Part shown: positions 1-64,000 of the stretch, piece after piece | How the letters are laid out: every line of letters begins with the position of its first letter | How positions within the stretch are numbered: position 1 is the stretch's first letter | Source: an uncultured Candidatus Saccharibacteria bacterium | GTDB lineage: Bacteria > Patescibacteriota > Minisyncoccia > Minisyncoccales > GWA2-38-27 | DNA: 64,000 bases | Reading direction: 5' to 3' | NCBI GenBank assembly: GCA_964387825.1 | Contig: CAYLWZ010000002.1 | Span: forward strand, 47,375 to 111,374 | Translations under genes and position numbers: made by a program | The notes under the pieces: generated by a model | Database searches by the model: none | What the model saw: the letters and a program-made list of their open reading frames with translations, nothing else | Told to the model about the DNA's origin: nothing

Positions 1-164
1 ATAAAGCATCTTAGAGCATTTTTCGTAATTTTCTATAAAACAACTTAATTTTTCTTTCGCGATGTACTGTTTTTTGTAAGCCATAAATCAGATTTAAGTT
101 GGAAGATTTAAGTTGTAAATTTCTTTAATCTTAAATCTTAAATCTTACAACTTAAATTTTTAAT

Positions 165-1442
165 CTAAAAGGTTTCGTATTCCCTCATCTGGAGTTGAGC
201 TTTAATTTGCCGCATCGTCTCCAAAACCACGCTCACTACAATCAATAAAGAAGTGCCTCCGATTAAAAAACTAAAAACCATCACGCCGGTAATTCCTCCG
301 GCAATAGAAGGCATCACCGCAATCGTTCCCAAAAACAAAGCGCCGATTAACAACACTCTGTTTAAAATATATTGGATAAAATTGGCGGTTGACTCTCCGG
401 GCCTGATTCCCGGAACAAAACCGCCCATCTTTTGCAGATTTTCAGAAATAGACTTGGGATTAAAAGTTACTGCCGTATAAAAATAAGTAAAAAGGGCAAC
501 TAGTATAAAATAAAGAGAGCCATGAACCCAGACATTTTTGAGAAAATCAGCCGTATTTTTAGCGATTGCGCCTATTATTCCGGCCGAACCGGCAAGAAAA
601 TTAGCAATCATTCCAGGAAAAAGAAGGATTGACAATGCAAAAATTATCGGCATAACTCCGGCCGGGTTAACGTTCATGGGCAAATAAGTAGATACCCCGC
701 CGTACATTTTCATTCCTCGAACCCTCTTAGCGTAAGAAATTGGCACATTACGCCTAGCTTCATTAATTAAAACAACTCCGGCGATAATAGCCAGAGACAT
801 AGCAAAAAAGAGCAAATAAGAAGGAATGCGAGTCGGGTCCCAGGTAATAGCCATCTGGCGTATATCGCTTGGAAAACGGGCAATGATTCCGGCAAAAATT
901 AAAAGCGAAACACCGTTGCCAATCCCCTTTTCTGTTATCAACTCTCCCAGCCACATTAAAAGCACGGTGCCAGCGGCGATAGTTGAAAGCGATGTCAAAA
1001 GGGCAATCGGCGAAAGATGAGAAATAACATTTTGACGCTGGAATAAAGCAAGCATTGCATATCCCTGAAGAATAGCCAAAGGAACGGTCAATATCCTTCC
1101 GTATTGATTAAATTTCTGCCGACCGGCTTCCCCTTCTTCTTTATATATTTTTTCCAACTGAGGAAAAATCATAGTCAGAAGTTGTAAAATAATAACAGCC
1201 GTAATATAAGGACCTAAACCAAGCATAACAATAGAAAATCTATCTAATGCCCCTCCGGTAAATACGTTTAAAAGACCAAACATCTGAAATTGCTCAAAAA
1301 ACCTTCTTAAATTATCGGCGTTTACTCCCGGCATCGGAATATTCGCCATCAAACGAAAAATAGCAAAAACGATCAATACAAAAATAATTTTCTTGCGTAA
1401 ATCGCGAATTTTAAAAATTTGAACTATTTTTTGATACCACAT
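165..1442 (-). CDS. secY: preprotein translocase subunit SecY
   Basis: 425-aa multi-TM ORF with SecY-like sequence (…RLMANIPMPGVN…, GIQP-type plug/TM pattern); terminal gene of spc-type operon. Confidence 0.9.
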   Translation of the reverse strand: MWYQKIVQIFKIRDLRKKIIFVLIVFAIFRLMANIPMPGVNADNLRRFFEQFQMFGLLNVFTGGALDRFSIVMLGLGPYITAVIILQLLTMIFPQLEKIYKEEGEAGRQKFNQYGRILTVPLAILQGYAMLALFQRQNVISHLSPIALLTSLSTIAAGTVLLMWLGELITEKGIGNGVSLLIFAGIIARFPSDIRQMAITWDPTRIPSYLLFFAMSLAIIAGVVLINEARRNVPISYAKRVRGMKMYGGVSTYLPMNVNPAGVMPIIFALSILLFPGMIANFLAGSAGIIGAIAKNTADFLKNVWVHGSLYFILVALFTYFYTAVTFNPKSISENLQKMGGFVPGIRPGESTANFIQYILNRVLLIGALFLGTIAVMPSIAGGITGVMVFSFLIGGTSLLIVVSVVLETMRQIKAQLQMREYETF

Positions 1443-1450
1443 ACCAATAA

Positions 1451-1646
1451 AGAATTACGAATTAAGAATTAAGAATTAAGAATACAATAATAAATAAATT
1501 CAATAACTAATGAGAAAATGTAAAACATAAAACGCAAAATAAAAATTAGGGACAAAAAATACTTTAAATTTTAAATTGTCGTTTTACGCTCTTCGCTTTA
1601 AATCTCCAGAATATTCATAATTCTTAATTCTTAATTCTTAATTCTT
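1451..1646. repeat. secY-rplO spacer: inverted arms of (gaattaa)n / (ttaattc)n around an A-rich centre
   Basis: read directly from the sequence. Confidence 0.7.
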
Positions 1647-2107
1647 TTTACTTCGCCTCCTGCTTTCTCAATCTTCTCTTTCGCCGTTCCTGACAATTCA
1701 CAGCCTTCAATAATTAACTTCTTTTTTATTGTCATTTTCCCTAAAATTTTCACTCTCGGCGTCCTTCCTTTTATTTTAGAAATTAATCCCCTTTCAAGCA
1801 AACTTTTAGGATTCACTTTCTCTCCTGATTTGAACTCCTCTTCTAATTTTTCCAATTTTATTATAACTTTTGATTTTTGATTTTTGCTTTCGTTTACGAG
1901 GAACTTATTCTTTTTTGACCTTTGTCTGTAGCCCCTTAATTTAGGATGCTTTTTTATCAATTCTCGAATAACCGGAGCAAATCTATGGCCAGCGCGCGAT
2001 TTTTGTCCCTTTAGTCCCTTTCCCGAATAAGTGCCTCTTTTACCGCCTCGTCCAACACGTTTTTTCTTTCCTAGTTTATGGACTGATTTTAATTGATGTA
2101 ATTGCAT
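1631..2107 (-). CDS. rplO: 50S ribosomal protein L15
   Basis: KKKRVGRGGKRGTYSGKG…GQKSRAG motif typical of uL15; operon position S5-L15-SecY. Confidence 0.85.
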   Translation of the reverse strand: MQLHQLKSVHKLGKKKRVGRGGKRGTYSGKGLKGQKSRAGHRFAPVIRELIKKHPKLRGYRQRSKKNKFLVNESKNQKSKVIIKLEKLEEEFKSGEKVNPKSLLERGLISKIKGRTPRVKILGKMTIKKKLIIEGCELSGTAKEKIEKAGGEVKRIKN

Positions 2108-2603
2108 GTTTAGATTTAAGATTTAAGTTAGATTTTAGCCTTTTTAAGGCTAAAATCGTTGCTTTAGCGTTGTTGATTTTATTACTGGTTTTTCCGATAA
2201 CTTTTGAAGAAATATTTTTAATCCCGGCTAAATCGCAAATAACCCGAACCGTTCCCCCTGATACCAATCCTCTTCCTTCTTTTTGAGGTCTTAGTAAAAT
2301 TTTAGCCGCTCCAAATTTTGCTTCAATTTGATAAGGAATCGTTCCCTGAACAATCATAACTTTAATTAGGTTTTTCTTAGCAACCTTTGTCGCTTTCTCA
2401 ATTGCTTGAGCAACATCTGCTCCTTTAGCTACTCCAAATCCAACTCTTCCTTTTTTATCTCCTATTACAACTCCCGCCCGAAAGCGAAAACGGCGTCCTC
2501 CAGCTGTCATTCGCATAACCCGAGACAAATCTAAAAGCTTTGAGTCAAATTCTTCTTTCTCCTTAAAATCTGTTCTTCTTGTTTGATTTCTTTTAATAAA
2601 CAT
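2076..2603 (-). CDS. rpsE: 30S ribosomal protein S5
   Basis: RVMRMTAGGRRFRF…GFGVAKGADVAQAIEKA…RPQKEGRG… matches uS5; start may be a few codons downstream (32-bp overlap with rplO). Confidence 0.85.
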   Translation of the reverse strand: MFIKRNQTRRTDFKEKEEFDSKLLDLSRVMRMTAGGRRFRFRAGVVIGDKKGRVGFGVAKGADVAQAIEKATKVAKKNLIKVMIVQGTIPYQIEAKFGAAKILLRPQKEGRGLVSGGTVRVICDLAGIKNISSKVIGKTSNKINNAKATILALKRLKSNLNLKSKHAITSIKISP

Positions 2604-2678
2604 AGAATCTTATAACCTGAAACTTGAAACTTATAACTTAGAACTTGGAACTTGGGTTACGGGTTACGGGTTACAAGA

Positions 2679-3128
2679 CTAGAACTCTAGTCCTCCTTCC
2701 CTCGCCCCATTTGCCAAGGATTTTATTCTTCCATGATATTTATACCCCCCTCTGTCAAAAACAACCTTTTTAATTTTATTTTTTAATGCTTTCTCGGCAA
2801 GTAATTTACCGACCCTATAGGCAATGGCAACTTTCCTTGAAACTTGTTTTTTCTCATCTTCTGCTTTTTTATCTTTCGGTTTTGAATTTTGAGTTTTGAT
2901 GGTTCGGCTTTGTTCACCATCAACCCCGAATTTGTCGAACGAGTTGAGCTTTCTAAGTTTAATATCGCTCAAACTTAAAATTATATTTCCTTTCTCGTCA
3001 TCAACAAATTGCGCATATATATGGTTTAATGATTTAAAAACAGAAAGGCGCGGAATCTTGGCTGTACCTTTTATTTTTGCTCTAATGCGCCGATGGCGCC
3101 TATATCTTTTTAATTGTTTTTCCAACAT
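2679..3128 (-). CDS. rplR: 50S ribosomal protein L18
   Basis: N-terminal RRHRRIRAKIKGTAKIPRLSVFKS…HIYAQ and C-terminal VFDRGGYKYHGRIKSLANGAREGGLEF are uL18 signatures; Lys/Glu-rich internal insertion. Confidence 0.8.
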   Translation of the reverse strand: MLEKQLKRYRRHRRIRAKIKGTAKIPRLSVFKSLNHIYAQFVDDEKGNIILSLSDIKLRKLNSFDKFGVDGEQSRTIKTQNSKPKDKKAEDEKKQVSRKVAIAYRVGKLLAEKALKNKIKKVVFDRGGYKYHGRIKSLANGAREGGLEF

Positions 3129-3235
3129 ATTATTAGATATTAGATATTGGATATTGGTCTATTTTTTACTCTATTTTCTATACAACTACTTTCTAATAAT
3201 TATACTTCCATTTTCTACTTTCTACTTTCCAATAA

Positions 3236-3784
3236 TTAAGCCCCTTCTGCCCCCATTACCTTTTTTCCTGTTTTTCTCCTGACATATTCTCCTATGTATC
3301 TTATTCCTTTTCCTTTATAAGGTTCGGGAGGACGTATCTTTCTTATTTTAGCGGCAACCTGACCAACTAACTCCTTATTAATACCTGAAACAGATATAAT
3401 GTTCTTTTCTACTGAAAATTTCACCCCCTCCATTTTTTTTATTAAAACCGGATGGGAAAATCCTACTTTTAAAATTAAGTTTTCTCCTTCTAAGGCAACT
3501 TTATAACCAATTCCCCGCAACTCTAATTTTTTTTCATACCCTTCTATCACTCCTCTTGTCATATTAAAAATAAGAGTCCGCTCCAAGCCCCAAAAAGCGT
3601 TGGTTTTCTTTGTTTCTTTTTGAGGAGAAATAAAAATCTTGCCGTTTTCTTGTTCGGCTTTAATTTCTTGTCGAATCTCTCTCTGGAGTTCTCCCTTCGG
3701 GCCTTTAACGATTACTTTTTGCCCTTCTATTTTTACTTCCACTCCCTCAGGTATTATAATTGGTTTTTTACCTATACGCGACAT
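3236..3784 (-). CDS. rplF: 50S ribosomal protein L6
   Basis: MSRIGKKPIIIPEGVEVKIEG…LKVGFSHPV… uL6 signature. Confidence 0.85.
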   Translation of the reverse strand: MSRIGKKPIIIPEGVEVKIEGQKVIVKGPKGELQREIRQEIKAEQENGKIFISPQKETKKTNAFWGLERTLIFNMTRGVIEGYEKKLELRGIGYKVALEGENLILKVGFSHPVLIKKMEGVKFSVEKNIISVSGINKELVGQVAAKIRKIRPPEPYKGKGIRYIGEYVRRKTGKKVMGAEGA

Positions 3785-3888
3785 AGCTCTTATAACTTAC
3801 GACTTACAACTTATAACTTATAACTTACAACTTATAACTTATAACTTACGACTTGGGTTACAGGTTACACGTTTTAAGTTTCAAGAAA

Positions 3889-4305
3889 TTACCATATTTC
3901 AAACAAAACTTCTCCTCCTAAACCCTGCTTCTCTGCTTTTTTGTCTGTCATTATACCTTTTGATGTTGAAATTATCGCTATTCCGCAACCTTTCTTCAGT
4001 TTTTTTATCTTTTTAGCGCTACTATAAATTCTCTGCCCGGGTTTTGAGATCCTTCTTAATTTAAGCTCAACGTCTTTTTTAATTATTCCAGGCTCCATTT
4101 CTTGCTCTCGCTCGTAATTTAGATTAAGCTCAATTATCTTCTTCTCTTTTCTCCTTTTCTTTTCTGTCTTTCCAATAAAATTCTCTTTTTCTAAAATTTT
4201 AGAAATTTCAAATTTTAATTTGGAAAAAGGAATAACCACTGTCTTCTTGGAAACAGCTCGAGCATTTCTTATTCTATTTAACATATCTGTAATTGGATCA
4301 ACCAT
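3889..4305 (-). CDS. rpsH: 30S ribosomal protein S8
   Basis: MVDPITDMLNRIRNA… and C-terminal …GGEVLFEIW are uS8 signatures; K/E-rich internal insertion. Confidence 0.85.
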   Translation of the reverse strand: MVDPITDMLNRIRNARAVSKKTVVIPFSKLKFEISKILEKENFIGKTEKKRRKEKKIIELNLNYEREQEMEPGIIKKDVELKLRRISKPGQRIYSSAKKIKKLKKGCGIAIISTSKGIMTDKKAEKQGLGGEVLFEIW

Positions 4306-4309
4306 AATA

Positions 4310-4400
4310 TTAGAATTAAGAATTATGAATTATGAATTATGAATTAATATCAACGAATTAAACCCAAGTTCTTAATTCTTAATTCTTAATTCTTAATTCT
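4310..4400. repeat. rpsH-rpsN spacer: (gaattaa/gaattat)n versus (ttaattc)n inverted arms
   Basis: read directly from the sequence. Confidence 0.7.
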
Positions 4401-4403
4401 ATT

Positions 4404-4589
4404 TTACCAGCTACTTTTTTTGACTCCAGGTATTTCTCCTTTATTTACCAACTCGCGAAAGCATATTCTGCATAAACCAAACTTTCTTATATATCCTCTT
4501 CTTCTGCCGCATCTAAAACAGCGCCGGACAATTCTCGTGCTAAATTTAGGTTTTCTCTTAGATTTTACAATTTGTGATTTTTTAGCCAC
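4404..4589 (-). CDS. rpsN: 30S ribosomal protein S14 type Z (zinc-binding)
   Basis: 61 aa, [19 protein letters not shown]…[20 protein letters not shown] four-Cys zinc motif; spc operon position. Confidence 0.85.
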
Positions 4590-4593
4590 AATT

Positions 4594-4727
4594 CCTTATA
4601 ACTTATAACTTATAACTTATAACTTGGAACTTGGAACTTGGATTAGGGTTTTAAGTTATAAGTTATAAGTTATAAGTTTTAGGTTATAAGTTTTAGGTTA
4701 TAAGTTTTAGGTTTCAAGTTTTAGGTT
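4594..4727. repeat. rpsN-rplE spacer: (ttataac)n, (ttggaac)n versus (aagttat / aagtttt)n inverted arms
   Basis: read directly from the sequence. Confidence 0.7.
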
Positions 4728-5282
4728 TCAAGATTTTATTGGTAGTCCTGATAATTTCAACAATTCAATCCCCTCTTGGCAGGTTTTGGCCGTAGTTACA
4801 ATCGTTATCTCAAATCCAAAAATTATTCTTGCATTTTCCGGCATAATCTCAGGGAAAGAGATGTGCTCTCTGACGGATAAAGTAAGATTTCCTTTTTTAT
4901 CAAATGATTTTGGGTCAATCCCCTGAAAATCACGAGACCTAGGAAGAGCAATATTAACCACCCTGTCTAAAAAATCATACATCTTCATTCCCCGTAAAGT
5001 AACAACCGCGCCAACAGGCATCCCTTTTCTTAATTTGAAAGATGATATTGACTTTTTTGCTTTAGTTAAAATCGGTTTCTGTCCGCAGATTAAAGCTAAA
5101 TCGTTTAGGATAGCGCTGGTTATCTTTTTTTGCTCATCAGAGGTCTTACCAGAAATTATTCTACCAAAACCAGTATTTATTACAACCTTCTCAAACTTAG
5201 GAACGGTCATAATGTTTTTATAACCGAATTTTTCTATCATTGCCGGCACAATCTTTTTTATATATTTTTCTTTTAGACGCAT
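4728..5282 (-). CDS. rplE: 50S ribosomal protein L5
   Basis: MRLKEKYIKKIVPAMIEKFGYKNIM…PKFEKVVINTG… uL5 signature. Confidence 0.85.
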   Translation of the reverse strand: MRLKEKYIKKIVPAMIEKFGYKNIMTVPKFEKVVINTGFGRIISGKTSDEQKKITSAILNDLALICGQKPILTKAKKSISSFKLRKGMPVGAVVTLRGMKMYDFLDRVVNIALPRSRDFQGIDPKSFDKKGNLTLSVREHISFPEIMPENARIIFGFEITIVTTAKTCQEGIELLKLSGLPIKS

Positions 5283-5359
5283 ACTTCAGATTTAAGATTA
5301 AAGAATTAAGATTAAAGAAAATTCACTTAAATCTGAAATCTTACAACTTAAATCTTATT

Positions 5360-5665
5360 TTATATCTCTTGTCCGCATTTTTTGCAAATACGATATTTTT
5401 TCTTTCCTTCCTTTTTATAACCTATGCGGGTTGGCTTCTCGCACTTCGGACAAATAAGTTTCACGTCAGAAACATCAAAAGACCCGGGTACTTCTACAAT
5501 CTGACCCTTTTCGCCAGATTTCTTCGGTTTAACATGTTTCTTCCTCAAATTAATTCCTTCAACCATAATCCTGTTTCTCTTAGGAAAAACTGTTATAACT
5601 TTGGCTTTTCTGCCTTTGTCTTTCCCGGAAATCACAAGAACCTGGTCGTCTTTTCTAATTTTCAT
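5360..5665 (-). CDS. rplX: 50S ribosomal protein L24 with C-terminal zinc-ribbon extension
   Basis: MKIRKDDQVLVISGKDKGRKAKVI KOW motif of uL24 plus C-terminal CPKC…CKKC. Confidence 0.8.
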   Translation of the reverse strand: MKIRKDDQVLVISGKDKGRKAKVITVFPKRNRIMVEGINLRKKHVKPKKSGEKGQIVEVPGSFDVSDVKLICPKCEKPTRIGYKKEGKKKYRICKKCGQEI

Positions 5666-5747
5666 TATATCGATGCTAATATACGAATTATACCAATAAA
5701 ACTAATAAATTATTCGTAAATTCGTAATGAATTCGCATATTAGTTGA

Positions 5748-6116
5748 TTACACTATGTCTTTGGCCAAATTAATTATTTTACTAAACCCTTTTTCCCTCA
5801 ACTCTCGCGCTATTGGTCCGAAAATTCTTCCCCCCTTCGGGTTTTTTCCTGACTCTAAAATTACTACCGCATTTTCGTCAAAACGAATATATGAACCGTC
5901 TTTCCTCCTGAAGGCCTTTTTTTGCCTAACTATCACTGCTTTAACCACATCATGTTTTTTTACCGGCCTCCGGGGTTCAGCAATTTTAACCGCTCCCACA
6001 ATAATATCGCCTAGAGCGGCGTATCTCCGGCGAGTGCCGCCTAAAACCCGGATACACTTGACTGTCCTTGCTCCGCTATTATCAGCGACTTTTAATAATG
6101 TTTCTGTTTGAATCAT
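5748..6116 (-). CDS. rplN: 50S ribosomal protein L14
   Basis: [17 protein letters not shown]…GDIIVGAVK… uL14 signature. Confidence 0.9.
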
Positions 6117-6121
6117 ATTAA

Positions 6122-6210
6122 AATAGAATTAAGAATTACGAATCAAGAATTAAGAATAAAATAAAAACTCAAAACTCATAATTCTTAATTCTTAATTCTT
6201 AATTCTTAAT
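6122..6210. repeat. rplN-rpsQ spacer: (gaattaa)n versus (ttaattc)n inverted arms
   Basis: read directly from the sequence. Confidence 0.7.
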
Positions 6211-6465
6211 TCAAAGTTTCTTTATCACTTTCCACTTCTTATCTTTACTCATCGGCCGGCTTTCTTCAATAACAACCCTGTCCCCAATTTTATACTCTCC
6301 TTCCTCGTCGTGGGCCTTATATTTCTTATGAACCTGATATCTTTTTTTATATTTAGGGTCTTCTTTTATTCGTTCCACCTCAACCACTACTGTTTTTTCC
6401 ATTTTATTAGATACTACAGTTCCTTTTAATTTTTTCTTTGGCATATGCCGCACAACATAGAACAT
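6211..6465 (-). CDS. rpsQ: 30S ribosomal protein S17
   Basis: [24 protein letters not shown]…[24 protein letters not shown] uS17 pattern. Confidence 0.85.
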
Positions 6466-6499
6466 AGAACATAGAAGATATTGTTCGATGTTTTATGTT

Positions 6500-6691
6500 T
6501 TATGTTTTATGATTTATGATTGTTAGTATTCTTGCTATATCTTTTTTAACCATACGAATCTCACGCACATTTTTTATTTTGCCCGAAGCTAAGTCAAAAC
6601 GAAACCGCCTCAACTTTTCTCTATTTCTCTCCAAGGTTTCTTTTAATTCTGTTCTCGGTTTTTGTCTTAATTCTGACGCTTTCATAGACAC
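6500..6691 (-). CDS. rpmC: 50S ribosomal protein L29
   Basis: 63 aa, MKASELRQK…EL…LERNREKLRRFRFD uL29 pattern; between S17 and L16. Confidence 0.8.
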   Translation of the reverse strand: MSMKASELRQKPRTELKETLERNREKLRRFRFDLASGKIKNVREIRMVKKDIARILTIINHKT

Positions 6692-6760
6692 AGATTAATA
6701 CGGATTTCAGCGGATTAATACTGATAAATTATCTGCATAAATCGGTTAAATCCGTATAAA

Positions 6761-7171
6761 TCAACGTTTTATAAATTTTGTTTTTATTGGTAATTTATCT
6801 GTCGCCATCTTAAATGCCTCTTTAGCTTTCTTTTCCGATATCCCTTCCAGCTCAAAAATAATTCGGCCCGGAGTAATTGGAAAAACATAATGGTCCACCG
6901 CCCCTTTTCCACCGCCCATTGGAACTTCCGTTCCTTTTTTAGTTACCGGTTTGTCTGGAAAAATTCTAATCCAAAGCTTACCTCCTTTTCTCAAATATCT
7001 AATTATAGTCCGCCTAGACGCCTCAATTTGACGCGATGTTATCCATTTTGTTCCAAAGGACTTAAGACCATAACTTCCAAAACAAAGTTCGCTTCCTCGA
7101 ACTCCAATGGTCTTTGAAGCTCTTTTTCTCCATTTCCGATGTTTAACTTTCTTTGGTATTAACATTGCCAT
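6761..7171 (-). CDS. rplP: 50S ribosomal protein L16
   Basis: MLIPKKVKHRKWRKR…GTKWITSRQIEA…RRT uL16 signature. Confidence 0.9.
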   Translation of the reverse strand: MAMLIPKKVKHRKWRKRASKTIGVRGSELCFGSYGLKSFGTKWITSRQIEASRRTIIRYLRKGGKLWIRIFPDKPVTKKGTEVPMGGGKGAVDHYVFPITPGRIIFELEGISEKKAKEAFKMATDKLPIKTKFIKR

Positions 7172-7310
7172 TTTTAAAAATTCCTAAATCCTAATTTCTA
7201 ATGTCAAACAAAATGTCAAATTATTAAATGTCCAATATCAAATTTTTCTTTTTTAGTCATTTGGCATTTAGCATTTAAATTTTTGTTAGAAATTAGACAT
7301 TAGGAATTAG

Positions 7311-8039
7311 TCATTCAAACTTCTCTCCCTTGTACATCCAAACTTTTATTCCAATTACTCCGTAACTGCAATGGGCTTCAGCTTTGGCATAATCTATATC
7401 AGCCCTGATAGTTTGAAGAGGAAGCCGGCCTTTCCTAAGCCATTCTCTTCTGGCGATTTCAACACCATTTAGCCGTCCGGCTACTTCTATTTTTACCCCT
7501 TTAATCTCTTTATTTGCCAAAACCTTGCTCATCGCTTGTTTTAACACTCTTCGGTGGTTAACTCTCTTCTCTATTTGTTGAGCAACCCACTGAGCGCAAA
7601 GACTAGCAGAAATCCAGGGCTTTCTAACTTCTCTTATTTCAATTTTTATTCCTTTCTTCTCAGAAATCATCTGGGCCAAAGACTGTTCTTTCTCTTTTTT
7701 ATTAGTTAAATCATTAGCGACAACAAGTTTTTCCTTTCCTCCCGTTATTTTAAATTTAAAAACTTTTTTTAACAATTCTCTCCTTAACTGTTCAACTCCT
7801 TCTCCTCCCCTCCCGATAATAATGCCTGGCCGATTGCTAAAAACAATAATATTTAACTTATTGGGAAATCTCTCAATTTCAACTTTTTCCACCCCGCTTT
7901 TTTTAAGCTTTCTATTTAAAAATTCTCTAATTCTAAAATCTTCCTCTAATTTTTCAGCAGCTTTTTTATAAAATCCTCTCGAACTCCAATCAGATATTTC
8001 TCTTGTCCTATATATTTTTGGATGAACTTTGTGAGACAT
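7311..8039 (-). CDS. rpsC: 30S ribosomal protein S3
   Basis: MSHKVHPKIYR…KH domain-like region…IGIKVW uS3 pattern. Confidence 0.85.
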   Translation of the reverse strand: MSHKVHPKIYRTREISDWSSRGFYKKAAEKLEEDFRIREFLNRKLKKSGVEKVEIERFPNKLNIIVFSNRPGIIIGRGGEGVEQLRRELLKKVFKFKITGGKEKLVVANDLTNKKEKEQSLAQMISEKKGIKIEIREVRKPWISASLCAQWVAQQIEKRVNHRRVLKQAMSKVLANKEIKGVKIEVAGRLNGVEIARREWLRKGRLPLQTIRADIDYAKAEAHCSYGVIGIKVWMYKGEKFE

Positions 8040-8155
8040 AACTTCTTGAAACTTGAAACTTGAAACTTGAAACTTGAGTTATAAGTTGTAAGTTATAAGT
8101 TTCTTTAATCTTTCAACTTTAATCTCTCAACTTTAATCTCTCAACTTTAATCTTT

Positions 8156-8755
8156 CTAGAACGCTTTTCGTCTAAATATCCTTTTTAATCCTCCTATATT
8201 TTTCGGTTTTGGTCCTTTTGGTTCTATCTCAGGGCGCGATTTCGGCTGTCTAATTTTTGTCCCGCCTTCAGCAAGGCCTTCTACAAGAAATTCCTTATTG
8301 CTTTTAATAACTTTTTTCTCTTTCTTGTCTTTTAATTTCTTGACAGGAGAAATTTCTTTTCTTGCCTTTTTTATGCGGGATACCCTCTCTTTTCCTCCAA
8401 TTGCCTTAGCTTCTTTTCCCGGTTTAGTTTCTTCCAAAACCAAAGTTATATGAGAAGTTCTCTTTTTAATTTGATTAACCATCCCTCTTGACCTAGGTCT
8501 CCATCTTTTATATTTCGGACCTTCATCTACGGTAATTCTGGAGATATATAAGTTGTCTGGATTAAGGTGAAAATTATTACGAGCATCGGCAACAGCTGTT
8601 TTTAAAAGTTTGGCTATTGGTCCAGCTGCTTTTTTAACAGTGAAATTCAAAATCCGTTCGGCATGCTCAACTTTATTCTTACGGATAAGGTCAGCCACAA
8701 GCCGGACTTTTCGAGGGGATATCCGTAAATATCTTAACTTAGAAACTACCGCCAT
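8156..8755 (-). CDS. rplV: 50S ribosomal protein L22 with ~90-aa Lys/Glu-rich C-terminal extension
   Basis: N-terminal 110 aa match uL22 (LRYLRISPRKVRLVADLIRKNKVEHAE…); remainder low-complexity basic tail. Confidence 0.8.
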   Translation of the reverse strand: MAVVSKLRYLRISPRKVRLVADLIRKNKVEHAERILNFTVKKAAGPIAKLLKTAVADARNNFHLNPDNLYISRITVDEGPKYKRWRPRSRGMVNQIKKRTSHITLVLEETKPGKEAKAIGGKERVSRIKKARKEISPVKKLKDKKEKKVIKSNKEFLVEGLAEGGTKIRQPKSRPEIEPKGPKPKNIGGLKRIFRRKAF

Positions 8756-8796
8756 GTTTTTGAGAATTGAAAATTAAGAATAAAAATTCGTAATTC

Positions 8797-9099
8797 TTAA
8801 TCCTGTTTTATTTCTTTTGATTTTACTTCTTGCTCCCGCTGCATTTTTCCCCCGTGTTTTCCAAATTTTGTAGTAGGGGCAAACTCTCCTAATTTATGGC
8901 CAACCATATCCTCTTTTATATTTACGGAAATATGTTCTTTACCATTATGGACGTTAAAGATAAAACCAACCATTTCCGGAACAATAGTGCAGGCGCGAGA
9001 CCAGGTCTTAATTATTTTTCTATCCTCCGGTTTCAAATCCCTGATCTTTTTTAATAATTTTTCATCTATATATGGACCTTTTTTGATGCTTCTAGACAT
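8797..9099 (-). CDS. rpsS: 30S ribosomal protein S19
   Basis: [19 protein letters not shown]…[14 protein letters not shown]…HNGK uS19 signature. Confidence 0.9.
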
Positions 9100-9299
9100 A
9101 AATTAAATTAATTTTGAATTTCTAATTTTTAATTTTGATTGAATTTTTAATTATTTAATGACTTAATTTTGAAGTAAGATTCTTTTTTTTTGTTTTTTTG
9201 TTTGTTTGTTTATTATTCAAAATTCTATTATTCATAATTGATTCAAAATTCAAAATAGAACAAGTTCCTCGCAAGCGAGAGCAAAATTCAAAATTTTTA

Positions 9300-10106
9300 T
9301 TATTTCTTTTTCTTAGATTTCCTCCTCTTGATAATATATTTATCGCTTCTCTTTTTTCTCCTTGTTTTCACTCCTAACGCAGGTTTCCCCCAGGGAGTTT
9401 TCGGATATTTTAAGCCAATTGACGACCTTCCTTCTCCTCCTCCATGAGGATGGTCAACAGGATTCATAGCCACGCCTCTAACGGACGGCCTGTGTCCCAT
9501 TAAACGATTCCTACCCGCTTTTCCAATAATTCTGTAACGCCATTCAGAATGTGAAACAGCCCCGACGGTCGCATAACAATCCCCAAAAACCATTCTTATT
9601 TCGCTGGACGGCATTTCTAAATTAACATATTTTCCTTCCTGTGCCAAAATTTTGGCGCTACTTCCCGCAGACCTGACTATTATCCCTCCTTCCCCTGATA
9701 TAAGCTCAATATTATAAACCATAGTTCCTACCGGAATATTTTTAATTTTCATTCTGTTTCCGGTTTTAATCTCAGCTTTCTCTGCCGAAATTATCTCGTC
9801 TCCTATTTTTAAGTCCTGACCGGCTAATCTATAACGTCTATCTCCGTCGCTATATTCTAAAAGAGCGATAAAGGCGGTGCGATAAGGATCGTATTCCAGA
9901 GCAATAACTTTAGCCGGGATGTCAATTTTTTTCTGATCAAAATCAACAATCCTGTATAATTTCTTACTCCCTCCTCCCCGATGACGGACAGTTATCCGGC
10001 CAGAATTATTCCTTCCCGCCCTTCTTTTAAAAGACAAAAGCAATCGTTTCTCGGGTTTTTTCTTAGTCAATATTTTTGTCGCTGATATTTTTTTTTTCTT
10101 CTTCAT
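9300..10106 (-). CDS. rplB: 50S ribosomal protein L2
   Basis: uL2 signature (…[16 protein letters not shown]…[29 protein letters not shown]); the track ORF extends to 10247, but the conserved protein starts at [11 protein letters not shown] (ATG at 10106). Confidence 0.85.
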
Positions 10107-10224
10107 AAAAACAATGATTTTTCCGCATCTATTTAGAACCGTACGGGCGGGCGACCCACGGGTCTCCCCTACGATTTTTTCAAATAAATATTGCCTATTT
10201 TCAGCGCGATTCGTATTTTGAAAA

Positions 10225-10275
10225 TTGGCTATATCAATCCCGCACATAAATTATGGGCGGGATTGATATAGCCAA
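10225..10275. promoter_or_regulatory. perfect 19-bp inverted repeat (ttggctatatcaatcccgc / gcgggattgatatagccaa) with 13-nt loop, between rplW and rplB
   Basis: read directly from the sequence; loop contains ccgcacataaattatg, which recurs at 58926-58941. Confidence 0.6.
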
Positions 10276-10283
10276 AATTGTTA

Positions 10284-10844
10284 TCATCTCGACAATAACT
10301 CTATCTTCTGCCCCTTTTTTACTTTTACTATCGCTTTTTTATACCCTTTCCTCCAGCCGATTTGCTTCCCTAATCTTCTTTTCTTTCTATGGACATTAAT
10401 AATTTTAACATCAACCGCATCAACTTCGTATATGTCTTTAATTGCTTTCTTAACTTCAATTTTATTGGCTCCGGGCCTGATTTTGAATACATACTTGTTT
10501 TTCTCGTTCAGGTCGGTTGCTTTTTCGCTAATATGAGGAGAACCTAAAACTCGGTAAGCCCTGTCAGAGATTTGTCTTTTTTGCGCTTTTCTTTTGCCTT
10601 CAGAATCTCTAACGGGGTAAACTATTTTTGAAACCTCTTTCTTCTTTTTGGTTCCCGCAACCCCGGTCTTTTTAATCTTCTCTGTCTCTTTTTCTATCTT
10701 TGGTTTAATTCCTTCAATCGGAGCAAAATATGGCTCTTTCGCAACTTCTCTTTCCTTTTTTTTCTCTATTATTTTCTTTCCCGGTTTTTTCTCTACTTTC
10801 TTTTCAACTTGTTTCCTTTTTTTAAAAATATTTAATAGACCCAT
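10284..10844 (-). CDS. rplW: 50S ribosomal protein L23 with ~90-aa Lys-rich N-terminal extension
   Basis: C-terminal ~95 aa match uL23 (…AYRVLGSPHISEKAT…IRPGANKIEVKKAI…); no internal Met, so the extension appears to be translated. Confidence 0.75.
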   Translation of the reverse strand: MGLLNIFKKRKQVEKKVEKKPGKKIIEKKKEREVAKEPYFAPIEGIKPKIEKETEKIKKTGVAGTKKKKEVSKIVYPVRDSEGKRKAQKRQISDRAYRVLGSPHISEKATDLNEKNKYVFKIRPGANKIEVKKAIKDIYEVDAVDVKIINVHRKKRRLGKQIGWRKGYKKAIVKVKKGQKIELLSR

Positions 10845-10849
10845 ATTCC

Positions 10850-10939
10850 TATAACCTGTAACTTGTAACTTGTAACTTGTAACTTGTAACTTGAGATTTA
10901 AGTTTTGAGTTTTGAGTTATGAGTTCTAAGTTGTAAGTT
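10850..10939. repeat. rplW-rplD spacer: (acttgta)4 versus (aagtt…)n inverted arms
   Basis: read directly from the sequence. Confidence 0.65.
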
Positions 10940-11569
10940 CTAAGATTTAAATGTTTCTTTAATCACCCCTATCGCCTCTTTCGGTATGATTAAATATTTA
11001 TAAGAAAGCGCGTCTAAAACGTTTAGGTCTTTCGCCTGGATTGTGGCAATTCTCGGAATGTTTCTAAGGGCTAAAATTGCATTTTTGTCTATTTCCGGCA
11101 AAGCAATTAACCCAGAACCTTTTTCTAAAAACAATTTATTCAATATTTTTTTTGCTAATTTCGTCTTTGCCTTTTCAAAACTCAAACTATCTATGACCAA
11201 AAGCAGATTATCTTTTGCCTTGGCTGATAAAACCATAAACAAGGCCTTTCTTTTCATTTTCTTGGCAATCTTTTTTTTAAAAACTCTTTCTGCTGTCGGA
11301 CCAAAAGTTACTCCCCCTCCTCTCCAAATAGGAGAACGGTTTGAACCTACCCTCGCTCTTCCGGTGCCTTTTTGCCTCCAGGGCTTTCTTCCTCCTCCTC
11401 TAACTTCGCTTCTGTCTTTCGTTTTAGCGATATTTCTCCTCTGATTCGCCCTTTGCGCCAAAACTACCTGATGAACTAAATCAAGATTCATTTTCACTTC
11501 AAATATCTCTTTCGGCAAATCTATCTTTCCGACCTCTTCTCTATTTTGATTATAAAGTATTGTTTTCAT
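10940..11569 (-). CDS. rplD: 50S ribosomal protein L4
   Basis: uL4 pattern (…VHQVVLAQRANQRRNIAKTKDRSEVRGGGRKPWRQKGTGRAR…); likely start is MKTILYNQ (11569); upstream codons come from a catgaaa tandem repeat. Confidence 0.8.
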   Translation of the reverse strand: MKTILYNQNREEVGKIDLPKEIFEVKMNLDLVHQVVLAQRANQRRNIAKTKDRSEVRGGGRKPWRQKGTGRARVGSNRSPIWRGGGVTFGPTAERVFKKKIAKKMKRKALFMVLSAKAKDNLLLVIDSLSFEKAKTKLAKKILNKLFLEKGSGLIALPEIDKNAILALRNIPRIATIQAKDLNVLDALSYKYLIIPKEAIGVIKETFKS

Positions 11570-11640
11570 GAAACATGAAACATGAAACATGAAACATTTT
11601 TTTAATTTAGGTTTCAAGTTTTACGTTCCAAGTTTTAAAA

Positions 11641-12255
11641 TCATCCTCTAATCTCTAATAGCGTTCCCCTTCTTCCGGGAATAGCCCCTTTTACTGCTAA
11701 TAAATTATTTTCCAGGTCAATTTTTACTATTTTTAAATTTTTCACCGTTACTCTTTCCGTTCCCATTCTGCCGGGCATCCTTCTGCCCTTAATCACTTTC
11801 TGGGGAAACATTGAGCCGATTGAGCCGATTGTTCTTTCCGTATGTTTCGTTCCATGGGTGGCTGTCTGGCCGTGAAATCCCCATCTTTTTACTCCTCCGG
11901 CAAATCCTTTTCCCTTAGAAATACCAGAAATTTTTACTTTCTCCCCTTTATCAAAAATTGAAACATCAATTTTATCTCCCATCTTCATTTTTTGTTCGCT
12001 GTTCGCTGTTCGCTGTTCGTTGACTCTAAACTCTCTTAAATGTTTGTAGGGCTTGTCCCTAAGCGGTTTTTTAATTTTATTTTTCTTATTTATCTCTTCA
12101 AAACCAACCTGAATCGCCTTATAACCGTCTTTTTCCTTCGTCTTAATTTGAACAACATAACAAGGGCCGGCTTCAACCAAAGTCACTGGAATAACATTCC
12201 CTTCTCCGTCAAATATCTGGCTCATTTCTATTTTTTTTCCAAGAATGAATTTCAC
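11641..12255 (-). CDS. rplC: 50S ribosomal protein L3
   Basis: MKFILGKKIEMSQIFDGEGNVIPVTLVEAGPC…GKGFAGGVKRWGFHGQ…THG uL3 signature. Confidence 0.9.
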   Translation of the reverse strand: MKFILGKKIEMSQIFDGEGNVIPVTLVEAGPCYVVQIKTKEKDGYKAIQVGFEEINKKNKIKKPLRDKPYKHLREFRVNEQRTANSEQKMKMGDKIDVSIFDKGEKVKISGISKGKGFAGGVKRWGFHGQTATHGTKHTERTIGSIGSMFPQKVIKGRRMPGRMGTERVTVKNLKIVKIDLENNLLAVKGAIPGRRGTLLEIRG

Positions 12256-12440
12256 CCCATTAGAAGTCTGTCCTTATATAGTCAGTAACTAATTTCAAAC
12301 AGACTTTTATTTTCCAACTATACTCCGTTATTGCTGAGCAGAAAAAATTTTAAAAATTTTTTTCTGCCAAAGACTTCTAACGGGGTTCATACAATACAAT
12401 CCGAATATTCCAAATTCTTATCTGAATACTCCAAACAATG

Positions 12441-12465
12441 AAAAACTGGGCATTGCCCAGTTTTT
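12441..12465. terminator. terminator/attenuator-like hairpin (aaaaactgggc att gcccagttttt) inside the rpsJ-rplC spacer
   Basis: perfect GC-containing stem flanked by A5/T5 on both sides; symmetric, so reads as a U-tailed hairpin on either strand. Confidence 0.5.
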
Positions 12466-12600
12466 CGAGGCAATTTAAATTATTGTATAATTTTTTAAAT
12501 TTTAATAAAATACATAGTTGATCTTATTCGTAGATCCGGATGTTATTCGTCCTAGACCCGTTCGTCCCGAACGGGACGGACTAGGGTTATTCGTCAATTT

Positions 12601-12942
12601 CTATATCTTTACTTCAATATCAACGCCCGCGGGCAAAGTTAAATTTATTAAGGCGTCAATTACATTCTGATTAGGATTTAAAATATCAATCAATCTTTTA
12701 TGAATTCTCATTTCAAACTGCTCCCGGCTGTCTTTATGGACAAAAGATGCTCGATTAACTGTATATTTGTGAATTTCGGTCGGTAAAGGAACTGGTCCCA
12801 CAATTTTAACGCCGTATCTTAAGGCCGTCTCAACAATCTGCCGAGCGCTATTATCAATCACTTTATTGTCATAAGCCTTCAGCTTTATCCTGAGCCTTTG
12901 CTTAAATTCAGTTTCTTCCTTAATTACTTTCTTGGTAGGCAT
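12601..12942 (-). CDS. rpsJ: 30S ribosomal protein S10
   Basis: …[25 protein letters not shown]…GPVPLPT… uS10 signature. Confidence 0.9.
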
Positions 12943-13041
12943 TATTATATTGCTAAGCTGTCCCGCTAAAAGCGGGGCTCGTTTATTATTGCATCGTTGT
13001 TTAATTCAATAATTTAACAATGCAATAATTCAGCAATTACT

Positions 13042-14232
13042 TTATATCTTGACTACTACTCCGGCGCCAACTGTTTTTCCGCCTTCCCTTATTGCAAATC
13101 TCTGTTTCTCTTCAAGAGCGACTGGAGACATTAACTTAACGTTTAAATTGACCGTATCGCCTGGCATAACCATTTCCGTCCCTTCTGGCAAAACTACATC
13201 TCCAGTTACATCAGTAGTCCTAATGTAAAATTGCGGTTTATATCCTTTAAAGAAAGGGGTATGGCGGCCGCCTTCTTCTTTGGTCAAAATATAAATCTCG
13301 CCCTCAAATTCGGTATGAGGCGTAACTGTTCCCGGTTTGGCCAAAACCTGGCCCCTTTCAACTTCTTCTTTTTTTAATCCTCTGAGAAGAATTCCAACAT
13401 TGTCTCCTGCTTTCCCTTCATCAAGTATTTTATTGAACATTTCTATACTCACTGCTACTGTTTTTTTTGTATCTTTTAAACCAATCAACTCTACCTCTTC
13501 ATTAGATTTAATTATTCCTCTTTCAATTCTTCCGGTAGCAACTGTCCCTCGTCCTTCAATAGAAAAAACATCTTCAATTGCCATTAAAAACGGCTTAGCT
13601 GTATCTCTAACAGGTTCTGGTATATACTCGTCTAACGCCTTAACCAGGTCTAAAATCGGCTTAGCTGCTTCGTCATCGCTTGATTTACATCCCAGCGCTT
13701 TTAGGGCAGAACCGCGAATTACCGGAATTTCATCCCCGGGATATTCATACTTTTTTAAAAGTTCTCGAATCTCTGATTCAACCAAATCAATAATTTCCGG
13801 GTCGTCAACCATATCGGTTTTATTAAGAAAAACAACAATTGAGGGAATACCAACCTGGCGGGCAAGCAAAACATGCTCTCTTGTCTGGGGCATAGGGCCG
13901 TCAGGAGCAGAAACCACCAAAATGGCGCCGTCCATCTGAGCGGCTCCGGTAATCATATTTTTAATATAATCGGCATGCCCGGGACAATCTATATGGGCGT
14001 AATGCTTTTTTTCCGATTCATACTCTAAATGAGAAACAGATATCGTAAGACCCCTGTCTCTTTCTTCTGGAGCAGCGTCAATCTGGTCAACGCTTTTTTC
14101 TTTACTGTTAAAACCCTTCAAACTTAAAACATGAAGGATAGCGGCTGTTAAGGTAGTTTTACCATGGTCAACATGGCCAATAGTACCAACATTTATATGA
14201 GGTTTTGTCCTTTCAAATTTTTCTTTAGCCAT
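13042..14232 (-). CDS. tuf: elongation factor Tu
   Basis: [32 protein letters not shown]…DCPGHADY… canonical EF-Tu. Confidence 0.95.
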
Positions 14233-14375
14233 AATTATTAAAAGAATTACGAATAATGAATTACGAATTAAGAATATTATATAATTCCTAATTCTTAATT
14301 CTAAATTCTAAATTCTAATTTATTTATTATTATCTTATTACTTTTTAAAAAAATGTCAATGTTTAGAGCGCGAAA

Positions 14376-16499
14376 TTATCGTCTTTTCCCTTCTATGATT
14401 TCCTGGGCTATATTACGAGGGACTTCTTCATAATAATCAAATTCCATTGTAAATGTTCCTCTTCCTTCTGTCAACGACCTTAATCCAGTGGCATAACCGA
14501 ACATTTCCGCCAAGGGAACGATAGCATTGATAATCTTTAAGTTTAATCTATCTTTCGTCTCCTCAATTCTGCCCCGTCTCGCCGATAAATCACCAATAGT
14601 ATCCCCAAAAAACTCTGAAGGCACAATAACTTCTAACTTCATAATCGGCTCCAATAAAACTGGTTTTGCTCTTTTTGCCGCCGCTTGAAAAGCGATAGAG
14701 CCGGCAATTTTAAAAGCGTTCTCGGAAGAATCAACCTCGTGAAAAGAGCCGTCATATAAAATCGCTTCTAAATCCATCATCGGGTAACCGGCTACAATTC
14801 CTTTATCTATCGCCTCTTTTATTCCTTTCCCCACTGCCGGAATAAATTCTTTGGGAATAACTCCTCCCTTAATTTTATCTATAAAATCAAATCCTTCCCC
14901 TCTGTCTTTTGGCTTAATCCTCAGCCAAACATGACCATACTGCCCGCGGCCTCCTGATTGTCTGATATACTTTCCTTCCGCTTCCGCTTCTTGTTTAATT
15001 GTTTCTTTGTAAGCGACCTGGGGTCTGCCAACCTTGGCGTTAACATTAAACTCACGCTTCATCCTATCCACAATAATCTCAAGATGCAACTCTCCCATAC
15101 CTGAAATAATCGTTTCGCTGGTTTCCAGATCTTCTTTTACTTTAAAGGTCGGGTCTTCTTCTGATAATTTCTTAAGAGCTAAACCCATTTTTTCTTGGTC
15201 GGCTTTTGACTCGGGTTCAATACGAATAGAAATAACCGGTTCTGGAAATATTATATTCTCCAAAACAATGTCCTGACCTTCTTCACAAAGGGTATCTCCG
15301 GTTTTAGTATTCTTTAAACCGACCGTGGCCGTAATATCTCCAGTAAAAACCTCTTTTACTTCTTCTCTTTCGGATGAATGCATTCTCAAAATTCGGCCGA
15401 CTCTTTCTTTTTTATTTGTTGTTGAATTCAAAACATAAGAACCTACTGCCAAAGAGCCTGAGTATACGCGGAAATAAGTTAAAGTCCCCACATATGGATC
15501 GGTCGCCACTTTGAAAGCAAGAGCGGAAAATTTCTCTGAATCGTCGGCTTTTCTTTCAATTTCCTCGCCTGTTTTAGGATACACCCCTTTTACTGGAGGC
15601 AAATCTTGAGGGCTAGGAAGATAATCACAAACGGCGTCAAGCAAAGGTTGAATTCCTTTATTTTTTAAGGCAGAACCGCAAAATACCGGAATTAATTTAT
15701 AACTCAACACAGATTTACGCAAAATACTTTTTAATTCTTCGTTGGAAATTTCCCTATTAGCCAAATATAGGCCTAAAATTTTCTCATCTTCCGCAACAAT
15801 TTTCTCAATCATTTTCTCCCGCCATTCTTTGGCTTCGGCTAATAAATTTTCAGGAATTTCCTCCTCTTTTACTACTTGGCCAAAATCGCCTTCAAATTTC
15901 AGCGCCTTCATCGTAAAAAGGTCAATTACTCCCTGATGGTTATCTTCTTCTCCTATCGGTATTTGAAGAGCAACGGCATTAGGAGAAAGTTTTTCTAAGA
16001 TAGAATCAAAACTCTTTTTAAAAGAAGCGCCTGTTCTGTCCAGTTTGTTTATAAAACAAATTCTGGGCACCTGATATTTGTCCGCCTGACGCCAGACGGT
16101 CTCTGATTGCGGCTCCACTCCGGCTACTCCGTCAAAAATAACCACTGCTCCGTCTAAAACCCTCAGAGACCTTTGAACTTCTGCAGTGAAATCAATATGT
16201 CCCGGGGTGTCAATAATATTTATTCTGTACTCGTTTTCTTTTCCCTGTTTTTCCGCGCCGCTATCTGCGTTTTTCCGCGTCTTCCAAAAACAGGTAGTAG
16301 CGGCTGAAGTAATAGTAATCCCTCTTTCCCTTTCCTGCTCCATCCAATCCATAATTGCCTGGCCATTATGGACTTCACCGATTTTATGGGAAATTCCGGT
16401 GTAAAACAAAACTCGCTCGGTTACAGTTGTTTTACCGGCGTCAATATGGGCAATAATTCCGATATCGCGAATTTTCTCAATTGGATAAATACGAGGCAT
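14376..16499 (-). CDS. fusA: elongation factor G
   Basis: [35 protein letters not shown]…DTPGHIDF… canonical EF-G, 707 aa. Confidence 0.95.
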
Positions 16500-16722
16500 A
16501 AATTTTCAATTAAAAATCCTAAGCGAGGCAATAATTCTTGAAAGTAAACCCAGTTAGAGATTCCGAGGACAAAGAAAAAATAAAGAAACAAGATATCTCT
16601 AACCGGGTAAACTTCGGAGGCAGTTTAGCATGGTTCCCGCTTTTAGCGGGATAAACTGCCGAGAAATTAGGCCCCAAAATCTCGCTGGGATCTTGAGGAT
16701 CGGTAATCCCTAACCGAGCGGC

Positions 16723-17193
16723 TCACCAGGCGAAATGGGCAAAAGCGCGATTTGCTTCGGCCATTCGGTGGGTATCGCTTTTCTTTTTAATCGCCCAACC
16801 TGTATTATTAACGGCGTTCATCAATTCTTCCGCTAATTTTTCTTTCATCGGTTTTCCTTTTTTTTGTTTGGCTCCTTGAATTATCCAGCGCATAGCTAAA
16901 GTTAATTTCCTGCTTCCTTTTACTTCTACCGGAACCTGATAAGTCGCTCCGCCGATTCTTTTTGATTTTACTTCAAGCAAAGGTGAAGTGTTTCTTAAAG
17001 CCGTTTCAAAAACCTCTAACGGCTCTTTCTTCGTCTTTTCTTTAATAATATCAAAAGCGCCATAAACAATCTTTCTGGCTATTGTTTTCTTGCCCCGTCT
17101 CATAATTTGGTTAATAAATTTAGCGACAGTAATGTCGTTATAGACAGAATCGGGGTTAACGGGATATTTTTTTATTTTTTTTCTCCGAGCCAT
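16723..17193 (-). CDS. rpsG: 30S ribosomal protein S7
   Basis: [20 protein letters not shown]…KRAFAHFAW uS7 signature. Confidence 0.9.
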
Positions 17194-17255
17194 TTTTTCT
17201 TGAAACTTAAAACTTGGAACTTAAAACATAATCATTTAAAAAGTTTCAGGTTTTA

Positions 17256-17669
17256 TTACTTCTTTTCTTTCTTTGTTCCGTATTTGCTTCTTCCCTGTTT
17301 TCTATTCTCTACTCCCCCGGCGTCCAAAACGCCTCTTACCACATGGTACCTCACTCCAGGTAAATCTTTAACTCTTCCTCCGCGAATAATCACAACCGAA
17401 TGCTCCTGCAAATTATGCCCTTCTCCGGGAATATAAGCGGTAACCTCCATCCCGTTAGTTAAACGAACCCGAGCCACTTTTCGAAGAGCAGAGTTTGGTT
17501 TCTTGGGAGTAGCGGTAAAAACTTTAAGGCAAACGCCTTTCTTAAAAGACGAAGGATACTTTCTCGGCCTGTTTTTAAGCGAGTTAAAGCCAAAACTTAA
17601 AGCAGGCATATTAGAACGCTTCTTTTTTTTCTTTCTATTCTTTTTTACAAGTTGATGAATTGTAGGCAT
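17256..17669 (-). CDS. rpsL: 30S ribosomal protein S12
   Basis: [10 protein letters not shown]…[59 protein letters not shown] uS12 signature. Confidence 0.9.
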
Positions 17670-17776
17670 AACAAAAGATTTAGGATTTAAGATTTAAGTT
17701 AAAAATTAAAAATAATAATAAAAAGATAGCGATAACCGCTATTTCATAATTTAGCAAAAAGTTTTCAAATTGTCAA

Positions 17777-18406
17777 TTAAACAGGTAAAGAAAAACCGGT
17801 GATTAATGAAAAAATCACATTAATAATAAATATTATCCAAGGAAACAAGAAAAAAATAATAAAAAGTAAAATAATAAAACCAAATTGCTGTAAAAATATT
17901 TTTGTCTTGAGCATAGAAGGAGGCAAAAAAGTAAAAAGAATATGAGAACCGTCTAAAGGAGGGATGGGAAGCAAATTGAAGATTGCTAAAAGAAGATTGA
18001 TATAAACAATATAAGAGAACATCAAAACAAGACCGGAAAAAGAGAACGATAAAGGAAGAAATCTCAGTAACAAACCAAAAAAGACCGCTATGGTTAAATT
18101 CGCCCCGGGACCGGCTAAAGATACTTTTAATTCTCCGTATTTCTGATCTCGGAAATTATAAGGATTAATAGGCACTGGTTTGGCCCAGCCGAAAATAATT
18201 CCTCCACCGGTTAATCTCGCCATAGCAATTAAAAAAATCGGGAGAATAACCGAGCCGACAGGGTCTAAATGTTTAAGGGGGTTCAAAGTAAGACGGCCGG
18301 CGTATTTAGCTGTCGGGTCCCCCAAATAATACGCCATCGCTCCATGAGAAACTTCATGAATAACAACAGAAAAAATCAAAATAATAATCAAAAAAATATA
18401 TTCCAT
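17777..18406 (-). CDS. M50 family (site-2 protease-like) membrane metallopeptidase
   Basis: HEVSHG (HExxH) and NLLPIPPLDG motifs in a multi-TM protein; likely start is MEYIFLII (18406), not the track start 18475. Confidence 0.7.
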   Translation of the reverse strand: MEYIFLIIILIFSVVIHEVSHGAMAYYLGDPTAKYAGRLTLNPLKHLDPVGSVILPIFLIAMARLTGGGIIFGWAKPVPINPYNFRDQKYGELKVSLAGPGANLTIAVFFGLLLRFLPLSFSFSGLVLMFSYIVYINLLLAIFNLLPIPPLDGSHILFTFLPPSMLKTKIFLQQFGFIILLFIIFFLFPWIIFIINVIFSLITGFSLPV

Positions 18407-18617
18407 ATTATTAGTGTAACAAAAAATTTTACAAAAGTAAAAATTTCTGATAAGATAACTTAAACGAATTTTCAATTATCAATTTTCAAATTTTCAATCA
18501 AATCCCAATTTTCAAATTTTCAAACTTTTTAAAAATCGTACTTTTCTATTGTTATTTAATAATTGAATCATTGAAAATTTATTGAAAATTGGTTATTGAA
18601 AATTGAAAATTAATTTT

Positions 18618-18842
18618 ATGTCTAAACAATGCGCGATCTGCGGAAAAGGGTCAATAATGGTCCAACATCTAAAAAAACTTCGGGGAAAATATAATCCAAC
18701 AGGGAAAAAAAGAAAATACCCTAATCTACAATGGGTAGTTATCCCAAAAAATGTAAGACATCCAAAAAAAGCAATCCCCTTGCGGGGAAAGCGAGTTTTG
18801 GCTTGCACCAAGTGCATCAAGGCATTCGGAAAAAGTAAATAA
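18618..18842 (+). CDS. rpmB: 50S ribosomal protein L28
   Basis: MSKQCAICGKG…NVRHPKK…RVLACTKCIK bL28 pattern with Cys ribbon; start could instead be 18603. Confidence 0.8.
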   Translation: MSKQCAICGKGSIMVQHLKKLRGKYNPTGKKRKYPNLQWVVIPKNVRHPKKAIPLRGKRVLACTKCIKAFGKSK

Positions 18843-18847
18843 AAAAA

Positions 18848-18918
18848 CGGGGTGTAGTATAATGGTAGTATTTGCCCTCGGGGAGGGTAAGACCCGAGTT
18901 CAATTCTCGGCACCCCGA
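18848..18918 (+). tRNA. tRNA-Pro (anticodon GGG at 18880-18882)
   Basis: manual cloverleaf: acceptor CGGGGTG/CACCCCG (C1:G72, A73 typical of bacterial tRNA-Pro), D-stem with two G-U pairs, anticodon stem TGCCC/GGGTA, loop UCGGGGA, T-arm CCGAG-TTCAATT-CTCGG; CCA not encoded. Confidence 0.7.
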
Positions 18919-18924
18919 CTATCC

Positions 18925-18957
18925 AAAAACCACCGCGCTGGGCACGGTGGTTTTTGT
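18925..18957 (+). terminator. rho-independent terminator after rpmB-tRNA
   Basis: aaaaaccaccg-cgctgggca-cggtggttttt hairpin followed by T-run. Confidence 0.7.
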
Positions 18958-19223
18958 TGGTAAATTAAAGCCCTGCAATTTTTAGAAAGAATTCTTGGAT
19001 AATCATTCAAGTCGGTATCCGCACATATTCGCCAAAGCGAATATAAATAATAGGATTCCTTAAAAAATAATTATAGTCCAGAATCTAGCTAAAAATTAAC
19101 AGGGCTATCTTTAATATAGCGTTGACTGACGCTAATGTCAATAAGCAAAATATCGAAATTGTCCAATTTATCTTTTCGCCCCATTTTTAGTAAAAATTGT
19201 GGGATTCGCTAATTTATCAGACC

Positions 19224-20306
19224 TTAAAGCCCTAAGGCCGTTACTATTTGCTTAATCAAAGAAACCACTACCGGAGGAGGCATTAAACTGTAAGAAGAAA
19301 CTCCTTCGTCGTCTAAAACCTGCCAGGGTTTTTTGATAATCTTTACTTTATTGGTTTCTTTATCTAATTGATAATTATACTCCGGGGTAATTTCATAATC
19401 CTCAACAAATTCTTTTGCTTTTTCTATTGGCACAGAGTTCCTTAAAAGAACTTTTGGAATACCATAAAGAGAAAAAGCCTGCTCTATCAATTCTTCGTCT
19501 GTTTTTAATCTGTTTTTTATCGGCTCTATCCCAAACTCATCTCCTTCTTTTTGGACCATCCTCGCTCCTCGGCCTGTCTGCGCAGACGGGCAATCAGGGT
19601 TGTCGCATAATAAATAAAATTTATCTTCTTTTTTATCATATCCGGTTTTTTTTGTCGGAAAAAGCTTCAAACTCCTTGATGTCTGACAAAGAGGGCAAAC
19701 CACTCTGTATTTTATCCTCTCGTCAATAACTGACTCAGGGACGTCAATTAAAACAAAAATATCAGGATCGTTCCGATAATTAATCAAATCCCGAAAGAAA
19801 AGGGAATAAGAAATTTGGTCTAAATCCCGAGGGAAACCATCAATAAAAAGGGCTTTTCTGCCCTTTTTCGCTATCTCTCTTTTCGCCAAAACCAAAATTA
19901 ATTCAGAAGGCAAAAGAATTTTTGTGCTTCTTTTTTCCAAAAAGCTGATTATTTTATCCAGGGATAAAAATCCCCGATAATTTTTCCTTAAAAAGTCAAT
20001 CAGCTCTTTTCTCTTATTCTTATCTACTATTGTCTTGTCAAATTCGCGAACCATATCCCCTATTGAAAAATGTTCTATCCTGTCCTTATCAACCACTTCT
20101 TTAAATATTTTAGCGTAAGTTCCTTTGCCAGAATTTTTTTTGCCTAAAAAATAAGCGATAAAAGTATTTTTCTGCAAATACTCTCTTAATTTTTTTATCT
20201 CTTTTCCCGTTTTTAACTCAAAATATGCCTGTCTGTCTTTAGGGTCTGTTAAATCAAAATCCCTTGAGCTACCATCTAATTTTGTTTTAAAAAGAGGAAA
20301 AGCCAT
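19224..20306 (-). CDS. adenylate kinase-like nucleoside-monophosphate kinase with N- and C-terminal extensions
   Basis: P-loop FLGKKNSGKGTYAKIF (cf. GxPGxGKGT), NMP-binding HFSIGDMVRE (cf. ISTGDMLRA), LID IDGFPRD…CPLC…CDNPDC zinc motif; 360 aa versus ~215 for canonical Adk. Confidence 0.6.
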   Translation of the reverse strand: MAFPLFKTKLDGSSRDFDLTDPKDRQAYFELKTGKEIKKLREYLQKNTFIAYFLGKKNSGKGTYAKIFKEVVDKDRIEHFSIGDMVREFDKTIVDKNKRKELIDFLRKNYRGFLSLDKIISFLEKRSTKILLPSELILVLAKREIAKKGRKALFIDGFPRDLDQISYSLFFRDLINYRNDPDIFVLIDVPESVIDERIKYRVVCPLCQTSRSLKLFPTKKTGYDKKEDKFYLLCDNPDCPSAQTGRGARMVQKEGDEFGIEPIKNRLKTDEELIEQAFSLYGIPKVLLRNSVPIEKAKEFVEDYEITPEYNYQLDKETNKVKIIKKPWQVLDDEGVSSYSLMPPPVVVSLIKQIVTALGL

Positions 20307-20336
20307 AAAATACGAATGATATGCAAATGCTCTAAA

Positions 20337-21209
20337 TTACCTTTTTGACAAAATATCAAGATTTTCTCCATCGGAGAAAATCTTGATATTTCCATTTTCG
20401 TCTGTTCTTAAAACCTGTATAGCAAATTTTTCAAGATTTGCCAAGGTTGTATCGTGGGGATGGCCGTAATTATTGTCTTTGCCGGCTGAAATAACGGCGA
20501 CTTTTGGCAAAACTTTCTCTAAAAACCTTAAAGAACTGGATGTCTTGCTGCCGTGATGGCAAACCTTTAAAACGTCTGACTCTAAGTTAACATTTTTCTC
20601 GATTAATTCCCTTTCTACCTTTTTCCCAATATCGCCGGTAAACAAGAAAGAAACGTCCTTAAAGAATAAATGAGCCACGATAGAAGTATTGTTAGTATTC
20701 TTAGTTTGCTGACCCTCTAAATTTTCAGATGGATGCAAAATCTCCATGAAAATCAAAGGGTCTTTCTGAAGTACTACCTTTTGTCCAGACTGGGCTATTT
20801 TTATCACTGCTTCTTCTTCCTTAATCAATTTATCCCATTCTTTCCATTCAGAATTTTGCCTGACAATTCCTGTCCACAAAATGTTTTTAACTTCGTATCT
20901 TTTTAAAACTTCAAATAATCCGAAATAATGGTCGTGCTCCGGGTGGGTGAGGATTATCAAATCAATAGTTCTGTCATAAAAGGGCATCTCTGCCGCCAAT
21001 TTTTCCAAGATTGCGGAGGATGGACCTCCATCAATCAAAATTTGCTGTTTTTGAGGCGTTTCAATAAAAATACTGTCTCCCTGCCCTATGTCAAAAAAAA
21101 CCACCTCAAGCGGTTGAGAATTATTTATGTCATAAATAACAAACCAAGCAAGAATATTCGCGGAAACAAGTCCGAATAATATAAAAAAAACTAATTTCTT
21201 GTTTCTCAT
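20337..21209 (-). CDS. ComEC/Rec2-related metallo-beta-lactamase-fold protein (MBL domain only)
   Basis: N-terminal TM segment, HPEHDHYFG (HxHxDH) and …VCHHGSK… motifs typical of the ComEC C-terminal domain. Confidence 0.65.
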   Translation of the reverse strand: MRNKKLVFFILFGLVSANILAWFVIYDINNSQPLEVVFFDIGQGDSIFIETPQKQQILIDGGPSSAILEKLAAEMPFYDRTIDLIILTHPEHDHYFGLFEVLKRYEVKNILWTGIVRQNSEWKEWDKLIKEEEAVIKIAQSGQKVVLQKDPLIFMEILHPSENLEGQQTKNTNNTSIVAHLFFKDVSFLFTGDIGKKVERELIEKNVNLESDVLKVCHHGSKTSSSLRFLEKVLPKVAVISAGKDNNYGHPHDTTLANLEKFAIQVLRTDENGNIKIFSDGENLDILSKR

Positions 21210-21257
21210 TTTCTATTTTTCATACAAGCATTATGATAAAAATATTGCTATCCAAAA

Positions 21258-21361
21258 ATGAACTACCTCGCCCCAAAAGGGCGAGGTGTCCCTCCGGGCG
21301 AGTTCTTTCGGTAGATGTATCCTCGCCGCGGAGCGGCGAGGTATTTATGTTCCGAAATAAA
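21258..21361. repeat. 104-bp double-hairpin 'CCTCGCC' repeat element, copy 1 (intergenic)
   Basis: ~90% identical to 63210-63314; hairpins cctcgcccc-aaaa-gggcgagg and cctcgccgc-gga-gcggcgagg. Confidence 0.8.
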
Positions 21362-21395
21362 TTCTTTTATTAACCGTTCGGTTTATTAAAAATAA

Positions 21396-21430
21396 CCCCC
21401 ACTTTTTTAAACTTTTTAAAAAAGTGGGGG
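21396..21430. terminator. 16-bp perfect inverted repeat cccccacttttttaaa / tttaaaaaagtggggg (3-nt loop)
   Basis: immediately 3' of the 61-aa ORF; symmetric A/T-rich stem, so could terminate in either direction. Confidence 0.6.
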
Positions 21431-21450
21431 TGGTTAAAACCGAAAGAGAA

Positions 21451-21636
21451 TTATTTTAATTGTTCTGCCTGGTCTTTTGAAAGCACTCTCCAGCATTCAT
21501 GCTCGCCAACCTGCGATTTGGCAACCGCAAAATACCTATCTCTTCCTTTTGCTTGTTTTTTAACAACTCTGTAATCGTCTGTAATAAATTTCTTCTTTGA
21601 TTTTACATCATAAAAGCTTAATTTTTCTTTTGTCAT
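21451..21636 (-). CDS. hypothetical small protein (61 aa)
   Basis: ORF bracketed by the CCTCGCC element and terminator (3') and a MITE (5'); no family recognised. Confidence 0.4.
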   Translation of the reverse strand: MTKEKLSFYDVKSKKKFITDDYRVVKKQAKGRDRYFAVAKSQVGEHECWRVLSKDQAEQLK

Positions 21637-21667
21637 AATAATATGAATAATAATACAAACTAGTTTT

Positions 21668-21875
21668 AGAGCGCGGGATTCAAACCAGAATCAATTTAGC
21701 TCCGTCCGTAGGGAAACGAAATAATGGGTCAATTTCTTCGTCACTCCTCCTCAAGGTATTAATTCTTAATACCTCTTCGTCGTTCTATACCCGTCCGGGA
21801 CGGACTAGGATCGTTCCTCGAACTTAACCCATTCTTTCGTTTCTAAACTTGGTTCTGGTTTGAATCCCACGCTCT
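21668..21875. mobile_element. MITE-like element copy 1 (208 bp) with terminal inverted repeats agagcgcgggattcaaaccagaa … ttctggtttgaatcccacgctct
   Basis: terminal inverted repeats plus internal nested inverted repeats; internal 100 bp is the exact reverse complement of part of 27983-28283. Confidence 0.8.
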
Positions 21876-21994
21876 TTACCGACCTTTTAAAGAATCTAAA
21901 AAGTTTTCCACACCCTGATTATATTATTTATACCTTAATTCAAATGAAAATGGTAGTCAAGGGATAAAAAGCCGCCTATTTGTTTAAGACTTAG

Positions 21995-22993
21995 CTATTT
22001 GATTTGAATCTTGAAATTCACGTCCTTTTTATGGCGGGCTTTCGCAGAGTAATATTTCGTTAGAGATTTTGCTTTTTCTAAAACTTTTTTTGGAATTCTT
22101 GCCTTTCCGCAACTGCGAACCAAAACAATAGGTCCGGGATAATTTTCCATCTCTATTAAAATATCGCCTTTCTTGGCTAACTTTTCAATTTCTATATCTT
22201 CTTTCTCGTTTCTCCCTGCAATAATCTTTACCCTGATCTTGTCGAAGGGCCAAAAATGCCGACCGAGTTTTAAAAGCGTAATATCGTTTTCGCCGCACCG
22301 GGGATGTTTTTCAAACAACTCTTTTAGTTTCTTCCCAAATTCCAAGTCCGTGAGCAAACAGCCGCCGGCAGGGGCAGGATACCAATTAATGCGCCATTTT
22401 TTTGCCAGCTCTATCTGCTTTTTCCTTGAACGGCCAGACATGCTTAAAAGTTTCTTTCTGTCTATTAGTCCTTCTTTCTCTGGAATAGTCAAAGGCAACA
22501 ATCTTGCCGAAAGAGGCCTTAAAAGATAGCCGGAAAGCAGAGACTCTCTTTCTGTTATTTCTAAAGATTTTTTGTTTTGAGTCATCGGCCTTTCTCCTAA
22601 TACTTCCCCTGTCGCCACAAAATCAAAATGGCGATTTATAAAATATTGTCTGGCTTTTTTAAGCATCAAAATGCGGCAATCAAGGCAGGGGTTCATCGCC
22701 GAGCCATATCCGTATTTTGGGGATTTCACTATTTTCAGATGCTCCCTTGAAATATCAACAACCTTTAAGTTTATCCCTAGGCCGTCTGCTGTCGCAGACA
22801 GCGGGTTAGGCCTCAAACTTTTAGCAGAAGATTCGGCTTGTCTTGCGTCAAAAAAATAACTAAAAAAAGCAATGCCGAAAACATTGATTTCCTGCTCCAT
22901 TAAAATCTTAGCCGCTAAAATTGAATCTAATCCTCCAGAGAATAATACCAATGCTTTCGGTTTCTTTGTTATTTTCTCTGATGTCAAAGCCAT
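21995..22993 (-). CDS. PP-loop ATPase, divergent MnmA/TrmU-like tRNA thiolase paralog
   Basis: SGGLDS PP-loop, NPCLDC and DFVATGEV motifs paralleling the NPCVVCN / DFVATGHYAR of the adjacent mnmA. Confidence 0.6.
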   Translation of the reverse strand: MALTSEKITKKPKALVLFSGGLDSILAAKILMEQEINVFGIAFFSYFFDARQAESSAKSLRPNPLSATADGLGINLKVVDISREHLKIVKSPKYGYGSAMNPCLDCRILMLKKARQYFINRHFDFVATGEVLGERPMTQNKKSLEITERESLLSGYLLRPLSARLLPLTIPEKEGLIDRKKLLSMSGRSRKKQIELAKKWRINWYPAPAGGCLLTDLEFGKKLKELFEKHPRCGENDITLLKLGRHFWPFDKIRVKIIAGRNEKEDIEIEKLAKKGDILIEMENYPGPIVLVRSCGKARIPKKVLEKAKSLTKYYSAKARHKKDVNFKIQIK

Positions 22994-24174
22994 ATTATTC
23001 CTCCGCCCAAAACCTCCTCGCCCTTACTTGCCTTGCCAGCAGGCAGGTAAAAGACAACCGACTGACCAGCAGTAATTGCTCTCTGAGGTTTTGCGAACAC
23101 TACTTTAATCCTACCTTCTTTTTGCTTATTAATCACGACCAAAGCCGGCTTATGCCTATATCTTATTTTTGCCATTGCTTTTAAGGGAAATTTTGGCGTT
23201 TTTCCTGAAATCCAATTAACATTTTCAGCAATCAGCTCTTTTTTATACAGAGATTTCTCATTTTTTGTAATAATCAAAAAATTTCTTTTTAGGTCCTTCC
23301 TCAAAACATAAAATGGTCCGCCTGGAAGTTTTATTCCTTTTCTTTGGCCAATAGTATAAAAAGCCAATCCTTTATGTTTCCCCAAAACCCGGTATCCCTT
23401 AGGCATTCTGATGTTCTTGAGAACATCAGAACGTTTATCAGTGCCTGTTATTGTTGTCGGTAAAACTTTTTGCCCTTTATTGCTAAAAATTTTTTCTACT
23501 ATTAAACCAGGATTCGGCCTTAAATATTTTTCTAAAAAATCATTGACAGTAGTTTCAATAAAACAAATCTCCTGTGATTCCAGAACATTAAGAACCGGCA
23601 ATTTAAATTCTTTTGCTAATTCCTTAACTTCGCTTTTTTTGTATCCGCCCACGGGGAATAAAACATTATTCAGGATTCTTTGATTTAACTGCCATAAAAA
23701 ATAGGATTGGTCTTTTTCTTTGTCTCTCCCTCTTAGTAATTTACCCTCTCTTGTTCTTGCGTAATGGCCAGTGGCGACAAAATCCGCTTTTAACTTTTTA
23801 AGTTCTTTTAATAAAAAATTAAACTTAACTTCTTTATTGCAAACAACACAAGGGTTTGGAGTTTTTCCTTTTTTATGCTCCCTGACAAATGGTTTTATCA
23901 CTTTTTCTCTAAACACCTTTCTAAGATTTAAAACTCGAAAAGAAACGCCGAGTTTCTTGGCGACTATCTTAGCCCTTCTCTCGTTTTTTATAGAAGACTT
24001 CAAGTCGTCTAATTTCATAAAAACTCCGATAACATTATAGCCGGCCTCTTTTAAAAAGGCGGCTGCTACCGAACTGTCCATTCCGCCGGACATTGCTGTT
24101 ATTACTTTAATTTTATCTGGCTTTCTCTTAATTCCTGTTTTTTTAGATTCTATTTTTTTAATTTTTTTATTCAT
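22984..24174 (-). CDS. mnmA: tRNA-specific 2-thiouridylase MnmA
   Basis: MSGGMDSSVAA…GKTPNPCVVCNKEVKF…ADFVATGHYAR canonical MnmA motifs. Confidence 0.85.
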   Translation of the reverse strand: MNKKIKKIESKKTGIKRKPDKIKVITAMSGGMDSSVAAAFLKEAGYNVIGVFMKLDDLKSSIKNERRAKIVAKKLGVSFRVLNLRKVFREKVIKPFVREHKKGKTPNPCVVCNKEVKFNFLLKELKKLKADFVATGHYARTREGKLLRGRDKEKDQSYFLWQLNQRILNNVLFPVGGYKKSEVKELAKEFKLPVLNVLESQEICFIETTVNDFLEKYLRPNPGLIVEKIFSNKGQKVLPTTITGTDKRSDVLKNIRMPKGYRVLGKHKGLAFYTIGQRKGIKLPGGPFYVLRKDLKRNFLIITKNEKSLYKKELIAENVNWISGKTPKFPLKAMAKIRYRHKPALVVINKQKEGRIKVVFAKPQRAITAGQSVVFYLPAGKASKGEEVLGGGIIWL

Positions 24175-24228
24175 AAATCAGCTTGACAGAAATCTCACGA
24201 TCGTGAGATTTTTGTCAGGACCATAATT

Positions 24229-24852
24229 TCATTTTGGAAGATATTTTCTGTACTCCTTAATGATAAACCGCCATTTACGGCGAGACCAATAAGGGCCGGC
24301 GTAATCAATGCCAATTCTTCCGGTTGTTAAAACTTGAGAATCTTTTGTCTCTTCGCCCCGATTCTCCAACCAAATTTTCTTACTTTTAGTCAAATCTTCC
24401 CCGTAAAAAGATTTATCTAATTTTAAATAACGGCAGACCTTTCCCGGTCCGTTGGCAAGGGACAGTCCCTTGACTGTCCCTTGACTGTCCCTCAACTCCG
24501 GCTTGATTGCGCGGATAAGGACGCACTCCGGCTCTCCGGCGCCGGCAGTGGTAATATTCAATTGCCAGTACATTCCGTAAACCAAATAAATATAAATATG
24601 GCCGCCAATTAAATATTCAACCTTGTTCCGAGGAGTTATCCTTCCTTTGTAAGAATGAGCTGCCTTGTCTTGAGGCCCGACGTATGCCTCGGTCTCTATG
24701 ATTTTGCCTGCTATTTTCTCGGTAACAATTTTTTTTACCCCGTTAGAAATCAAAGATTTTCTAACGGGGCGAACAATATATTTTCCTAAAAGTTCTTTGG
24801 CTATTTTTAAAGTCGGCTGAGTATAAAAATTTCTAGATAATTTTTTTCTCAT
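24229..24852 (-). CDS. mpg: DNA-3-methyladenine glycosylase (Mpg/AAG family)
   Basis: …IIETEAYVGPQDKAAHSYKGRITPRN…YIYLVYGMYWQLNIT… Mpg family pattern. Confidence 0.75.
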   Translation of the reverse strand: MRKKLSRNFYTQPTLKIAKELLGKYIVRPVRKSLISNGVKKIVTEKIAGKIIETEAYVGPQDKAAHSYKGRITPRNKVEYLIGGHIYIYLVYGMYWQLNITTAGAGEPECVLIRAIKPELRDSQGTVKGLSLANGPGKVCRYLKLDKSFYGEDLTKSKKIWLENRGEETKDSQVLTTGRIGIDYAGPYWSRRKWRFIIKEYRKYLPK

Positions 24853-24947
24853 TTACAGTTTTGTTTTTTACTAAATTAGTAAAAAAGCGCTCGCGCTGAT
24901 TACAACAATACTTAAACGCCTTTCGCCTAACATCGCAACTATTACTT

Positions 24948-25922
24948 TCACAATTTCAAAAAACCGCCAACAATTAAATTAATTGCTTCTTTTTCCGATA
25001 AACCCCTCATTCTTAAATACACCAGTTCCTCTTCTGAAATTCTTCCTATTGAGGCCTCATGAGTAAGCTGAGCATCTTTATTCCGACAAACTAATTCTGG
25101 GATTAAGGAAATATTAGCTGATTTATTTATCAATAGGCCCTGACAATCTAAATGGCCCTTTGACGGAGCTTCCGCCACAATTTTAGAAATTGCCTCAATT
25201 TTACTTTTCTTTCTTCCGACTAATCTTATTCTAAGCACTCCTTGAGAATCCCGGCCCTTAAGAAAAATAATATCTTCCACTTTAATCTTTGAATTCAAGG
25301 AATTAATAATAAAATTTAAATTTGAAGAAGAATTTTTTCCGCTAAATATAACAGTCTTCATCTGAAGATTCTTTGGGGAAAATAAGTTCTTATAAGAATA
25401 AATTAGTTTAGAGTCCTTCCCAAGAATAAACTCATAATCTGTGCCAACAAAGTCTTTTTGTCCCCACTTATGAAGATTTCTATATTCCAGGGTCGCATTG
25501 TCTTTAAGGATAATCTTGCCTTGAGCCAGGTGGGTTCCGCATAAATTGTTTTTAGTTGCGTTGCAAGCCGCGTTAACTTTTGCTTTTACTCCTTTCTCAA
25601 CGATTATCAGGTTCTGTAAATTTTGAGAAGTTTTTGGAGAAGCAATGGTGATACAAGTTGCCAAAGGAAAATCTGTTTGCCTTTTTAACCAAATAAAGTA
25701 GCCTTCCTTTGGCTTTTTCTTGAACCAAACTCTTGACCACTTATACTTCTCCCAAGCTTTCGGACTGGAAAGAATAATAACTTCTTTCAGCTTAAAAATA
25801 TCTTTTACTTTATGGTCTACTTGCCAATAATTTACCCCATTAGAGATGTTCTCTTTCTTTGATTTATCCACGTTCTCAAAATCTCTAACGGGGCTTACAT
25901 TTTTTACATTTCTCATAACCAT
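24948..25922 (-). CDS. SufB/SufD-family Fe-S cluster assembly protein
   Basis: C-terminal …EASIGRISEEELVYLRMRGLSEKEAINLIV… SufBD signature; followed by sufC. Confidence 0.7.
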   Translation of the reverse strand: MVMRNVKNVSPVRDFENVDKSKKENISNGVNYWQVDHKVKDIFKLKEVIILSSPKAWEKYKWSRVWFKKKPKEGYFIWLKRQTDFPLATCITIASPKTSQNLQNLIIVEKGVKAKVNAACNATKNNLCGTHLAQGKIILKDNATLEYRNLHKWGQKDFVGTDYEFILGKDSKLIYSYKNLFSPKNLQMKTVIFSGKNSSSNLNFIINSLNSKIKVEDIIFLKGRDSQGVLRIRLVGRKKSKIEAISKIVAEAPSKGHLDCQGLLINKSANISLIPELVCRNKDAQLTHEASIGRISEEELVYLRMRGLSEKEAINLIVGGFLKL

Positions 25923-26583
25923 ATTTCTTTATGGCTCTTAAAACTTTTTTAAAATCTTTCTCGCGGCAAATAAGTTTTCCGTCAAGTATTACATTGGTAA
26001 AATCTGGTTTCAAAAAATTTAAAATCTGTCCCCAGTGAGTAATTAATAAGATTGAAACGTTTTTATTGACCAATTCTTTTTTTATTATCCCCGAAACTTT
26101 CTTTAATATTTTAATATCTAACCCGGAATCTATTTCGTCAAAAACTACAAACCTTGGCCTTAAGGCTATTATCTGAAGAAGTTCTGAGATTTTTTTCTCG
26201 CCGCCTGAAAGATTCAAATTCACTTCTCTTTCTAATATATGAGGAGTTATTTTCTCTTGAGATTCTGTTTTAGCAATTTTATTTATAAGTTTAGAAAGCG
26301 TCAAACCCTTGATAGCCGGCGGTGATTGCCAAGCCATTGCTATTCCAATTTCTGCTCTTTTTTCTGGAGAAAGTTCGGTGATTTCTTTTCCCTGAAAGAA
26401 AATTTTTCCTTCGCCTACTTTATATTTCGGATTTCCTGAAATTGTCTGCGCAAAACAGCTTTTTCCGCTTCCGTTCGGACCCAAAAGCACTTGCACCTCT
26501 CCCTCTCTTATTCGAAAATCCATCCCTTTTAGAATTTCTTTTGTACCGACTTTAACTTTTAAATTTTTAGTCTCTAAAAGCAT
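25885..26583 (-). CDS. sufC: Fe-S cluster assembly ATPase SufC
   Basis: LLGPNGSGKS Walker A, LSGGEKK ABC signature, SufC-like length (232 aa). Confidence 0.8.
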   Translation of the reverse strand: MLLETKNLKVKVGTKEILKGMDFRIREGEVQVLLGPNGSGKSCFAQTISGNPKYKVGEGKIFFQGKEITELSPEKRAEIGIAMAWQSPPAIKGLTLSKLINKIAKTESQEKITPHILEREVNLNLSGGEKKISELLQIIALRPRFVVFDEIDSGLDIKILKKVSGIIKKELVNKNVSILLITHWGQILNFLKPDFTNVILDGKLICREKDFKKVLRAIKKYGYEKCKKCKPR

Positions 26584-26648
26584 AGTAATTTTTGTGGATG
26601 TTGATGCCTGGCGCTAATAGGCCATCAAAGCGCTAAAACTTCTTAGAA

Positions 26649-27038
26649 TTATTTAATTAAACTTTTTAAAGTAATTGAATTTAAGATGGTATTTAAAGAA
26701 TTCTGGACCTTTTTCCAGACATTTCTTGTCAAGCAATTTCTGGTTCTCTTACATTCCCGGCAAAAAAGAAAAACGCTTGTTTTGTCTAAAGTCCTCACCA
26801 CATCTCCGATAGTAATTTTTTGAGGATTATGAGCTATAAAATACCCTCCCTGAACGCCTTTTTTTGCTTTAACTAAACCTGCTTTTTTCATTTCCAAAAT
26901 TATTTTTTCTAAAAAATTAAAAGGGATATCTTCTTTTTCAGAGATTGTTTTCAAAGAAACAACTTTTTTTTGAGGAAAAAATTTTGCCAAATAAACCATT
27001 GCCCGAAGTCCGTATTGCGCTTTTTTAGAAAATCTCAT
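26649..27038 (-). CDS. Rrf2-family transcriptional regulator (IscR/SufR-like)
   Basis: MRFSKKAQYGLRAMVYLA… Rrf2 winged helix-turn-helix (HTH); Cys cluster CRECKRTRNC; upstream of sufCB. Confidence 0.75.
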   Translation of the reverse strand: MRFSKKAQYGLRAMVYLAKFFPQKKVVSLKTISEKEDIPFNFLEKIILEMKKAGLVKAKKGVQGGYFIAHNPQKITIGDVVRTLDKTSVFLFCRECKRTRNCLTRNVWKKVQNSLNTILNSITLKSLIK

Positions 27039-27063
27039 ATTCTAATAAAATATAAAACCCGAC

Positions 27064-27088
27064 AATTTTAGTCGGGTTTACTTTAACA
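27064..27088 (-). terminator. rho-independent terminator downstream of HNH gene
   Basis: aaacccgac-aatttta-gtcgggttt hairpin followed by a T-rich run on the minus strand. Confidence 0.55.
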
Positions 27089-27181
27089 AAAATAAAAACT
27101 TATATCAATGCACAAACTGTGACTATAAAAATAGCGAAAGATTGTCCTCCGCTAAATTAAGGGTTTTTTGATATTTATTAT

Positions 27182-27658
27182 TCATTTCTTTCTTCTTTTT
27201 TTTAATTGGTGGATACAAACACCGCCTTGTATCCTTTTGCTCATATTACAGTTAAAACACATAACTTGCAATCTTAAATTTTTTGGATAATTATTAACCT
27301 TTAGCCATTTTAAAAATGAAGTTCCGATTCCATGTTTCTTCCGCTGTTTATTTCCATTGTTATCGATATGGTCTAAACATAAAAAATCTATTTCTGTTTC
27401 CCCGCAACAAACACATTTTGGTTTCTTGCTCCCATATGATTGCAATGCTTTAATTTTTAGTCCTTTCCTATACCTTTTACTCTCTTCAATTACCTTTTCT
27501 TTATTCTTTTTCTTCCATAATCTACTTCTTTCTTTAAATTTCTCTGAACTCTCTAAATAATATTGGTGAGCTTTTTTATTAGCACATTCTTTACATATAC
27601 GGAACTTAACAAGAGTACCATCTCTATTTTTAGTTGTTCCGCATAAATAACATTTCAT
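27182..27658 (-). CDS. HNH endonuclease with N-terminal zinc ribbon
   Basis: CYLCG…CKEC ribbon; CVCCGE…LCLDHIDNNGNK…N…CFNCN HNH motif. Confidence 0.7.
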   Translation of the reverse strand: MKCYLCGTTKNRDGTLVKFRICKECANKKAHQYYLESSEKFKERSRLWKKKNKEKVIEESKRYRKGLKIKALQSYGSKKPKCVCCGETEIDFLCLDHIDNNGNKQRKKHGIGTSFLKWLKVNNYPKNLRLQVMCFNCNMSKRIQGGVCIHQLKKRRKK

Positions 27659-27982
27659 ACATGTTTCAATTTTGCTTTTTTATAAACATTAGAAAAAAAT
27701 TAAAATAAAAAACCGATTATTTAACCGGTTTTAGTATATCATGGAACAAAACGGCTTGTCAATGTATTACTTATTTAAAGCACAACAGCAAAAACAACAA
27801 GATAAAAAAAGCGAGACCCATCCTCGTTGCGAGGCTAGGTCTCGCAGAAACCTCCTTACCACCATCTACTATTTCTTTATACTGCAAGCTTCGTTTAAAT
27901 CTTTAAGAATATTTGCAATATCGATGCCGTAGAGTTTGCAAATATCTCCGATTTTTAAGCTCTCCATTTCCATTTTGGCTAA

Positions 27983-28283
27983 AGAGCGTGGGATTCGAAC
28001 CAGAACCAAATTTAGAAACGAAAGAATGGGTTAAGTTCGAGGAACGACCCTAGTCCGTCCCGGACGGGTATAGGACGACGAAGAGGTATTAAGAATTAAT
28101 ACCTTGAGGAGGAGTGACGAAGAAATTAGCCCATTCTTTCGCTTCCCTTTAGGCGGGTGAATTTTATCCACCTTCTTCGTTGCTCGTCGCTAATGTATCC
28201 TGCGGATACATTACGCTCCTCGCGCCTTGAATCTGAATAAAATTCGCTCCGCTAAATTGATTCTGGTTCGAATCCCACGCTCT
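27983..28283. mobile_element. MITE-like element copy 2 (301 bp), inverted relative to copy 1, with extra 115-bp internal segment
   Basis: terminal inverted repeats agagcgtgggattcgaaccagaa … ttctggttcgaatcccacgctct; internal gtattaagaattaatacc and cctagtccgtcccggacggg hairpins shared with copy 1. Confidence 0.85.
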
Positions 28284-28387
28284 AAAGGGCAACCAAGACA
28301 AGGCAATTTATATTTTTCCAATATTTTGTCTGCCCTGGGATATTCCAAAATTTTAGCCAAAGTTGTGTTTTTTGTAATCTGAACCAT
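28211..28387 (-). pseudogene. DUF1858-like small redox protein (CxGCP motif) truncated by MITE insertion
   Basis: first 35 codons MVQITKNTTLAKILEYPRADKILEKYKLPCLGCPL match the DUF1858 N-terminus; codon 36 onward is encoded by the MITE terminal repeat. Confidence 0.55.
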
Positions 28388-28388
28388 A

Positions 28389-29147
28389 TTAGGAAGCCAG
28401 CCAGCCGCCGTCAACAACCATTGTGTGCCCGGTAATATATTCGCTTTCGTCTGAAGCCAAAAAAGCGGCCGCATTGGCGATATCCTCGGGTTTGCCTATT
28501 CTTCCATAGGGCACCTTTGCCAAAAGACCTGCTTTTACGTTCTCATCTGCCAGTAATGGCTCTGTCATCGCTGTTTTTATCACGCCGGGAGCAATGGCAT
28601 TAACATTAATTCTGTGCTTCCCGAGGTCTAAAGCAAGCTCTTTGGTTAAGTTAATAATCCCTCCTTTGGTCGCGCAATAAACACTGGACATATCAAAGCC
28701 GACGAATCCGGCAATGCTTGCGATACTAATAATCTTTCCGTATTTCTGGGATTTCATCTCCGGTATGACATACTTTGAACAAAGAATAACGCCTTTTAAG
28801 TTCACATTGAGTATCTTCTCTATTTCTGAGGTCTCCATCTGGTCTAATTCTTTTTGAATAAAAATCCCGGCGTTGTTCACCAAAATATCTATCCTGCCGA
28901 ATTTATCTTTTGTTGTCTTCACCATTCCTTTGATATCTTCTTCATTAGTCACGTCTAATTTTAAAGCTAATCCTTCACTTCCTTTTTCTTCAACCTTTTC
29001 TACCACCGCCTCGCAATCTTCTTTGTTAATGTCGGTAACAACAACTTTGGCGCCGCTTTCGGCTAACTTTAAAGCAATCGCTTCTCCAATTCCCCCCCCT
29101 GCTCCGGTTACTACGGCAATTTTACCAGTTAAATCGTATTTATTCAT
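28389..29147 (-). CDS. SDR-family oxidoreductase (FabG-like)
   Basis: TGAGGGIGEAIA Rossmann motif, NNAG, S…YxxxK catalytic pattern (YCATKGG). Confidence 0.8.
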   Translation of the reverse strand: MNKYDLTGKIAVVTGAGGGIGEAIALKLAESGAKVVVTDINKEDCEAVVEKVEEKGSEGLALKLDVTNEEDIKGMVKTTKDKFGRIDILVNNAGIFIQKELDQMETSEIEKILNVNLKGVILCSKYVIPEMKSQKYGKIISIASIAGFVGFDMSSVYCATKGGIINLTKELALDLGKHRINVNAIAPGVIKTAMTEPLLADENVKAGLLAKVPYGRIGKPEDIANAAAFLASDESEYITGHTMVVDGGWLAS

Positions 29148-29214
29148 AATTTAATTTGTTTAATTTATTTTTTGCCGATCCTATTTTAAATATTCGAAAT
29201 TCAAAATTTGGCTA

Positions 29215-29350
29215 TTCATATCTCAAAGCATCAACCGGATTCATCTTAGCGGCGCCTCTGGCAGGCAGACCCGCCTGTATCGTTATGCGAAGCATTGCGG
29301 GCAGGTATCCGGAAATACAGCCTATCAAGAACGAGAAAACCAGACCAAAT
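29215..29350 (-). pseudogene. degenerate duplicate of the 3' end of the MacB-type permease gene (cf. 30406-30470), interrupted by one GC-rich 36-bp element
   Basis: translation …CISGYLPA[MLRITIQAGLPA]RGAAKMNPVDALRYE* versus permease C-terminus …VGCVSGYLPARSAAKFNPAEALRYE*. Confidence 0.75.
29271..29305. repeat. GC-rich 36-bp 'PARNA' element, single copy
   Basis: ccgcctgtatcgttatgcgaagcattgcgggcagg; same family as 36187-36258, 36517-36588 and 47586-47624. Confidence 0.8.
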
Positions 29351-29986
29351 TTACAGGCTTAAACTAAATTTTACTAATTCTTTTTTTATAATTTTTTCGT
29401 CAATCTTAAACCTCTTTTTATAAATAATTTTTTCTGAATAATCAATATCTTTAAAATAAACAAGCTGGCTACGGAACATTTTTTCATTGAATTCATCTCC
29501 AAAAATCTCTCTTGCTTTTTTCGCTATTTTCCCCAAAGAATAATAATTCTTCATGATAAAATATAAATCAACATAGTCCTTCCATTTGGGTCTTCTACCC
29601 AGAACGTAAGCCTTCATCGCCGATAATGTCAGTAAATTCGGCAATTTTATAAAATTATCAAATTTTTCGGAAAAATTAATTTTGAACGGAAAATTAAAAA
29701 AAGTAAATCCTACGCTATTTATTAATAAAGTAAATTGTCCTTCTTCGTCGCGAATTACGCGCTCAATTTTTTTTAATCCTGTTATTTTTTCGCGAATATA
29801 ATAATTATTGAATTCTTTGTTTGTAAATAAATCAAAATCAATTGACTCCCGGTGACCGATATAAAGCGCAATCGCGGTCCCACCAACCAAACCAAAATTT
29901 TTCTTAAATAATTCAATTAAAGGCAATAATTCAATCTGTTCTTTAGTTAAAATTTCTTTATGCATACTGTTTGAAATATAGATCAA
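29351..29986 (-). CDS. nucleotidyltransferase, AbiEii/AbiGii-type toxin family
   Basis: GGTAIALYIGHRESIDFDLF motif characteristic of the AbiEii nucleotidyltransferase fold. Confidence 0.65.
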   Translation of the reverse strand: MIYISNSMHKEILTKEQIELLPLIELFKKNFGLVGGTAIALYIGHRESIDFDLFTNKEFNNYYIREKITGLKKIERVIRDEEGQFTLLINSVGFTFFNFPFKINFSEKFDNFIKLPNLLTLSAMKAYVLGRRPKWKDYVDLYFIMKNYYSLGKIAKKAREIFGDEFNEKMFRSQLVYFKDIDYSEKIIYKKRFKIDEKIIKKELVKFSLSL

Positions 29987-30224
29987 AATAATTTTTTATC
30001 TTATTATCATAATTAATTCTTTTACGATTTGTCTGTTTTTCAAAAATCCGCGCCATTTTTTTTATCCCCATAATCGCGATGAGTTTTTGCACATCATCCC
30101 AATCGCCATAATTCAAAGTGTGCTCCATAATTGATTCATCGGAGAGTTGTTTTACGTCTTTTACATACCATATTAAATACGGCCTCTTTTTTATAAAATT
30201 TTTAATTTTTTGCCTGTTTTTCAT
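29958..30224 (-). CDS. small partner protein of AbiEii-like gene (putative antitoxin)
   Basis: 88-aa ORF overlapping the toxin start by 29 bp (translational coupling); lacks a recognisable full AbiEi HTH. Confidence 0.4.
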   Translation of the reverse strand: MKNRQKIKNFIKKRPYLIWYVKDVKQLSDESIMEHTLNYGDWDDVQKLIAIMGIKKMARIFEKQTNRKRINYDNKIKNYFDLYFKQYA

Positions 30225-30319
30225 TTATTACGCATTAGGTTTATTGTATTTTAATTATAGCATATTTTGTATATTTTGTTCCAAAAATAAAATCCGGCCC
30301 TTCGGCGGATTCTAAAATT

Positions 30320-30374
30320 TAAGTGAAAAGTCGGAAACGTCCCTACTTTTCACTTTTCTACTTTTCTACTTTTC
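30320..30374. repeat. hairpin (aagtgaaaagt / acttttcactt) plus 3x tandem acttttc[tc] at island-permease junction
   Basis: read directly from the sequence. Confidence 0.6.
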
Positions 30375-30405
30375 CTTTTAAAAACAAAAGATGCTTGAGA
30401 ATAAC

Positions 30406-31680
30406 TCATTCATATCTCAAGGCCTCGGCCGGATTAAATTTGGCGGCGCTTCTGGCAGGCAGATATCCGGAGACACAACCGACTAAAAATGAGAAAGTCA
30501 GGCCAAAAAGAATAAGCTGGGGAGTAATTGACGCTTCTAAGAAAAAAATGGGATGTATTTGAAAATAAATTTCCACTGCCTTAGCCAATCCCAGTCCTAA
30601 AATTGTTCCTCCTATTCCTCCAAACAAGCCAAAGATGCCTGATTCAACCAAAAAAATCGCGACAATGCTTCTATTTCTCGCGCCAACCGCTTTCATAATT
30701 CCAATTTCCCGAATTCTCTCCCGTACTGAAGTATACATCGTATTCATTATCCCTATCCCCCCAACCACAATGGCTATTGAGGCGAAACCAATCACTATTA
30801 ATTGCACTAAGCCCATTATGCTTCCCACTATGTCGCCCATTTTTTCGCTGCTAAGTACGGCGTAAGACGGAAGGTCTCCTTCCCCTCTTCTCCTTTTTCT
30901 GCTTTCTTCAAGTTTTTCTTTTATATTTTCTGTTACCTCATCCGCTGAATATCCGGATTCAATCTTAGCCATAACAACTTTAGCCCCTGTCCGCTCTCCT
31001 GTAATCTGGCGGAAAATATCTAAATCCAGATAAACCTGGGAATCGTCTTGCTTGCTTCCCAGAGATTTTAATATTCCTGTAACTTCAAAATTCCTGCCTC
31101 TGAGATTAATCTGAGCGCCTATTCTCATTCCTCGAAAAATTTCTTCAGGGACCAAACTTCCAATACAAATTTCCCTCTTCCCGGAAACAGGCCAGCGTCC
31201 CTGTTTCAAGTCCCACCCCATATCAGATTTCAAGACCTTTAATGTTTCTTCCCAAGGAACTCCTGTAACTAAAACTGTTTTCTTTTCGCCTGCATATCTG
31301 ATTGCTTCTCCTCTGTATGTCATGGGAACGACAACGCTTACTCCTTCTGTTTTTTTTATTGCCTCAATATCGTCTTCAGACAACTCCATTCCACCGGCCA
31401 TAGCTGTTGTTATGTCGGTAATATCTCCAGGCATAACAATAATTATATCTTTTCCCATCATTCTCAGCTGCTGCAAAACCGCTTTCTCTATGCCCTGGCT
31501 CAAAGAAAGCAATGACATAATCAAAAAAATACCGATAACAACGCCTATCATAGTCAACCAGCTCCTAATTTGCCTTGTCCTCAAATTTCTTATGGCGATT
31601 TTAATATATTCCTTAAACATTAGATTTAAGTTGTAAGTTGAAAGATTAAAAATATCAACCGATTTCCTTAAATTTAGCAA
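30406..31680 (-). CDS. ABC transporter permease, MacB/FtsX-like
   Basis: N-terminal TM, large periplasmic domain, C-terminal FtsX-type 3-TM bundle; adjacent ABC ATPase and adaptor. Confidence 0.8.
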   Translation of the reverse strand: MLNLRKSVDIFNLSTYNLNLMFKEYIKIAIRNLRTRQIRSWLTMIGVVIGIFLIMSLLSLSQGIEKAVLQQLRMMGKDIIIVMPGDITDITTAMAGGMELSEDDIEAIKKTEGVSVVVPMTYRGEAIRYAGEKKTVLVTGVPWEETLKVLKSDMGWDLKQGRWPVSGKREICIGSLVPEEIFRGMRIGAQINLRGRNFEVTGILKSLGSKQDDSQVYLDLDIFRQITGERTGAKVVMAKIESGYSADEVTENIKEKLEESRKRRRGEGDLPSYAVLSSEKMGDIVGSIMGLVQLIVIGFASIAIVVGGIGIMNTMYTSVRERIREIGIMKAVGARNRSIVAIFLVESGIFGLFGGIGGTILGLGLAKAVEIYFQIHPIFFLEASITPQLILFGLTFSFLVGCVSGYLPARSAAKFNPAEALRYE

Positions 31681-31702
31681 CTCTAATCTTTGGTCTTTAA
31701 TC

Positions 31703-32419
31703 TTATTTCTCCCATAGAATCTTTTCTGCCTGAAAATGGTTATGGATTATTTGTCCATCCTTAATATGAACTACTTGCTTGCTATAACCGGCTATATTCG
31801 GGTCATGAGTAACAACAATAATCGTCTTTTTTTCTTTTTTATGAAGATCGGTCAAAATCTCCATAATTAATTTTCCGGTGGTAGAATCCAAATTACCTGT
31901 CGGCTCGTCAGCAACGATAATTTCCGGGTCATTAGCCAAAGCCCGGGCAATTGCTATTCTTTGTTTTTCTCCTCCGGAAAGTTCGCCCGGCCTATGATGA
32001 ATCCTGTTCTCCAGATTTACAGAGGCAAGAAGTTTTTTTGCTCTTTCTCTTCTTTTTGTATCTTTAGCTCCTTGAAAAATCATAGGAAGCATCACATTTT
32101 CTAAGGCGTTAAGGTTAGGCAGCAAATTAAACTGCTGGAAAACAAAACCTATCTTTCTGCCTCTAATTAAAGCCAGCTGATTTTCGGAAAGGCGAGAAAT
32201 GTCCTTGCCTCCTAAGAAAATTTTTCCTTTAGTCGGTACGTCCAAGCAGCCAACAATATACATAAGAGTTGACTTGCCGGAACCAGACGCCCCCATTATA
32301 GCCACAAAAGATCCGGATAGAATTTCTAAGTTTATCCCTTTCAGAACAGTAAGTTCTAATTTCCCTAATTGATAAGTTTTCCAAATATCCTCAAGTTTTA
32401 TTATAGGAAGATTATCCAT
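31703..32419 (-). CDS. ABC transporter ATP-binding protein (MacB/LolD-type)
   Basis: GASGSGKST Walker A, LSGGEKQR signature, [11 protein letters not shown] Walker B. Confidence 0.85.
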
Positions 32420-32496
32420 TTTTTATTAAAGTTTATTAAATCTAAACCAAGCTCCGGCAAAAGAATAGGAAGTAGGATATAACGGAAAGGATATCC

Positions 32497-34005
32497 TTAT
32501 AATACTTTTTCTCCTTCTTCAAGGCCGGAAGTAATCTCAACAAAGTCTTCGCCTTCCAGCCCTGTTTCTATTTCCCGGGGTTTGACTTCGCCATTTTCAT
32601 AAACTCGGACTATTTTTTGCCCGCTCGTCTTTTCTATCAATTCCTTAGGAACGCGCAAAACATTATCTTTTTCAGCGGTTTTTATAATAATGTCGGCCGT
32701 CATACCGGGCTTGATGCCTTCTTTTATTTTCAGAAAATCAATAATCACCTTATAATAAACTACTCCTTCAATTAATTTTTCTGCGGGGTCAATTGAAATG
32801 ACTTTTCCCTCAAAGGCTTGGCCGGGGAAAGGAGTTAAATCAATATTTACCGGATCTCCAATTTTTATTTTAACAATATCTTCCTCGTAAATATTAACTT
32901 CTACTTGAAAAGGAGCAGCCGGAAGAAAAGAAATCACAGAATCGGCCGGTTGAGCCATTTCTCCTTCCCTTTTATTAATATCTGTTATTTGGCCATTTTC
33001 AGGAGCTTTCAAAACTGCTTGGGTAATCTTATTTTCTAAAAGTTTAATTTTGGCCTCGCCTTGCTTTATCTGCGCCCGATATAATCCTTCTCCTTGCAAT
33101 TTATTCTCAAGAGAAGAAATTTCAGCTTGAGCATTATTGATATTCGTTTTATTGGTAATCTTGACCGTTGAAATGTCTTGTTGGGCGTTAACAATATCGG
33201 CAGTAACGTTATTTATATTCGTTCTCTGGGTATCTAAAGACGTCTTATCAGCGCTTGAAACAAGAGCGCGATAAGCTTCACTTTTTGTATCGTCTCGAAT
33301 TACTTCCAAAGAATTGCTTACTGCCTCTAATTGCTCCTTTACTTTAAGAAGAACTGAATCAATATTTTCTTCTTGGGAATTATTTTTAGCGTCGTTAACA
33401 TAGGTTTTAATTCTTTCCAAATCACTTTTGATATTATATTTTTCATTTACCACTTCCGTTGATTTTTCATCAAAAGAAGTAAAATAATCGCGCTGGATTT
33501 TATAAACCACATTATAAGCGTTATATGTTTTTAAGTAAGAATCATCTAAAACAGTAAGAGCGTCGTCATAAGCGTTATCCATGTCTTCGTCCGCTTTAGA
33601 TTTAGCGTCTTCCAAGCTCTGTTCCGCATTTTGGAGAGAAACATCGGCATCCGTATTCTTTGCTTTTGCAACTTCTGAATCGGCTTTTGCTTCATCTAAC
33701 TCAATGTAAAGCTGAGTTGTGTCAAGTTTGGCCAAGAATTGTCCTGTTTCCACATTATCGCCGATATTAACATACATTTCTTTAATTCTTCCTGAATTCT
33801 TAAAACTGAGGTCTCTTTTTTCCGAAACCTTAACCGAACCTGTTTCGGAAACCTCCTGAGTAATCGCGCCCCTGACTACTTTTTGGAAAACAAAATTTGG
33901 CTCTTTGTTCTTAAATAAAAACCAATAAACGCCAAAACTCAAAAGAGCCGTGATTATAATGATGACTGAAATTATTTTTTTGCTCTTCCCGTTAAAAATT
34001 TTCAT
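32497..34005 (-). CDS. efflux periplasmic adaptor (HlyD/MacA-like membrane fusion protein) with long coiled coil
   Basis: N-terminal TM anchor, extended coiled-coil middle, C-terminal beta-barrel motifs. Confidence 0.7.
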   Translation of the reverse strand: MKIFNGKSKKIISVIIIITALLSFGVYWFLFKNKEPNFVFQKVVRGAITQEVSETGSVKVSEKRDLSFKNSGRIKEMYVNIGDNVETGQFLAKLDTTQLYIELDEAKADSEVAKAKNTDADVSLQNAEQSLEDAKSKADEDMDNAYDDALTVLDDSYLKTYNAYNVVYKIQRDYFTSFDEKSTEVVNEKYNIKSDLERIKTYVNDAKNNSQEENIDSVLLKVKEQLEAVSNSLEVIRDDTKSEAYRALVSSADKTSLDTQRTNINNVTADIVNAQQDISTVKITNKTNINNAQAEISSLENKLQGEGLYRAQIKQGEAKIKLLENKITQAVLKAPENGQITDINKREGEMAQPADSVISFLPAAPFQVEVNIYEEDIVKIKIGDPVNIDLTPFPGQAFEGKVISIDPAEKLIEGVVYYKVIIDFLKIKEGIKPGMTADIIIKTAEKDNVLRVPKELIEKTSGQKIVRVYENGEVKPREIETGLEGEDFVEITSGLEEGEKVL

Positions 34006-34157
34006 AAATTTTTACCCATTAGAATACCATAAAAATTTCTAATAGGGCTTATATTTTTATTAATCTGTTATCTTCCATTTTATATTTTTTTTACTAAAAA
34101 AGCAACGAAAAAAATCCCAATTTAAAAATTAGGTCTATTTTTCGCCAAAACCTAAAA

Positions 34158-34436
34158 TTATTTTTTCCTCAACTTGATTGCTTTTCCTTCAATTAAAGCG
34201 CCTGAAACTTTTTTGCGGGCGGAGGTTAAAATTCGCTGAAGAGTACTTTGGGAAATTCCCATTTTTTTAGCCGCTTTTGCTTGCCTCAACTCCTCAAAGT
34301 CGCAAAGCCGCAAGGCCTCCACTTCGTCTATCTTTAAATTTACCTCTTCTAACTCCGAAAGAGGGACTGCTCTTGGTTTGAAATAGGTTACATTAGGCTC
34401 AAAAGAAATTTTTCTTTGTTTGATAGGTTTAGCCAT
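34158..34436 (-). CDS. DUF134-family putative DNA-binding protein
   Basis: …KPRAVPLSELEEVNLKIDEVEALRLCDFEELRQ…MGISQSTLQRILTSARKK DUF134 pattern. Confidence 0.65.
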   Translation of the reverse strand: MAKPIKQRKISFEPNVTYFKPRAVPLSELEEVNLKIDEVEALRLCDFEELRQAKAAKKMGISQSTLQRILTSARKKVSGALIEGKAIKLRKK

Positions 34437-34444
34437 AAAAAGAT

Positions 34445-35443
34445 TTAAGATTCAATAATTAAGAATTTTATCAGTTTTTTAAAAATATTTTTAATCTCAT
34501 TTTTTGCTTTTAAGTTTGTTTCCATAATCGGAGTTAAATTAGATATTGATTTAAAAACATTTTTATCATAAGAGATTCTTCCTAAAAATCTGCCTTTTAC
34601 CTGCCCTGATTTTTTCTGAAGGGCCCATTTTTCTATTTTATCGCTCAATTCAAAATTAATATCATATTTATTTATAACCACGCCCCAGGGAATCTTAAAG
34701 TATTTAACAACTTCTAAAACTCTTTTTAGGTCGGAAAAACCGGAAAAGGTCGGTTCTGTGACCAATAAAGCAAAGTCTGCTCCCTGAAGAGAAGCGATTA
34801 CAGGACAACTCGTTCCCGGCGCCGAATCAATAAGCATTATGTCTCCGTCAAACTCTTCTCCTCGCCGCTTAATCTCAGTAACTATTTTTCCAGAACCTGT
34901 TTCCCCTGGATAAAGCTGTCCGGAAACGAGAAAAAACCCATATTTTGTCTTTTTTGTTCTTATCTCTCCGTTTTTTACTGGTTCCATTTTTATTGCTCCA
35001 GCCGGACAAAAAACTTCGCAAGCCCCGCATCCTTCGCATAAAAAAGGATTTAATTTTAACTTTTTCCCCTCTTGGCGAAGCTCGCCCTTGACGGCCTTTT
35101 CCACACTTAACGCGCCAAATCTGCATTTTTTGGCGCATTCTTCCGCTCTTCCTTCTAATTTGCTGTTGTCAATCACAGGTTTCTCCGAAACGCTTATTTC
35201 AAGAATATATATTTTATTCCTTAACGAATCAAGGTTCTGCGAGCGAAGCGAGCGGGTTCTTATTTTTTTCACTTCTTCCCATCCCCCAATTTCGTTTAAC
35301 CAAACAGCTAAATTAGGAGCGTCAACGTCGCAGTCAATCGCAACGATTCTCTTTTTCTCTTTTGCGAAAATTATCGCCAAGGAAGAAGCCAACATTGATT
35401 TTCCCACTCCCCCTTTTCCGCTGGCAATTACTATTTTTTTCAT
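34445..35443 (-). CDS. MinD/ParA-superfamily P-loop ATPase with inserted 4Fe-4S ferredoxin domain
   Basis: ASGKGGVGKS deviant Walker A; CEGCGACEVFCPAGAI 4Fe-4S motif; DSAPG Walker B region. Confidence 0.75.
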   Translation of the reverse strand: MKKIVIASGKGGVGKSMLASSLAIIFAKEKKRIVAIDCDVDAPNLAVWLNEIGGWEEVKKIRTRSLRSQNLDSLRNKIYILEISVSEKPVIDNSKLEGRAEECAKKCRFGALSVEKAVKGELRQEGKKLKLNPFLCEGCGACEVFCPAGAIKMEPVKNGEIRTKKTKYGFFLVSGQLYPGETGSGKIVTEIKRRGEEFDGDIMLIDSAPGTSCPVIASLQGADFALLVTEPTFSGFSDLKRVLEVVKYFKIPWGVVINKYDINFELSDKIEKWALQKKSGQVKGRFLGRISYDKNVFKSISNLTPIMETNLKAKNEIKNIFKKLIKFLIIES

Positions 35444-35592
35444 TTCTCACTTTGAATTACTAAAAAATTCTCCTTTCTTAACCCGAAAAGACAAATCATT
35501 AATAATTTTCTCACCGTCTAATTCTACATTTAAGTTTTCAACTTTTAAAATTAAATCTTCTGGTATTGCAAAGATAGCTCTAAATTTAATTT

Positions 35593-36147
35593 TTATAATC
35601 CTAATCCATCAGAAATTTTTTGCATCGCACTTAAAGTAATCTCAATAAATTTTTCTAAAGACAGACCTAATAAATTTTCAGATTTTTTTATTATTTCCCT
35701 ATTAGCCCCTCTGGCAAACGCTTTTTCCTTAAAACGCCTTAAAACATTTTCCGTTTTTAAATCGTTTATTTTTTTAGAAGGCAGAACAAGAGTAGCGGCT
35801 ACTATTAAACCGGTTAAAGGGTCAACGCAATATAGCGCCTTTGCCATTTTTGTTTCCGGTTCAATGTTATGAATTTCATTATGAGACAAAACCGCATTAC
35901 ATATCTCTTCGTCAAATCCTAATTTTTTCAACATTTCGGCCCCTACCCTAGAATGCAGTTTGGGATCGCCTTCTACTTTTTCATAATCAATATCGTGCAA
36001 TAAACCGGCAATCCCCCATTTATTTTTGTCTTCATCAAAATATTCGGCAAAATCCCTCATTGCTGCTTCTACGGCTAAACAATGTTTAATGAGATTTTTA
36101 TTTTTAATATTTTCTTTTAATAAATTTAATGCTTCTTCTCTTTTCAT
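35593..36147 (-). CDS. HD-domain phosphohydrolase
   Basis: HCLAVEAAMRDFA … LLHDIDY HD motif. Confidence 0.65.
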   Translation of the reverse strand: MKREEALNLLKENIKNKNLIKHCLAVEAAMRDFAEYFDEDKNKWGIAGLLHDIDYEKVEGDPKLHSRVGAEMLKKLGFDEEICNAVLSHNEIHNIEPETKMAKALYCVDPLTGLIVAATLVLPSKKINDLKTENVLRRFKEKAFARGANREIIKKSENLLGLSLEKFIEITLSAMQKISDGLGL

Positions 36148-36737
36148 TTTATTTTAAATAAAAGCCATTGTTTTCCCCGGCCTTTCCCGCCTGCAACGCT
36201 TTGCGTAGCATTGCGGGCAGGCCCGCCTGCAACGCTTTGCGTAGCATTGCGGGCAGGCATTTTAACTAAGCAATAATTTCCTTTTAATTTTTTACCTTTT
36301 AATCCAAAAATAATCTTATCCTTTGTTTTCTCAACTAATTCGTATTTTCCTTTGTCATAAATCTTGACAATGCCTGCTCCATAATTTCCTTTGGGTATTT
36401 TTCCTTCAAAATTAATATAGCCGATTGGGTGGTCTTCAGTTTGAATCGCCAGATGTTTCACTCCCTTCTTTCCCGGCACTCCTTTCGGCACCGCCCAAGA
36501 TTTTAAAACTCCATCCCCGCCTGCATCGCTATGCGAAGCATTGCGGGCAGGCCCGCCTGCATCGCTATGCGAAGCATTGCGGGCAGGCATTTCTAACCTG
36601 AAATCAAAATGATGCCCCGCTTTCTCAGCAAAATGTTCTTGAACCACAAACCTATTTTCTGAAGTTCTCAAAACCTTACCTTTTGGCTCGGGAGTTTTAT
36701 CAAACTTTCTTTTCTCCCAATATTTTTTTAAGCTCAT
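36144..36737 (-). CDS. LigD-type 3'-phosphoesterase (PE) domain protein carrying two in-frame 2x12-aa repeat insertions
   Basis: KRKFDKTPEP…FVVQEHFAEKAGHHFDFRLE…DGVLKSWAVPKGVP…EDHP…FEG…G matches the LigD PE domain; inserts PARNASHSDAGG x2 and PARNATQSVAGG x2. Confidence 0.65.
   Translation of the reverse strand: MSLKKYWEKRKFDKTPEPKGKVLRTSENRFVVQEHFAEKAGHHFDFRLEMPARNASHSDAGGPARNASHSDAGGDGVLKSWAVPKGVPGKKGVKHLAIQTEDHPIGYINFEGKIPKGNYGAGIVKIYDKGKYELVEKTKDKIIFGLKGKKLKGNYCLVKMPARNATQSVAGGPARNATQSVAGGKGRGKQWLLFKIK
36187..36258. repeat. 2x tandem GC-rich 36-bp element (ccgcctgcaacgctttgcgtagcattgcgggcaggc), in-frame in LigD-PE gene
   Basis: perfect tandem; ~60% GC in a ~33% GC genome; encodes PARNATQSVAGG x2. 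Confidence 0.9.
36517..36588. repeat. 2x tandem GC-rich 36-bp element variant (ccgcctgcatcgctatgcgaagcattgcgggcaggc), in-frame in LigD-PE gene
   Basis: perfect tandem; encodes PARNASHSDAGG x2. Confidence 0.9.
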
Positions 36738-36851
36738 CTCAATTTCTTATCCAATTATTATTTTATCATCTAAATTCTTCAATGATTTAAAAATCTTCTA
36801 ACTATTTTTTTCAAATTGACGATACTTGTCTGGCCTTTGAAATTGCGGTTT

Positions 36852-37382
36852 TTATTCCGGGAGGATGCAAAAAGTATTATTAAAGCGGTTAATATAATTA
36901 AAGAGGCCAACGATTGATATAATTTCAACGATCTCTGGCTCTGAAAAATCTTTTTTCATTTTTCCAAAAAACTCTGGAGTGCAAACATGGGCTTTTAAAG
37001 TTATCTCTTTAACCAATTTCAGTATCTCTTTTTCTTTTTCTGAGAGGTCTTTCGTTTTTTTGACTTTCTTAATTTCCTCGTCCGTAGCCCCCATTTTTTT
37101 TAACATTTTGGAAGTTACATCAACGCAAAAAGGACATCTCAATGTCTCTGAAACTGTATAAGCTATTTTCCATTTTAATAATCTTTCTATTTTCCCCTCG
37201 CCCATAACCGTTTGAAAGAGCTCAAAAAACTCTTTTAATATTTCCGGCCGATGAGCCATTACCTTAACCCATTCAGGCGTTTCTTTCCCTTCTTTCTCAA
37301 ATCCGTCATAAATTTCTTTTGCTATCTCTGAAACTTGATTTTTTTCTAAAGAAGAAATTATGGCCATAATTTTAATTTTCAA
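36852..37382 (-). CDS. carboxymuconolactone decarboxylase (AhpD-like) family protein
   Basis: …TLRCPFCVD… and overall AhpD/CMD-like helical pattern. Confidence 0.55.
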   Translation of the reverse strand: MKIKIMAIISSLEKNQVSEIAKEIYDGFEKEGKETPEWVKVMAHRPEILKEFFELFQTVMGEGKIERLLKWKIAYTVSETLRCPFCVDVTSKMLKKMGATDEEIKKVKKTKDLSEKEKEILKLVKEITLKAHVCTPEFFGKMKKDFSEPEIVEIISIVGLFNYINRFNNTFCILPE

Positions 37383-37468
37383 TCTTTCTTTAATTTTAAT
37401 TGAATAACTTAATTTTTAATCTCCTAATGGATAAAATTTGTCTAAAGATTAAATCGTTTAAAACTCAT

Positions 37469-38353
37469 TCAAAATTGATTCAAAATTGATTCAAAATTAG
37501 AAATTAGTAATTGCATATTTAATAATTGACCTTTTGAATATGCTTCTGCTATTTTTTTTGAATAAGGAATTTCTCCTTCAATTTTTATTCTGAATTTTTT
37601 AGCAATTTTTTGAATCATTTCTTTATTTCCTAAATTTGCCTGGTTTAAAACTATTTTAGCGGGAACTTTAAGTTTTCCGCATAAATCTAAAATTAAATTC
37701 AAATCATAAGCTCCCATTGGAGTTGGTTCGGTAATACAATAAGCAAAATCGCAATCAAGCAAAGCAGAAATTACCGGGCAGTGAGTCCCGGCTGCCGTGT
37801 CAAAAAGGATATAATCTGCTTTCTTTTTCTCGGCAAAGCTCAAAGCAAACTTTTTTGCTTTGGCAACCACCGGACCTGTTTCTTCAATGCCCGAATTGGC
37901 CAAACCGGTAATCAGCCAGAAATTTTCTTTAATTCTACTAGTATAAATTCCCCCGTTTTTTTCTTTTTTTGTTTTAATGGCTCCGAAAGGACAAACAGTC
38001 CAGCAAGCGCCGCAACTTGAACACAGGTTTTTAATAAAAACCGGGTAATCTAAATCCCCGTTTTTATCCCTCGGTTGAAAAATGGCGTTTTGCCGGCAGG
38101 TCTTAACGCAAATTCCGCATTTCTTGCATTTTTTTCTAATTAAAACCGGATATTCGGTAAAAATATTTTTGACAGGTTTTTTAAGTTTTTGATTTAACAA
38201 CAAATAATCATCGGGACATTCAACATCGCAATCGCAAAGAACAACTTTTTTCCCTTCCTTAATTAATTTGAGAGCTGATAAAACCGCGAAAGTGCTTTTT
38301 CCCGTGCCTCCTTTACCGCCTGTAATTCCTATTTTCTTAATTTTCTTCAACAT
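37469..38353 (-). CDS. MinD/ParA-superfamily P-loop ATPase with inserted 2x4Fe-4S ferredoxin domain (paralog of 34445-35443)
   Basis: TGGKGGTGKST; CKKCGICVKTC and CSSCGACWTVCP motifs. Confidence 0.75.
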   Translation of the reverse strand: MLKKIKKIGITGGKGGTGKSTFAVLSALKLIKEGKKVVLCDCDVECPDDYLLLNQKLKKPVKNIFTEYPVLIRKKCKKCGICVKTCRQNAIFQPRDKNGDLDYPVFIKNLCSSCGACWTVCPFGAIKTKKEKNGGIYTSRIKENFWLITGLANSGIEETGPVVAKAKKFALSFAEKKKADYILFDTAAGTHCPVISALLDCDFAYCITEPTPMGAYDLNLILDLCGKLKVPAKIVLNQANLGNKEMIQKIAKKFRIKIEGEIPYSKKIAEAYSKGQLLNMQLLISNFESILNQF

Positions 38354-39602
38354 CTTTTTTCTGTATTTCCTCTAAAACATTATTTATATTTTTTTCTGGA
38401 GCAACAATTTTTATTTCAATGCCGAAATTTTCTAAACTCTTTTTGGCGTTTTCTCCGATTTGCTTGACAAAAATCTCGTCTGCTCTTATTGCTTTGGCAA
38501 ATCTTGAACCATGCGGCAAATTATGCTTGAAATACGGATTCTTAAAAATCTTTTTCAAAAGAATCTCCTCGCCTTTAGTATCAATTACTAAATATTTATC
38601 TGCGCCGAAATCCTGGCTAATTTCATTTTCCTTAAAAGGAATAATTATCCTTTTGCCTTTCTTTTCCGGACCAATCTGCTCAAATCCCTCAAGTTCGCCT
38701 ATTTTTTTACCAAGCTTAGGCAAAATAACACTCCTTGCCATCTGATAGGATTTAATGGAAATAACTATTTGTTTCAATCCAGGAATATTTTTCAGCAATC
38801 TATCTTCTAAAGTATCGGTTATTTTCTGAACATCTCCAACTTTTAATTTGGGCGGAAGTTTAATTTTAATTTCGGCGAAATTAGCCGAGCCAATCTTTCT
38901 GGTTTTTAGCTCAGATATCCCAATTTCATGGCTCCGGCAGATTCTTTTTATTCTCTCTTCAATGTCTTTGTTGGCAACATCTAAAATAGAATCTGTGATT
39001 TCCCTGCCTAATTTAAAAGATTCAAAAAGAATATAACCCCCGATTAAAAAAGCAATTATCCCGTCAATAGGAGCAAAATATCTAATTAAAAAAAGAGAGA
39101 GCAAAACTCCGGCCGAAGACAATACGTCGGCTCTTGAATGCTCAGCATCGGCTATTAAAGACAAGCTTTCATGTTTTTTTCCGTAATAAAATTTTAATCG
39201 AGCCATTAATTCGTTAATGACAATAGTGATAACAACTAAAATTATCGCTCCCAAGCTAAAAAAAGTTTCCTGTGTTTTCCCAAGAAACTTTTCTACAGCT
39301 TCGTATATAATCCAAACACCGGAACCGGCTAAAAAGATTGTTACAAAAAGCCCGGCTAAACTCTCTGCCCGATAATGACCATAAGGATGGTTCTCGTCTA
39401 CCGGCTTTTTAGCGACTTTAATTCCTAAATAAGTCCCGAAAGAAGAAATGATATCTACTCCTGAGTGGACGCCGTCGGCGACTAAAGCCGCGCTTCCAAT
39501 CGTCAATCCAAAAAACAACTTAGAGGCAGATAAACCGAAATTAACAAAAGTGCTTAGAATTGAAACTTTTTCTTGGTTCATATAAATGAGAGTGTTGAAC
39601 AA
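38337..39602 (-). CDS. cation diffusion facilitator (CDF) transporter fused to C-terminal NifX/NifB-like (dinitrogenase FeMo-cofactor family) domain
   Basis: N-terminal CDF TM core (…HPYGHYRAESLAG…); C-terminal …KRIIIPFKENEI…DFGADKYLVIDTKGEEI… NifX-like fold pattern. Confidence 0.6.
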   Translation of the reverse strand: MFNTLIYMNQEKVSILSTFVNFGLSASKLFFGLTIGSAALVADGVHSGVDIISSFGTYLGIKVAKKPVDENHPYGHYRAESLAGLFVTIFLAGSGVWIIYEAVEKFLGKTQETFFSLGAIILVVITIVINELMARLKFYYGKKHESLSLIADAEHSRADVLSSAGVLLSLFLIRYFAPIDGIIAFLIGGYILFESFKLGREITDSILDVANKDIEERIKRICRSHEIGISELKTRKIGSANFAEIKIKLPPKLKVGDVQKITDTLEDRLLKNIPGLKQIVISIKSYQMARSVILPKLGKKIGELEGFEQIGPEKKGKRIIIPFKENEISQDFGADKYLVIDTKGEEILLKKIFKNPYFKHNLPHGSRFAKAIRADEIFVKQIGENAKKSLENFGIEIKIVAPEKNINNVLEEIQKKDVEEN

Positions 39603-39651
39603 TATCCTCTATACTAAGACGCATATTATTCAACGCTCTCATAAATCTAAT

Positions 39652-40074
39652 TTATCTTCTTCTGCCTTGACCTAAACCTCTGCCACGGCCTAAACCTCTG
39701 CCTTGGCCGGAAACTCCAAAACCTGCCCCGACAGATTGGGTTATTTCTGGCAGTTGACTTTGTTTAAAAGCGGATAAGGCGTCTTTTATTTTCATCCCCG
39801 ACATTGCCTTAAAAATCCTTATTCCTGAACTATTTAAAACCTCAAAAGAATTAGGGCCGACATTGCCAGTAATCACTACCTCTGCTTTCTGGTCAACAAC
39901 GGCCTGAGCAGATTGAACTCCTGCTCCCCTCGCCGCGTCTATCCCTTTATTAGGAAAAGCATTTATTTCTTCCAAATTTCCATCATCAACAAAAATAAAA
40001 TAAAGGCACCTGCCAAAACGCGGGTCTATTAAAGAATCTAAATTAGGACCTGAACTGGTAACACAAATACGCAT
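39652..40074 (-). CDS. NifX/NifB-like (dinitrogenase iron-molybdenum cofactor family) protein with Gly/Arg-rich tail
   Basis: MRICVTSSGPNLDSLIDPRFGRCLYFIFVD…VVITGNVGPNSFEVLNSSGIRIF… pattern; C-terminal GRGLGRGRGLGQGRRR. Confidence 0.65.
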   Translation of the reverse strand: MRICVTSSGPNLDSLIDPRFGRCLYFIFVDDGNLEEINAFPNKGIDAARGAGVQSAQAVVDQKAEVVITGNVGPNSFEVLNSSGIRIFKAMSGMKIKDALSAFKQSQLPEITQSVGAGFGVSGQGRGLGRGRGLGQGRRR

Positions 40075-40101
40075 AACTTAAAAAGTCGAGATTTGTCGAG
40101 A

Positions 40102-40326
40102 TTATTTTTCTCTTATCATCTGACTACCGCATTTCGGGCATTTTTCTTCATAACAAGGAACTCCTGTTTTATGGGGAGTTGTTGTTCCGCATTTAGGGCA
40201 AACACATTCGCCTCCTCCTCCCAAACCAAAACCGCCGGGTTGGCGACTTCGGCCGATTCCTCTGCCTAATCCTCGACCCGCGTCCCTGCCTCCGCCGACA
40301 GGTCCTGTTCCGTTTCCAAATGGCAT
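40102..40326 (-). CDS. DUF5320-family protein with C-terminal Cys4 ribbon
   Basis: [13 protein letters not shown]… (cf. DUF5320 MPRGDGTGPMG) plus CPKCG…CPKCG. Confidence 0.55.
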
Positions 40327-40364
40327 AATTTTATTGTTTTATGATTTTCTTTACAACGACCTTT

Positions 40365-40706
40365 TTACTTTTTCTTTTTTGTTTCCAATTCCTGAATTCT
40401 TTTCTCAATGGTTTTCATGCTGTCCTTTAAGTAATTTAATTCCTCATTTAGTATCTCTTTCTCCTCTTTTTCTGTCATCTGCGGCTCTGTTTGAGGATAA
40501 TACCCATAACCGGCGCGTCCCCAATCATACCGACCCATTCCTCTGCCATAACCTCTGTCATATCCAAAACCTCTCCCCCAGCCAAAATTTCTTCTGCCAA
40601 AACCTTGTTTTACGTAACCGGGAGAAGAATAACCGGCGCAACGGCCCAATCCTCTTCCGGTCATCGGGCCTGTTCCCATAGGCCCTGTTCCGTTTCCAAA
40701 TGGCAT
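40365..40706 (-). CDS. DUF5320-family protein with Gly/Arg/Tyr-rich middle and coiled-coil C-terminus
   Basis: [23 protein letters not shown]…; paralog of 40102-40326. Confidence 0.55.
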   Translation of the reverse strand: MPFGNGTGPMGTGPMTGRGLGRCAGYSSPGYVKQGFGRRNFGWGRGFGYDRGYGRGMGRYDWGRAGYGYYPQTEPQMTEKEEKEILNEELNYLKDSMKTIEKRIQELETKKKK

Positions 40707-40959
40707 GATAATTTGTTTATTAATTATTACTTTATTAATTTTAACATTAAATCGACCTTTAGAATAGCTTTAGAGCACAGGATTCGAATCCCGCAGTCTT
40801 TAACCTTGATTGCAAACACTAACTGTTATGAGTATATACCCATAACCATCGCTTGTCAACTCTCGTTTTCAATAAGGGAAGGGGCGGGAATTATAATCAA
40901 AAAAACCGAGGAATAAATCCCAGCTTTAATTTTTTTTAATCAATTGTTTTAGTTTTCGC

Positions 40960-41673
40960 CTATCCTCTCATTTGGCAATCATCAAAAAAAGGCGAGATTT
41001 TCTTGACAATAGTTAAGATATATTCGTCGGGATAGGGTTTCAGTTTTTCAAATTCAGGGGCAAGGGTTTTCCCGGAACCAAATTGCTGTAAATAATATTT
41101 TTCTCCCTTTTCTTTCCCGCCGGAAGAAATCCAAGCGGCAATTTTCAAAATATCTTTTTCGGTTAACAAGGTAGGCACAACTGTCGTCCGAAATTCATAA
41201 CCTACTTTATTCTTTTTTAAAAAAGCGACGCTTTTTTCAATTTTCCCGATATCTATCTTTCTTCCAATCATTTTTTGGTATTTCTCTTTCGGCGCTTTAA
41301 TATCCATCGCTACATAATCAATTAATTTTTTGTCAATTAAATTCTTCAGCGCGTCTGGATTTGAACCGTTAGTGTCTAATTTTACCGCATAGCCAAGGTT
41401 TTTAATCCTTCTGGCAAATTTTTCTAAATCTTTGTTAACAGTCGGTTCGCCGCCACACAAAACACATCCTTCCAGCAAATTTTTTCTTTCACTTAAAAAT
41501 TTAAAAAATTCCTTCTCTGATATTTTTGGCTGAATTTTAATCCTCTCGGGCAGAACAAGCTCTGGAGAATGGCACCAAGGACAACAAAAATTACATCCTG
41601 TTAAAAAAACTGTGCAAGCAAGTTTGTCCGGAAAATCAATCAAAGTCAATTTTTCTAATCCGCCGATAACCAT
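40960..41673 (-). CDS. nrdG: anaerobic ribonucleoside-triphosphate reductase activating protein NrdG (radical SAM)
   Basis: CNFCCPWCHSP radical-SAM cluster motif and NrdG-like length; start likely MVIGG (41673); track ORF extends upstream. Confidence 0.75.
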   Translation of the reverse strand: MVIGGLEKLTLIDFPDKLACTVFLTGCNFCCPWCHSPELVLPERIKIQPKISEKEFFKFLSERKNLLEGCVLCGGEPTVNKDLEKFARRIKNLGYAVKLDTNGSNPDALKNLIDKKLIDYVAMDIKAPKEKYQKMIGRKIDIGKIEKSVAFLKKNKVGYEFRTTVVPTLLTEKDILKIAAWISSGGKEKGEKYYLQQFGSGKTLAPEFEKLKPYPDEYILTIVKKISPFFDDCQMRG

Positions 41674-41680
41674 ACAAAAA

Positions 41681-43831
41681 TCACTTTTTCTCCAGTACTT
41701 TAAATTCTTTCCGTTCTTTGTATTCTTCCTGTTTTCCGACATTCCATTGGGTCACCGGACGAAGATACCCGACAACTCTTGAGTAAACTTCGCAGGGTTG
41801 CTTAATAGTGCATTTTGGGCAGTAAAAATGCTCTCCCGACAAATAGCCATGAACAGGACAAATGGAAAAAGTGGGAGTTAAAGTAATATAAGGAAGACGA
41901 AATTTCTCAAAAATCTTTTTAATCAGGATTTTAGAAGTCTGGATATCAGAAATTTTTTCTCCTAAGAAGAGATGTAAAACACTACCCCCTGTGTACTTGC
42001 ATTGAATTTCATCTTGGAGTTTTAAAGCCTCAAAGGCGTCATTGGTAAATCCGACCGGAAGCTGGGAGGAATTAGTATAATAGGGATTTTCTTTTGTCCC
42101 GGCAGTGACAATGTCTGGATATCTTTCTTTGTCTTGCAGAGCCAAACGGTAACTTGTGCTCTCGGCCGGTGTTTGTTCTAAATTGTAGATATTTCCAGTG
42201 TCTTCTTGGTATTTAACTAATTTCTCTCTCATAAAATCCATTATTTCTAAGGTAAATTTTCGTCCCCGAAGCGAGGCGATGTTTTCTCCTAAAAAATTCA
42301 AAAGGCTTTCATTTATTCCTAACGGTCCGATAGTGGAAAAATGATTAGCGAAATACTTCCCCCGCATTTTCTTTACTCCGGATAAATAAAATTTAGAATA
42401 AGGATAAAGTCCTTTCTCAATGAAATTTTCCAACACTTTTCTTTTTATTTCTAAACTTTCTTCCGCTAAATCCATTAATTTGCCTAATCTCTCAAAAAAT
42501 TCCTTTTTTGTCTTTGATAGATAGCCAATACGAGGAAGGTCAATCGTTACCACACCGATACTTCCAGTTAGAGCCCCGGAGCCGAAAAGTCCTCCGCCGC
42601 CTCTATTCTCAAGTTTTGTCAAATCGATCCGAAGTCTGCAACACATTGACCTTACATCTTCTGGTTTCATTTCAGAATTAATATAATTGGCGAAATAGTT
42701 TATTCCGTATTTTGCCGAGGCTCGAAAAATTCCATCAAAAACTGGGTCATCCCAAGGGAAATCTTTTGTAATATTGATTGTTGGAATGGGAAAGGTAAAC
42801 GGCCTCCCGGATTTATCGCCTTCTAAATAAACTTCGTATAAAGCCTTGTTAAAAATTTTCATTTCTTCCTCAAATTCTCCATAAGATTCTTTTTGGGGCT
42901 TCCCGCCGATTATTATCGGCATTTTAGCGAAAACAGGAGAAGGTTTTAAGTCAAGAGTAATATTAGAAAATGGCGTTTGGAAGCCTACTCGAGTAGGCAC
43001 CGCCATATTAAATAAAAATTCCTGTAATGATTGTTTTACCTGCTGATAATTTAAGTTGTCATAGCGAATAAAAGGCGCTAAAAGAGTGTCAAAGTTCGAA
43101 AAAGCAACCGCCCCGGCCGCTTCCCCTTGAAGAGTATAAAGGAAATTTACCATTTGGCCCAAAGCGGCCCGAAAGTGTTTTGCCGGCTTTGATTCAACTT
43201 TTCCAGACACGCCGCCGAATCCTTTTAATAAAAGATCGTATAAATCCCAGCCACAGCAATAAGTGGCTAAAGCATCCAAATTATGAATATGAAAATCGCC
43301 ATTCTCATTGGCTTCTCTAATCTCTTTAGGGTATATTTTGTTCAACCAATATTTTTTAATAGCATAGGTAGTCGTATAATGATTTAATCCCTGCAAAGAA
43401 AAAGCCATATTGGCGTTTTCTTTAACTTCCCAATCCAGTTTTTCTAAATATTGGTCAACTCTGTCAACTGCTTCTTCGGAGGTCTTCACCGCTTCCCTAA
43501 TCCTCCTTCTTTGCTCCCGATACAAAATAAAGGCCTTAGCAGTTTCTACCAGACCTTCTAAAATTAAAACTTCTTCAACAATGTCCTGAATTTGTTCAAC
43601 GGTAGGAATTTCTTCTTTCTTAAATCTCCTATTTAAAATTTGGACTACTCTGTTAGAAAGTTTTTTTGACTTTTTTCCATCGCCCTGTTCAACCGAAGTT
43701 ACGGCTTTAAAAATCGCTTCGCTAATTTTACCTTCTTCAAAATCTACAACTTGACCATTTCTTTTTTTTACTTTGCTTAACTTTTTCTTAGAAGATGCCT
43801 GAGAATAAGTTTTCGTAATGTTATTTTTCAT
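41681..43831 (-). CDS. nrdD: anaerobic ribonucleoside-triphosphate reductase NrdD (class III)
   Basis: N-terminal ATP-cone, C-terminal Cys4 site (CPVHGYLSGEHFYCPKC) and glycyl-radical loop RVVGYL. Confidence 0.85.
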   Translation of the reverse strand: MKNNITKTYSQASSKKKLSKVKKRNGQVVDFEEGKISEAIFKAVTSVEQGDGKKSKKLSNRVVQILNRRFKKEEIPTVEQIQDIVEEVLILEGLVETAKAFILYREQRRRIREAVKTSEEAVDRVDQYLEKLDWEVKENANMAFSLQGLNHYTTTYAIKKYWLNKIYPKEIREANENGDFHIHNLDALATYCCGWDLYDLLLKGFGGVSGKVESKPAKHFRAALGQMVNFLYTLQGEAAGAVAFSNFDTLLAPFIRYDNLNYQQVKQSLQEFLFNMAVPTRVGFQTPFSNITLDLKPSPVFAKMPIIIGGKPQKESYGEFEEEMKIFNKALYEVYLEGDKSGRPFTFPIPTINITKDFPWDDPVFDGIFRASAKYGINYFANYINSEMKPEDVRSMCCRLRIDLTKLENRGGGGLFGSGALTGSIGVVTIDLPRIGYLSKTKKEFFERLGKLMDLAEESLEIKRKVLENFIEKGLYPYSKFYLSGVKKMRGKYFANHFSTIGPLGINESLLNFLGENIASLRGRKFTLEIMDFMREKLVKYQEDTGNIYNLEQTPAESTSYRLALQDKERYPDIVTAGTKENPYYTNSSQLPVGFTNDAFEALKLQDEIQCKYTGGSVLHLFLGEKISDIQTSKILIKKIFEKFRLPYITLTPTFSICPVHGYLSGEHFYCPKCTIKQPCEVYSRVVGYLRPVTQWNVGKQEEYKERKEFKVLEKK

Positions 43832-43889
43832 TTTCTAATAAAATTAAATTATTTCATTTTAATGCTTCAAGAAAATTAGTCAAATTTGC

Positions 43890-44477
43890 TTAACCTGTGG
43901 ATAACTCTTTCAAAATCTTAAAATCTTCTTTTAGGGTTTTCTTCATATTTATATTATAAGCGGCGACTGCCGGGTGATAAAAAGGAATGATTTTGATTTT
44001 TTGGCTAAATTTTTCGGTTTCAAAAATTTTTCCGTGGATTTTGCTAATTGGCTGAATCTGCTCTTTCAATCCAAATTTTTCCATTAAAAAATTCATTGCG
44101 TATCTTCCTAATGGACAAATTATTTTTGGTTGAATAGCTTCAATTTGTCTTTCCAAATAAGGAGAGCAAGCGGCAATTTCTTCTTCTTTAGGATCGCGAT
44201 TTTCCGACGGACGGCATTTTAAGATATTCGCGATATAAACATCTCTTTTCTCTATTCCGGTCAAATTTAATAATTCGTCCAAAATCTTCCCTGCTGCTCC
44301 GCAAAAAGGACGGCCGGTCATATTTTCCTGCGCTCCCGGCGCTTCCCCGACAAATATAATTTTTGCCTGATGATTTCCTTCCCCGACTACAGGATACTTC
44401 CTCATTTTATACAAAGAACATTTTTGGCAAGCTATAACTTCTTCTTTAATTTTTTTAAGCTCTTTTTCTACGTCCAT
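43890..44477 (-). CDS. uracil-DNA glycosylase, family 4 (Fe-S)
   Basis: CQKCSLYK…VVGEGN…IIFVGEAPG…GRPFCGAAG… family-4 UDG motifs. Confidence 0.8.
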   Translation of the reverse strand: MDVEKELKKIKEEVIACQKCSLYKMRKYPVVGEGNHQAKIIFVGEAPGAQENMTGRPFCGAAGKILDELLNLTGIEKRDVYIANILKCRPSENRDPKEEEIAACSPYLERQIEAIQPKIICPLGRYAMNFLMEKFGLKEQIQPISKIHGKIFETEKFSQKIKIIPFYHPAVAAYNINMKKTLKEDFKILKELSTG

Positions 44478-44631
44478 TTTTAATTTTTTATCTTATTTCC
44501 ATTTATCGCTTATTTTTTTTCTTCTTCCAATTTTCTTATTTTTTTGCAACAGTCCTTATTATTTGAAGTTTAATTATATTCAAATTATAAATCGCGATAA
44601 GAATGACAAAAAAGAAATTTCAAACCTAAAA

Positions 44632-45858
44632 TTAGATCATAAGCGCGGAAAGATAATAAAAACCAAGGAGGAAAAGAATAATTGATTCGCTTAAAGCAAT
44701 CCAAATCATTGCTTTATTTGAAGCCAACCAAAGTTTCATTGTAAAAAGGGCTATCAAAAAAACAATAATTTCGTCTAACATATAAAAGGCAAGGTAAACA
44801 GAAATATACAATAAATAATAAAATGTTGGCATCTGGGACTGAGCCAAAAGGCCGGCAAATATTACTGGTACGGCAGCCGAGCAGGGAAATTCTACAATAG
44901 TGATTATGCCGGCAAATAAAATAATGCCTCCAATTAATAAAAAAATACTGCCTGACTCTTTAAAAATTTTTTGAAATTTTAAGGAAAATCTTGAAAATAA
45001 TTTCTCCCCTGCTCCTGATTCGCAAACAAGGCCTCTCCTCTTGAATTTAATAAATTCTTTTAGAAAATAAATTCCCCCTCCAAGCCCCAAAAGACCTATC
45101 AAAAGATTCATTATCTTCAGATAAGGGACAAAGAAAGAGAAAATTTGGTACCAGAGGATTATTAAAAATCCGTAAATAAGAGAGACAATCAAGATATACA
45201 CTCCGCCGAAAATCAGAATTCTCTTTTTGGAACGCAAAGCCAAAACTAATCCTAAAATTAAAACCAAAGCTCCTAAAGAACAGACATTAAAGCCATCCAG
45301 AATTCCTAAAATAACAGTTAAAAAAGGCAGAGAATATCTGCTGGTGTCTATCTTGCCAATAAAAGGGATATTAATTTTTCCTTCCAGATTTACCGCTGTA
45401 ACACCTCCTTTTTGAGATTCTTGTTCTGACACGCAGGGCTTATTCAAAACGTTCCCTCTGATTTCTTTAACACATTCCTCAATATTCTTGCCAATTTTCT
45501 CGTTAAAACCAATAAAGTACCTATCTTTAATAAAAGTAGCCGGAACCAAACCATAAAACTTTGAAGGCACCTTATAATCCTCGTAAAGGCTTTTTAATAA
45601 ATCAATATTTTTTCTCTCAGAAATTTCAAATTTATTAATTTTAATTCCTGGATACTCTTTTTCCAATCCTCTCAGAAAATTTTCCTCTCTGGAGCAGTGA
45701 GGACAAGTGTTGCCATATAAAAAATTAATTTCCCCTTTTCCTTCCTGAGCAAAAACAAAACTAAAATTAATAAAAATTGGAAATAAAATAAAAATGGCAA
45801 AAATCCATTTCTTCATACACCTAAAGAAGGCTGTTCTGTTGATTCCTACTTGCCTCAA
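44632..45858 (-). CDS. thioredoxin-fold (CPHC) domain fused to CcdA/DsbD-like transmembrane disulfide-transfer domain
   Basis: signal/TM, YGNTCPHCSRE thioredoxin-like motif, then multi-TM region with paired Cys (…FNVCSLG…EFPCSAAVP…); start probably MKKWIF (45816). Confidence 0.6.
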   Translation of the reverse strand: MRQVGINRTAFFRCMKKWIFAIFILFPIFINFSFVFAQEGKGEINFLYGNTCPHCSREENFLRGLEKEYPGIKINKFEISERKNIDLLKSLYEDYKVPSKFYGLVPATFIKDRYFIGFNEKIGKNIEECVKEIRGNVLNKPCVSEQESQKGGVTAVNLEGKINIPFIGKIDTSRYSLPFLTVILGILDGFNVCSLGALVLILGLVLALRSKKRILIFGGVYILIVSLIYGFLIILWYQIFSFFVPYLKIMNLLIGLLGLGGGIYFLKEFIKFKRRGLVCESGAGEKLFSRFSLKFQKIFKESGSIFLLIGGIILFAGIITIVEFPCSAAVPVIFAGLLAQSQMPTFYYLLYISVYLAFYMLDEIIVFLIALFTMKLWLASNKAMIWIALSESIILFLLGFYYLSALMI

Positions 45859-46043
45859 GCAGGTTTCTCCTCAGAAACTTTTTCTATTGCCCCGAAAGGA
45901 CAAACGCTTTCTCCCCCGCATTCCTTTAATTTCTCTTGGTCAATAATCCTCGCCTTTCCGTCATCCCCTATTTCCGTCGCCCCAGGACAGGACTGAACGC
46001 AAACCCCGCAGTTAATACATTTTTCTTTATTTATCTTTAACAT
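45855..46043 (-). CDS. 4Fe-4S ferredoxin (POR delta-like)
   Basis: CINCGVCVQSCP … CGGESVCPFGAI. Confidence 0.7.
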   Translation of the reverse strand: MLKINKEKCINCGVCVQSCPGATEIGDDGKARIIDQEKLKECGGESVCPFGAIEKVSEEKPA

Positions 46044-46060
46044 TTTAAAATTAGACCCAC

Positions 46061-46897
46061 TTAAATTTCTATTTTTTTGAAATCGACCTTGTTTTTTATC
46101 TTTGACCCCGCCCGGCGGGACAAATTTTTAAGCAATTCCTCCTCGTAAACCGGCTTTTGGATTTTATAAAAAATACCGATGGGGATCTGATTGTCGTTTT
46201 TGTCATAATCCCATTCCTCAATTTTTTTCAAGGTTTCTCTTTCTGAATTTTTCGCCTTATAAACCTTGGCGTTATAAAATTGGAAAGTGTTGAAAAAAGA
46301 AACACAAGGCTGAAGAATCTCAATAAAAGAAAATCCTCTGTGTTGAACCCCTTTAATAATCAAATCTTTAAGATGTTCTGTTTCAGCCGAATACCCCCGG
46401 GCAATGAATGTTGCCCCGGAAGCCAACATTAATTTCAAGGGATTGAAAGGCGTTTCAATACTGCCTTGAGGAGAGGACTTTCCTTTAAAGCCTCTTGGCG
46501 AAGTGGCCGTAAACTGGCCGGCAGTCAAAGCGAAATTTCTGTTATCGTGAACCAAAACAGTGATGTCGCTATTTCTTTTAGCAGCATAAATTAAATGAGA
46601 AATTCCTTCATTGTAAGTTCCTCCGTCTCCGACAGAAACTATAACCTTTAGGTCAGGATTACCTAATTTTATCCCTTCAGCCGAAATAACCGGCCGTCCG
46701 TGCAAAGAGGAAAAACTATTTATATCAAGATAGTCAATAATCTTTGAGGCGCAGCCGATTCCGCTAACCGCCACTAAATTTTCCTTAGCCAACCCTCCCG
46801 CCACCAAAGAAGAAATTGCCTTTTTTAAGGCGGCTAAAATACCGAAATTACCGCAACCAGGACACCAGGTATTTTTAGCATAAGTAGATAGATTCAT
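46061..46897 (-). CDS. porB: 2-oxoacid:ferredoxin oxidoreductase beta subunit (TPP-binding)
   Basis: …WCPGCGNFGI…GIGC… TPP-binding signature. Confidence 0.8.
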   Translation of the reverse strand: MNLSTYAKNTWCPGCGNFGILAALKKAISSLVAGGLAKENLVAVSGIGCASKIIDYLDINSFSSLHGRPVISAEGIKLGNPDLKVIVSVGDGGTYNEGISHLIYAAKRNSDITVLVHDNRNFALTAGQFTATSPRGFKGKSSPQGSIETPFNPLKLMLASGATFIARGYSAETEHLKDLIIKGVQHRGFSFIEILQPCVSFFNTFQFYNAKVYKAKNSERETLKKIEEWDYDKNDNQIPIGIFYKIQKPVYEEELLKNLSRRAGSKIKNKVDFKKIEI

Positions 46898-47068
46898 AAT
46901 AAATTTCTAATTGATCTAATTATTCTAATTAACCTAAACAAATCCCAAATCCCAATTTTCCAAAAGAATTGCTCAGGCATTGCTTAACCTGGTTAAGCAA
47001 TAGCCTGATTGAGAGAAATTTTGGGATTTGGAGTTTAGGGCTTGGTCATTATTTAGAAATTAGGTCAA

Positions 47069-48787
47069 TTAGGTCAATTTCTCTTCAATCTCTTCCGGTA
47101 AGAAAGGTCTAGCGTTGTATTTTAATATTTTCTTATCAACTTTAATACCGTAACAATTTAAGACCTTTTCCATTTGTCCCAAGCCGTTTGTTTCTATTAA
47201 GACAAGTTTTTTAACTCCTTTTAACGCGTTTTTCATCTGTTTTTCCGGAAATGGTTCAATAATAATCGGCTGGACCATTCTCATCCCTAACTTCTCCGCC
47301 ACCTCTTTTGCTGGTCCTTTCGTTGAACCCCAAACAATAAGCGCTTTTTTAGCTGTTTTCTTCCCGTAAACCTTAACCGCTTCTAATCTATCAACCTCTT
47401 TTCTCATTTCCTCAAATTTTCTTAGCCGCTTATTTTGCATTTCTTCTACCTTTTTTCCTTCTTCCACTGTAATTCCGAACTCGTCATGTTCATAACTGTT
47501 TGCTTTGACAATTGCATTTTTCTCCCCCGGAAAAGCAAGAGGAGAAATTCCATTTCTTGTTTTTTTGTATCTCAAATATTCACCCCCGCCTGCATTGGCT
47601 ATACCAAAGGCATTGCGGGCAGGCTTTTTGTTCCAAAGCAAAGGTTCTTCACGTTTAATTTTCTCTAAAATATTTTTATTAAAACTAAAGGTACTTTCGG
47701 AAACTTCCTTATCAAGTAATAAAATTGACGGTGTTTGGTACTTCCAAGAAAGATTTAAAATTTCTCCGGCCCAATAACAAGCCTCGTCAGCATCGCCGGG
47801 AGCGATAACAAACCTTACAATATCGCCATGCCCGGCTCCTAAAACAAAAAGTAAATCTCCCTGGCCAGTATAAGTAGGTACTCCGCTAGCAGGAGACATT
47901 CTTTGGCTTTCTACTATTACCAAAGGAGTTTCATTCTGGGCAGCCAAACTAAACCCTTCTACCATTAAAGCAAATCCTCCTCCCGAAGTTCCAACTATTG
48001 TCCTTGCTCCGGCATATGACGCCCCGATAGCCGCGTTCACCACCCCTGTCTCGTTTTCCAGTTGGGCAACGGCTATATTAAAATCTTTTTTGCGCTTGGC
48101 TAAATAATGCAAAATCCCGCTGGCCGGGGTCATCGGATAAGCAATGTAAAGATCTAAACCAGCTTTAACAGCGCCCAAAGCAACCGCTTCGTTCCCGGTT
48201 AAAAGAAGAAACTGCTTTTTCCCGCTTTTGTTCCCGCTAAAACGGACATTTAGCGGGACAATTTTAAATAAATTAGGGCTATCTTCAAAAGCGGCTTTCG
48301 CTACTTTTATATTTATTTCTTGAAATTTTTTAAATTCTTTTTTTAAAACCTCTTCTAATGTTTTCCAGTCAAAACCGATAATTTTTGCAAAAGCGGAAAC
48401 AAGAGCGATGTTCTCCATTATCGGCTTGCCGCCCACCTTTTCAACGATTGTTTTTATCGCCACCCCAATTCCTTTTCTTTTTCTAAAAGAAATCTCATCG
48501 CTATTGTAAATAATTATTCCTTTTTTGTCTAAATCGCTTTCGTGTTTTTTGATGGTGATTGCGTCCAGGGCTAAAAGAAAATCTATTTTTTCCCGATGAG
48601 ATAAAACTTCTTTTTCCGACGCCCTAATTTGAGAAAAATCATGGCCCCCTCTAATCAAGGATTGATAATCATCGTAAATAAAAATTCTATAACCAATCTG
48701 GGAAAATAATTTGGCAATTATAAGACCGGCTTTCTTGGAACCGCGGCCGGCGGCGCCTCCTATTAAAATTGAATAATCCTTAGCCAT
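47069..48787 (-). CDS. porGA: 2-oxoacid:ferredoxin oxidoreductase fused gamma-alpha subunit
   Basis: N-terminal gamma-like MAKDYSILIGGAAGRGSKKAG… then alpha-subunit domains; carries one PARNA element (47586-47624). Confidence 0.75.
   Translation of the reverse strand: MAKDYSILIGGAAGRGSKKAGLIIAKLFSQIGYRIFIYDDYQSLIRGGHDFSQIRASEKEVLSHREKIDFLLALDAITIKKHESDLDKKGIIIYNSDEISFRKRKGIGVAIKTIVEKVGGKPIMENIALVSAFAKIIGFDWKTLEEVLKKEFKKFQEINIKVAKAAFEDSPNLFKIVPLNVRFSGNKSGKKQFLLLTGNEAVALGAVKAGLDLYIAYPMTPASGILHYLAKRKKDFNIAVAQLENETGVVNAAIGASYAGARTIVGTSGGGFALMVEGFSLAAQNETPLVIVESQRMSPASGVPTYTGQGDLLFVLGAGHGDIVRFVIAPGDADEACYWAGEILNLSWKYQTPSILLLDKEVSESTFSFNKNILEKIKREEPLLWNKKPARNAFGIANAGGGEYLRYKKTRNGISPLAFPGEKNAIVKANSYEHDEFGITVEEGKKVEEMQNKRLRKFEEMRKEVDRLEAVKVYGKKTAKKALIVWGSTKGPAKEVAEKLGMRMVQPIIIEPFPEKQMKNALKGVKKLVLIETNGLGQMEKVLNCYGIKVDKKILKYNARPFLPEEIEEKLT
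47586..47624. repeat. GC-rich PARNA element, in-frame in POR alpha (encodes PARNAFGIANAGGG)
   Basis: ccgcctgcattggctataccaaaggcattgcgggcaggc shares both end motifs with the 36-bp family. Confidence 0.7.
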
Positions 48788-48870
48788 TTATATATAATCG
48801 TTAATTAATGCAAAAAAGTTATATATGTTATCATAACAAAAATTTTTTCTTTAGGACAGGTTATCAACCG

Positions 48871-49563
48871 TTAAATTTCAATTATTCTTCCTGCTCCGCC
48901 TTCAATGTATTTTTGAGGATAGAGTTTTTTAAGTTCTATTTTATGCTGAGTACAATGAGTGGGACAGATTAATTCTAAATCTCTGAATAACTCAAATTCA
49001 GAAAATCCATGCAATCCCCCAACGATCCCATAAATTTTGCCGAATTGTTTTGCCGCGTCTAAAATATGCTTCATCTCTGGATGGGAACATCCAACAATTA
49101 AAACTATTCCTTTATCGGTCTCAACCCCCATACTCTGTTCAATGCCTTCCAATTCTCCGGTAGAAAATACATTTTCATGAATTTTTGTCGGTCCTTTTAT
49201 AATAACAACTTCTCTGTTTCTAAATCCATGAAATGAAGGAGGAATGTAAATTTTAACCCTTTTATTCACGTTTAGAAATTCAGAAAGCCCGCCGGTATGG
49301 TCAAAATGAGAATGGGAAATGAAAATTTCATCAATTGAAACCGGGTCAATTTTCAGTTTTTCCATATTACTAAGCAAAATTTTTCCGTTTCCCCCGGTAT
49401 CAAACAGAATCTTCGGAGTATTTTTTATTTCAACCAAGGCAGAAAAACCCCAATCGGACTTAAGGTCTTTTCTATAGGCGGTGTTGTCGTAAACAATAGT
49501 AATTTTTACTCCTCTCGCCCTGTTAGAAATTACATTTCCGTTAGGGCTTGGTGATTGCTCCAT
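48871..49563 (-). CDS. metallo-beta-lactamase-fold hydrolase
   Basis: HSHFDHTGG (HxHxDH) and downstream His motifs. Confidence 0.7.
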   Translation of the reverse strand: MEQSPSPNGNVISNRARGVKITIVYDNTAYRKDLKSDWGFSALVEIKNTPKILFDTGGNGKILLSNMEKLKIDPVSIDEIFISHSHFDHTGGLSEFLNVNKRVKIYIPPSFHGFRNREVVIIKGPTKIHENVFSTGELEGIEQSMGVETDKGIVLIVGCSHPEMKHILDAAKQFGKIYGIVGGLHGFSEFELFRDLELICPTHCTQHKIELKKLYPQKYIEGGAGRIIEI

Positions 49564-49569
49564 AATTCT

Positions 49570-49869
49570 TTAGCTCTTCCAATTTTCCTGCTCTTTAGCC
49601 AAAAAATCTTCCAATTCTTTTTTATCCATTATCGTTGTCTCTATTTTTATATCCATCTTTAATTTAGTCAATGGCTCTTTTATTAACTCTATTAACTGGT
49701 CTTTGATGGGAATATTTAGAAAAGGAAAAGCCAGAACAATAATTGCCTTATTGCCTTCAACTTTTATATCCTTAATCATCCCAAGATTCAGAAGGGTCTC
49801 ATCAATAGCAGGATGTTTTATTCCTTTTAATAATTCTTTAACGTCCTCTGATGAAGTATTGTTGATCAT
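49570..49869 (-). CDS. DUF59/MIP18-family Fe-S assembly protein
   Basis: …IKHPAIDETLLNLGMIKDIKVEGN… DUF59 pattern. Confidence 0.55.
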   Translation of the reverse strand: MINNTSSEDVKELLKGIKHPAIDETLLNLGMIKDIKVEGNKAIIVLAFPFLNIPIKDQLIELIKEPLTKLKMDIKIETTIMDKKELEDFLAKEQENWKS

Positions 49870-50189
49870 TTGGCTAAAGGAATTTTTTTAGTTAGTTTAA
49901 TTGCTCCCGTGGGACAAACAGATTGGCACAATCCGCAAAAACAGCATTTATTAATATCAATTCGGGGTTGCTTTTTTATAGTTCCGTCTTTTTGTCTAAC
50001 TTCAACCATTGTAATCGCTTTATTGGGACAAGCCTCGGCGCATAAGCCGCATCCCAAACATTTATCCGGAGAAAAGCCAGGAATCCCTCTATAACCGTCG
50101 GGAATAGAAAGAGATTCTTTAGGAAACCTAACCGTAAGCGGCTTTTTAAACAGGTTCAATACCAATTTTGGAATAATCCTTAATTTCAT
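49866..50189 (-). CDS. 2x[4Fe-4S] ferredoxin (NuoI/MbhN-like)
   Basis: CLGCGLCAEACP … CCFCGLCQSVCP. Confidence 0.7.
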   Translation of the reverse strand: MKLRIIPKLVLNLFKKPLTVRFPKESLSIPDGYRGIPGFSPDKCLGCGLCAEACPNKAITMVEVRQKDGTIKKQPRIDINKCCFCGLCQSVCPTGAIKLTKKIPLAK

Positions 50190-50253
50190 ATTGCAAAAAT
50201 ACAGATATCTTTAGAGTTAGCTACTTTTATTTTTTTCACAAGTATTTTCTAAT

Positions 50254-51075
50254 TTATTTTTTCTCTAATCTTTCAATAATTTTTTTTACATCGTTAAAAG
50301 CTCTACTTTTATCTGGGAAATTCCTTTCTAATCCTGATTCTATTATTTTGGAATCGCATTGAACTGTGCCAATAATTTTACTTTTCAATTTCCCCAATTT
50401 ATTTATCATCTGGGATTCTATTTCTTTTGACTTAATTTTGTTTAAGGCCAACCAAAAATTTTTCATTTTCATATCACTACAAAAATCATTTACTCTTTTA
50501 GCAATTGAAATAGACTCAAGGGTAGGGTCGAGAATAAGCAAAACGATATCCACGTTTTCTGATATTCTCCTTCCAAAATGTTCAACTCCGGCCTTGGCGT
50601 CAATAAGATTTACGTAATCTCCTTTTACTATAAAATCCCTAACTACTTTTTCTACTGGTCCATCGCAACCTTGACCATATTTTTTAATCTTCCCTGCCTG
50701 AAATAAAATTATTCGTTTCCTTTTAACAAAATATTTATCTGGAATCTCTTTAAAAATATCTATCTTTTTTTCAGGCACGGGGATAGAATCGTTCAATCTA
50801 GTAAGCGGAGAGGGATCGTCTACGGGACAGGTAACCACCTTAGTTCCACCAAAAAAATCTATCAAGGCTTTTGGAAAGTCCTTTTCTTTTTTTAATCCGA
50901 GCATCAATCCGGAGAGTCCCCGAGGATTAGAGGCATCACCGTCTAAGGCAAGAACCTTGTATCCTTTTTCCTTTAATACATTTGAGATTAAAGTAACCAG
51001 AGTACTTTTTCCGCTTCCTCCTTTTCCAGAAATTAATATTCTCATTCCTTTTAGTTTTTTGTTTGTTTTTGGCAT
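50254..51075 (-). CDS. MinD/CooC-family P-loop ATPase (metallocentre maturation-like)
   Basis: ISGKGGSGKST deviant Walker A; CooC/Mrp-like length. Confidence 0.65.
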   Translation of the reverse strand: MPKTNKKLKGMRILISGKGGSGKSTLVTLISNVLKEKGYKVLALDGDASNPRGLSGLMLGLKKEKDFPKALIDFFGGTKVVTCPVDDPSPLTRLNDSIPVPEKKIDIFKEIPDKYFVKRKRIILFQAGKIKKYGQGCDGPVEKVVRDFIVKGDYVNLIDAKAGVEHFGRRISENVDIVLLILDPTLESISIAKRVNDFCSDMKMKNFWLALNKIKSKEIESQMINKLGKLKSKIIGTVQCDSKIIESGLERNFPDKSRAFNDVKKIIERLEKK

Positions 51076-51094
51076 TTTAACGTTTTGACAATTT

Positions 51095-51655
51095 TTATTT
51101 TAATATTATTCCTTTTCTTTCTTCCTTATTGTATTCCTCTACTATCTCGTTTACATTTTCCTTGATTATTCCAATTGCATCTTTGATTAAAGGTTCCCTT
51201 ATAATTACGGGAACAAATTTAGTTTTCATCCGAACAATATTTGGACCAATCATTTTTCCTATAATTACATTAACATTTTTCAGGACAGATGAAACTGCTT
51301 TTGCTTTTTCAGGATCTCCATGGATCCTAGATTCGTCTTCTTTATACTTAGTGTTTTCTCTTTTCTCTTGAAAAACTAAGTTTCCATTTGAGTATTCCCA
51401 TATTGAATAATATTTAGACATTCCGACATGGTCGTCTGGCTTTATTCTTTTACCATCGTCGGTTCCGATAGCAAATATTAATTTTTGCCCGATATCTTTT
51501 ATCGCGTCCTGGGGACAACCTTTTATAGCATTTCTTAAGCAGTCAGCTTTTTTGTCTTTTATTCTCGCCATCCCGTTTACTAGTTCTATCCCCTCCGGAC
51601 ATATTCTTGCGCAGATCCCGCATCCTATACATTTATTTTTACTTATATTTATCAT
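51095..51655 (-). CDS. 4Fe-4S ferredoxin domain fused to NifX/NifB-like domain
   Basis: CIGCGICARICPEG…C…CPQDAI then FAIGTDDGKRI…VIIGKMIGPN… NifX-like pattern. Confidence 0.6.
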   Translation of the reverse strand: MINISKNKCIGCGICARICPEGIELVNGMARIKDKKADCLRNAIKGCPQDAIKDIGQKLIFAIGTDDGKRIKPDDHVGMSKYYSIWEYSNGNLVFQEKRENTKYKEDESRIHGDPEKAKAVSSVLKNVNVIIGKMIGPNIVRMKTKFVPVIIREPLIKDAIGIIKENVNEIVEEYNKEERKGIILK

Positions 51656-51679
51656 TTTTTTTATTTAGTTGAATAATGG

Positions 51680-52798
51680 TTATCTATCCATATCCGCAGG
51701 ACAACCGTTTAAGCTCCAATAAATTACGGGTATATCCGCTACTTCCGCTCCCTTCAACAAAAATTCCAAGACCGGAATTAAATGCAGAAAAGAAGGGCCT
51801 TTAATTTTAACCCGTTCAGGATTGATCCCTCCATTGCCCCTTACATATATAGCTCCCTCTCCCCGGGCTATTTCATTTCTAACATATGCTTCTTTTTCCG
51901 GCAGGGCAAAAGGCGTTCCGACTCTCATTTTTTCATTAAGATAGAAGCCCAAAGGAATTTTATCTAATAGTTGCTTGATAATTTTAACACTTTCTTTTAT
52001 TTCTAACAATCCAATTTTAAATCTTGAATAAGAATCGCCTTCTTTTAAGACAGGCGCGTCAAAATCTACTTCTTTGTATATTTCATAAGGTTCGTTCTTT
52101 CTTATGTCCTGTAAAAATCCGCTGGCCCTTAAAACAGGACCGCTGGCCCCCAGCCTGACAGCCTCTTCCGATTTTAGAACCCCTATTCCTTTGGTTCTTG
52201 AAGCAAAAACAGGATCTTCTTTTTTAAAATAAGAAGTTGCCTCTATTATTTTGCCTAAAACTTTTAAAATTTTGTTTTCAATGCCTTCAGGCAGGTCCTT
52301 TCTCAAACCGCCGGGACAAATATAACCGGCTGGATATACTCTCCCCCCGGTAACAGCGGAAAAAATATCTAAAATATAATCTCTATAGCCAAAAGCTGTT
52401 TTAAAACCGGTGTCAAATCCGGTAGCAGAAGAAAGAGCTCCGAACCAAATAAGATGGGACTGAATCCGAGACAATTCGGCTAAAATTACTCTAACATATT
52501 TTGCTCTTTCCGGAACTTCAATATCGGCTAATTTTTCCACTGCTTCCGCAAAAAGCAAATTCCAAGCCAATGGCTCAAAAACGCAAATCCTGTCTGATAA
52601 AACCGCGTTCTGCCAAACATTTCTGTATTCCATTAATTTTTCAAATCCCCTGTGCAAGTATCCCGGGTCCGCTTTCGCTTCAACGACTTTTTCCCCGTCT
52701 AATTTTATCCTCACTGAAAAATTACCCGATCCAGGATGAGCCGGCCCGAATAAAAATTCCTGATATTGTCCTTTATTTTCTTCTTTCATTTTTGTCAA
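51680..52798 (-). CDS. [NiFe]-hydrogenase large subunit / NuoD-like subunit lacking NiFe-ligating cysteines (Ehr/Mbh-type)
   Basis: GPAHPGSGNFSV…, …EKLADIEVPERAKYVRVILAELSRIQSHL… NuoD/group-4 pattern; N-terminal site reads DRICVFEP (one Cys); C-terminus reads NGCPADMDR (one Cys, not the DPCxxC pair). Confidence 0.75.
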   Translation of the reverse strand: MTKMKEENKGQYQEFLFGPAHPGSGNFSVRIKLDGEKVVEAKADPGYLHRGFEKLMEYRNVWQNAVLSDRICVFEPLAWNLLFAEAVEKLADIEVPERAKYVRVILAELSRIQSHLIWFGALSSATGFDTGFKTAFGYRDYILDIFSAVTGGRVYPAGYICPGGLRKDLPEGIENKILKVLGKIIEATSYFKKEDPVFASRTKGIGVLKSEEAVRLGASGPVLRASGFLQDIRKNEPYEIYKEVDFDAPVLKEGDSYSRFKIGLLEIKESVKIIKQLLDKIPLGFYLNEKMRVGTPFALPEKEAYVRNEIARGEGAIYVRGNGGINPERVKIKGPSFLHLIPVLEFLLKGAEVADIPVIYWSLNGCPADMDR

Positions 52799-52833
52799 TT
52801 TAATCCCGCTGAAAGCAGGAGAAAATTGAAAAT

Positions 52834-53322
52834 TTAGATAAAGTATCCTTCTTCATTTTCTTTTTCTCTGTTATAAAATTTTTCTCTTACATGCGCTCGC
52901 CAGTCAAAATCCTTTAAAAACGGAGCCGGTCCCGGCCAATCTTCTAAAAATAATTCTGATAAATCCGAATTTCCTAAAAAATTCACCCCAAAAAGTTCGT
53001 GTATTTCTCTCTCATGAATTTGAGAAGAATCATATGTCTTTGAAACCGAGCCGATTTCCGGATTAATTCTGGCAATTTCTATTTTGATATTTAAACCCAT
53101 TTTCTTTTCTTCGCTCCAAATATGATAGATAAGTTCAATGACATTTTTTTCCAAAATATCAACCGCCGTTAAAAAGGAAAAGAAATTAAAACCCTCGCCT
53201 TTTAAAAAATCGCAGACATTTGGCAAATTATTCCGGCTGACCCTAAGCCAAATTTGGTTTTTCTCTTTTTTCAAAACTTCTGTCTCAAATTTTGATTTTA
53301 GAATTGAAATTAAATCACTCAT
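52834..53322 (-). CDS. NuoC-like (30-kDa) subunit
   Basis: position and size in Mbh-like gene order; NuoC-type fold pattern. Confidence 0.6.
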   Translation of the reverse strand: MSDLISILKSKFETEVLKKEKNQIWLRVSRNNLPNVCDFLKGEGFNFFSFLTAVDILEKNVIELIYHIWSEEKKMGLNIKIEIARINPEIGSVSKTYDSSQIHEREIHELFGVNFLGNSDLSELFLEDWPGPAPFLKDFDWRAHVREKFYNREKENEEGYFI

Positions 53323-53761
53323 ATCTCTTTATTAACTTACTAATTCCGTCAAAAATTGCTTCCGGCCTCGGAGGACAACCGGGAATATATAAATCTACAG
53401 GTAAATAATCTCCCAATCTTTTTATAGTGTTATATGAATCCCAATACATCCCTCCGCTTACCGGGCAGGACCCCAAGGCAATGACAATTTTTGGAGAAGG
53501 CATCTGTTCGTAAATCATTTTCGCTCTTTTAATTGACTTCATTGTCTGATAACCGGCAATAATCAGGCAATCGGCCTGCCTGGGGCTGGAAACCGGAATC
53601 AAGCCAAACCTTTCCATATCCCACCTGCTTCCCACTACCGGCAAAATCTCCATAAAGCCGCAGGAATTAAACCAATTAAAAACCCAGATAGATTTTGCTA
53701 CTTTTTTTAATTTTCTTTTTGATTCAGGCATAATTAAAAATTTAAAACCGTGTCTATCCAC
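53315..53761 (-). CDS. NuoB-like / hydrogenase small subunit
   Basis: …GSCPVSGG… and …PGCPPRPE… motifs; first site reads NSCGFME (single Cys instead of CC). Confidence 0.75.
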   Translation of the reverse strand: MDRHGFKFLIMPESKRKLKKVAKSIWVFNWFNSCGFMEILPVVGSRWDMERFGLIPVSSPRQADCLIIAGYQTMKSIKRAKMIYEQMPSPKIVIALGSCPVSGGMYWDSYNTIKRLGDYLPVDLYIPGCPPRPEAIFDGISKLIKRYE

Positions 53762-54702
53762 ACTGTTAAAAATCCGATGATAGACAATAAAGTAAGTCCC
53801 CCCCAGTAAGCTCTGGTTAAACGGCTGATTTTGAACCTTGAAGTAACTGTTCTAATTAAAGTTAAGCCGATAAATATTATTAAAAACAGCTTTAGAAGAT
53901 AAATAGAAAGCATTGCGGCAAAATTTGCTTGGATATTCCAAGGAAAGAAAAGAACAATAAACAAAGAAGCGATTGCAACCGCTTTTACCGCTTCGGCCAC
54001 ATAAAACATTGCCAAATTTCTCCCGGAATATTCCGCTAATGCTCCGCCGGCAATTTCCGAACCAGCCGCCTCAACATCAAAAGGAGTTTGGGATAATTCG
54101 CCGGCGATGATAATAAAAATAACTATTGTTTCTATTGAAAGCCCGATAATCCCGATTGGTCCAACCAAATTCCAGATATTATGGCTATAGATTGTATTCA
54201 AAGAGAAAATATTTGGAAACCCATTTTTGTAAATCAGCCAGACAGGAGCAAGACTGACGACGGCCAAAGGAAATTCGTAGCCCAGCATATTGATAATCAT
54301 TCTTTGACCGCCAAGGTTGGCATAGGGAGAATTAGAAGAAAATGCTCCTAAAACTAAACTCAAACCCGGAAATATAAACAGATAAATTACTAAAATGAGG
54401 TCTCCGGAATTTCCTAAAACAGATTTCCCGGCAATAGGAATATAAAACAAAATCAAAATAGAAACTGTCAAAGAAATCAAAGGCGACAGTTCAAAAATCC
54501 ATTTCAAGGAATGTTTCGGGATTATACTCTCTTTAACTATCAGTTTCTTTAAATCATAAAACGGCTGCAAAATAGGAGGTCCAACCCTTTTCTGCATTTT
54601 AGCGCTTAAAATTCTGTCAATTCCTTTAAAGAGCAAACCTAAAATCACGCTTCCAAAAATTATCGCAAGAGTCATTAAAAATTTTAAAATCAGGTTGGGC
54701 AT
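53734..54702 (-). CDS. NuoH/MbhM/CooK-like membrane subunit
   Basis: …MQKRVGPPILQPFYDLKK… (GxxxxxQxRxGP) signature; 8 TM. Confidence 0.75.
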   Translation of the reverse strand: MPNLILKFLMTLAIIFGSVILGLLFKGIDRILSAKMQKRVGPPILQPFYDLKKLIVKESIIPKHSLKWIFELSPLISLTVSILILFYIPIAGKSVLGNSGDLILVIYLFIFPGLSLVLGAFSSNSPYANLGGQRMIINMLGYEFPLAVVSLAPVWLIYKNGFPNIFSLNTIYSHNIWNLVGPIGIIGLSIETIVIFIIIAGELSQTPFDVEAAGSEIAGGALAEYSGRNLAMFYVAEAVKAVAIASLFIVLFFPWNIQANFAAMLSIYLLKLFLIIFIGLTLIRTVTSRFKISRLTRAYWGGLTLLSIIGFLTVWIDTVLNF

Positions 54703-54995
54703 ATCACTAAAAGAAAGATAATTAAACCGAAAATAAACAGAAAAATATAGTCGTTAGCGTTTTCTTTTTTGGTCTTTTGCAAGAAATTATACAGTTTCTC
54801 AAAATCTTTAAAAAATCCCCAATAGATATTTTCCAGTTTAACGTCTTTAGGAGGCTCTTCTCCGGAAAAATAAGAAACTGTTTGGGACGTTCCTTTATGG
54901 TATCTCTTTTCTCCAAGCAAATAAAAAAGGTAAACTACAAAAAGGATAAAAAAGAAAAAAATTAGAGCGATTTTTGGCTGCCAAATTATATGCAT
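54690..54995 (-). CDS. small membrane subunit (MbhI-like)
   Basis: 101 aa, 2 TM, translationally coupled inside the operon. Confidence 0.4.
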   Translation of the reverse strand: MHIIWQPKIALIFFFFILFVVYLFYLLGEKRYHKGTSQTVSYFSGEEPPKDVKLENIYWGFFKDFEKLYNFLQKTKKENANDYIFLFIFGLIIFLLVICPT

Positions 54996-55002
54996 TGTAA
55001 GT

Positions 55003-56511
55003 TTAATGGATTACGTTATTGATATAAACTTGTTGATTGATTAGCGCTTTTGCCGCCGGATTGACAAAAGAATCTACAAATTGTTTTGGGAAAAGGCCTA
55101 TCAAAATCATCAAGACCGCAAATATTGAAACGATAGCAACCGCCAATTTAGGAACCGGCTGGCAGTTTTCGGACTGTTTTCCAAGAAATATTGAGGCGAA
55201 AACTTTAACCAAAACCGCCAAAATCAAAATGCTTCCCAGGATTCCGACAACTGCCAAAGCAGGATTTAAACGGAAAACTGATTCGTAAATCATTATTTTT
55301 GAAGCAAAACCATTCAACGGCGGCATCCCGGACACGGCTAAAATTCCTAAAAGAAAAAACCCTGATAATAATGGCTCCTTATGGGCAAGTCCCCGAATTT
55401 TAAAAACATCTCTGGTTTTGCTAAGATAAACAATAACGCCGGCGATTAAAAACAGCAGGCCTATGTCCAAAACATCATTTATCATATGGAATAATCCTCC
55501 TTGGATTGCTTTAAATCCAAAATCAGTATTTGAGCTCGCCATACCGGAAGAAATCCCTAAAACTACATAACCTAATTCGGAAATAGCTAAATAGGCCAAA
55601 ATTCTTTTAAGATTATTTTCTTTTAGTGCCAGGAAAACTCCGACAAAAATTGAAAGGACTGAAAACAAAATTAGAATCCACCCTAAACTAATATTTGCGC
55701 CGAAAACATCAAAGGCGATTCTGAACAGAACATAGACAGCAGACAAGGAAGAAATTATAGACAAAATAATCACCGATATAGGAGATGCCTTATATGCTTC
55801 CGGCTTCCAAAAATAAAAAGGAAAAACTCCTACTTTTAACAACAAGCTGGAAGCGATGAAAGATAAGGCAACTTTGTCTATAAAAGAGAACTGAAGATTG
55901 TTGGCGATAATAGCCATATTCAAAAATCCGTATTCGCTATAAAGAAGCCCTACCCCAAACAGCAAGAACAGAGAACCGACGGCGAAAACAGCTAAATAAT
56001 GAAAGGCTGCTTTAAAACACTCTCTATCTCTGAAAAAAGCAATCAAACCGGCAGTAGCAATGGAACTTATTTCATAAAACACAAAAAGGGTGAAAAAATC
56101 TCCGGTAAATAAAAAGCCTAAAATTCCCGCCATAAGCAAGAAATAAAGAGCGTAAAATTTGTCCAAAGAGAAAGAGGGACTTAAAATTTTCCGGGAGTAA
56201 AGAAGAACTAAAGAGGCGATAAAAATGAAAACCAGAGCTAAAAATCCCGACAAAGCGTCTGCTGTCAAAATAATTCTTACGGGAAATCCCTGAGGCGAAG
56301 TCATTGAAGGAAATTCAGCTCCTACGCTATAAACAAATGTTCCTCCTCTGAAAATTGAACTATAAAGAAGAAAAGAAAAAACATTGACTGACGCCAAAAC
56401 CAAAAAAACCCAAAAATCTCTTATCTTTTTACTTAACTTGCTCAACAGAGGCAATAAAAATGCGCCTAACAAGGGAATAGCTATTATCAAAATAATAAAA
56501 TGAGAAGACAT
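55003..56511 (-). CDS. MrpD/NuoM-like antiporter subunit (MbhH-like)
   Basis: 502 aa, ~14 TM, NuoL/M/N family pattern. Confidence 0.75.
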   Translation of the reverse strand: MSSHFIILIIAIPLLGAFLLPLLSKLSKKIRDFWVFLVLASVNVFSFLLYSSIFRGGTFVYSVGAEFPSMTSPQGFPVRIILTADALSGFLALVFIFIASLVLLYSRKILSPSFSLDKFYALYFLLMAGILGFLFTGDFFTLFVFYEISSIATAGLIAFFRDRECFKAAFHYLAVFAVGSLFLLFGVGLLYSEYGFLNMAIIANNLQFSFIDKVALSFIASSLLLKVGVFPFYFWKPEAYKASPISVIILSIISSLSAVYVLFRIAFDVFGANISLGWILILFSVLSIFVGVFLALKENNLKRILAYLAISELGYVVLGISSGMASSNTDFGFKAIQGGLFHMINDVLDIGLLFLIAGVIVYLSKTRDVFKIRGLAHKEPLLSGFFLLGILAVSGMPPLNGFASKIMIYESVFRLNPALAVVGILGSILILAVLVKVFASIFLGKQSENCQPVPKLAVAIVSIFAVLMILIGLFPKQFVDSFVNPAAKALINQQVYINNVIH

Positions 56512-56512
56512 A

Positions 56513-56827
56513 TTATTTAGAATTTTCGGATGATTTATAAATCAAAATTGCCAGAGAAAGCAAAAAGGCGGTTATGGCTAAATTAATAACAATACTGGTA
56601 AGTATCAACGCTTGCGGAGTTGGAGAAACCATATTTAAATTTGGGGCATTGGTAAAAATCGGAGCTATCCCTCCTTGCCTGTATCCCAAACCTATTAAAA
56701 ACAAATTTACTCCGTTGCCGATAATGTTAACAGCCATGGCTATTTTAATTAAATTCTTTCTGAATATCGCCCCGAAGATTCCTATTATTACTAAAAAAAT
56801 TGTAGTTAGAAAAACAAAACTAATCAT
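56513..56827 (-). CDS. MrpC/NuoK-like subunit
   Basis: 104 aa, 3 TM, NuoK-like. Confidence 0.6.
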   Translation of the reverse strand: MISFVFLTTIFLVIIGIFGAIFRKNLIKIAMAVNIIGNGVNLFLIGLGYRQGGIAPIFTNAPNLNMVSPTPQALILTSIVINLAITAFLLSLAILIYKSSENSK

Positions 56828-57257
56828 TTTTTTTCGTCATTAATAAAATAACAAGAGACAAGGCCGAAGCTACTTCTATTCCTACAGCTAAATTCATTAA
56901 AAGAATAACTCCGCCGCTGTTGAGATAACCCGAGTTTATTCCAAAATGGATTGTTTTACCTAAAATTCCGGTTGTATTTGCCAAGAAATTATAAAAAAAT
57001 GTGTTTTTGAAAATGGCCAAAAAAGCTAAAATAATAAAAAATATAAGACCCAAAGATTCAAATAAAGAAAATAGGCCCTTTGACAACCTAATATCATCTT
57101 CAAAAACAACCAACATTAATACGGTTGCTCCGGCGATTATCACCCCTCCCTGAAATCCGCCACCAGGAGTCAAGTGGCCATGAGAAATGACATATAAACC
57201 AAATATAATTATTGGATTTAAAATTATTAAACTAACGATTTTAACTATTTTGGTCAT
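56820..57257 (-). CDS. MrpB-like subunit (MbhF-like)
   Basis: ISHGHLTPGGGFQGGVI MnhB-domain motif. Confidence 0.65.
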   Translation of the reverse strand: MTKIVKIVSLIILNPIIIFGLYVISHGHLTPGGGFQGGVIIAGATVLMLVVFEDDIRLSKGLFSLFESLGLIFFIILAFLAIFKNTFFYNFLANTTGILGKTIHFGINSGYLNSGGVILLMNLAVGIEVASALSLVILLMTKKND

Positions 57258-57555
57258 AAGTTTTCTTCTTGGTATCTTTGGTTAGAAATTTCGCTTCTGA
57301 GGGAGAAAAGATTAAAAAGATTCCCATAACGGCGGCGAAAAGAACCGTTGCTTCTCCCAATGTGTCCAGCCCGCGATAATCAAAAACTATACTGGAAACA
57401 ATATTATTGCTTCCAGTCTGTGTTTGAGCATTCTTGATAAAATAGTCGTCCATTTTTACTGTTTCAGGTTTTCCAAAAGGATGGATAAATAAGAAAACCA
57501 AAACAAGAAAAACAGATAAAATTAGAATGGTTGTTTTTTTAATCATTGTTCCCAA
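57241..57555 (-). CDS. MrpB-fragment-like subunit (MbhE-like)
   Basis: FDYRGLDTLGE motif of MnhB C-terminal domain. Confidence 0.55.
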   Translation of the reverse strand: MGTMIKKTTILILSVFLVLVFLFIHPFGKPETVKMDDYFIKNAQTQTGSNNIVSSIVFDYRGLDTLGEATVLFAAVMGIFLIFSPSEAKFLTKDTKKKTYDQNS

Positions 57556-57797
57556 CGCCCGGTTTTTTTAATGGCAATTATATAAATAGCCGAAGACAAA
57601 CCCGCTCCGACGGCCGCTTCGGCAATAGCTACATCAGGAGCTTGGAGAATATAAAATTCCCCTGCCAGCATTAAACTCATTGCCGCAAAATAAATAACTG
57701 AAACAAATAAATCTTTGCTTTTTATTAATAAAAAAGCCGAGAGAATCATACCGGTTAAAATTAAGCCCTGAATAATTTGGATTAGAGAAAAATTCAT
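57543..57797 (-). CDS. MrpB-fragment-like subunit (MbhD-like)
   Basis: APDVAIAEAAVGAGLS motif. Confidence 0.55.
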   Translation of the reverse strand: MNFSLIQIIQGLILTGMILSAFLLIKSKDLFVSVIYFAAMSLMLAGEFYILQAPDVAIAEAAVGAGLSSAIYIIAIKKTGRWEQ

Positions 57798-58132
57798 ACT
57801 GTTTTAGTCCTATTGTTTAATTTATCTATTATTGCTTCTTTTGGCTTTACTCCATTTCTATAAGCCGCTCTTGAAATCGCATGGCCTATGCAAGGTTGGA
57901 TTATTAAAAGAATTAAGGCAATTATAATCATACGTGCAGGCAAAGAGAAATTAAAATTTTCAACAATTAAAAAATATATCAAAGAAGTTAAAGTAAAAAA
58001 GAGAAAGCCAAAAGTGGTGGACAAGCCCGCGGAATGCAACCGGGTATAAACATCGGGAAACCTGAAAAGGCCTAAAACGCTCAAACTAAAAAAAATTAAA
58101 CTAACTGAAATAAATAAATAAACCAAAAACAT
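57794..58132 (-). CDS. MrpG/MnhG-like subunit
   Basis: LGLFRFPDVYTRLHSAGLSTTFG MnhG signature. Confidence 0.7.
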   Translation of the reverse strand: MFLVYLFISVSLIFFSLSVLGLFRFPDVYTRLHSAGLSTTFGFLFFTLTSLIYFLIVENFNFSLPARMIIIALILLIIQPCIGHAISRAAYRNGVKPKEAIIDKLNNRTKTV

Positions 58133-58134
58133 AA

Positions 58135-58410
58135 TTATTCAACATATTTAGTAAAATAAAGGATGCCTATAAGAGAAAGCAAGGCGTAAACAATGGCTAT
58201 ATCCGCTAAAATAACCTCTTTCCAAATAATAGAAAGCGTTATCAAGAGGGCGATAACTAGCGTATTTGCAACATCCAAAACAACCAATTTGTCAAAAATA
58301 GTCTTTACCAAAAAGACCCTTGCTAAAGCAATAAAAATAAGTATTGAAAAAATTAGAGCGGTTATTTGCCACATAGCTAATTCAATTATTCGGTAATTAT
58401 TTTGATCCAC
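58135..58410 (-). CDS. MrpF/MnhF-like subunit
   Basis: 91 aa, 3 TM, position between E and G. Confidence 0.55.
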   Translation of the reverse strand: MDQNNYRIIELAMWQITALIFSILIFIALARVFLVKTIFDKLVVLDVANTLVIALLITLSIIWKEVILADIAIVYALLSLIGILYFTKYVE

Positions 58411-58895
58411 TTGGCGAAATTTCCCGCTACCTGCTTGATATCCGGTTCCTTATTCTCGGTCCAAAGCCAATGAACATAAAGGTTATTTTCCTGGTCTACA
58501 TCTACTGAGAGTGTTCCTGGAGTTAAGGTGATAGAATTTGCCAACAAGGTTGTCCCGAAATCAGTTTTTAATTTCGGTGATATTTTTACAATTCCCGGCC
58601 TGATTCTTTTGGTAAGAATCCTATAAGCGACTGTCAAATTCGCCTTAATTAAACTGAAAAAAAAGGGACCAAAAATATAAATCAAAAATAAACCCCACCT
58701 TAAGGGACTTAAAAATTTTCGGCTGATTTTAATTTCAAGCAACCGGAAAATTCTCTGAATTATCAATCCGGTCACAACAGATAAGACGCTCCCTAAAATA
58801 ATTTCTTCTTTGCTCCAATAGAGAACATCTCCTGAGCCAATAGTTAAAACAAGGTAGATGACTAAGGAAAAAATAAAAGAAACGATAAAGTTCAT
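58386..58895 (-). CDS. MrpE/MnhE-like subunit
   Basis: …ANSITLTPGTLSVDVD… MnhE signature. Confidence 0.65.
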   Translation of the reverse strand: MNFIVSFIFSLVIYLVLTIGSGDVLYWSKEEIILGSVLSVVTGLIIQRIFRLLEIKISRKFLSPLRWGLFLIYIFGPFFFSLIKANLTVAYRILTKRIRPGIVKISPKLKTDFGTTLLANSITLTPGTLSVDVDQENNLYVHWLWTENKEPDIKQVAGNFAKWIKIITE

Positions 58896-58961
58896 TAAAT
58901 TTATTTCGGAATATAAATTATCTTACCCCCGCACATAAATTATGTACGGGAACAGGATAGT

Positions 58962-59681
58962 TTATTTTGCGAAAAGTCCGCAATAACAACGGCCGTCTTT
59001 TTGAATTTCCTGCTTATGCCAAACGCAGGGACAAATCTTCGGCCTATCATCCTCTATATCTCCGGTTACTCTTCTGCAGGGACAATATCGAGCCCCATAT
59101 TTTTTCTCGTTTGCCAAAAGTCCTTTTATTAATCCTTCAACCGCCGCTTTATCGGGATTTAATCTAAATCCGTTCTTTTTAGCGTAAACCTCATACTGTT
59201 TAATTATCTCTTCAATTTCTCCTCTTTTTTCTTTTTCCTCACTTTCTCCTTCTCTTTTATTTCCTTCTTCTTCCTTACTCCCTTCTTCTCTACCTCCTTC
59301 TTCCTTATTTCCTTCTTCCGTTCCATCGCTTTCTTTTCTTACCCCCTTAAGACCTTCCTTCTCTAACACTCCGTCCAACCACTCTTTTACAATTGGTTCT
59401 GGTCTCGCTCCGATAAATCCGCTAACCGGCTTTCCGTCTTTAAACAAAACTACCGTAGGAATCTGATTAATCCCAAATTTTTGAGCAGTCTGGGGAGTCT
59501 CGTCTACGTTAACTTTAGCCAAACTAATTTTATCTTCATAATCTTGGGCTAATTTTTCCAAAATCGGCGACAATACAAGACAGGGACTGCACCATGTAGC
59601 CCAAAAATCAACTAAAATCAGCTTATTGGCTTTTTTAATTTCTTCCTCAAAATTTTCATCGGTTAAAATTATTTCTGACAT
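58962..59681 (-). CDS. thioredoxin fused via acidic low-complexity linker to ferredoxin:thioredoxin reductase catalytic-subunit-like domain
   Basis: FWATWCSPC thioredoxin active site; linker EGNKEEGGREEGSKEEEGNKREGESEEKEKRGE; C-terminal YCPCRRV…ICPCVWH…GRCYCGLF FTR-catalytic-domain Cys pattern. Confidence 0.65.
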   Translation of the reverse strand: MSEIILTDENFEEEIKKANKLILVDFWATWCSPCLVLSPILEKLAQDYEDKISLAKVNVDETPQTAQKFGINQIPTVVLFKDGKPVSGFIGARPEPIVKEWLDGVLEKEGLKGVRKESDGTEEGNKEEGGREEGSKEEEGNKREGESEEKEKRGEIEEIIKQYEVYAKKNGFRLNPDKAAVEGLIKGLLANEKKYGARYCPCRRVTGDIEDDRPKICPCVWHKQEIQKDGRCYCGLFAK

Positions 59682-59906
59682 AAGTAAATACCTCGAATTG
59701 CGAAATGCAGTTTTTGCCTAAAAAGCATTTCATAATTCAAGGTAAATAGCAAAATTATTTTATTTTATAAAGTATATACCCCAAAGAATATTTTGTCAAA
59801 ACCGCGCATATCTCTCAAATATATTACTTGCTTCGTTATCAATAAAAACAATGAGAACTATTCTCATTGTTTTGGTGTTTTAGTCAACCAGCGAGAGAGA
59901 ATATAT

Positions 59907-60152
59907 TTATAGCATCGACTGGAATTTTTGGGCCATACTTGATTTAATCTTCTCTACCCCCTCGTTAAAACATTCGGCTAAAACTCTTTCCTGTTCTTCT
60001 TTTCCTAACGCCGGATTTAAGCTAATACTTATAATTTTAAAATTTCCATTCAAAACAACCCGGGTTCCATTTTTTTCTATCTCAACATTTTCTTCTTCCA
60101 AGGACTTTTGAACCTCTCTTAATTTTCCAATTTGTTTTAATTTCTCAAACAT
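59907..60152 (-). CDS. YbaB/EbfC-family nucleoid-associated protein
   Basis: MFEKLKQIGKLREVQKSLEE…GTRVVLNGNFKIISISLNPAL… matches YbaB pattern. Confidence 0.65.
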   Translation of the reverse strand: MFEKLKQIGKLREVQKSLEEENVEIEKNGTRVVLNGNFKIISISLNPALGKEEQERVLAECFNEGVEKIKSSMAQKFQSML

Positions 60153-60224
60153 TTTAAAATAATCTAATTTTATAAACTACAGAAAACTGTTCTCTGCCAT
60201 TTTTCTATTTCCATCTAATTAGAT

Positions 60225-60431
60225 TAATATATTTTTACTTCAAGTCGAGAGTTAAGGGCTTTAGAAACTTTTCGCAAAAAAACAAAACTGGGATTATAGC
60301 TTCCTGATTCAAGCCGAGAAATAGCCGATTGTTTTGTCCCTATTTTTCTAGCCAAATCCGCTTGGCTTAAGAAAATTTGAATTTCCGTAAAATTGTAAAA
60401 TAAATTATAATATTCATCTATTTTTTTATAT
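60225..60431 (-). pseudogene. XRE-family HTH remnant without in-frame ATG
   Basis: translation …FLSQADLARKIGTKQSAISRLESGSYNPSFVFLRKVSKALNSRLEV; open frame begins directly after a stop and contains no Met. Confidence 0.35.
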
Positions 60432-60499
60432 CAAATTTTCGGCGAAATTACCGGCTTTTGCTAACTGCAATTATTAAAAAATTCCCGGAAGTATTTTTG

Positions 60500-61213
60500 C
60501 TAAAGTAATCTGAATTTATTTATTATTAAGCCGAAATCGTATCCCAGGGATTCGGCCGCTTTGCGGCAAAAAACCATTCTGGCGGTGAAAATTTCAAAGT
60601 ATTCCATTATAGGAACAAAATTAGTGTCAATTCTCAGGGTCAGAGTAATCCTTTTTTTCTTTTTGTCTGCCTCCAATCTGCTCATTTTAGTGGCGTAATT
60701 AACCCTATCATGAATATCTGTTTTTATTTCTTCAATATCTTTGACAAGCACTCTTGAGCGATGGACGTCTGATTTGTCCGCTAAAACAACTATAGCGGAA
60801 ACCGCGCTAGCAAAACTCATATCCTCTATTTTCTTATCATGATTAGATATCGCCTGCATAATTGTAACTAATTTTTGAGGGTCAAAATCATTTTGGAAAA
60901 CCTGATGGAAAAGCAAAGCGCCAAAATAATTATGGAAGCTCCTGCTTAAAAAATTTCCCATATCATGGCAAAAACCGGCGATAGCGGCCATTTCTTCTTC
61001 CTCTTTCTTCAAACCAATCTCTCTGGCAATTTTCCTTGCCCGGTCAGCCACTAAATTACTATGCCTAAACCCATGATCGGTGAAAGAAAGAGCGGCTAAA
61101 ACTTTTTCCGTCTGGCTAATGAATTCCAAAATTTGAAGATTTTTTTTGATTTCTGCTAAAGTAAGCATATTATTATATCTTATCATATTTATCCACAAGA
61201 GAAAATTTGACAA
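60500..61213 (-). CDS. HD-domain phosphohydrolase
   Basis: HGFRHSNLVADRA … GFCHDMGN HD motif. Confidence 0.6.
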   Translation of the reverse strand: MSNFLLWINMIRYNNMLTLAEIKKNLQILEFISQTEKVLAALSFTDHGFRHSNLVADRARKIAREIGLKKEEEEMAAIAGFCHDMGNFLSRSFHNYFGALLFHQVFQNDFDPQKLVTIMQAISNHDKKIEDMSFASAVSAIVVLADKSDVHRSRVLVKDIEEIKTDIHDRVNYATKMSRLEADKKKKRITLTLRIDTNFVPIMEYFEIFTARMVFCRKAAESLGYDFGLIINKFRLL

Positions 61214-61276
61214 GATTCTGTGTTCTGTTATACTTTAAGTATTCACTACGAGAAAGACCCTTATAGAGTTCCGTCT

Positions 61277-61789
61277 CTATCGGGGGCTTTTTCTTTTCGA
61301 GTCAACTAAATGAGAACGTTGGTCGTTAATATAGGCTATTCTCGCTCCTGTTCGTTTAAGAAGAATAGAGCACTTCTTCTCATTACTAGGAGATAATATT
61401 GTTATTAATTTCTTCTCTTCTTGCAGAAACTTGACCAATCCCGCGTAGTCGCCATCACTTGAGACGACAACAGAATTATCAAATTTATTTTCATATGCAT
61501 CACGAGTTGCTTGTAATACTAAATCGGCGTCACAATTTCCTTTAGGCTTGCCGTTTCCATCATAAATTACTTCTTTGAATATCAACGTAAAACCGGATTC
61601 TTGCAGATATTTATAAAGCTCCTTGTATTTTGGTATTAAACCTAAAAATAAGTAGGCTGATTTTACTTTATATTTTTCAGAAAGCCATATCCTAAATCTT
61701 TGATAATCCATATTCCAGCCCAAGCTTTTTATACCTTTGTGTAAATTCGCTCCATCGATATACGCAAAATTGTTTGATTTATTATTCAT
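61277..61789 (-). CDS. NYN-domain (LabA-like) ribonuclease
   Basis: FAYIDGANL…CDADLVLQ…VVVSSDGDYAGLV NYN/PIN-like acidic residues. Confidence 0.65.
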   Translation of the reverse strand: MNNKSNNFAYIDGANLHKGIKSLGWNMDYQRFRIWLSEKYKVKSAYLFLGLIPKYKELYKYLQESGFTLIFKEVIYDGNGKPKGNCDADLVLQATRDAYENKFDNSVVVSSDGDYAGLVKFLQEEKKLITILSPSNEKKCSILLKRTGARIAYINDQRSHLVDSKRKSPR

Positions 61790-61846
61790 GGATACGAATG
61801 ACAGAGAACTGTTATCCTTAGAGGTGTGACCTCCGAAAATTGGATA

Positions 61847-62683
61847 TTACTTATTAAATAAAATTTCTGCTTCTCTTTTTAAAACTTGGAATTTGTTTTT
61901 TGATATTTTTGTTCTTTTACTAAATTTTTCAACATCAATTGTCAGTAGGTCCTTGGCCAGCATTATTTTTCTTGAAGCAAAAATTTCAGCTAAATACCTA
62001 TTTAAAGACGGAAGAATAGTAATCGGGTATAACTTTTGGCTTTCAATCAAATATTCTAATCCTTTTCCTTTGGGACAATTCCAACCTAAAAGTTTAACGC
62101 CAGAACAATTAGAATATTTAGTTGCCTTACTCGTAAATTTTCTGTTAGTAATAAGCAAGCTTCTAAGTTTAAACTTTTTTCCGGACAAGCTTCCTTTTTT
62201 AATGTCTAAAAAACGGGCGTAATTTGCCAAGGCAACATCTGAATGAACTTTTCCTTTAAACAGGTTTCGGTATTTGCATTCCCCGATATATAAAACATCG
62301 TTTCTTTTTGCTAAAAAATCTATTTCATAGTCACGGGAACAATAGCCGGGAACATGTTGATTTAATTTTACCTCAAAATTGTTTCTTGAAAAAATTTCTC
62401 CAATATATTTTTCAAAGTGAAAACCGGTAGGTCCTAATTTTTTAATTCCTTGCTTAAGGTTAAATTTTAAAGCAACTGTCGGCGTTTCTTGATTAAGCAA
62501 GTCCTTTACCTCTTTAAAAATCTCCGATGTCTTAATGCCGGGATAAGCTTTTCTTTCAATTTTTCGGCTGATTTTTTCAGCAAGTTGCTTAGAGGCCTTA
62601 ACCTTTCTGGCCGATTGATATACTTTTTTTGCCGAAAAGGGCTCTTTTTCTCCGTTAAATTTTACGACAAATAAAGAAGACAT
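61847..62683 (-). CDS. ATP-cone domain fused to Mrr-like restriction-endonuclease (PD-D/ExK) domain
   Basis: N-terminal VVKFNGEKEPFSAKKVYQSARKV (ATP-cone-like); central …GFHFEKYIGEIF…DYEIDFLAKRNDVLYIGECKYR Mrr catalytic-core pattern. Confidence 0.55.
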   Translation of the reverse strand: MSSLFVVKFNGEKEPFSAKKVYQSARKVKASKQLAEKISRKIERKAYPGIKTSEIFKEVKDLLNQETPTVALKFNLKQGIKKLGPTGFHFEKYIGEIFSRNNFEVKLNQHVPGYCSRDYEIDFLAKRNDVLYIGECKYRNLFKGKVHSDVALANYARFLDIKKGSLSGKKFKLRSLLITNRKFTSKATKYSNCSGVKLLGWNCPKGKGLEYLIESQKLYPITILPSLNRYLAEIFASRKIMLAKDLLTIDVEKFSKRTKISKNKFQVLKREAEILFNK

Positions 62684-62749
62684 ATAACTTACAACTTATA
62701 ACTTACAACTTATAAATAGATGTTTACCGTCCGATGTTAAACAAGATTT

Positions 62750-62965
62750 TTACTTTTCAGTCAAAATAGAATCTTTTTTCTTTTTACTAAAATAGAACAT
62801 ATAAACAATAGGCAGAATAGCCAAAGTATTAAACACAAGCAGGGAAATAAACCACCATTTTTGACTGTTTTTAGCTGATTTCCACAAAGCGACTCCTTTC
62901 CAGGGGAGAACCCAACAAATTATAAGCAAAAGAAGCCAAGGATTGTTAATTAGATACTGTTCCAT
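62750..62965 (-). CDS. small membrane protein (71 aa, 2 TM)
   Basis: ORF with two hydrophobic helices and KKKK tail. Confidence 0.35.
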   Translation of the reverse strand: MEQYLINNPWLLLLIICWVLPWKGVALWKSAKNSQKWWFISLLVFNTLAILPIVYMFYFSKKKKDSILTEK

Positions 62966-63022
62966 AGTTTTATTAATTATTTTTACTTTTTTATTATAGC
63001 AAAAAATGGCCCAAAAAGCGAT

Positions 63023-63841
63023 TTATCTCTGGCCAATAATCGCTATCATCGTCTGAAGCTCCTTATCTCTCCTAAAAGAAAAATATTTATTGGAAAGACA
63101 AAAAGTGCATTCCGGGCTAACTTCAATATTTTTTTCTTTTATTCCCAAATTAATTAACTGAATTTTAGCAATTTTCTTCAAATCCAAGAAATTCTTTCCT
63201 TTTTTCCTTAATGAACTACCTCGCCCCAAAGGGGCGAGGTATTCCTGCGGGCGAGTTCTTTCGGCAGATGTATCCTCTCCGCAGAGCGGCGAGGTATTTA
63301 TATTCCGAAATAAAACATCCGGTAAATAATCTTTAAATATCTTTAATAGGCCATCTTTGACTTCAAAATGGCATTGAGAGATTCCCGGCCCGACTCCGAC
63401 TAAAATATCTTCAGGCAAACTTCTAAAATTCTCGGTTATTTTTTTAATAACCGCCAGGAGGATATTTTTAGACAAGCCGCGCCAACCGGCATGGATTAAG
63501 CCGACAATTTCTTTTTCCGGGTCATAAATAAAAATCGGCAGGCAGTCGGCAACAGTGATAGTTAAAAACAAACTTTTGTGAGCGGTTATCAGCCCATCGG
63601 TCTTTTTCATTACGCTTCCTGCGTCACTTTTAGAAACTATTCTTACGTTATTGCCGTGAATTAATTCCGCGCTTAACGCCAAACTACCCTTAATGCCAAA
63701 TTTCTCTAAAAACCTGTTTCTATTTTCTTTTATCTTTTTATCACGCAATAAATTCCCGGTTAATTTCATTGTCCCGTCATTTTTCGTTGAAACGGCGGCG
63801 ACTATCTTCGGATATTTTTTGAAAAGGGCAAACATATTCAA
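63023..63841 (-). CDS. pgeF: PgeF/YfiH (DUF152) family protein carrying an in-frame 35-codon repeat-element insertion
   Basis: …HAGWRG…GPGISQCHFEV… and C-terminal …CTFCLSNKYFSFRRD… PgeF signatures flank the insert …NINTSPLCGEDTSAERTRPQEYLAPLGRGSSL…. Confidence 0.7.
   Translation of the reverse strand: MNMFALFKKYPKIVAAVSTKNDGTMKLTGNLLRDKKIKENRNRFLEKFGIKGSLALSAELIHGNNVRIVSKSDAGSVMKKTDGLITAHKSLFLTITVADCLPIFIYDPEKEIVGLIHAGWRGLSKNILLAVIKKITENFRSLPEDILVGVGPGISQCHFEVKDGLLKIFKDYLPDVLFRNINTSPLCGEDTSAERTRPQEYLAPLGRGSSLRKKGKNFLDLKKIAKIQLINLGIKEKNIEVSPECTFCLSNKYFSFRRDKELQTMIAIIGQR
63210..63314. repeat. 104/105-bp 'CCTCGCC' double-hairpin element, copy 2 (inside pgeF, in frame)
   Basis: ~90% identity to 21258-21361, same orientation on the plus strand. 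Confidence 0.85.
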
Positions 63842-63845
63842 TCCT

Positions 63846-64000
63846 TAAGCACTGCTTTTAATTTCAATTACCTCTCCGTCTTTTACTAAATAATCTTTTC
63901 CCTCGGTCCGAATTAAACCTTTCTCTCTTGCTTTGGCAAAACCGCCGATAGAAACTAATTCTTGCCAGTCAACAACCTCGGCTTTAATAAAATATTTTTC
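63846..64000 (-). CDS. ychF: ribosome-binding ATPase YchF/Ola1, C-terminal (TGS domain) fragment; gene continues beyond the window
   Basis: translation …GLIRTEGKDYLVKDGEVIEIKSSA* resembles the YchF C-terminus. Confidence 0.5.

Follow-up and report, generated by a model that had tools for sequence, protein, structure and literature searches.

The gene cluster at positions 34158 to 40706 of the window (the whole stretch of DNA analysed, 64,000 nucleotides long) is tentatively interpreted here as a CPR/Asgard form of the modules of ORP/IssA type by which anaerobes handle metal sulfide, and the module probably sequesters or detoxifies iron sulfide. It is distinguished by a CDF metal transporter whose C-terminus is a genuine PF02579 domain, and by strict linkage of its genes across genomes.

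Gene content of the cluster

All of the genes listed below are encoded on the minus strand. The open reading frames and families named in an earlier note on this DNA were all recovered with matches to the expected families, but three genes had been omitted from its list (AhpD/CMD-like, LigD 3'-phosphoesterase and HD).

40831..40859, minus strand: sigma-70-type promoter-like site TTGACA-17-TATACT (consensus match only)
40826..40845, no strand: 20-bp palindrome TTATGGGTATATACTCATAA overlapping the -10 box, candidate operator (by conservation)
40365..40706, minus strand: DUF5320 protein, 113 aa (PF17253, 99.7 bits)
40102..40326, minus strand: small Gly/Arg-rich protein, 74 aa, with Cys-rich end (DUF5320, 17.9 bits; cut-off 27)
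39652..40074, minus strand: stand-alone PF02579 protein, 140 aa, with cationic Gly/Arg tail (Nitro_FeMo-Co, 65.4 bits)
38337..39581, minus strand: CDF transporter::PF02579 fusion, 414 aa from ATG (Cation_efflux, ZT_dimer, Nitro_FeMo-Co)
38343..38654, minus strand: PF02579-like domain of the fusion, residues about 310-413 (profile and model)
37469..38353, minus strand: MinD/ParA-type P-loop ATPase with inserted 2x[4Fe-4S] ferredoxin, Orp3/Orp4-like (CbiA, ParA, Fer4)
36852..37382, minus strand: AhpD/CMD-like protein, 176 aa (PF02627, 40.8 bits; TIGR01926, 62 bits)
36144-36737, minus strand: LigD 3'-phosphoesterase, interloper (family match)
35593-36147, minus strand: HD/HDIG hydrolase, interloper (family match)
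34445..35443, minus strand: second MinD/ParA-type ATPase (CbiA/ParA P-loop) with Fer4 insert (family match and motifs)
34158..34436, minus strand: DUF134 helix-turn-helix protein, 92 aa (PF02001, 95.9 bits; sigma-70 region-4-like HTH)
51095-51655, minus strand: Fer4+PF02579 protein at a second site (29.2 bits)
50254-51075, minus strand: 273-aa MinD/ParA-type P-loop protein at the second site (weak MinD/ParA matches)

We tentatively regard the cluster as one operon with three interloper genes in a small-genome, Parcubacteria-type host. The AhpD/CMD-like gene is an optional but frequent passenger, lying inside the cluster in about half of relatives at a variable position. Only the window and its nearest relative (L004) have the LigD and HD pair here; most relatives have neither gene at this place, and the two are not considered part of the system. 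One further locus (L016) has an HD gene between its two ATPase genes.

Linkage across genomes

The earlier note had made linkage in related genomes a test of the cluster's significance, and in 21 Patescibacteria genomes the genes keep the order DUF5320, small Cys protein, NifX-like protein, CDF::NifX fusion, MinD-Fd, a variable stretch, MinD-Fd and DUF134. Of the 20 Patescibacteria loci that could be assessed, 19 have a MinD-Fd gene directly downstream of the fusion, and in 18 of 19 the fusion is preceded by the NifX-like gene; the gene for the 74-aa protein was found in 16 of 21 loci (genome contigs). DUF134 is the final gene of the cluster in relatives and is paired with the second MinD-Fd gene in 10 of 21 loci, most other contigs ending before that point. 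By contrast, no core partner gene accompanied any of 57 ordinary CDF loci from other phyla. A Wukongarchaeota (Asgard) genome has the complete module with its fusion, and DUF5320 stands beside PF02579 and paired MinD-Fd genes in all four distant taxa considered (clostridial, Lokiarchaeota, Chthonomonadales and Planctomycetes genomes).

A CDF transporter fused to a PF02579 domain

The fusion more likely starts at ATG 39581 than at TTG 39602 (which would add 7 residues), in agreement with a 100%-identical database protein (P0001). The reading frame (38337-39602) matched Cation_efflux (161.9 bits), ZT_dimer (37.1 bits), Nitro_FeMo-Co at residues 325-415 and TIGR01297 (218.9 bits), and its closest named CDF models were MamM, FieF and MamB (130-138 bits vs 62 bits for ZitB). 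It matched YiiP at 1e-13, and its AlphaFold model shows an extra alpha/beta domain in addition to six TM helices and a C-terminal domain. The transport site (H39, D43, H148 and D152) is intact, and sites A and B are conserved. A His-Asp/His-Asp arrangement is typical of zinc-selective CDFs; since the fusion has it, Zn2+ is a possible substrate.

That the C-terminus belongs to the NifX/PF02579 family, as previously proposed, was confirmed by four independent tests, even though its own score of 24.4 bits is under the Pfam gathering score of 26.3. A profile-profile comparison matched it to the neighbouring NifX-like family with 96% probability (E 3.8e-9), the structures found when PDB sequences were searched with a profile were all PF02579 members (1eo1, 1o13, 2yx6 and 1t3v), the confident alpha/beta domain at residues 310-413 of the AlphaFold model superposed on PH0822 (2yx6; TM 0.74, rmsd 2.6 A), and all ten divergent fusion relatives gave 35-70 bits on PF02579. 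The domain also matched the Fe-S-binding "Di-Nase" end of MrpORP. It is a genuine PF02579 (NifX/MTH1175-like) domain, with 27 positions invariant across relatives of 48-68% identity, in an architecture shared by 24 or more clusters at 50% identity, Asgard archaea among them. K27, R31, R80 and K83 are invariant, K63 and R86 nearly so (alignment A1 numbering), whereas the alignment of relatives contains no conserved Cys or His ligand, so any cluster bound by this domain would be held non-covalently. The topology of CDF transporters is established from the YiiP/FieF structures, and because the extra domain follows the cytoplasmic C-terminal domain in that topology, it is predicted to face the cytoplasm, the placement that the earlier note had proposed to check by structure prediction.

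An IssA-like carrier and its Gly/Arg-rich neighbours

The stand-alone protein with a Gly/Arg tail (GAGFGVSGQGRGLGRGRGLGQGRRR) was likewise borne out as a PF02579 member. The label "NifX-like" holds at the superfamily level only, as among solved structures its best matches are MTH1175 (2.5e-27) and the orange protein (ORP) of D. gigas (2wfb, 1.2e-25) and not NifX, NafY or NifB. Published IssA-like proteins are defined by a pI of at least 9, fewer than 5 Cys and at least 20% Gly in the last 40 residues (PMC5524996, supplement); the carrier here has a pI of 9.69, 2 Cys and 28% Gly, and 65 of its best 120 homologues fall within the same limits. On inspection, about 15 of 17 orthologues retain a tail of this character. 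By its sequence, then, the protein is an IssA/IssX-like, orange-protein-like carrier of the same architecture as IssA, although its tail is about 35 residues long and nearly without aromatics, whereas that of IssA has 70 residues (21% Gly, 10% cationic, 20% aromatic, pI 10.7) and holds the sole Cys of the protein.

The function of these families had been described as unknown, but two relatives have been studied experimentally, the Desulfovibrio ORP complex (PMC6345978, PMC8359166) and Pyrococcus IssA (PMC5524996). IssA is an iron-sulfur storage protein that can rebuild the ferredoxin cluster in vitro (PMC5524996). A role in detoxifying iron sulfide has been proposed for it (PMC8219758); its function is debated, and cells lacking it still produce thioferrate-like iron (PMC8219758). 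Sulfur jointly induces, in Palaeococcus, SipA/IssA, another PF02579 gene and two "CobQ with Fe-S domain" genes (PMC6981617). In MrpORP, the P-loop domain passes clusters to apo-targets and the PF02579 domain binds an Fe-S cluster (PMC6345978); according to references given in that paper, orange-protein clusters are non-covalent and may contain Fe, Co, Ni, Cu or Cd.

Of the two small proteins previously assigned to DUF5320, the 113-aa one clearly belongs, while the 74-aa one shares the MPFGNGTGP start but scores below the cut-off. The 113-aa protein has the conserved motif MPxGDGTGPxGxGPxTGRGLGxC, including Cys23 (9 invariant columns), and is predicted to combine a disordered, Gly/Arg/aromatic-rich N-terminal region (AlphaFold pLDDT <50 for residues 1-70) with a C-terminal helix (79-112, pLDDT >90). 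N-terminal regions across the family (median 68 aa, 33% Gly, 12% R/K, 16% aromatic, pI 10.5, one Cys) are similar in chemistry to the IssA tail, low-complexity composition being weak evidence for shared function. At the end of the 74-aa protein, 17 of 17 orthologues share C41, C43, C46, H52, C58, C63 and C66, suggesting a putative metal-binding 6-Cys and His motif. Natural fusions of PF02579 exist not only with CDF but also with DUF5320 (P0401, P0410, P0442 and P0469) and DUF134 (P0314), and one DUF134::PF02579 fusion adjoins Nramp and a DtxR-type repressor.

Paired ATPases and a second site

As the earlier note had it, both MinD/ParA-type ATPases carry embedded 4Fe-4S ferredoxin domains, and as two ferredoxin-bearing paralogs they resemble Orp3/Orp4 (PMC6345978). 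The first, whose gene shares 17 nt with the end of the CDF gene, has a deviant Walker A and two conserved full CxxCxxCxxxC motifs; the second has one full CxxCxxCxxxC and a CxxxC, with 8 Cys conserved. At the second site (50254..51655), which adjoins an Mbh/Mrp-like complex, the reported Fd-NifX fusion was found, but the putative CooC-like ATPase gave weak MinD/ParA matches and no CooC-specific match. One control CDF locus (L047) matches the Fd-NifX protein of this site.

A candidate regulator and operator

The cluster is preceded by an NrdG-like gene and then a 253-nt gap holding the promoter-like site, whose match to the consensus (11 of 12 positions) is the best within 33900-41100; TTGACA recurs in the upstream regions of most relatives. 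The palindrome is unique within the 64-kb window (0.02 matches expected), and one copy lies upstream of the cluster's first gene in 20 of 20 distinct Patescibacteria relatives whose contigs extend that far. One of these is L015, in which it directly precedes a lone CDF::NifX gene. Of 65 other loci (827 kb) only 3 had matches, all weak with 3-4 mismatches. A predicted sigma-70-type promoter whose -10 box is covered by the conserved palindrome may thus drive the operon, a proposal that shares the tentative standing of the overall interpretation. The DUF134 protein, confirmed as such, is the presumed regulator and may bind the palindrome. The second site would lie outside this control, because the window has no further copy of the palindrome.

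Proposed function and alternatives

An iron sulfide module of the ORP/IssA type, coupled to Fe2+/Zn2+ efflux, is the best reading of these data, although we place it somewhat below an even chance. From the parts above we infer its ligand, metal, mechanism, direction of coupling and regulator-operator pairing as follows. The Gly/Arg-tailed PF02579 protein would bind anionic iron-sulfide species as IssA does, either thioferrate-like polymers or labile Fe-S clusters, and the two Gly/Arg/aromatic-rich small proteins, one with a coiled-coil helix (DUF5320) and the other with a 6-Cys and His knuckle, would serve as separate tails of IssA type, wrapping and neutralising this material. The two MinD-type [4Fe-4S] ATPases, probably a heterodimer, would spend ATP and electrons to load, unload or hand on iron-sulfur material. 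The FieF/MamM-like CDF antiporter would export divalent metal, Fe2+ being the likeliest and Zn2+ the alternative, and its Cys-free, Lys/Arg-lined cytoplasmic PF02579 domain may dock or sense the same ligand, which would couple efflux to the load of iron sulfide in the cytosol. The DUF134 protein would repress the operon at the palindrome until a ligand signal is received. The metal-cluster assembly or trafficking pathway suggested earlier is a possible inference, but sequestration or detoxification of iron sulfide with metal efflux fits at least equally well.

Unlikely in our estimation is a dedicated Fe-S carrier or maturation line without storage, in which MinD-Fd and PF02579 proteins are Mrp/NBP35-type deliverers of [4Fe-4S] to client enzymes (candidates being radical-SAM NrdG, 2-oxoacid:ferredoxin oxidoreductase and the Mbh-like complex) and the CDF fusion balances free metal. 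Cluster transfer by MrpORP, ferredoxin rebuilding by IssA, the many Fe-S enzymes of the window and its second PF02579/P-loop/DUF59-like group (49570-51655) are consistent with such a line, as are NrdD and NrdG directly upstream in the window, L004 and L009. However, these are the only 3 of 21 related loci with that neighbourhood, and with about 50-56 bits on the Mrp/ApbC and MrpORP models, for which the cut-off is 450, the MinD-Fd proteins fall well short. The line also leaves the cationic disordered proteins and the efflux transporter without a role, and the PF02579 domain of the fusion has no cysteine ligands.

In Desulfovibrio, ORP proteins have a putative role in cell division, loss of OrpR causes morphological defects and MrpORP is polar (PMC6345978, PMC8359166). 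The ORP complex has been tied to cell morphology and not to iron storage, unlike the role proposed here, and a complex for division or positioning whose metal centres are redox sensors of anaerobiosis is conceivable but rather improbable. The ATPases do fall in the MinD/ParA superfamily, yet MinD family models gave 33-58 bits against cut-offs above 200, and no linked division genes were found in Patescibacteria or the four distant-taxa loci examined. The fused metal transporter, the IssA-like tails and DUF134::PF02579 beside Nramp and DtxR would be left unexplained.

Less probable still is the handling or detoxification of molybdenum/tungsten-copper sulfide, with PF02579 proteins binding thiomolybdate or thiotungstate metal clusters that would arise spontaneously in sulfidic cells and the transporter removing the partner cation. 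Orange protein holds a non-covalent [S2MoS2CuS2MoS2] cluster, the physiological relevance of which is uncertain. The stand-alone carrier is equally close to orange protein and MTH1175, and the non-covalent clusters referenced for orange protein would suit the Cys-free, Lys/Arg-lined domain. Nonetheless, no molybdate/tungstate transport or molybdopterin genes were linked at any locus examined, and CDF proteins are established carriers of divalent cations, not of Cu(I), oxyanions or thioanions.

An ordinary zinc/iron efflux pump beside unrelated genes, its extra domain a decorative or degenerate appendage, might be read from the sub-threshold PF02579 match and missing metal-ligand residues, but it is already contradicted by the invariant positions and confident fold of the domain, the breadth of the architecture, the near-universal partner synteny absent from control CDF loci and the operator retained by the lone gene of L015, and is highly improbable.

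Gene content of the cluster

The window is AT-rich (GC of about 35%) and carries nearly all of its genes on the minus strand, among them those of the cluster at 34158-40706, which are given here in order of transcription.

40365-40706, minus strand, DUF5320 protein of 113 aa, first
40102-40326, minus strand, Gly/Arg-rich protein of 74 aa, second
39652-40074, minus strand, PF02579 protein of 140 aa with a Gly/Arg tail (the stand-alone carrier), third
38337-39581/39602, minus strand, CDF transporter with a C-terminal extension (the fusion), fourth
37469-38353, minus strand, MinD/ParA-type ATPase with two ferredoxin motifs (MinD-Fd), fifth
36852-37382, minus strand, AhpD/CMD-like protein, sixth
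36144-36737, minus strand, LigD 3'-phosphoesterase, seventh
35593-36147, minus strand, HD hydrolase, eighth
34445-35443, minus strand, second ferredoxin-bearing MinD-type ATPase, ninth
34158-34436, minus strand, DUF134 helix-turn-helix protein, last

Every gene named in an earlier note, written by a model from the sequence alone, is present, but that note lacked three genes, namely the AhpD/CMD-like, LigD 3'-phosphoesterase, and HD genes. The transporter has its close relatives in Parcubacteria/Patescibacteria genomes (Nealsonbacteria, Portnoybacteria), which places the window in a CPR bacterium. The DUF134 protein scored 95.9 bits against PF02001 (cut-off 27), also matched Sigma70_r4 and r4_2, and is predicted to carry a helix-turn-helix of the sigma-70 region-4 type. 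MinD models scored 33-58 bits on the two ferredoxin-bearing ATPases (cut-offs >200), and no equivalog-level MinD or CooC match was found for either of these or for a 273-aa protein at 50254-51075; all three are thus assigned, from sequence, to the MinD/ParA superfamily only.

Repeats were observed in two parts of the window. A GC-rich 36-bp element, CCTGCCCGCAATGCTWCGCAWAGCGWTGCAGGCGGG, occurs as two perfect tandem doublets (36186-36257 and 36516-36587) in frame within the LigD 3'-phosphoesterase ORF, where the doublets encode PARNASHSDAGG twice and PARNATQSVAGG twice, and as a single copy with two mismatches between ORFs (29270-29305); no copy is expected in the window by chance. LigD_N orthologues at two related loci (L004 and L020) are ~30-50 aa shorter, lengths that fit absence of the inserts, and the element looks like a small mobile or REP-like repeat tolerated within coding sequence. 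Tandem arrays with a 7-bp period are numerous at ~100-18600 (for example, 3789-3854, 4648-4738, 8103-8153, and 10852-10948), with units that include TCTTAAA, AATTAAG, CTTATAA, GTTTTAA, and TAACTTG, and most of those in the first 18 kb sit in gaps separating larger ORFs.

A CDF transporter fused to a PF02579-type domain

The CDF part of the fusion was recovered by PF01545 (161.9 bits, cut-off 26.6), TIGR01297 (218.9 bits, cut-off 82.35), and ZT_dimer (37.1 bits). An AlphaFold model of the full-length protein (pLDDT 78.7) has six long transmembrane helices and a CDF C-terminal domain (residues 205-276), joined through a linker modeled at low confidence (284-296) to a confidently predicted alpha/beta domain (310-413). 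The earlier note had read the end of this protein as NifX/NifB-like, and PF02579 scored 24.4 bits there, just below its gathering threshold of 26.3; about 40% of the fusion's close relatives carry the PF02579 flag in a precomputed table. Four tests settled this sub-threshold score and bore out the reading at the family level. First, hhalign of 19 orthologous C-terminal regions against a profile of the neighboring stand-alone PF02579 family gave a probability of 96% (E 3.8e-9). Second, the C-terminal profile retrieved only PF02579 structures from PDB sequences, namely MTH1175 (1eo1), 1o13, PH0822 (2yx6), and 1t3v. Third, Foldseek placed the front part of the model with YiiP structures (E 1e-13) and its end with PH0822/2yx6 (TM 0.74, rmsd 2.6 A). 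Fourth, a profile search of 1.84 billion representatives returned 109 relatives, including 24 proteins of 376-430 aa matched C-terminally; ten of these divergent fusions were scanned, all of which carried Cation_efflux and PF02579 (35-70 bits), and nine ZT_dimer as well. By profile homology and predicted fold (MTH1175/NifX-like), the C-terminal end is therefore a PF02579-type domain. In solved YiiP/FieF structures the CDF C-terminal domain lies in the cytoplasm, and the PF02579-type domain that comes after it is therefore predicted to be cytoplasmic too, the placement that the earlier note had asked about.

The fusion resembles FieF/YiiP and MamM/MamB in its six-helix CDF core, its TM2/TM5 site, its TM2-TM3 loop site, and its cytoplasmic dimerization domain. 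The transport site, H39, D43, H148, and D152 on TM2 and TM5, aligns with FieF D45, D49, H153, and D157 and is invariant or near-invariant among 70 sequences, and the loop site (D62/H65/H69) is also retained. Unlike those transporters, the fusion has an extra cytoplasmic domain of ~105 residues after the C-terminal domain, its site A is His-Asp/His-Asp rather than Asp-Asp/His-Asp, and the binuclear-site histidines of the C-terminal domain are lost, with C215 and H218 invariant instead. The extra domain has no conserved Cys, but Lys/Arg residues that are invariant or near-invariant. Zinc transporters usually have a His-Asp/His-Asp site. For metal specificity and the putative metal/proton antiport, sequence similarity favors the FieF/MamM group: the highest-scoring named models were MamM, FieF, and MamB (130-138 bits), with ZitB at 62 bits. 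As all of these scores lie far under the equivalog cut-offs, the fusion represents a separate subfamily.

Conservation of gene linkage

A scan of one genome per species found a full-length fusion, 56-76% identical, at 21 Patescibacteria loci. The control set consists of 57 ordinary CDF loci in other phyla, whose similarity to the fusion stops at residue ~290. Upstream of the fusion, 18 of 19 loci have a stand-alone PF02579 gene, and MinD-Fd comes directly after the fusion in 19 of 20 assessable Patescibacteria loci, while the 74-aa gene was found in 16 of the 21, and the second ATPase and DUF134 end the cluster in relatives wherever contigs extend far enough. No core partner gene lay within 8 kb of any control CDF locus (0/57), although one control locus, L047, matches the ferredoxin-PF02579 protein of a second site in the window. 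The linkage on which the earlier note had staked the cluster's significance is thus kept at nearly all assessable Patescibacteria loci and absent from the 57 controls. Few CDF transporters are otherwise found in CPR genomes (PMC6744442).

Not all genes of the cluster share this conservation. The CMD gene is a frequent passenger among relatives, and HD and LigD_N were rejected as members of the system, since the pair occurs only in the window and its nearest relative, with HD alone at a further locus (L016). A functional tie to anaerobic ribonucleotide reductase was dropped, as only 3 of 21 related loci have NrdD/NrdG upstream of it. In the window, the NrdG-like ORF (40960-41742) as listed overlaps the end of NrdD by 62 nt (41681-41742); its match starts at residue 24 in one relative, so the true start is probably further downstream.

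The association reaches much wider than CPR. DUF5320 adjoins genes for PF02579 proteins and ferredoxin-bearing CbiA/ParA ATPases in genomes of Petrocella (Clostridia), Lokiarchaeota, Chthonomonadales, and Planctomycetes, with DUF134 carried as well at the Planctomycetes locus. Asgard archaea (Hodarchaeota, Wukongarchaeota) are among the carriers of divergent CDF::PF02579 fusions, and one Wukongarchaeota locus (L088 5217-10678, GCA_030587675.2) has the order DUF134 / DUF5320 - CDF::PF02579 - PF02579 - MinD-Fd - MinD-Fd - ... - PF02579, which is the same module as that in the window, fusion included. This occurrence raises the question of an ancient module versus exchange between CPR bacteria and Asgard archaea. 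A ZIP-family metal importer gene sits no more than a few kb from the module in Nealsonbacteria (L001 19379-20471), at a locus that also has a rubrerythrin/EncFtn-like gene, and in Lokiarchaeota (L083 2008-2964); these neighbors may be coincidental or may belong to a wider metal-homeostasis neighborhood.

The stand-alone carrier and its Gly/Arg-rich partners

The 140-aa carrier (PF02579, 65.4 bits) has a pI of 9.69, two Cys residues, and 28% Gly in its last 40 residues, and falls within the operational definition of IssA-like proteins published by Vaccaro et al. 2017 (IPR003731, pI of at least 9, fewer than five Cys, and at least 20% Gly in the last 40 residues), as do 65 of its best 120 homologues. 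Its tail varies in sequence across orthologues and is constant in character; at ~35 residues with one Phe, it falls short of the further criterion of a long (~70-residue), aromatic-rich tail. Among solved structures, the carrier profile matched the orange protein (2wfb, 1.2e-25), and its closest match was MTH1175. Outside CPR, the PF02579 proteins of the module are acidic and tail-less, with DUF5320 adjoining.

Two proteins had been described in the earlier note as DUF5320. The 113-aa protein is one (PF17253, 99.7 bits, cut-off 27, model positions 1-99), whereas the 74-aa protein scored 17.9 bits against the same cut-off, over its N-terminal half only. The latter starts with a Gly/Arg region like that of DUF5320 and ends in C-x-C-x2-C-x5-H-x5-C-x4-C-x2-C, and because this end motif is invariant in 17/17 orthologues, the protein appears to be a small metalloprotein rather than a true DUF5320 member. 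Across 109 members of the DUF5320 family, the N-terminal region has a median of 68 residues, with 33% Gly, 12% Arg/Lys, 2% acidic and 16% aromatic residues, a pI of 10.5, and one Cys, and is followed by an acidic helix; AlphaFold predicted residues 1-70 of DUF5320 as disordered and 79-112 as one confident helix. No functional information was found in the literature mentioning DUF134 or DUF5320.

In Pyrococcus furiosus, IssA combines a PF02579 domain with a disordered, cationic, Gly/aromatic-rich tail of 70 residues (21% Gly, 10% cationic, 20% aromatic, pI 10.7, and the only Cys of the protein), stores iron and sulfur as anionic thioferrate, and has been proposed to wrap this polymer electrostatically with its tail (PMC5524996). 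Later work suggested that it detoxifies iron sulfide (PMC8219758). The carrier resembles the IssA (SipA, PF2025)/"IssX" clade in its N-terminal PF02579/IPR003731 domain and disordered, cationic, Gly-rich tail, as well as in its closest solved structure, MTH1175, which the IssA authors term "IssA-type" (a proxy for clade membership). It differs from IssA in its short tail with nearly no aromatics, the aromatic Gly/Arg repeats being found on the separate, adjoining DUF5320 proteins, and in the setting of its gene, among ATPase, transporter, and regulator genes of a kind not reported around IssA. Four carrier homologues (P0401, P0410, P0442, and P0469; 176-199 aa) have PF02579 and DUF5320 in one chain. 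Their layout is PF02579, a Gly/Arg/Met-rich stretch, and the DUF5320 coiled-coil helix, and their length is near that of P. furiosus IssA (179 aa). Composition, gene order, and fusions are most simply read to mean that DUF5320 would provide, in trans, the function that IssA has in cis in its own tail.

Comparisons were also drawn with the nitrogenase-associated carriers and FmpB. The cluster shares with NifX, NafY, and NifB the PF02579/IPR003731 superfamily, whose members there bind complex metal-sulfur clusters non-covalently or by few ligands. However, the structures matched here were MTH1175, the orange protein, and TM and PH proteins, with no NifX, NafY, or NifB chain among the PDB matches of the fusion and carrier profiles, and neither nitrogenase families nor linked nif genes were found among 34 ORFs scanned at 32.5-57.5 kb or in related loci. 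The label "NifX-like" used in the earlier note is therefore sound for the superfamily, but not for NifX/NafY/NifB proper. FmpB, from the magnetosome island of Desulfovibrio magneticus RS-1, has a NifX/NifB domain in an iron-biomineral context dependent on CDF transporters and is a literature example of PF02579 joined to a module of another kind (PMC4287615). Its partner domains are magnetochrome and PDZ, and its known homology is limited to the PF02579 domain.

A candidate promoter and operator

The 253-nt gap before the first gene contains the best promoter-like match of the region, TTGACA-17-TATACT, the predicted -10 box of which falls within a 20-bp palindrome, TTATGGGTATATACTCATAA. This palindrome occurs once in the 64-kb window (0.02 matches expected), and each of the 20 distinct Patescibacteria relatives with a long enough contig has one copy ahead of its first cluster gene, although the intergenic sequence around it is not conserved among them. 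In L015, the only genome with the fusion gene on its own, it stands directly in front of that gene, while a mismatch scan of 65 other loci (827 kb) found matches in three, all weak (3-4 mismatches). Its position over the -10 box suggests a repressor operator, and the DUF134 protein is the obvious candidate to bind it, a pairing that we infer. An Rfam scan of the whole window detected one tRNA only, with no known RNA element in the ~110-nt leader of the operon.

A second site beside a membrane complex

Further along the window lies a second group of genes related to those of the cluster.

49570-57555, Mbh/Mrp-type membrane complex and associated group, with NuoD-, NuoC-, NuoB-, NuoH-, antiporter-, MnhB-, and MbhE-like subunits

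After the complex come a Fer4+PF02579 protein, a plain MinD/ParA-type ATPase, a 2x[4Fe-4S] ferredoxin, a DUF59/FeS_assembly_P protein, and a metallo-beta-lactamase-fold protein. The ferredoxin-NifX fusion reported here earlier is present in this stretch, but the label "CooC-like" given to the 273-aa ATPase (50254-51075) finds no support, as no CooC model was among its matches and MinD models reached only 41-42 bits. Co-regulation of this site (50254-51655) with the operon was rejected, since the palindrome has no second copy in the window. The group could be a second, separately regulated set for metal-center maturation.

Possible function of the module

Iron is the favored metal. Counted against it is the His-Asp/His-Asp transport site, and in its favor are the nearness of the transporter to the MamM/FieF/MamB models (130-138 bits) and its distance from ZitB (62 bits). 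It is also favored by P0314 (L089 6001-6627), a single DUF134::PF02579 protein adjoined by an Nramp transporter and a DtxR-type iron repressor (7418-9060); 21 nt upstream of its start is a weak AT-rich palindrome, four mismatches from the operator candidate of the window. The increase of IssA-clade proteins in pyrite-grown Methanococcus likewise argues for iron. So does Palaeococcus, where SipA/IssA, a second PF02579 gene, and two genes for "CobQ with iron-sulfur domain" are among the most sulfur-induced (PMC6981617).

We tentatively propose, just short of regarding it as probable, a four-part account in which the PF02579 proteins and their Gly/Arg-rich partners would sequester anionic iron-sulfide species, the ferredoxin-bearing ATPases would load or unload these, the CDF transporter would export divalent metal under the control of its own extra domain, and DUF134 would repress the operon at the palindrome. 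In a bolder version, the module would assemble and maintain an iron-sulfide (thioferrate-like) particle tethered to the membrane. The particle would be nucleated by PF02579 domains, DUF5320 proteins would act as the detached "tails" of a split IssA wrapping the anionic polymer, the ferredoxin-bearing MinD-type ATPases would load and unload it, the CDF::PF02579 fusion would anchor it to the membrane and vent Fe2+, and DUF134 would sense loaded carrier; that all of these steps hold jointly is unlikely.

Of the experimentally studied systems, two come close to the module, IssA and the ORP complex of Desulfovibrio vulgaris.

In the ORP complex, the paralogues Orp3 and Orp4 have two [4Fe-4S] motifs, and the orange protein, Orp8, carries a Mo-Cu-sulfide cluster bound non-covalently. 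Orp9/MrpORP joins an Mrp/NBP35 ATPase to an Fe-S-cluster-binding PF02579 "Di-Nase" domain, and the function of the whole is still termed unclear (PMC6345978, PMC8359166). Both systems occur in anaerobes and have a pair of paralogous MinD-type ATPases that bear ferredoxin [4Fe-4S] motifs (Orp3/Orp4 compared by description), a small PF02579 protein (that of the cluster homologous to the orange protein), and a PF02579 "Di-Nase" domain fused to a larger functional protein, and the end of the fusion matches the Di-Nase end of the MrpORP model. In ORP, however, this domain is on the Mrp/NBP35 ATPase and not on a membrane CDF transporter, and control is by sigma-54/OrpR/IHF over two divergent operons, in contrast to the one operon here with its predicted sigma-70-type promoter, palindrome, and DUF134; DUF5320 and the Cys-rich Gly/Arg protein are integral members only here. 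The MrpORP model NF041136 reached 25-56 bits on the cluster (cut-off 450), and neither an Mrp/NBP35::PF02579 gene nor a sigma-54 activator was found in it.

Other readings compete with the four-part account. A pure Fe-S delivery line for client enzymes is a rather doubtful alternative, and an ORP-type role in division or positioning is distinctly unlikely. Mo/W-Cu sulfide handling, to which the orange-protein homology could point, is more improbable still. A plain efflux pump with chance neighbors is contradicted by the conservation data and scarcely credible.

Significance

PF02579 and MinD-ferredoxin clusters and IssA are already known, and the module is hence no new kind of system. Four features appear to be undescribed in the literature searched: the place of the CDF::PF02579 fusion as a conserved, integral part of the module, in CPR bacteria as in Asgard archaea, the evidence linking DUF5320 and DUF134 to the carrier domain, the parallel between DUF5320 and the IssA tail, and the operator candidate. 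Anaerobes widely carry PF02579 and MinD-ferredoxin clusters, and even for ORP, the best studied of them, no function has been agreed on; hardly anything has been published on DUF134 and DUF5320. The locus offers concrete handles: the transporter joined physically to a carrier domain, which points to divalent-metal homeostasis, the natural fusions in which the carrier domain is tied to DUF5320 or DUF134, the chemical likeness of DUF5320 to the thioferrate-binding IssA tail, and the 20-bp operator candidate. As the proteins of the module are all small and expressible, the question of what ORP-type clusters do becomes directly testable. A tethered particle, if real, would be an unrecognized iron-sulfur biomineral storage and detoxification apparatus common to CPR bacteria and Asgard archaea; DUF5320 and DUF134 would thereby gain their first functions, and a function would be suggested for the ORP complex as well. 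CPR genomes are very small and contain few CDF transporters. That the eight-gene module has been retained in them, and that it also occurs in Asgard archaea, speaks for its importance to life in habitats that are reduced, sulfidic, and iron-bearing.

Follow-up and report, generated by a model that had tools for sequence, protein, structure and literature searches.

The GC-rich palindromic unit of 36 or 39 bp that recurs in the window (the whole 64,000-nucleotide stretch of DNA that was analysed) is probably a non-autonomous mobile element of the REP/RPE type, retained in genes as a translated loop. Near-identical copies were found in unrelated genes of distant uncultured microbes and in phages, which argues for a selfish element rather than for a part of any gene. 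A profile search of the window detected exactly six units, four in a stand-alone LigD 3'-phosphoesterase (LigD-PE) gene, one in POR-alpha and one in a permease remnant (Table 1), and the gapped pattern CCGCCTGC..GCGGGCAGG gave 5 exact matches in the window compared to 0 in 100 shuffles. By direct count the unit has a GC content of 67% in a window of about 35-36% GC, figures that replace the approximately 60% and 33% given by the first-pass annotation.

Table 1. Positions of the palindromic units and of the LigD-PE host gene in the window.
Feature	Position	Strand	Description
Stand-alone LigD 3'-phosphoesterase ORF	36144..36737	minus	197 aa; Pfam match
LigD site 1	36516..36587	minus	identical 36-bp units 36552-36587 and 36516-36551
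LigD site 2	36186..36257	minus	identical 36-bp units 36222-36257 and 36186-36221
Single 39-bp unit in POR-alpha	47585..47623	minus	CCTGCCCGCAATGCCTTTGGTATAGCCAATGCAGGCGGG, encodes PARNAFGIANAGG
Single 36-bp unit in permease remnant	29270..29305	minus	one C>T change

Two perfect 36-bp tandems had been noticed in LigD-PE. TRF recovered both, each with 2.0 copies at 100% match (36186-36258 and 36516-36588) and within a single ORF that matched the Pfam family LigD_N (PF13298) with E = 5e-32. Without the four inserted units the protein would have a length of about 149 aa, and its catalytic H-x-H/D-x-R block (GHHFDFRLE) is intact. On the minus strand the site 1 unit reads CCTGCCCGCAATGCTTCGCATAGCGATGCAGGCGGG (nhmmer E = 9.5e-13 for each copy) and the site 2 unit CCTGCCCGCAATGCTACGCAAAGCGTTGCAGGCGGG. 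Translation agrees with the proposal of two 12-aa peptides in the same frame, each variant being doubled: the site 1 dimer encodes residues 51-74 as PARNASHSDAGG twice, flanked by RLEM and DGVLKSW, and the site 2 dimer encodes residues 161-184 as PARNATQSVAGG twice, flanked by LVKM and KGRGKQW. An identical 197-aa protein with both dimers was present on contigs from at least four separate JGI metagenome samples.

The inserts had been taken to be lineage-specific, and ortholog alignments bear this out. For LigD-PE, most orthologs are 145-150 aa long and carry neither insert, the missing segments having clean boundaries, and orthologs of the POR-alpha host, the alpha subunit of a 2-oxoacid:ferredoxin oxidoreductase (ORF 47069-48787, minus strand), lack the 13-aa insert at 76-80% identity and read LLWDKK followed directly by GKYLRYK. 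In one further sequence (P0134) this POR-alpha position is occupied by a decayed insert of 10 aa. The end motifs had been reported from POR-alpha and from a permease tail, with a consistent frame in intact genes; both copies are indeed there, and the permease copy is read in another frame, as LPAMLRITIQAG, so that the four sites do not all share one frame. The permease remnant consists of 38 aa of an FtsX/MacB-type C-terminus (29212-29328, minus strand) bearing what we take to be the C-terminal motif of FtsX-family permeases, and subtraction of the 36 bp restores the reading ..SGY followed by LPARGAAKMNPVDALRYE. An intact MacB-like permease is located nearby (30406-31680).

Both LigD insertion sites are beta-hairpin turns or loops as judged from the model of an insert-free ortholog (pLDDT 94.5), in which site 1 corresponds to a beta-turn of 2 residues that links strands 43-52 and 55-61, and site 2 to a loop (138-143) with the final two beta-strands on either side; the AlphaFold model of the window ORF itself (24-sequence alignment) had a pLDDT of 40 and was unusable. 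The PDB relatives 3p4h and 3p43 align in two blocks (query 1-50 and 75-160) that leave the insert unaligned, and residues 50 and 51 of 3p43 border the site 1 insert. Most likely translation turns the inserts into surface loops of a still functional enzyme. A syntenic relative (L125) carries a decayed copy at site 2 with a nested 24-bp palindrome within it. Other orthologs have a 30-bp palindrome of another kind at the very codon boundary of site 1, which random insertion does not explain.

The unit had been described as palindromic, and the fold check returned a hairpin both as RNA and as DNA. An unpaired 4-nt tail (here 5'-CCTG on the coding strand) precedes an interrupted GC-rich hairpin of 12-13 bp with the layout CCCGC-AA-TGC-T-(variable 4-5 bp stem)-ATA loop-...-GCA-G-GCGGG. 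The predicted folding energy of the 36-nt unit is -12.5 kcal/mol for DNA, at a z-score of -3.65, and -19.8 kcal/mol for RNA; z-scores across the units tested range from -3 to -6, and the dimer reaches about -47 kcal/mol. Pairing in the register 1:36 was rejected, as it contains a C-A mismatch, whereas the tail-plus-hairpin register is all Watson-Crick in the invariant part. Across variants 91-95% of the cells are paired, and the apical stem covaries (UA, AU and GC at pair 16:26; three covarying pairs in the 39-mers), with a covariation score that none of 500 shuffles attained. The unpaired tail is CCTG (complement CAGG) in all copies; GTAG occurs only within the variable stem of one variant. 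The termini constitute imperfect inverted repeats, CCTGCCCGCAATGC matching the reverse complement of GCATGGCAGGCGGG at 11 of 14 positions, and are shared by forms of 36, 39, 63, 69 and approximately 100 bp, an invariance that is partly imposed by the search pattern (ascertainment bias). Rfam searches with the window and the approximately 100-bp forms returned no family at gathering or E-value thresholds and only chance miRNA-like hairpin matches.

Length and reading frame of the copies are strongly biased. Among the matches listed, 104 of 129 copies (81%) have a length that is a multiple of three, and of 101 such copies 70 fall within ORFs of 150 aa or more, compared to one of 20 for the remaining lengths (Fisher p = 6e-8). 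The PARNA frame (PARNAxxSxAGG) is used by 49 of the 71 listed copies in ORFs of this size. The element is also read in other frames and sits between genes, and in the 36-bp forms most frames are open. Genic copies survive only when the frame is kept, at 36, 39, 42 or 45 bp, and the commonest reading gives a hydrophilic loop of 12-13 aa with Pro...Gly-Gly ends, placed in turns or linkers.

The proposed RPE-like insertion of a palindrome in frame is corroborated by the presence of the same DNA in unrelated genes of unrelated genomes. Among the matches listed, more than 119 stretches of genome-collection DNA carry the element, often base-for-base identical. The carriers comprise many Patescibacteria (CPR) classes, Verrucomicrobia, Kiritimatiellia, Lentisphaerae, Deltaproteobacteria-type MAGs and one Woesearchaeota MAG, with several labels ('Gammaproteobacteria', 'Bdellovibrionales' TPA MAGs) representing nominal taxonomy. 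Copies of 36 bp that do not differ at any base are found in unrelated genes from CPR classes, PVC phyla, Deltaproteobacteria-type MAGs and the Woesearchaeota MAG. Host genes of the element include those for a class-I (I/L/M/V-type) tRNA synthetase, SecA, GyrA, FtsK, RecG, UvrC and a CCA-adding-type enzyme. Fourteen stretches belong to phage contigs, with up to 5 copies per contig that lie between genes and beside repeated flanking motifs. A 9-bp direct repeat around the phage copies, TCTGTGTCC, was dismissed as a duplication, being part of a larger repeated flank, and six pattern matches (L005, L042, L044, L054, L074 and L100) were discarded as false positives with neither the leading C nor a hairpin. 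The commonest 36-mer had no match in the cultured plasmids and phages of PLSDB and INPHARED. A concatenated-peptide query against a set of 5.8 billion proteins yielded 26 candidates and 2 matches, and this search is no census because the word index is ill-suited to 12-aa inserts. Literature searches that included the exact DNA and peptide strings did not find the family, its tail or its cross-phylum spread described.

Neither the four window sites nor the flank profiles showed a target-site duplication. The profiles likewise revealed no target motif, the strongest signal being an A at position -1 (56% of the low-GC and 48% of the high-GC loci). At least 5 distinct combinations of nested copies were seen, with the inner copy at the apex of the hairpin loop, and the tandem copy number at one locus varies by sample from 2 to 4 units (L146, L143, L155, L189). 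IS608-type TnpA or Y1 transposases were not found in 4254 ORF segments from the window and 191 loci (1.33 Mb) with an approximate IS608 TnpA query that would miss distant RAYTs, and inspection by eye of the ORFs between inverted copies (phage locus L130) and near arrays (L152, L171) disclosed nothing transposase-like. Because no filled and empty pair of near-identical genomes was recovered, we infer recent transposition rather than see it.

Insertion leaves no target-site duplication and follows no fixed target sequence; the apices of hairpin loops appear to be favoured. In LigD-PE, two different variants have entered two beta-hairpin loops, and each was probably doubled in place later, by slippage or by unequal exchange between repeats that form hairpins. 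The HUH/RAYT transposases of REPs suggest by analogy that a trans-acting enzyme could move the unit by reading the tailed hairpin as single-stranded DNA. Transfer between lineages would be horizontal, and phages carry copies. More tentatively, the unit might be a 'stealth' mini-transposon that has been self-selected to be harmless to ribosomes (length a multiple of three, few stops in the 36-bp forms, Pro...Gly-Gly loop), is actively exchanged among CPR, PVC, Deltaproteobacteria-type MAGs, DPANN archaea and phages, and is moved by an undescribed loop-targeting enzyme; we regard this wider proposal as possible rather than probable.

The imperfect inverted termini common to the 36, 39, 63 and approximately 100-bp forms look as if the ends alone were recognised, and would suit a minimal MITE made of two 14-bp imperfect terminal inverted repeats and mobilised by the DDE transposase of an unseen parent IS. 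This is nevertheless unlikely, given the lack of target-site duplication at the window sites and in the flank profiles, the lack of any longer gene-bearing element between such ends in the 1.33 Mb, and the covariation of the internal stem, which pure end recognition would not need. A structured RNA or DNA hairpin could also be kept by selection for its use to the host if bound by a factor, for instance in mRNA stability, pausing or recombination. Strong sequence conservation, hairpin covariation and the intergenic phage copies adjoining repeated flanking motifs are consistent with such a role, but the copies occupy unrelated positions in unrelated genes without a common context, most orthologs lack them, decayed copies exist, and no Rfam family corresponds to them, which renders this explanation quite improbable.

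The units might also stay untranslated, if they were excised from the transcript or skipped by ribosomes in the manner of the GC-rich 'byp' inserts known from Magnusiomyces mitochondria. In favour of this, they fold strongly and are GC-rich within an AT-rich coding sequence, with the dimer at about -47 kcal/mol. Neither removal nor bypass needs a length divisible by three or an open frame, yet 81% of the copies have such a length and those in long ORFs are the ones that do. Moreover, the window inserts are not bordered by matching take-off and landing codons (ATG...GAT, ATG...AAA, AAA...GGT), and we give untranslated units a very small chance. Perfect tandem copies can also result from misassembly, and the first-pass annotation had named an assembly artefact among the dangers to its proposal. 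However, the same protein is found in four independent metagenome assemblies, the same DNA recurs across many studies in unrelated contexts that number in the hundreds, and the frame and length bias is biological. The reading as an assembly or sequencing artefact, or as a native repeat born in place in LigD-PE, is effectively refuted.

Small palindromic repeats are usually taken to be lineage-private and mostly intergenic passengers. In contrast, the mobile element proposed here is one 36-39-nt sequence common to phyla and phages, lies mainly inside essential genes, apparently as translated loops, and has a length and a frame usage that seem to reflect selection acting on the element itself. 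It offers a ready marker of recent DNA exchange between uncultured ultrasmall bacteria and their neighbours, it is a source of recurrent loop insertions and of copy-number variation in proteins, and it calls for caution in the annotation and alignment of CPR proteins. It also constitutes a defined substrate for seeking the enzyme that mobilises such tailed hairpins, a question that Rickettsia RPEs and CGTC-type REPs raise as well.

RPE-1 (Ogata/Claverie) has a length of about 100-150 bp and is known only from Rickettsia. By size and host range the unit is not one of the RPEs, being 36-39 bp long, having its own sequence and occurring in CPR, PVC, Deltaproteobacteria-type MAGs, one Woesearchaeota MAG and phages. 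Its likeness to RPEs, described in part in PMC3733652, lies in the in-frame placement of palindromic repeats in intact genes, where they are tolerated as extra surface segments. Intragenic GTAG- and CGTC-tagged REPs, including GTAG-17/18/19 of Opitutus terrae and RPE-4 and RPE-6 of Rickettsia, were described by Di Nocera et al. 2013 (PMC3733652). Over half of these are dimers encoding 20-30 aa, sometimes twice per ORF, they often lie in DNA synthesis or repair genes, and the richest case is a verrucomicrobium (PMC3733652); in-frame intragenic REP dimers, also in repair genes, are thus already known. According to the same study, head-to-tail tandem dimers are rare or absent, each REP family is reported from one species or genus, and CGTC REPs also exist without RAYT (PMC3733652). 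A tailed GC-rich hairpin of 20-40 bp placed in frame in ORFs is common to the intragenic REPs and to our units. However, the tail is CCTG/CAGG here and GTAG or CGTC there, the peptides are PARNA..AGG here and VGPALAAG and others there (PMC3733652), the dimers here are head-to-tail tandems, and the same sequence is common to several phyla. REPs as a class are mostly extragenic and specific to a species or genus, whereas ORFs of 150 aa or longer contain 71 of the 121 listed copies, and identical units occur in several phyla.

With REPINs and REPs (RAYT, HUH Y1) and with the palindrome elements of IS200/IS605 the units share the hairpin with a short tail, the absence of target-site duplication, compensatory changes and a likely recognition as single strand. 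A REPIN is an inverted pair of REPs, whereas the units are single or tandem, and IS200/IS605 elements insert beside a fixed target of 4-5 nt, whereas no conserved flank is seen here. Mitochondria of yeasts and fungi also harbour short GC-rich palindromes (GC clusters, double-hairpin elements and 'byp' elements), which have spread into AT-rich genomes and even into coding sequence. Nested and tandem arrangements resemble those of the units, but these elements belong to eukaryotic organelles, and byps are bypassed by ribosomes and need not have a length divisible by three; length and frame indicate read-through translation in our case. Unlike CRISPR repeats, which alternate with unique spacers of similar length, the units are directly adjacent or solitary.

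Searching the 64 kb of the window with a profile made from the element returned six units and no more, all six in the same DNA orientation. Four of them form the perfect 2 x 36-bp tandems reported at two LigD sites in the first-pass annotation, which Tandem Repeats Finder also detected, and both arrays lie within one minus-strand ORF of 197 aa encoding a stand-alone LigD 3'-phosphoesterase (Pfam PF13298, E = 5e-32), the host domain that had been proposed. The unit has a GC content of 67% by direct count, compared to ~35-36% for the window. The coding content of the window is bacterial (EF-G, EF-Tu, SecY, MnmA), and the closest named relatives of its POR-alpha are from Wolfebacteria, Parcubacteria and Patescibacteria, so that it most likely derives from a CPR/Patescibacteria genome.

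Homologs of LigD-PE are mostly 145-150 aa long, and in their alignment RLEM^(E/D)GVLKSW and ...IK(F/M)^K.. (^ marks the insertion point) are continuous, with no residues at either insert site. Against the structures 3p43 and 3p4h, the window protein aligns in two blocks, up to residue 50 and from 75 to 160, and chain residues 50 and 51 of the solved structure are adjacent across the site 1 insert. A model of ortholog P0007, which lacks the inserts, has a pLDDT of 94.5 and places site 1 at the turn of two residues that connects strand 43-52 to strand 55-61, and site 2 in the loop 138-143 between the final two strands. Similarly, POR-alpha orthologs of 76-80% identity are 552 aa long and uninterrupted at LLWDKK^GKYLRYK, the boundary at which the window protein gains exactly PARNAFGIANAGG. 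Contigs of four different JGI metagenome samples encode this 197-aa protein without a single difference, which rules out an assembly artefact as the source of the tandems. The earlier finding is real and its interpretation correct, and the inserted segment is an element that different genomes share.

Both as single-stranded DNA and as RNA, the unit's folding exceeds that of shuffled controls by a wide margin. In the best register an unpaired 4-nt tail, CCTG, is followed by CCCGC/GCGGG and TGC/GCA pairs, and the structure closes with an apical stem of 4-5 bp around an ATA loop. In the 34 different 36-mers and 18 different 39-mers compared, every pair of the invariant part is Watson-Crick, an invariance that is partly by construction since the search pattern set the outer parts of the unit. 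The apical stem varies on both sides: pair 16:26 is UA, AU or GC, and the 39-mers have three pairs of this kind. The covariation score was higher than in any of 500 shuffles, and slid registers collapse. The hairpin is therefore under constraint. Just such a compensatory pair separates the two LigD variants and explains why their peptides differ (S..D versus T..V); it is the nucleic-acid structure that dictates the amino-acid changes and not the other way round.

Lengths of 36, 39, 42 or 45 bp account for 104 of the 129 copies listed. An ORF of at least 150 aa spans 70 of 101 copies whose length is a multiple of 3 and only one of 20 others (Fisher p = 6e-8), and the sense reading P-A-R-N-A-x-x-S-x-A-G-G is used by 49 of the 71 copies within such ORFs. 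Such a distribution speaks for ribosomes reading through the units and against their removal, and we infer that the inserts are translated. The 36-bp forms have four or five open frames out of six; stops are more numerous in the 39-bp forms. Host genes include a class-I (I/L/M/V-type) tRNA synthetase, SecA, GyrA, FtsK, RecG (twice), UvrC, a CCA-adding-type enzyme and an integrase, the flanks often being linkers rich in Lys/Glu. Genic copies preserve the frame and sit in loops. The consistent frame noted for intact genes held for LigD and POR-alpha; in the permease remnant the unit has a different reading frame, and its excision gives back ...SGY^LPARGAAKMNPVDALRYE.

No target-site duplication was found at the flanks of copies, nor a conserved flanking motif, the strongest signal being A at -1 (56% of copies at low-GC loci and 48% at high-GC loci). 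LigD-PE orthologs in other lineages carry a different 30-bp GC-rich palindrome, CCCGCCTCCGCTAAAGCTTCGGCGGGTAAA, encoding PASAKASAGK, in one, two or three tandem units at the exact codon boundary of site 1; it has a CCCGCC/GGCGGG stem and, as DNA, folds weakly better than shuffled sequence (z = -1.3). Either the site is a hotspot or related elements have replaced one another, as these orthologs suggest.

Fifty-two loci with the head-to-tail junction came from a scan of metagenome contigs, and arrays of 2-4 tandem units are frequent among them, whether within ORFs or intergenic. At one locus (L146, L143, L155 and L189) unit number differs between samples, and copy number hence changes quickly. 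A composite unit of 69 bp combines the 36-bp element with a palindrome of 33 bp that is nested in its loop; in one gene from different metagenomes, composite and plain units are arranged as 69+36, 69+36+36, 69+69+36 or 69+69+36+36, so that this coding region in effect contains a variable-number tandem repeat. Nested insertions enter the apical loop or its edge, at ...CG^CATAG..., and comprise at least five different kinds of palindrome, including the same family inverted; a decayed copy in L125, syntenic with the window LigD locus, is one example. Decayed old copies occur at LigD site 2 of homolog P0003 and in the POR homolog P0134. Longer forms of 63 and ~100 bp have the same ends as the short ones. 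The ~100-bp elements, with termini CCTGCCCGCAATGCC...ATGCATGGCAGGCGGG and a partly conserved AT-rich interior (..TTGATTTATAA..), form intergenic tandems adjoining other GC-rich palindromes and had no Rfam match. Tandem 38-bp arrays of the element, a length that is not a multiple of 3, directly adjoin sequence resembling tRNA gene ends, as judged by eye.

In species-representative genomes, more than 119 stretches, a lower bound, match the pattern CCGCCTGY-N12-24-CATTGCGGGCAGG; six pattern hits were set aside as chance matches. By record titles, the matches listed include Patescibacteria (Nomura-, Giovannoni-, Staskawicz-, Magasanik-, Falkow-, Moran-, Davies-, Levy-, Roizman-, Shapiro- and Berkelbacteria, Saccharibacteria), Verrucomicrobia, Kiritimatiellia and Lentisphaerae on contigs of 54-60% GC, two Deltaproteobacteria-type MAGs, one a 5-Mb chromosome, one Woesearchaeota MAG and several MAGs nominally labelled Gammaproteobacteria or Bdellovibrionales. 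The two commonest 36-mers, with 17 and 16 occurrences among these, are base-for-base identical in both CPR and PVC genomes. IMG/VR phage contigs contributed 14 stretches with up to 5 copies per contig, mostly in short ORFs or intergenic, in a variant identical to that of the Deltaproteobacteria-labelled chromosome CP070673 (L112); plasmids and phages of cultured organisms gave no match to the commonest 36-mer. Related phage contigs share a fixed layout of three copies, with one inverted copy and, 3.7 kb downstream of it, a direct pair separated by 249 bp; repeated CTCTGTG/CACAGAG-rich flanks surround two of the three.

The kind of phenomenon is already known: the REPs with a GTAG or CGTC tag catalogued by Di Nocera et al. 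2013 (PMC3733652) include intragenic copies, of which more than half are dimers encoding 20-30 aa. Some host ORFs there have two insertions and many are replication or repair genes, and the intragenic REPs derive mostly from the verrucomicrobium Opitutus terrae and from Rickettsia conorii, as RPE-4 and RPE-6. In contrast to these, the tail here is CCTG instead of the defining tag, the encoded peptides differ, head-to-tail tandems, rare in that catalogue, are present, and near-unchanged sequence spans phyla and phages. MITE identity was rejected on the duplication test, and descent from IS200/IS605 on that for a fixed target. Rfam holds no family for the 36/39-bp element, and the literature searched contained no description of its DNA or peptide strings or of such elements in CPR bacteria. 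In-frame palindromic repeats are ordinary in kind; the breadth, frame-neutral design and loop-apex nesting are unusual here. Very probably, this is a selfish palindromic element, non-autonomous, that genes tolerate as a translated loop. Its dimers would have arisen by local duplication. By analogy with RAYT/REP and IS200/IS605, a trans-acting enzyme may recognise the tailed hairpin as single-stranded DNA, which would fit the tail-plus-hairpin form, the absent duplication and the loop-apex targeting. An HUH-type route of movement, drawn from the same analogy, is less likely than not. An approximate IS608 TnpA query had no match in 1.33 Mb, and at the loci inspected nothing suggestive of a transposase adjoined arrays or lay between inverted copies.

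Coordinates of the elements and of neighbouring features (window unless an L-number, a fetched DNA locus, is given)
Feature	Position	Context	Basis
LigD units, four (two perfect 36-bp x 2 arrays)	36186-36258, 36516-36588	ORF 36144-36737 (-)	Tandem Repeats Finder + profile search
39-bp unit	47585-47623	POR-alpha, ORF 47069-48787	Profile search
36-bp unit	29270-29305	38-aa FtsX-type permease C-terminus remnant	Profile search
Permease remnant and toxin gene	29212-29986	Toxin gene 29351-29986	Pfam E = 1.7e-11 (toxin)
Transporter genes	30406-34005	Just upstream of permease remnant	
Heptamer-repeat spacers, examples	4312-4400, 4595-4738, 3789-3854, 10852-10948	Region 100-18600	
Other GC-rich islands	21269-21341, 19556-19592, 24516-24555, 6013-6043		
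30-bp element	L124 3545-3604	Ortholog P0002; also P0004, P0005, P0006, P0008-P0010, P0035, P0040	
69/36-bp array locus	L143, L146, L151, L155, L160, L166, L173, L187, L189		
~100-bp elements	L150 914-1113; L152 ~1760-2060 (-); L140, L148, L162, L171, L191		
38-bp arrays	L172 ~250-410, L188 ~370-470	tRNA-gene-end-like sequence	By eye
Phage copies	L127 509-543, 4251-4285, 4500-4534	Layout repeated in L131, L133; partly L128	

The permease remnant adjoins an AbiEii-type nucleotidyltransferase toxin gene, and just upstream lie an intact MacB-like permease and a membrane-fusion protein with one further ORF between them, which suggests a rearranged or duplicated transporter end. At residues ~181-190 POR-alpha has an extra segment of ~8 aa (..RFSGNKSG..), missing in 13 of 13 aligned orthologs, that is not among the GC-rich elements. 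The further short GC-rich, hairpin-forming islands lie outside the 36-bp family and may be terminators or different small palindromic elements. Many intergenic spacers of the ribosomal-protein/EF-Tu/EF-G/SecY region contain tandem heptamer repeats; the first two blocks tabulated are inverted and face each other, as (CTTATAA)n...(TTATAAG)n and (AGAATTA)5...(TTCTTAA)4.6, and would form long AT-rich hairpins of heptad periodicity.

Follow-up and report, generated by a model that had tools for sequence, protein, structure and literature searches.

The window analyzed here, i.e., the whole stretch of 64,000 nucleotides, harbors genes that appear to encode a complete 14-subunit, ferredoxin-oxidizing and ion-translocating complex of the MBH/MBS/complex-I superfamily in a CPR bacterium. 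Judged from the sequence, it would be a hybrid that is proposed to reduce S-S bonds, a reading to which we assign a probability of about one half. Most likely, the complex oxidizes ferredoxin and couples this to ion pumping and to the reduction of an S-S bond, where we infer the substrate, i.e., the electron acceptor, as well as the operating direction, the ions moved and the participation of accessory genes. A clade of CPR "Ehr" complexes that lack the NiFe ligands was already described (Jaffe et al. 2020, PMC7304191). New are the hybrid architecture (MBH-type membrane arm and MBS-type head), the three-Cys signature of subunit J and a conserved link between the complex and ferredoxin-dependent thioredoxin genes.

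Gene content of the locus

Fourteen co-directional genes on the minus strand provide, according to Pfam and NCBIfam, every subunit of an Mrp-linked respiratory complex of the Pyrococcus type, each in a single copy (Table 1). The expected Pfam model was matched by all subunits except I, which was recognized by the NCBIfam MbhI model. These profile searches, together with subunit-by-subunit family and PDB matches, bear out the original prediction of subunits from the Mrp and complex-I families and of an Mrp-linked complex related to group-4 hydrogenases. All 14 genes had been placed within 58895-51680; the strand and coordinates are correct, but this span holds 13 genes and the 14th, that of N, is found at 49866-50189. 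Two of three subunits described as MrpB fragments, D and E, belong instead to the MbhD and MbhE families. The order in which the NuoH-type gene (M) precedes the NuoB-type gene (J), singled out earlier, is indeed seen; it is the order of class-2 (two-pump) loci, among them the closest relatives of P. furiosus MbsL. The mbx order also places M before J.

CPR relatives at 72-86% identity retain an intact, syntenic operon. The named relatives of the EF-G encoded in the same window are Patescibacteria, Nealsonbacteria and Pacebacteria (79-82% identity), in agreement with the small-genome lineage suggested previously. The promoter-like site listed in Table 1 is the best of the region, where the total number of such sites is not above that in shuffled controls.

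Table 1. Features of the locus, with positions in the window
Feature	Position	Strand	Evidence or remark
Promoter-like site TTGACA-17-TATACT	59771..59799	-	11/12 consensus match; ~90 bp upstream of Trx-FTR gene
Thioredoxin-FTR catalytic domain fusion	58962..59681	-	Pfam Thioredoxin 4e-31, FeThRed_B 5e-23; NCBIfam thioredoxin, FtrB
Subunit A (MrpE/MbhA type)	58386..58895	-	Pfam MNHE 6e-33
Subunit B (MrpF type)	58135..58410	-	Pfam MrpF_PhaF 8e-12
Subunit C (MrpG type)	57794..58132	-	Pfam PhaG_MnhG_YufB 6e-18
Subunit D (MbhD type)	57543..57797	-	Pfam MbhD 9e-20
Subunit E (MbhE type)	57241..57555	-	Pfam MbhE 1e-11
Subunit F (MrpB/MbhF type)	56820..57257	-	Pfam MnhB 1e-21
Subunit G (MrpC/NuoK type)	56513..56827	-	Pfam Oxidored_q2 2e-19
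Subunit H (MrpD/NuoL-M-N type, antiporter-like)	55003..56511	-	Pfam Proton_antipo_M 5e-44
Subunit I (MbhI type)	54690..54995	-	NCBIfam MbhI E 1.5e-16; no Pfam match
Subunit M (NuoH type; membrane anchor, peripheral arm)	53734..54702	-	Pfam NADHdh 9e-60
Subunit J (NuoB type)	53315..53761	-	three cluster Cys
Subunit K (NuoC type)	52834..53322	-	Pfam Complex1_30kDa 2e-24
Subunit L (NuoD / hydrogenase large-subunit type)	51680..52798	-	
Ferredoxin (single-cluster) + NifX/Orange-protein-type domain fusion	51095..51655	-	Pfam Fer4, Nitro_FeMo-Co
MinD/ParA/CbiA-type P-loop ATPase, accessory	50254..51075	-	Pfam CbiA 1e-10
Subunit N (NuoI type)	49866..50189	-	Pfam Fer4 1e-16; NCBIfam NuoI 97 bits
DUF59 / FeS_assembly_P protein	49570..49869	-	Pfam 1e-07; 4-bp overlap with N
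MBL-fold protein	48871..49563	-	Pfam Lactamase_B
2-oxoacid:ferredoxin oxidoreductase (POR)	46061..48787	-	gamma-alpha fusion 47069-48787, beta 46061-46897

The membrane arm

The subunits were compared to those of P. furiosus MBH (PDB 6CFW) and P. furiosus MBS (formerly Mbx, PDB 6U8Y). Subunits A, F, H, I and M are closest to MBH: A scores 122 bits against MbhA and 71 against MbsA, F 70.7 bits against MbhF and 46.7 against MbsE, H 302 bits against MbhH compared to 155 and 90 against MbsH and MbsH', respectively, and M 195 bits against MbhM and 104 against MbsM, while I matches only MbhI (best PDB match 6cfw_I, weak, E 0.08). Subunit G gives a tie (MbsG 75.6 bits, MbhG 74.8). Among NCBIfam models, H matches PRK08376 (471 bits) and PRK08377 (226 bits). 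As in MBH, the E gene is separate from F, whereas the two are fused in MBS-type loci; the genes are separate in class 1a loci and fused in class 2 loci. The locus encodes a single antiporter-like pump subunit (H) plus the MbhI-type I. In MBH, MbhI is a linker subunit, the role of which is taken in MBS by TMH15-16 of MbsH' (PMC8165549). By these matches the membrane arm is assigned to the MBH type, i.e., an Mrp-like module (A-G), one pump (H), a linker (I) and an anchor (M).

Subunit H retains Glu146 (TM5), Lys226 (TM7) and Lys405 (TM12), and has Ser255 at the position of the TM8 lysine. This lysine is absent from the pump subunit in all complexes of this type, which counts against the reading favored here. 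The complex could instead be mainly an Mrp-type Na+/H+ antiporter, with a vestigial or regulatory peripheral arm that does not turn over, in line also with the presence of seven out of seven Mrp-like functions. We consider this scenario very unlikely, because all cluster ligands of N and J, as well as many residues of L, are invariant across relatives that are 57-100% identical, which argues for a working redox module.

The cytoplasmic arm

In contrast, J, K, L and N are closer to P. furiosus MBS. For L, the bit scores are 277 with MbsL, 229 with Nqo4 and 160 with MbhL; for J, 156 with MbsJ and 120 with MbhJ; for K, 54.5 with MbsK and 22.4 with MbhK; and for N, 72 with MbsN and 58 with MbhN. 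On this basis the cytoplasmic arm is classified as MBS-type. Since the membrane arm is MBH-type, the complex would be a hybrid, and the earlier label "Mbh/Ehr-type" is thus only partly right: it describes the membrane arm, and the broad term "Ehr" fits, but the catalytic head is of the MBS/Mbx type rather than the Mbh type. As a point against an MBS-like function, L is only 41% identical to P. furiosus MbsL and sits in a sister clade, outside the MBS clade. In an NJ tree the clade of L is supported at 98% and is distinct from that holding P. furiosus MbsL, and the CPR sequences of L are monophyletic (100%).

The motifs RICVFEP and NGCPADMDR of L define the four former NiFe-ligand positions as C, E, C and D (Cys72, Glu75, Cys366 and Asp369). 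This is the pattern of P. furiosus MbsL, of which exactly the two vestigial cysteines are retained. The large subunit is therefore, as predicted, unable to bind a NiFe center, but it is not "cysteine-less". A genuine [NiFe] hydrogenase that is membrane-bound and evolves H2 has next to no probability: in its favor, the membrane arm, the number of subunits and MbhI are of the MBH type, but Glu and Asp replace two of the four NiFe cysteines in every clade member, the match of L to MbhL is far weaker than that to MbsL, and hyp maturation genes were not found among the ~60 window ORFs scanned. The missing NiFe ligands rule out this enzyme.

In the PDB alignment, Cys34, Cys99 and Cys129 of J align with C28, C93 and C123 of MbsJ, while Phe31 is found where MbsJ has C25, the non-ligand fourth cysteine; the three cluster cysteines noted originally are thereby confirmed. 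When the patterns were tabulated over about 80 loci, all members of the window's clade in which these positions are covered had the three-Cys pattern of J and the C-E-C-D pattern of L. In MBS, C28, C93 and C123 hold a site-differentiated [4Fe-4S] cluster, and catalysis on polysulfide takes place at its free iron (PMC7684303). The redox partner is therefore not simply "unknown", as had been stated. The alignment identifies the proximal [4Fe-4S] cluster of J as a three-Cys cluster, which may have a fourth, non-Cys ligand. Subunit N contains two CxxCxxCxxxCP motifs and is the presumed entry point for ferredoxin.

A quinone reductase similar to complex I or NDH is suggested by the score of L against NuoD/NdhH (229 bits), that of J against NuoB/NdhK (140 bits) and by the NCBI rule that names L "NADH-quinone oxidoreductase subunit D". 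We regard such a function as highly improbable. The equivalents of Nqo4 His38 and Tyr87, both of which are kept in the NuoD outgroup sequences used as controls, are replaced in L by a deletion and Val, respectively, J has a single cysteine at the tandem CC of complex I, and the Mrp/MBH-type membrane arm lacks NuoA, NuoJ and the NuoL-M-N set. To our knowledge, quinone synthesis is generally absent from CPR bacteria.

Link to thioredoxin genes

The operon is headed by the predicted thioredoxin-FTR(beta) fusion, in which a WCSPC thioredoxin is connected by a Glu/Lys/Gly-rich linker to an FTR domain with CPC, CPC and CYC motifs. The same fusion heads the operon at locus L084, while the operon head is Trx+TrxR+Fd in L085 and L092, and Trx-Fd...FTR-B in L006. 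All class 1a M-J-K-L-N operons with upstream sequence, from CPR bacteria and one archaeon, adjoin a ferredoxin-dependent thioredoxin system; the complex in L008 and L011 is found without thioredoxin neighbors. These thiol/disulfide genes have a parallel in Thermococcales, where the SurR sulfur regulon brings mbs together with pdo and TrxR (PMC12162507). As a point against a role in sulfur reduction, no sulfur-metabolism genes other than those at the locus were found within the window. In two CPR relatives the operon is preceded by a CsoR-family regulator with two cysteines and no histidine, which is the pattern of persulfide sensors.

Alternatively, the complex could pump ions as a ferredoxin:disulfide reductase that passes electrons not to inorganic polysulfide but to thioredoxin, another protein, or a low-molecular-weight disulfide or persulfide. 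The S-S bond would be split at the open iron of J in a similar way to that at the FTR cluster, and the thioredoxin at the operon head would be the substrate. The three non-identical forms of the thioredoxin system beside class 1a operons are consistent with this possibility, as are the narrow MBH-type M, which is compatible with a soluble substrate, and a soluble version of the module: J-K-L-N is also found without membrane genes beside HdrA-MvhD, HdrC and HdrB, i.e., next to another disulfide reductase (HdrABC), which points to a soluble, possibly different, substrate. We nevertheless find it unlikely, because thioredoxin can already be reduced from ferredoxin by FTR and flavin TrxR, thioredoxin neighbors are missing at L008 and L011, and a protein substrate in the NuoB/NuoD pocket is without precedent. 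The adjacency may reflect co-regulation only, as for mbs and pdo in Thermococcales.

Downstream genes

Pfam matches support the earlier assignment of the genes downstream of L (Fd+NifX-like fusion, P-loop ATPase, NuoI-like, DUF59 and MBL-fold proteins, and POR), except that the label "CooC" lacks specific support: the ATPase matches generic MinD/ParA/CbiA families and, in NCBIfam, only MinD and MrpORP, weakly. The genes described as "Fe-S maturation" are located between L and N here but are not constant members of the operon; N directly follows L in relatives at 73-83% identity. The Fd-NifX gene is absent between L and N from L084, L085, L089, L091, L092 and L094, and is an accessory gene with a lineage-specific position. 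Its ferredoxin domain is a homologue of the stand-alone ferredoxin that heads the operon in L085, L092 and L006. An orthologue of the ATPase directly follows L in L090 (270 bits). Members of the MBL-fold family from CPR, Dehalococcoidia and methanogens share 74-84% identity, and the gene recurs beside J-K-L-N modules (L089, L098, L016, L087, L006). The protein (AF2 pLDDT 86.7; closest fold, phosphodiesterase 7DCK) is probably not a subunit of the complex.

The adjacent POR (Pfam POR, POR_N and PFOR_II in gamma-alpha; TPP_enzyme_C and PFO_beta_C in beta) probably supplies reduced ferredoxin locally. Ech, Rnf and complex I, which are related, are reversible, and the complex could also operate in reverse, such that an ion gradient from ATP hydrolysis drives electrons from a weak donor (sulfide, thiols) to ferredoxin, which then feeds FTR/thioredoxin, pyruvate synthase and radical-SAM enzymes. 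Ferredoxin consumers are encoded in the window (FTR, POR as a possible synthase, and the NrdG activase), but in a fermenter the POR next to the operon can supply reduced ferredoxin directly, and the locus bears no sign of a dedicated low-potential demand, e.g., CO2 fixation. Reverse operation is therefore, in our estimate, rather improbable.

Proposed mechanism and implications

With ferredoxin oxidation coupled to S-S bond reduction, ferredoxin would be reduced by the adjacent POR, and the single-cluster ferredoxin, whose gene lies within the operon or next to it, may be the carrier. From ferredoxin, electrons would enter the pair of [4Fe-4S] clusters in N and move on to the proximal [4Fe-4S] cluster of J, one iron of which would be open because only three cysteines hold the cluster. 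As in P. furiosus MBS, this iron would reduce a sulfane-sulfur compound at its S-S bond, in a pocket formed by L, J and M; the compound would be polysulfide or an organic persulfide or polysulfide. The redox change would reach H and the Mrp module via loops in L, M and I, leading to export of H+ or Na+. The chamber opening is narrower in MBH than in MBS (PMC7684303) and, because M is MBH-type, access of polysulfide is not assured.

If the proposed function is correct, the complex would provide an otherwise fermentative cell with an ion gradient from ferredoxin, i.e., probably a simple form of respiration in a small-genome member of the CPR/Patescibacteria that is supposed to be a pure fermenter.

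Gene Content and Host

Between 59681 and 46061, on the minus strand, genes are packed almost without gaps in a run headed by a fusion of thioredoxin and the catalytic domain of ferredoxin:thioredoxin reductase (Trx-FTR). Profile searches (Pfam, NCBIfam) identified in this run all 14 subunit types of the Pyrococcus membrane-bound [NiFe] hydrogenase (MBH), each in a single copy, i.e., the original gene-by-gene prediction is correct apart from small corrections. Subunits are denoted A to N as in the Pyrococcus complexes, where H is antiporter-like and M, J, K, L and N are of the NuoH, NuoB, NuoC, NuoD and NuoI types, respectively. The GC content of the operon (34−37%) is the same as that of the remaining window. 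The strongest promoter-like site is found ∼90 bp 5' of the Trx-FTR gene, which is weak evidence, and the promoter/terminator scan gave site counts no higher than in shuffled controls. An Rfam scan of the window identified a single tRNA and nothing else.

Features of the window and of related loci
Feature	Coordinates	Strand	Basis or remark
str/S10/spc ribosomal-protein and EF-G/EF-Tu cluster, bacterial	165-17669		Assigned by ORF sizes and order; EF-G is the sole ORF searched
tRNA Pro-GGG	18848-18919	+
Two further MinD/ParA-type ATPases and a second, stand-alone NifX/Orange-protein-type gene	34445-35443, 37469-38353, 39652-40074		ATPases with inserted 2x[4Fe-4S] motifs
NrdD (class III anaerobic ribonucleotide reductase) and radical-SAM activase	40960-43831
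408-aa ORF	44632-45858		Between POR beta and a uracil-DNA glycosylase; no Pfam match
Trx-FTR fusion (heads the run)	58962-59681	-	Pfam/NCBIfam
MrpE, MrpF, MrpG, MbhD, MbhE, MnhB (MrpB), NuoK/MrpC		-	Pfam/NCBIfam
H, MrpD-type antiporter-like, single copy, 502 aa	55003-56511	-	Pfam/NCBIfam
I, 101 aa		-	NCBIfam MbhI, E 1.5e-16
NuoH-, NuoB-, NuoC- and NuoD-like proteins (M, J, K, L)		-	Pfam/NCBIfam
Ferredoxin-NifX-like fusion (Fd-NifX), then MinD/ParA-type ATPase		-	Pfam/NCBIfam
N, NuoI-like 2x[4Fe-4S] protein	49866-50189	-	Pfam/NCBIfam
DUF59 protein		-	Pfam/NCBIfam
MBL-fold protein	48871-49563	-	Pfam/NCBIfam
2-Oxoacid:ferredoxin oxidoreductase (POR), gamma-alpha fusion and beta		-	Pfam/NCBIfam
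L084, CsoR/RcnR-family regulator, 82 aa	2921-3169		Immediately 5' of the operon-heading thioredoxin gene
L092, CsoR/RcnR-family regulator, 82 aa	1710-1958		Immediately 5' of the operon-heading thioredoxin gene
L006 (archaeal class 1a), genes after N	11378-13813		Same strand: FTR catalytic subunit, Fd-NifX, NifU_N (IscU-like) scaffold, SLAC1/TehA-type anion channel
L087 (Thermoplasmata-type contig), J-K-L-N and following Hdr genes	9060-15296		Without membrane genes
L088 (Thermoplasmata-type contig), J-K-L-N and following Hdr genes	4042-10284		Without membrane genes

Nearly all genes of the window are found on the minus strand, while the tRNA is on the plus strand. The EF-G protein has Parcubacteria-like relatives, and those carrying names, at 79−82% identity, are assigned to "Patescibacteria group", Candidatus Nealsonbacteria and Pacebacteria. 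Judged from these relatives, the host is a CPR/Patescibacteria bacterium, and the label "Candidatus Saccharibacteria", carried by L015 and by the nearest genome-collection match of the large subunit (86%), was set aside.

Hybrid Architecture

When each subunit was compared against all solved structures, the membrane-arm subunits A (122 bits vs 71), F (70.7 vs 46.7), H (302 vs 155) and M (195 vs 104) scored higher against MBH (PDB 6CFW) than against MBS, the former Mbx complex of P. furiosus (PDB 6U8Y), and I matched MbhI with no MBS match. In contrast, MBS was the best match for J (156 bits vs 120 for MBH), K (54.5 vs 22.4), L (277 vs 160) and N (72 vs 58), for which MBH is a more distant match even than complex I/NDH; subunit G gave a tie (MBH 74.8, MBS 75.6). 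By these scores, the complex is a hybrid, where the membrane arm is of the MBH type and the cytoplasmic subunits J, K, L and N are of the MBS type. This division agrees with the gene architecture. As in MBH, the window encodes E and F separately together with a single antiporter-like subunit and MbhI, whereas MBS-type loci harbor two antiporter-like genes (H and H'), a fused E-F and no I. The order of the genes, with M before J, differs from that of MBH and is the M-J-K-L-N order of MBS. Because helices 15−16 of MbsH' (TMH15−16) act in place of MbhI (PMC8165549), having I but no H' represents a real structural difference, which implies one proton pump rather than two.

The antiporter-like subunit H retains the TM5 Glu, TM7 Lys and TM12 Lys, while the TM8 Lys (MbhH Lys256) is replaced by Ser255. 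The same pattern, i.e., a non-lysine residue in TM8 with the other three residues retained, is seen in all class 1a complexes examined, where class 1a refers to loci of the window's own lineage (class 1, see below) with an MBH-type arm and separate E and F.

Catalytic Signature

In MBS, only C28, C93 and C123 of MbsJ ligate its proximal [4Fe-4S] cluster, while C25 is too distant from the cluster and dispensable; polysulfide reduction is proposed to occur at the free iron, and MbsL retains two (C85 and C385) of the four former NiFe cysteines (PMC7684303). In J of the window, Cys34, Cys99 and Cys129 align with the three MbsJ ligands, as expected from the original prediction that three cluster cysteines are kept. 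The C25 position is occupied by Phe31, and the first motif, WFNSCGFME, contains a single Cys and no CxxC, such that, unlike in MBS, not even a vestigial Cys25 is found. The proximal cluster is predicted to be held by three Cys residues and to expose one open iron, as in MBS. At the NiFe positions of L we find Cys72, Glu75, Cys366 and Asp369 (C-E-C-D), identical to P. furiosus MbsL. Both patterns are found in all clade members that cover these positions (57−100% identity). Some soluble-type J subunits (L004, L005, L009 and L057) carry the motif NSCGFCEL, where an additional Cys, three residues past the ligand Cys, could be a restored fourth ligand in these lineages.

MBH harbors four NiFe cysteines in L and a four-Cys proximal cluster with a CxxC first motif in J; neither of these ligand sets is found in the window. 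The earlier conclusion that L cannot bind a NiFe center is thus upheld, and the ligand pattern rules out a hydrogenase in spite of the MBH-type arm. In complex I the quinone head group is held by His38 and Tyr87 of Nqo4. In the alignment, the window L displays a one-residue deletion at His38 and a Val at Tyr87, while genuine NuoD sequences from the same scan, used as positive controls, have His and Tyr in these two columns, which validates the alignment. Even though the complex shares with complex I/NDH-1 the homologous Q-module (NuoB, C, D, I and H) and an antiporter-like pump, it lacks the quinone site with its NuoD His/Tyr pair, the N-module, the tandem Cys-Cys of NuoB at cluster N2 and the NuoA/J/K/L/M/N membrane set, and its distal arm is of the Mrp/MBH type. 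Function as a quinone reductase was rejected on the loss of His38 and Tyr87 and is considered very unlikely. In the region of MbhL Glu21, the window L has the loop sequence HPGSGNF, compared with HMATENF in MbsL.

With neither quinone nor NiFe ligands, and with ferredoxin input via a NuoI-like subunit as in MBS, the signature is, as read from the sequence, that of iron−sulfur-cluster catalysis as described for MBS.

Phylogeny and Relatives

In a neighbor-joining tree of 102 large subunits (100 bootstraps), NuoD was separated from all MBS/Ehr-type sequences at 100%, and the remainder formed two major clades. One of these (90%) contains P. furiosus MbsL and the two-pump complexes of Hydrothermota, Spirochaetes, Bacteroidales, Thermotogae and sulfur-oxidizing Gammaproteobacteria, while the other (81%) contains the window's group, class 1 (98%), and some fused forms. 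The eight CPR-type L sequences are monophyletic within class 1 (bootstrap 100), with mainly archaeal neighbors. P. furiosus MbsL is thus found outside class 1 and does not group with the window L, to which it is 41% identical. By its signature the complex would work like MBS, but its place in a separate, well-supported clade means that it is not an MBS orthologue, and the hosts also differ, i.e., a mesophile-type CPR bacterium rather than a hyperthermophilic archaeon. In MAGs of Hecatellales, Heimdallarchaeota and Thermoplasmata (L022, L023, L064 and L080), N-, J- and L-like parts are found in one protein of ∼650−670 aa beside a K-like gene.

The two-pump loci with fused E-F (class 2), found in Thermotogae, Bacteroidales, Spirochaetes and sulfur-oxidizing Gammaproteobacteria, belong to the same superfamily as the window complex and also have an Mrp-like module and the M-J-K-L-N gene order, but differ in having two antiporter-like subunits, a fused E-F and an N of ∼600 aa with an extra domain; their L subunits are 38−49% identical to that of the window. 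We presume that these are the "Thermotoga-type Mbx" loci. Across class 2 (L021 and L024−L083, e.g., Planctomycetes and Bacteroidales), N spans ∼600−770 aa with a large extra domain. In several L sequences, forming a class 2 subgroup, all NiFe positions are free of cysteine (N-E-V/T-E), and J of the Bacteroidales-type loci has a Gly at the Cys25 position.

Energy-converting hydrogenase-related (Ehr) complexes are defined by a group-4-related L without NiFe ligands, encoded with Mrp-antiporter-like subunits (PMC6349859, PMC7304191). The window fits this description, as had been proposed, since its L, without the NiFe ligand set, is encoded beside Mrp-like genes; the CPR sequences group together, separate from other Ehr sequences. 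The Ehr family is already known from CPR bacteria, where, according to the accessible part of Jaffe et al. 2020, a monophyletic, group-4-related large-subunit clade without metal-binding cysteines is patchily distributed, from which old lateral transfer was inferred (PMC7304191). The window's CPR clade is almost certainly the same. That part of the study describes how the large subunits are related and which cysteines they lack; the MBS signature, the hybrid and the thioredoxin link are not seen there.

The class 1 J-K-L-N module was found in three settings: on an MBH-type arm, beside heterodisulfide reductase (Hdr) genes and apparently alone. The first setting comprises CPR bacteria, an uncultured archaeon (L006), a Desulfobacterales MAG (L008) and an Altiarchaeales MAG (L011). 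On two Thermoplasmata-type contigs (L087 and L088), an HdrA-MvhD fusion (∼770 aa), HdrC and HdrB come immediately after the module, which looks like an Mvh-Hdr-like soluble complex where the cysteine-poor module replaces the [NiFe] hydrogenase.

Proposed Function

The best-supported model, to which we assign a probability of about 0.5, is that of an ion-pumping ferredoxin:sulfane-sulfur oxidoreductase. Here, POR would reduce ferredoxin, from which N would accept electrons; an S−S bond would be cleaved at the open iron of the J cluster, in a pocket formed by L, J and M, and the resulting change would be relayed by loops of L, M and I to H and the Mrp-like module. Three observations weaken this model. 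First, M is of the MBH type, for which a narrower chamber than in MBS has been described (PMC7684303). Second, J-K-L-N is also found as a soluble unit with Hdr. Third, none of the class 1a complexes examined retains the TM8 lysine in its pump subunit. Apart from the thiol-based alternatives considered in the next section, the remaining probability is spread over reverse operation, an antiporter-only function, quinone reduction and a hydrogenase.

Operon Neighborhood and the Thioredoxin Link

All M-J-K-L-N-ordered class 1a loci with upstream sequence are headed or accompanied by a ferredoxin-dependent thioredoxin system, which takes three forms: the Trx-FTR fusion (window and L084); thioredoxin, a flavin thioredoxin reductase and a small ferredoxin (L085 and L092); or, in L006, upstream thioredoxin and ferredoxin genes plus an FTR catalytic subunit encoded after N. 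The ferredoxin domain of the window's Fd-NifX protein is homologous to the small ferredoxin of the relatives' operons. Among the other class 1a loci, L008 and L011, no thiol-related neighbors were found.

The chief rival of the sulfane-sulfur model, in our estimate an improbable one, is that the acceptor is a disulfide or thioredoxin itself. Similarly improbable is a broader proposal, where class 1 J-K-L-N is a general "open-iron" [4Fe-4S] disulfide/persulfide reductase joined to varied partners, which on the MBH-type arm of CPR bacteria and one archaeon would act as an ion-pumping ferredoxin:thioredoxin (or protein-persulfide) oxidoreductase. Such a pump, if real, would explain the thioredoxin/FTR genes at the operon head, and in this proposal the invariant C-E-C-D site of L might bind a further metal or the substrate. 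Under the sulfane-sulfur model, a partner role in thiol protection or sensing would suit the thioredoxin genes; the Thermococcales sulfur regulon combines mbs with pdo and thioredoxin reductase (PMC12162507). The window also encodes NrdD. Thioredoxin is the reductant for some class III ribonucleotide reductases, and if NrdD is one of these, the role of the Trx-FTR fusion would be a housekeeping one.

The CsoR/RcnR-family regulator of L084 and L092 has two Cys residues 29 residues apart and an Asn in place of the copper-binding His. We take this pattern to indicate a persulfide sensor (CstR type) rather than a copper sensor. No such regulator is found in the window or in L085.

In the CPR relatives L084, L085, L089, L091, L092 and L094, N follows straight after L. 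Only in the window are Fd-NifX and the MinD-like gene inserted between them, while L090 has a MinD-like gene directly after L. The varying position indicates accessory genes; a role as fixed subunits or dedicated maturases was rejected because their placement shifts among relatives of 73−84% identity. Both resemble genes of the "orange protein" (ORP) complex, which are anaerobe-specific (PMC6345978), and further copies are found elsewhere in the window, where these extra MinD/NifX genes, with an intervening cation-efflux gene, are like the Desulfovibrio set of such ORP genes.

The AF2 model of the MBL-fold protein (pLDDT 86.7) has as its top fold match a phosphodiesterase (7DCK, TM 0.86), and with no link to sulfur an assignment as a persulfide dioxygenase or glyoxalase-II type enzyme was rejected. 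The family is 74−84% identical across CPR bacteria, Dehalococcoidia, WOR-3 and methanogens, which is unusually high between domains, and the gene adjoins J-K-L-N modules in L089, L098, L016, L087 and L006.

Significance

The searchable literature on MBS/Mbx in connection with Saccharibacteria, CPR or thioredoxin yielded nothing beyond Jaffe et al. 2020. We did not find there the three-Cys (J) and two-Cys (L) MBS-type signature in the CPR clade, the single-pump hybrid of MBH arm and MBS head, the recurrence of the class 1 head beside HdrABC or the conserved thioredoxin/FTR linkage of the operon.

CPR/Patescibacteria are usually considered to lack electron transport and to live by obligate fermentation. 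A conserved, complete ferredoxin-driven ion pump would mean that part of this radiation saves energy beyond substrate-level phosphorylation. The pump probably uses sulfur compounds, which are common in the anoxic habitats of CPR bacteria; a ferredoxin:thioredoxin pump, if true, would amount to respiration on a cellular disulfide carrier. Having a single pump and lacking the vestigial Cys25, the complex offers a natural minimal test case for the proposed three-Cys iron−sulfur catalysis. The hybrid also indicates that new combinations of catalytic head and pumping arm can arise in this superfamily: the head of one lineage is found on an MBH-type arm here, next to HdrABC there and solitary elsewhere, which bears on how complex I was assembled.
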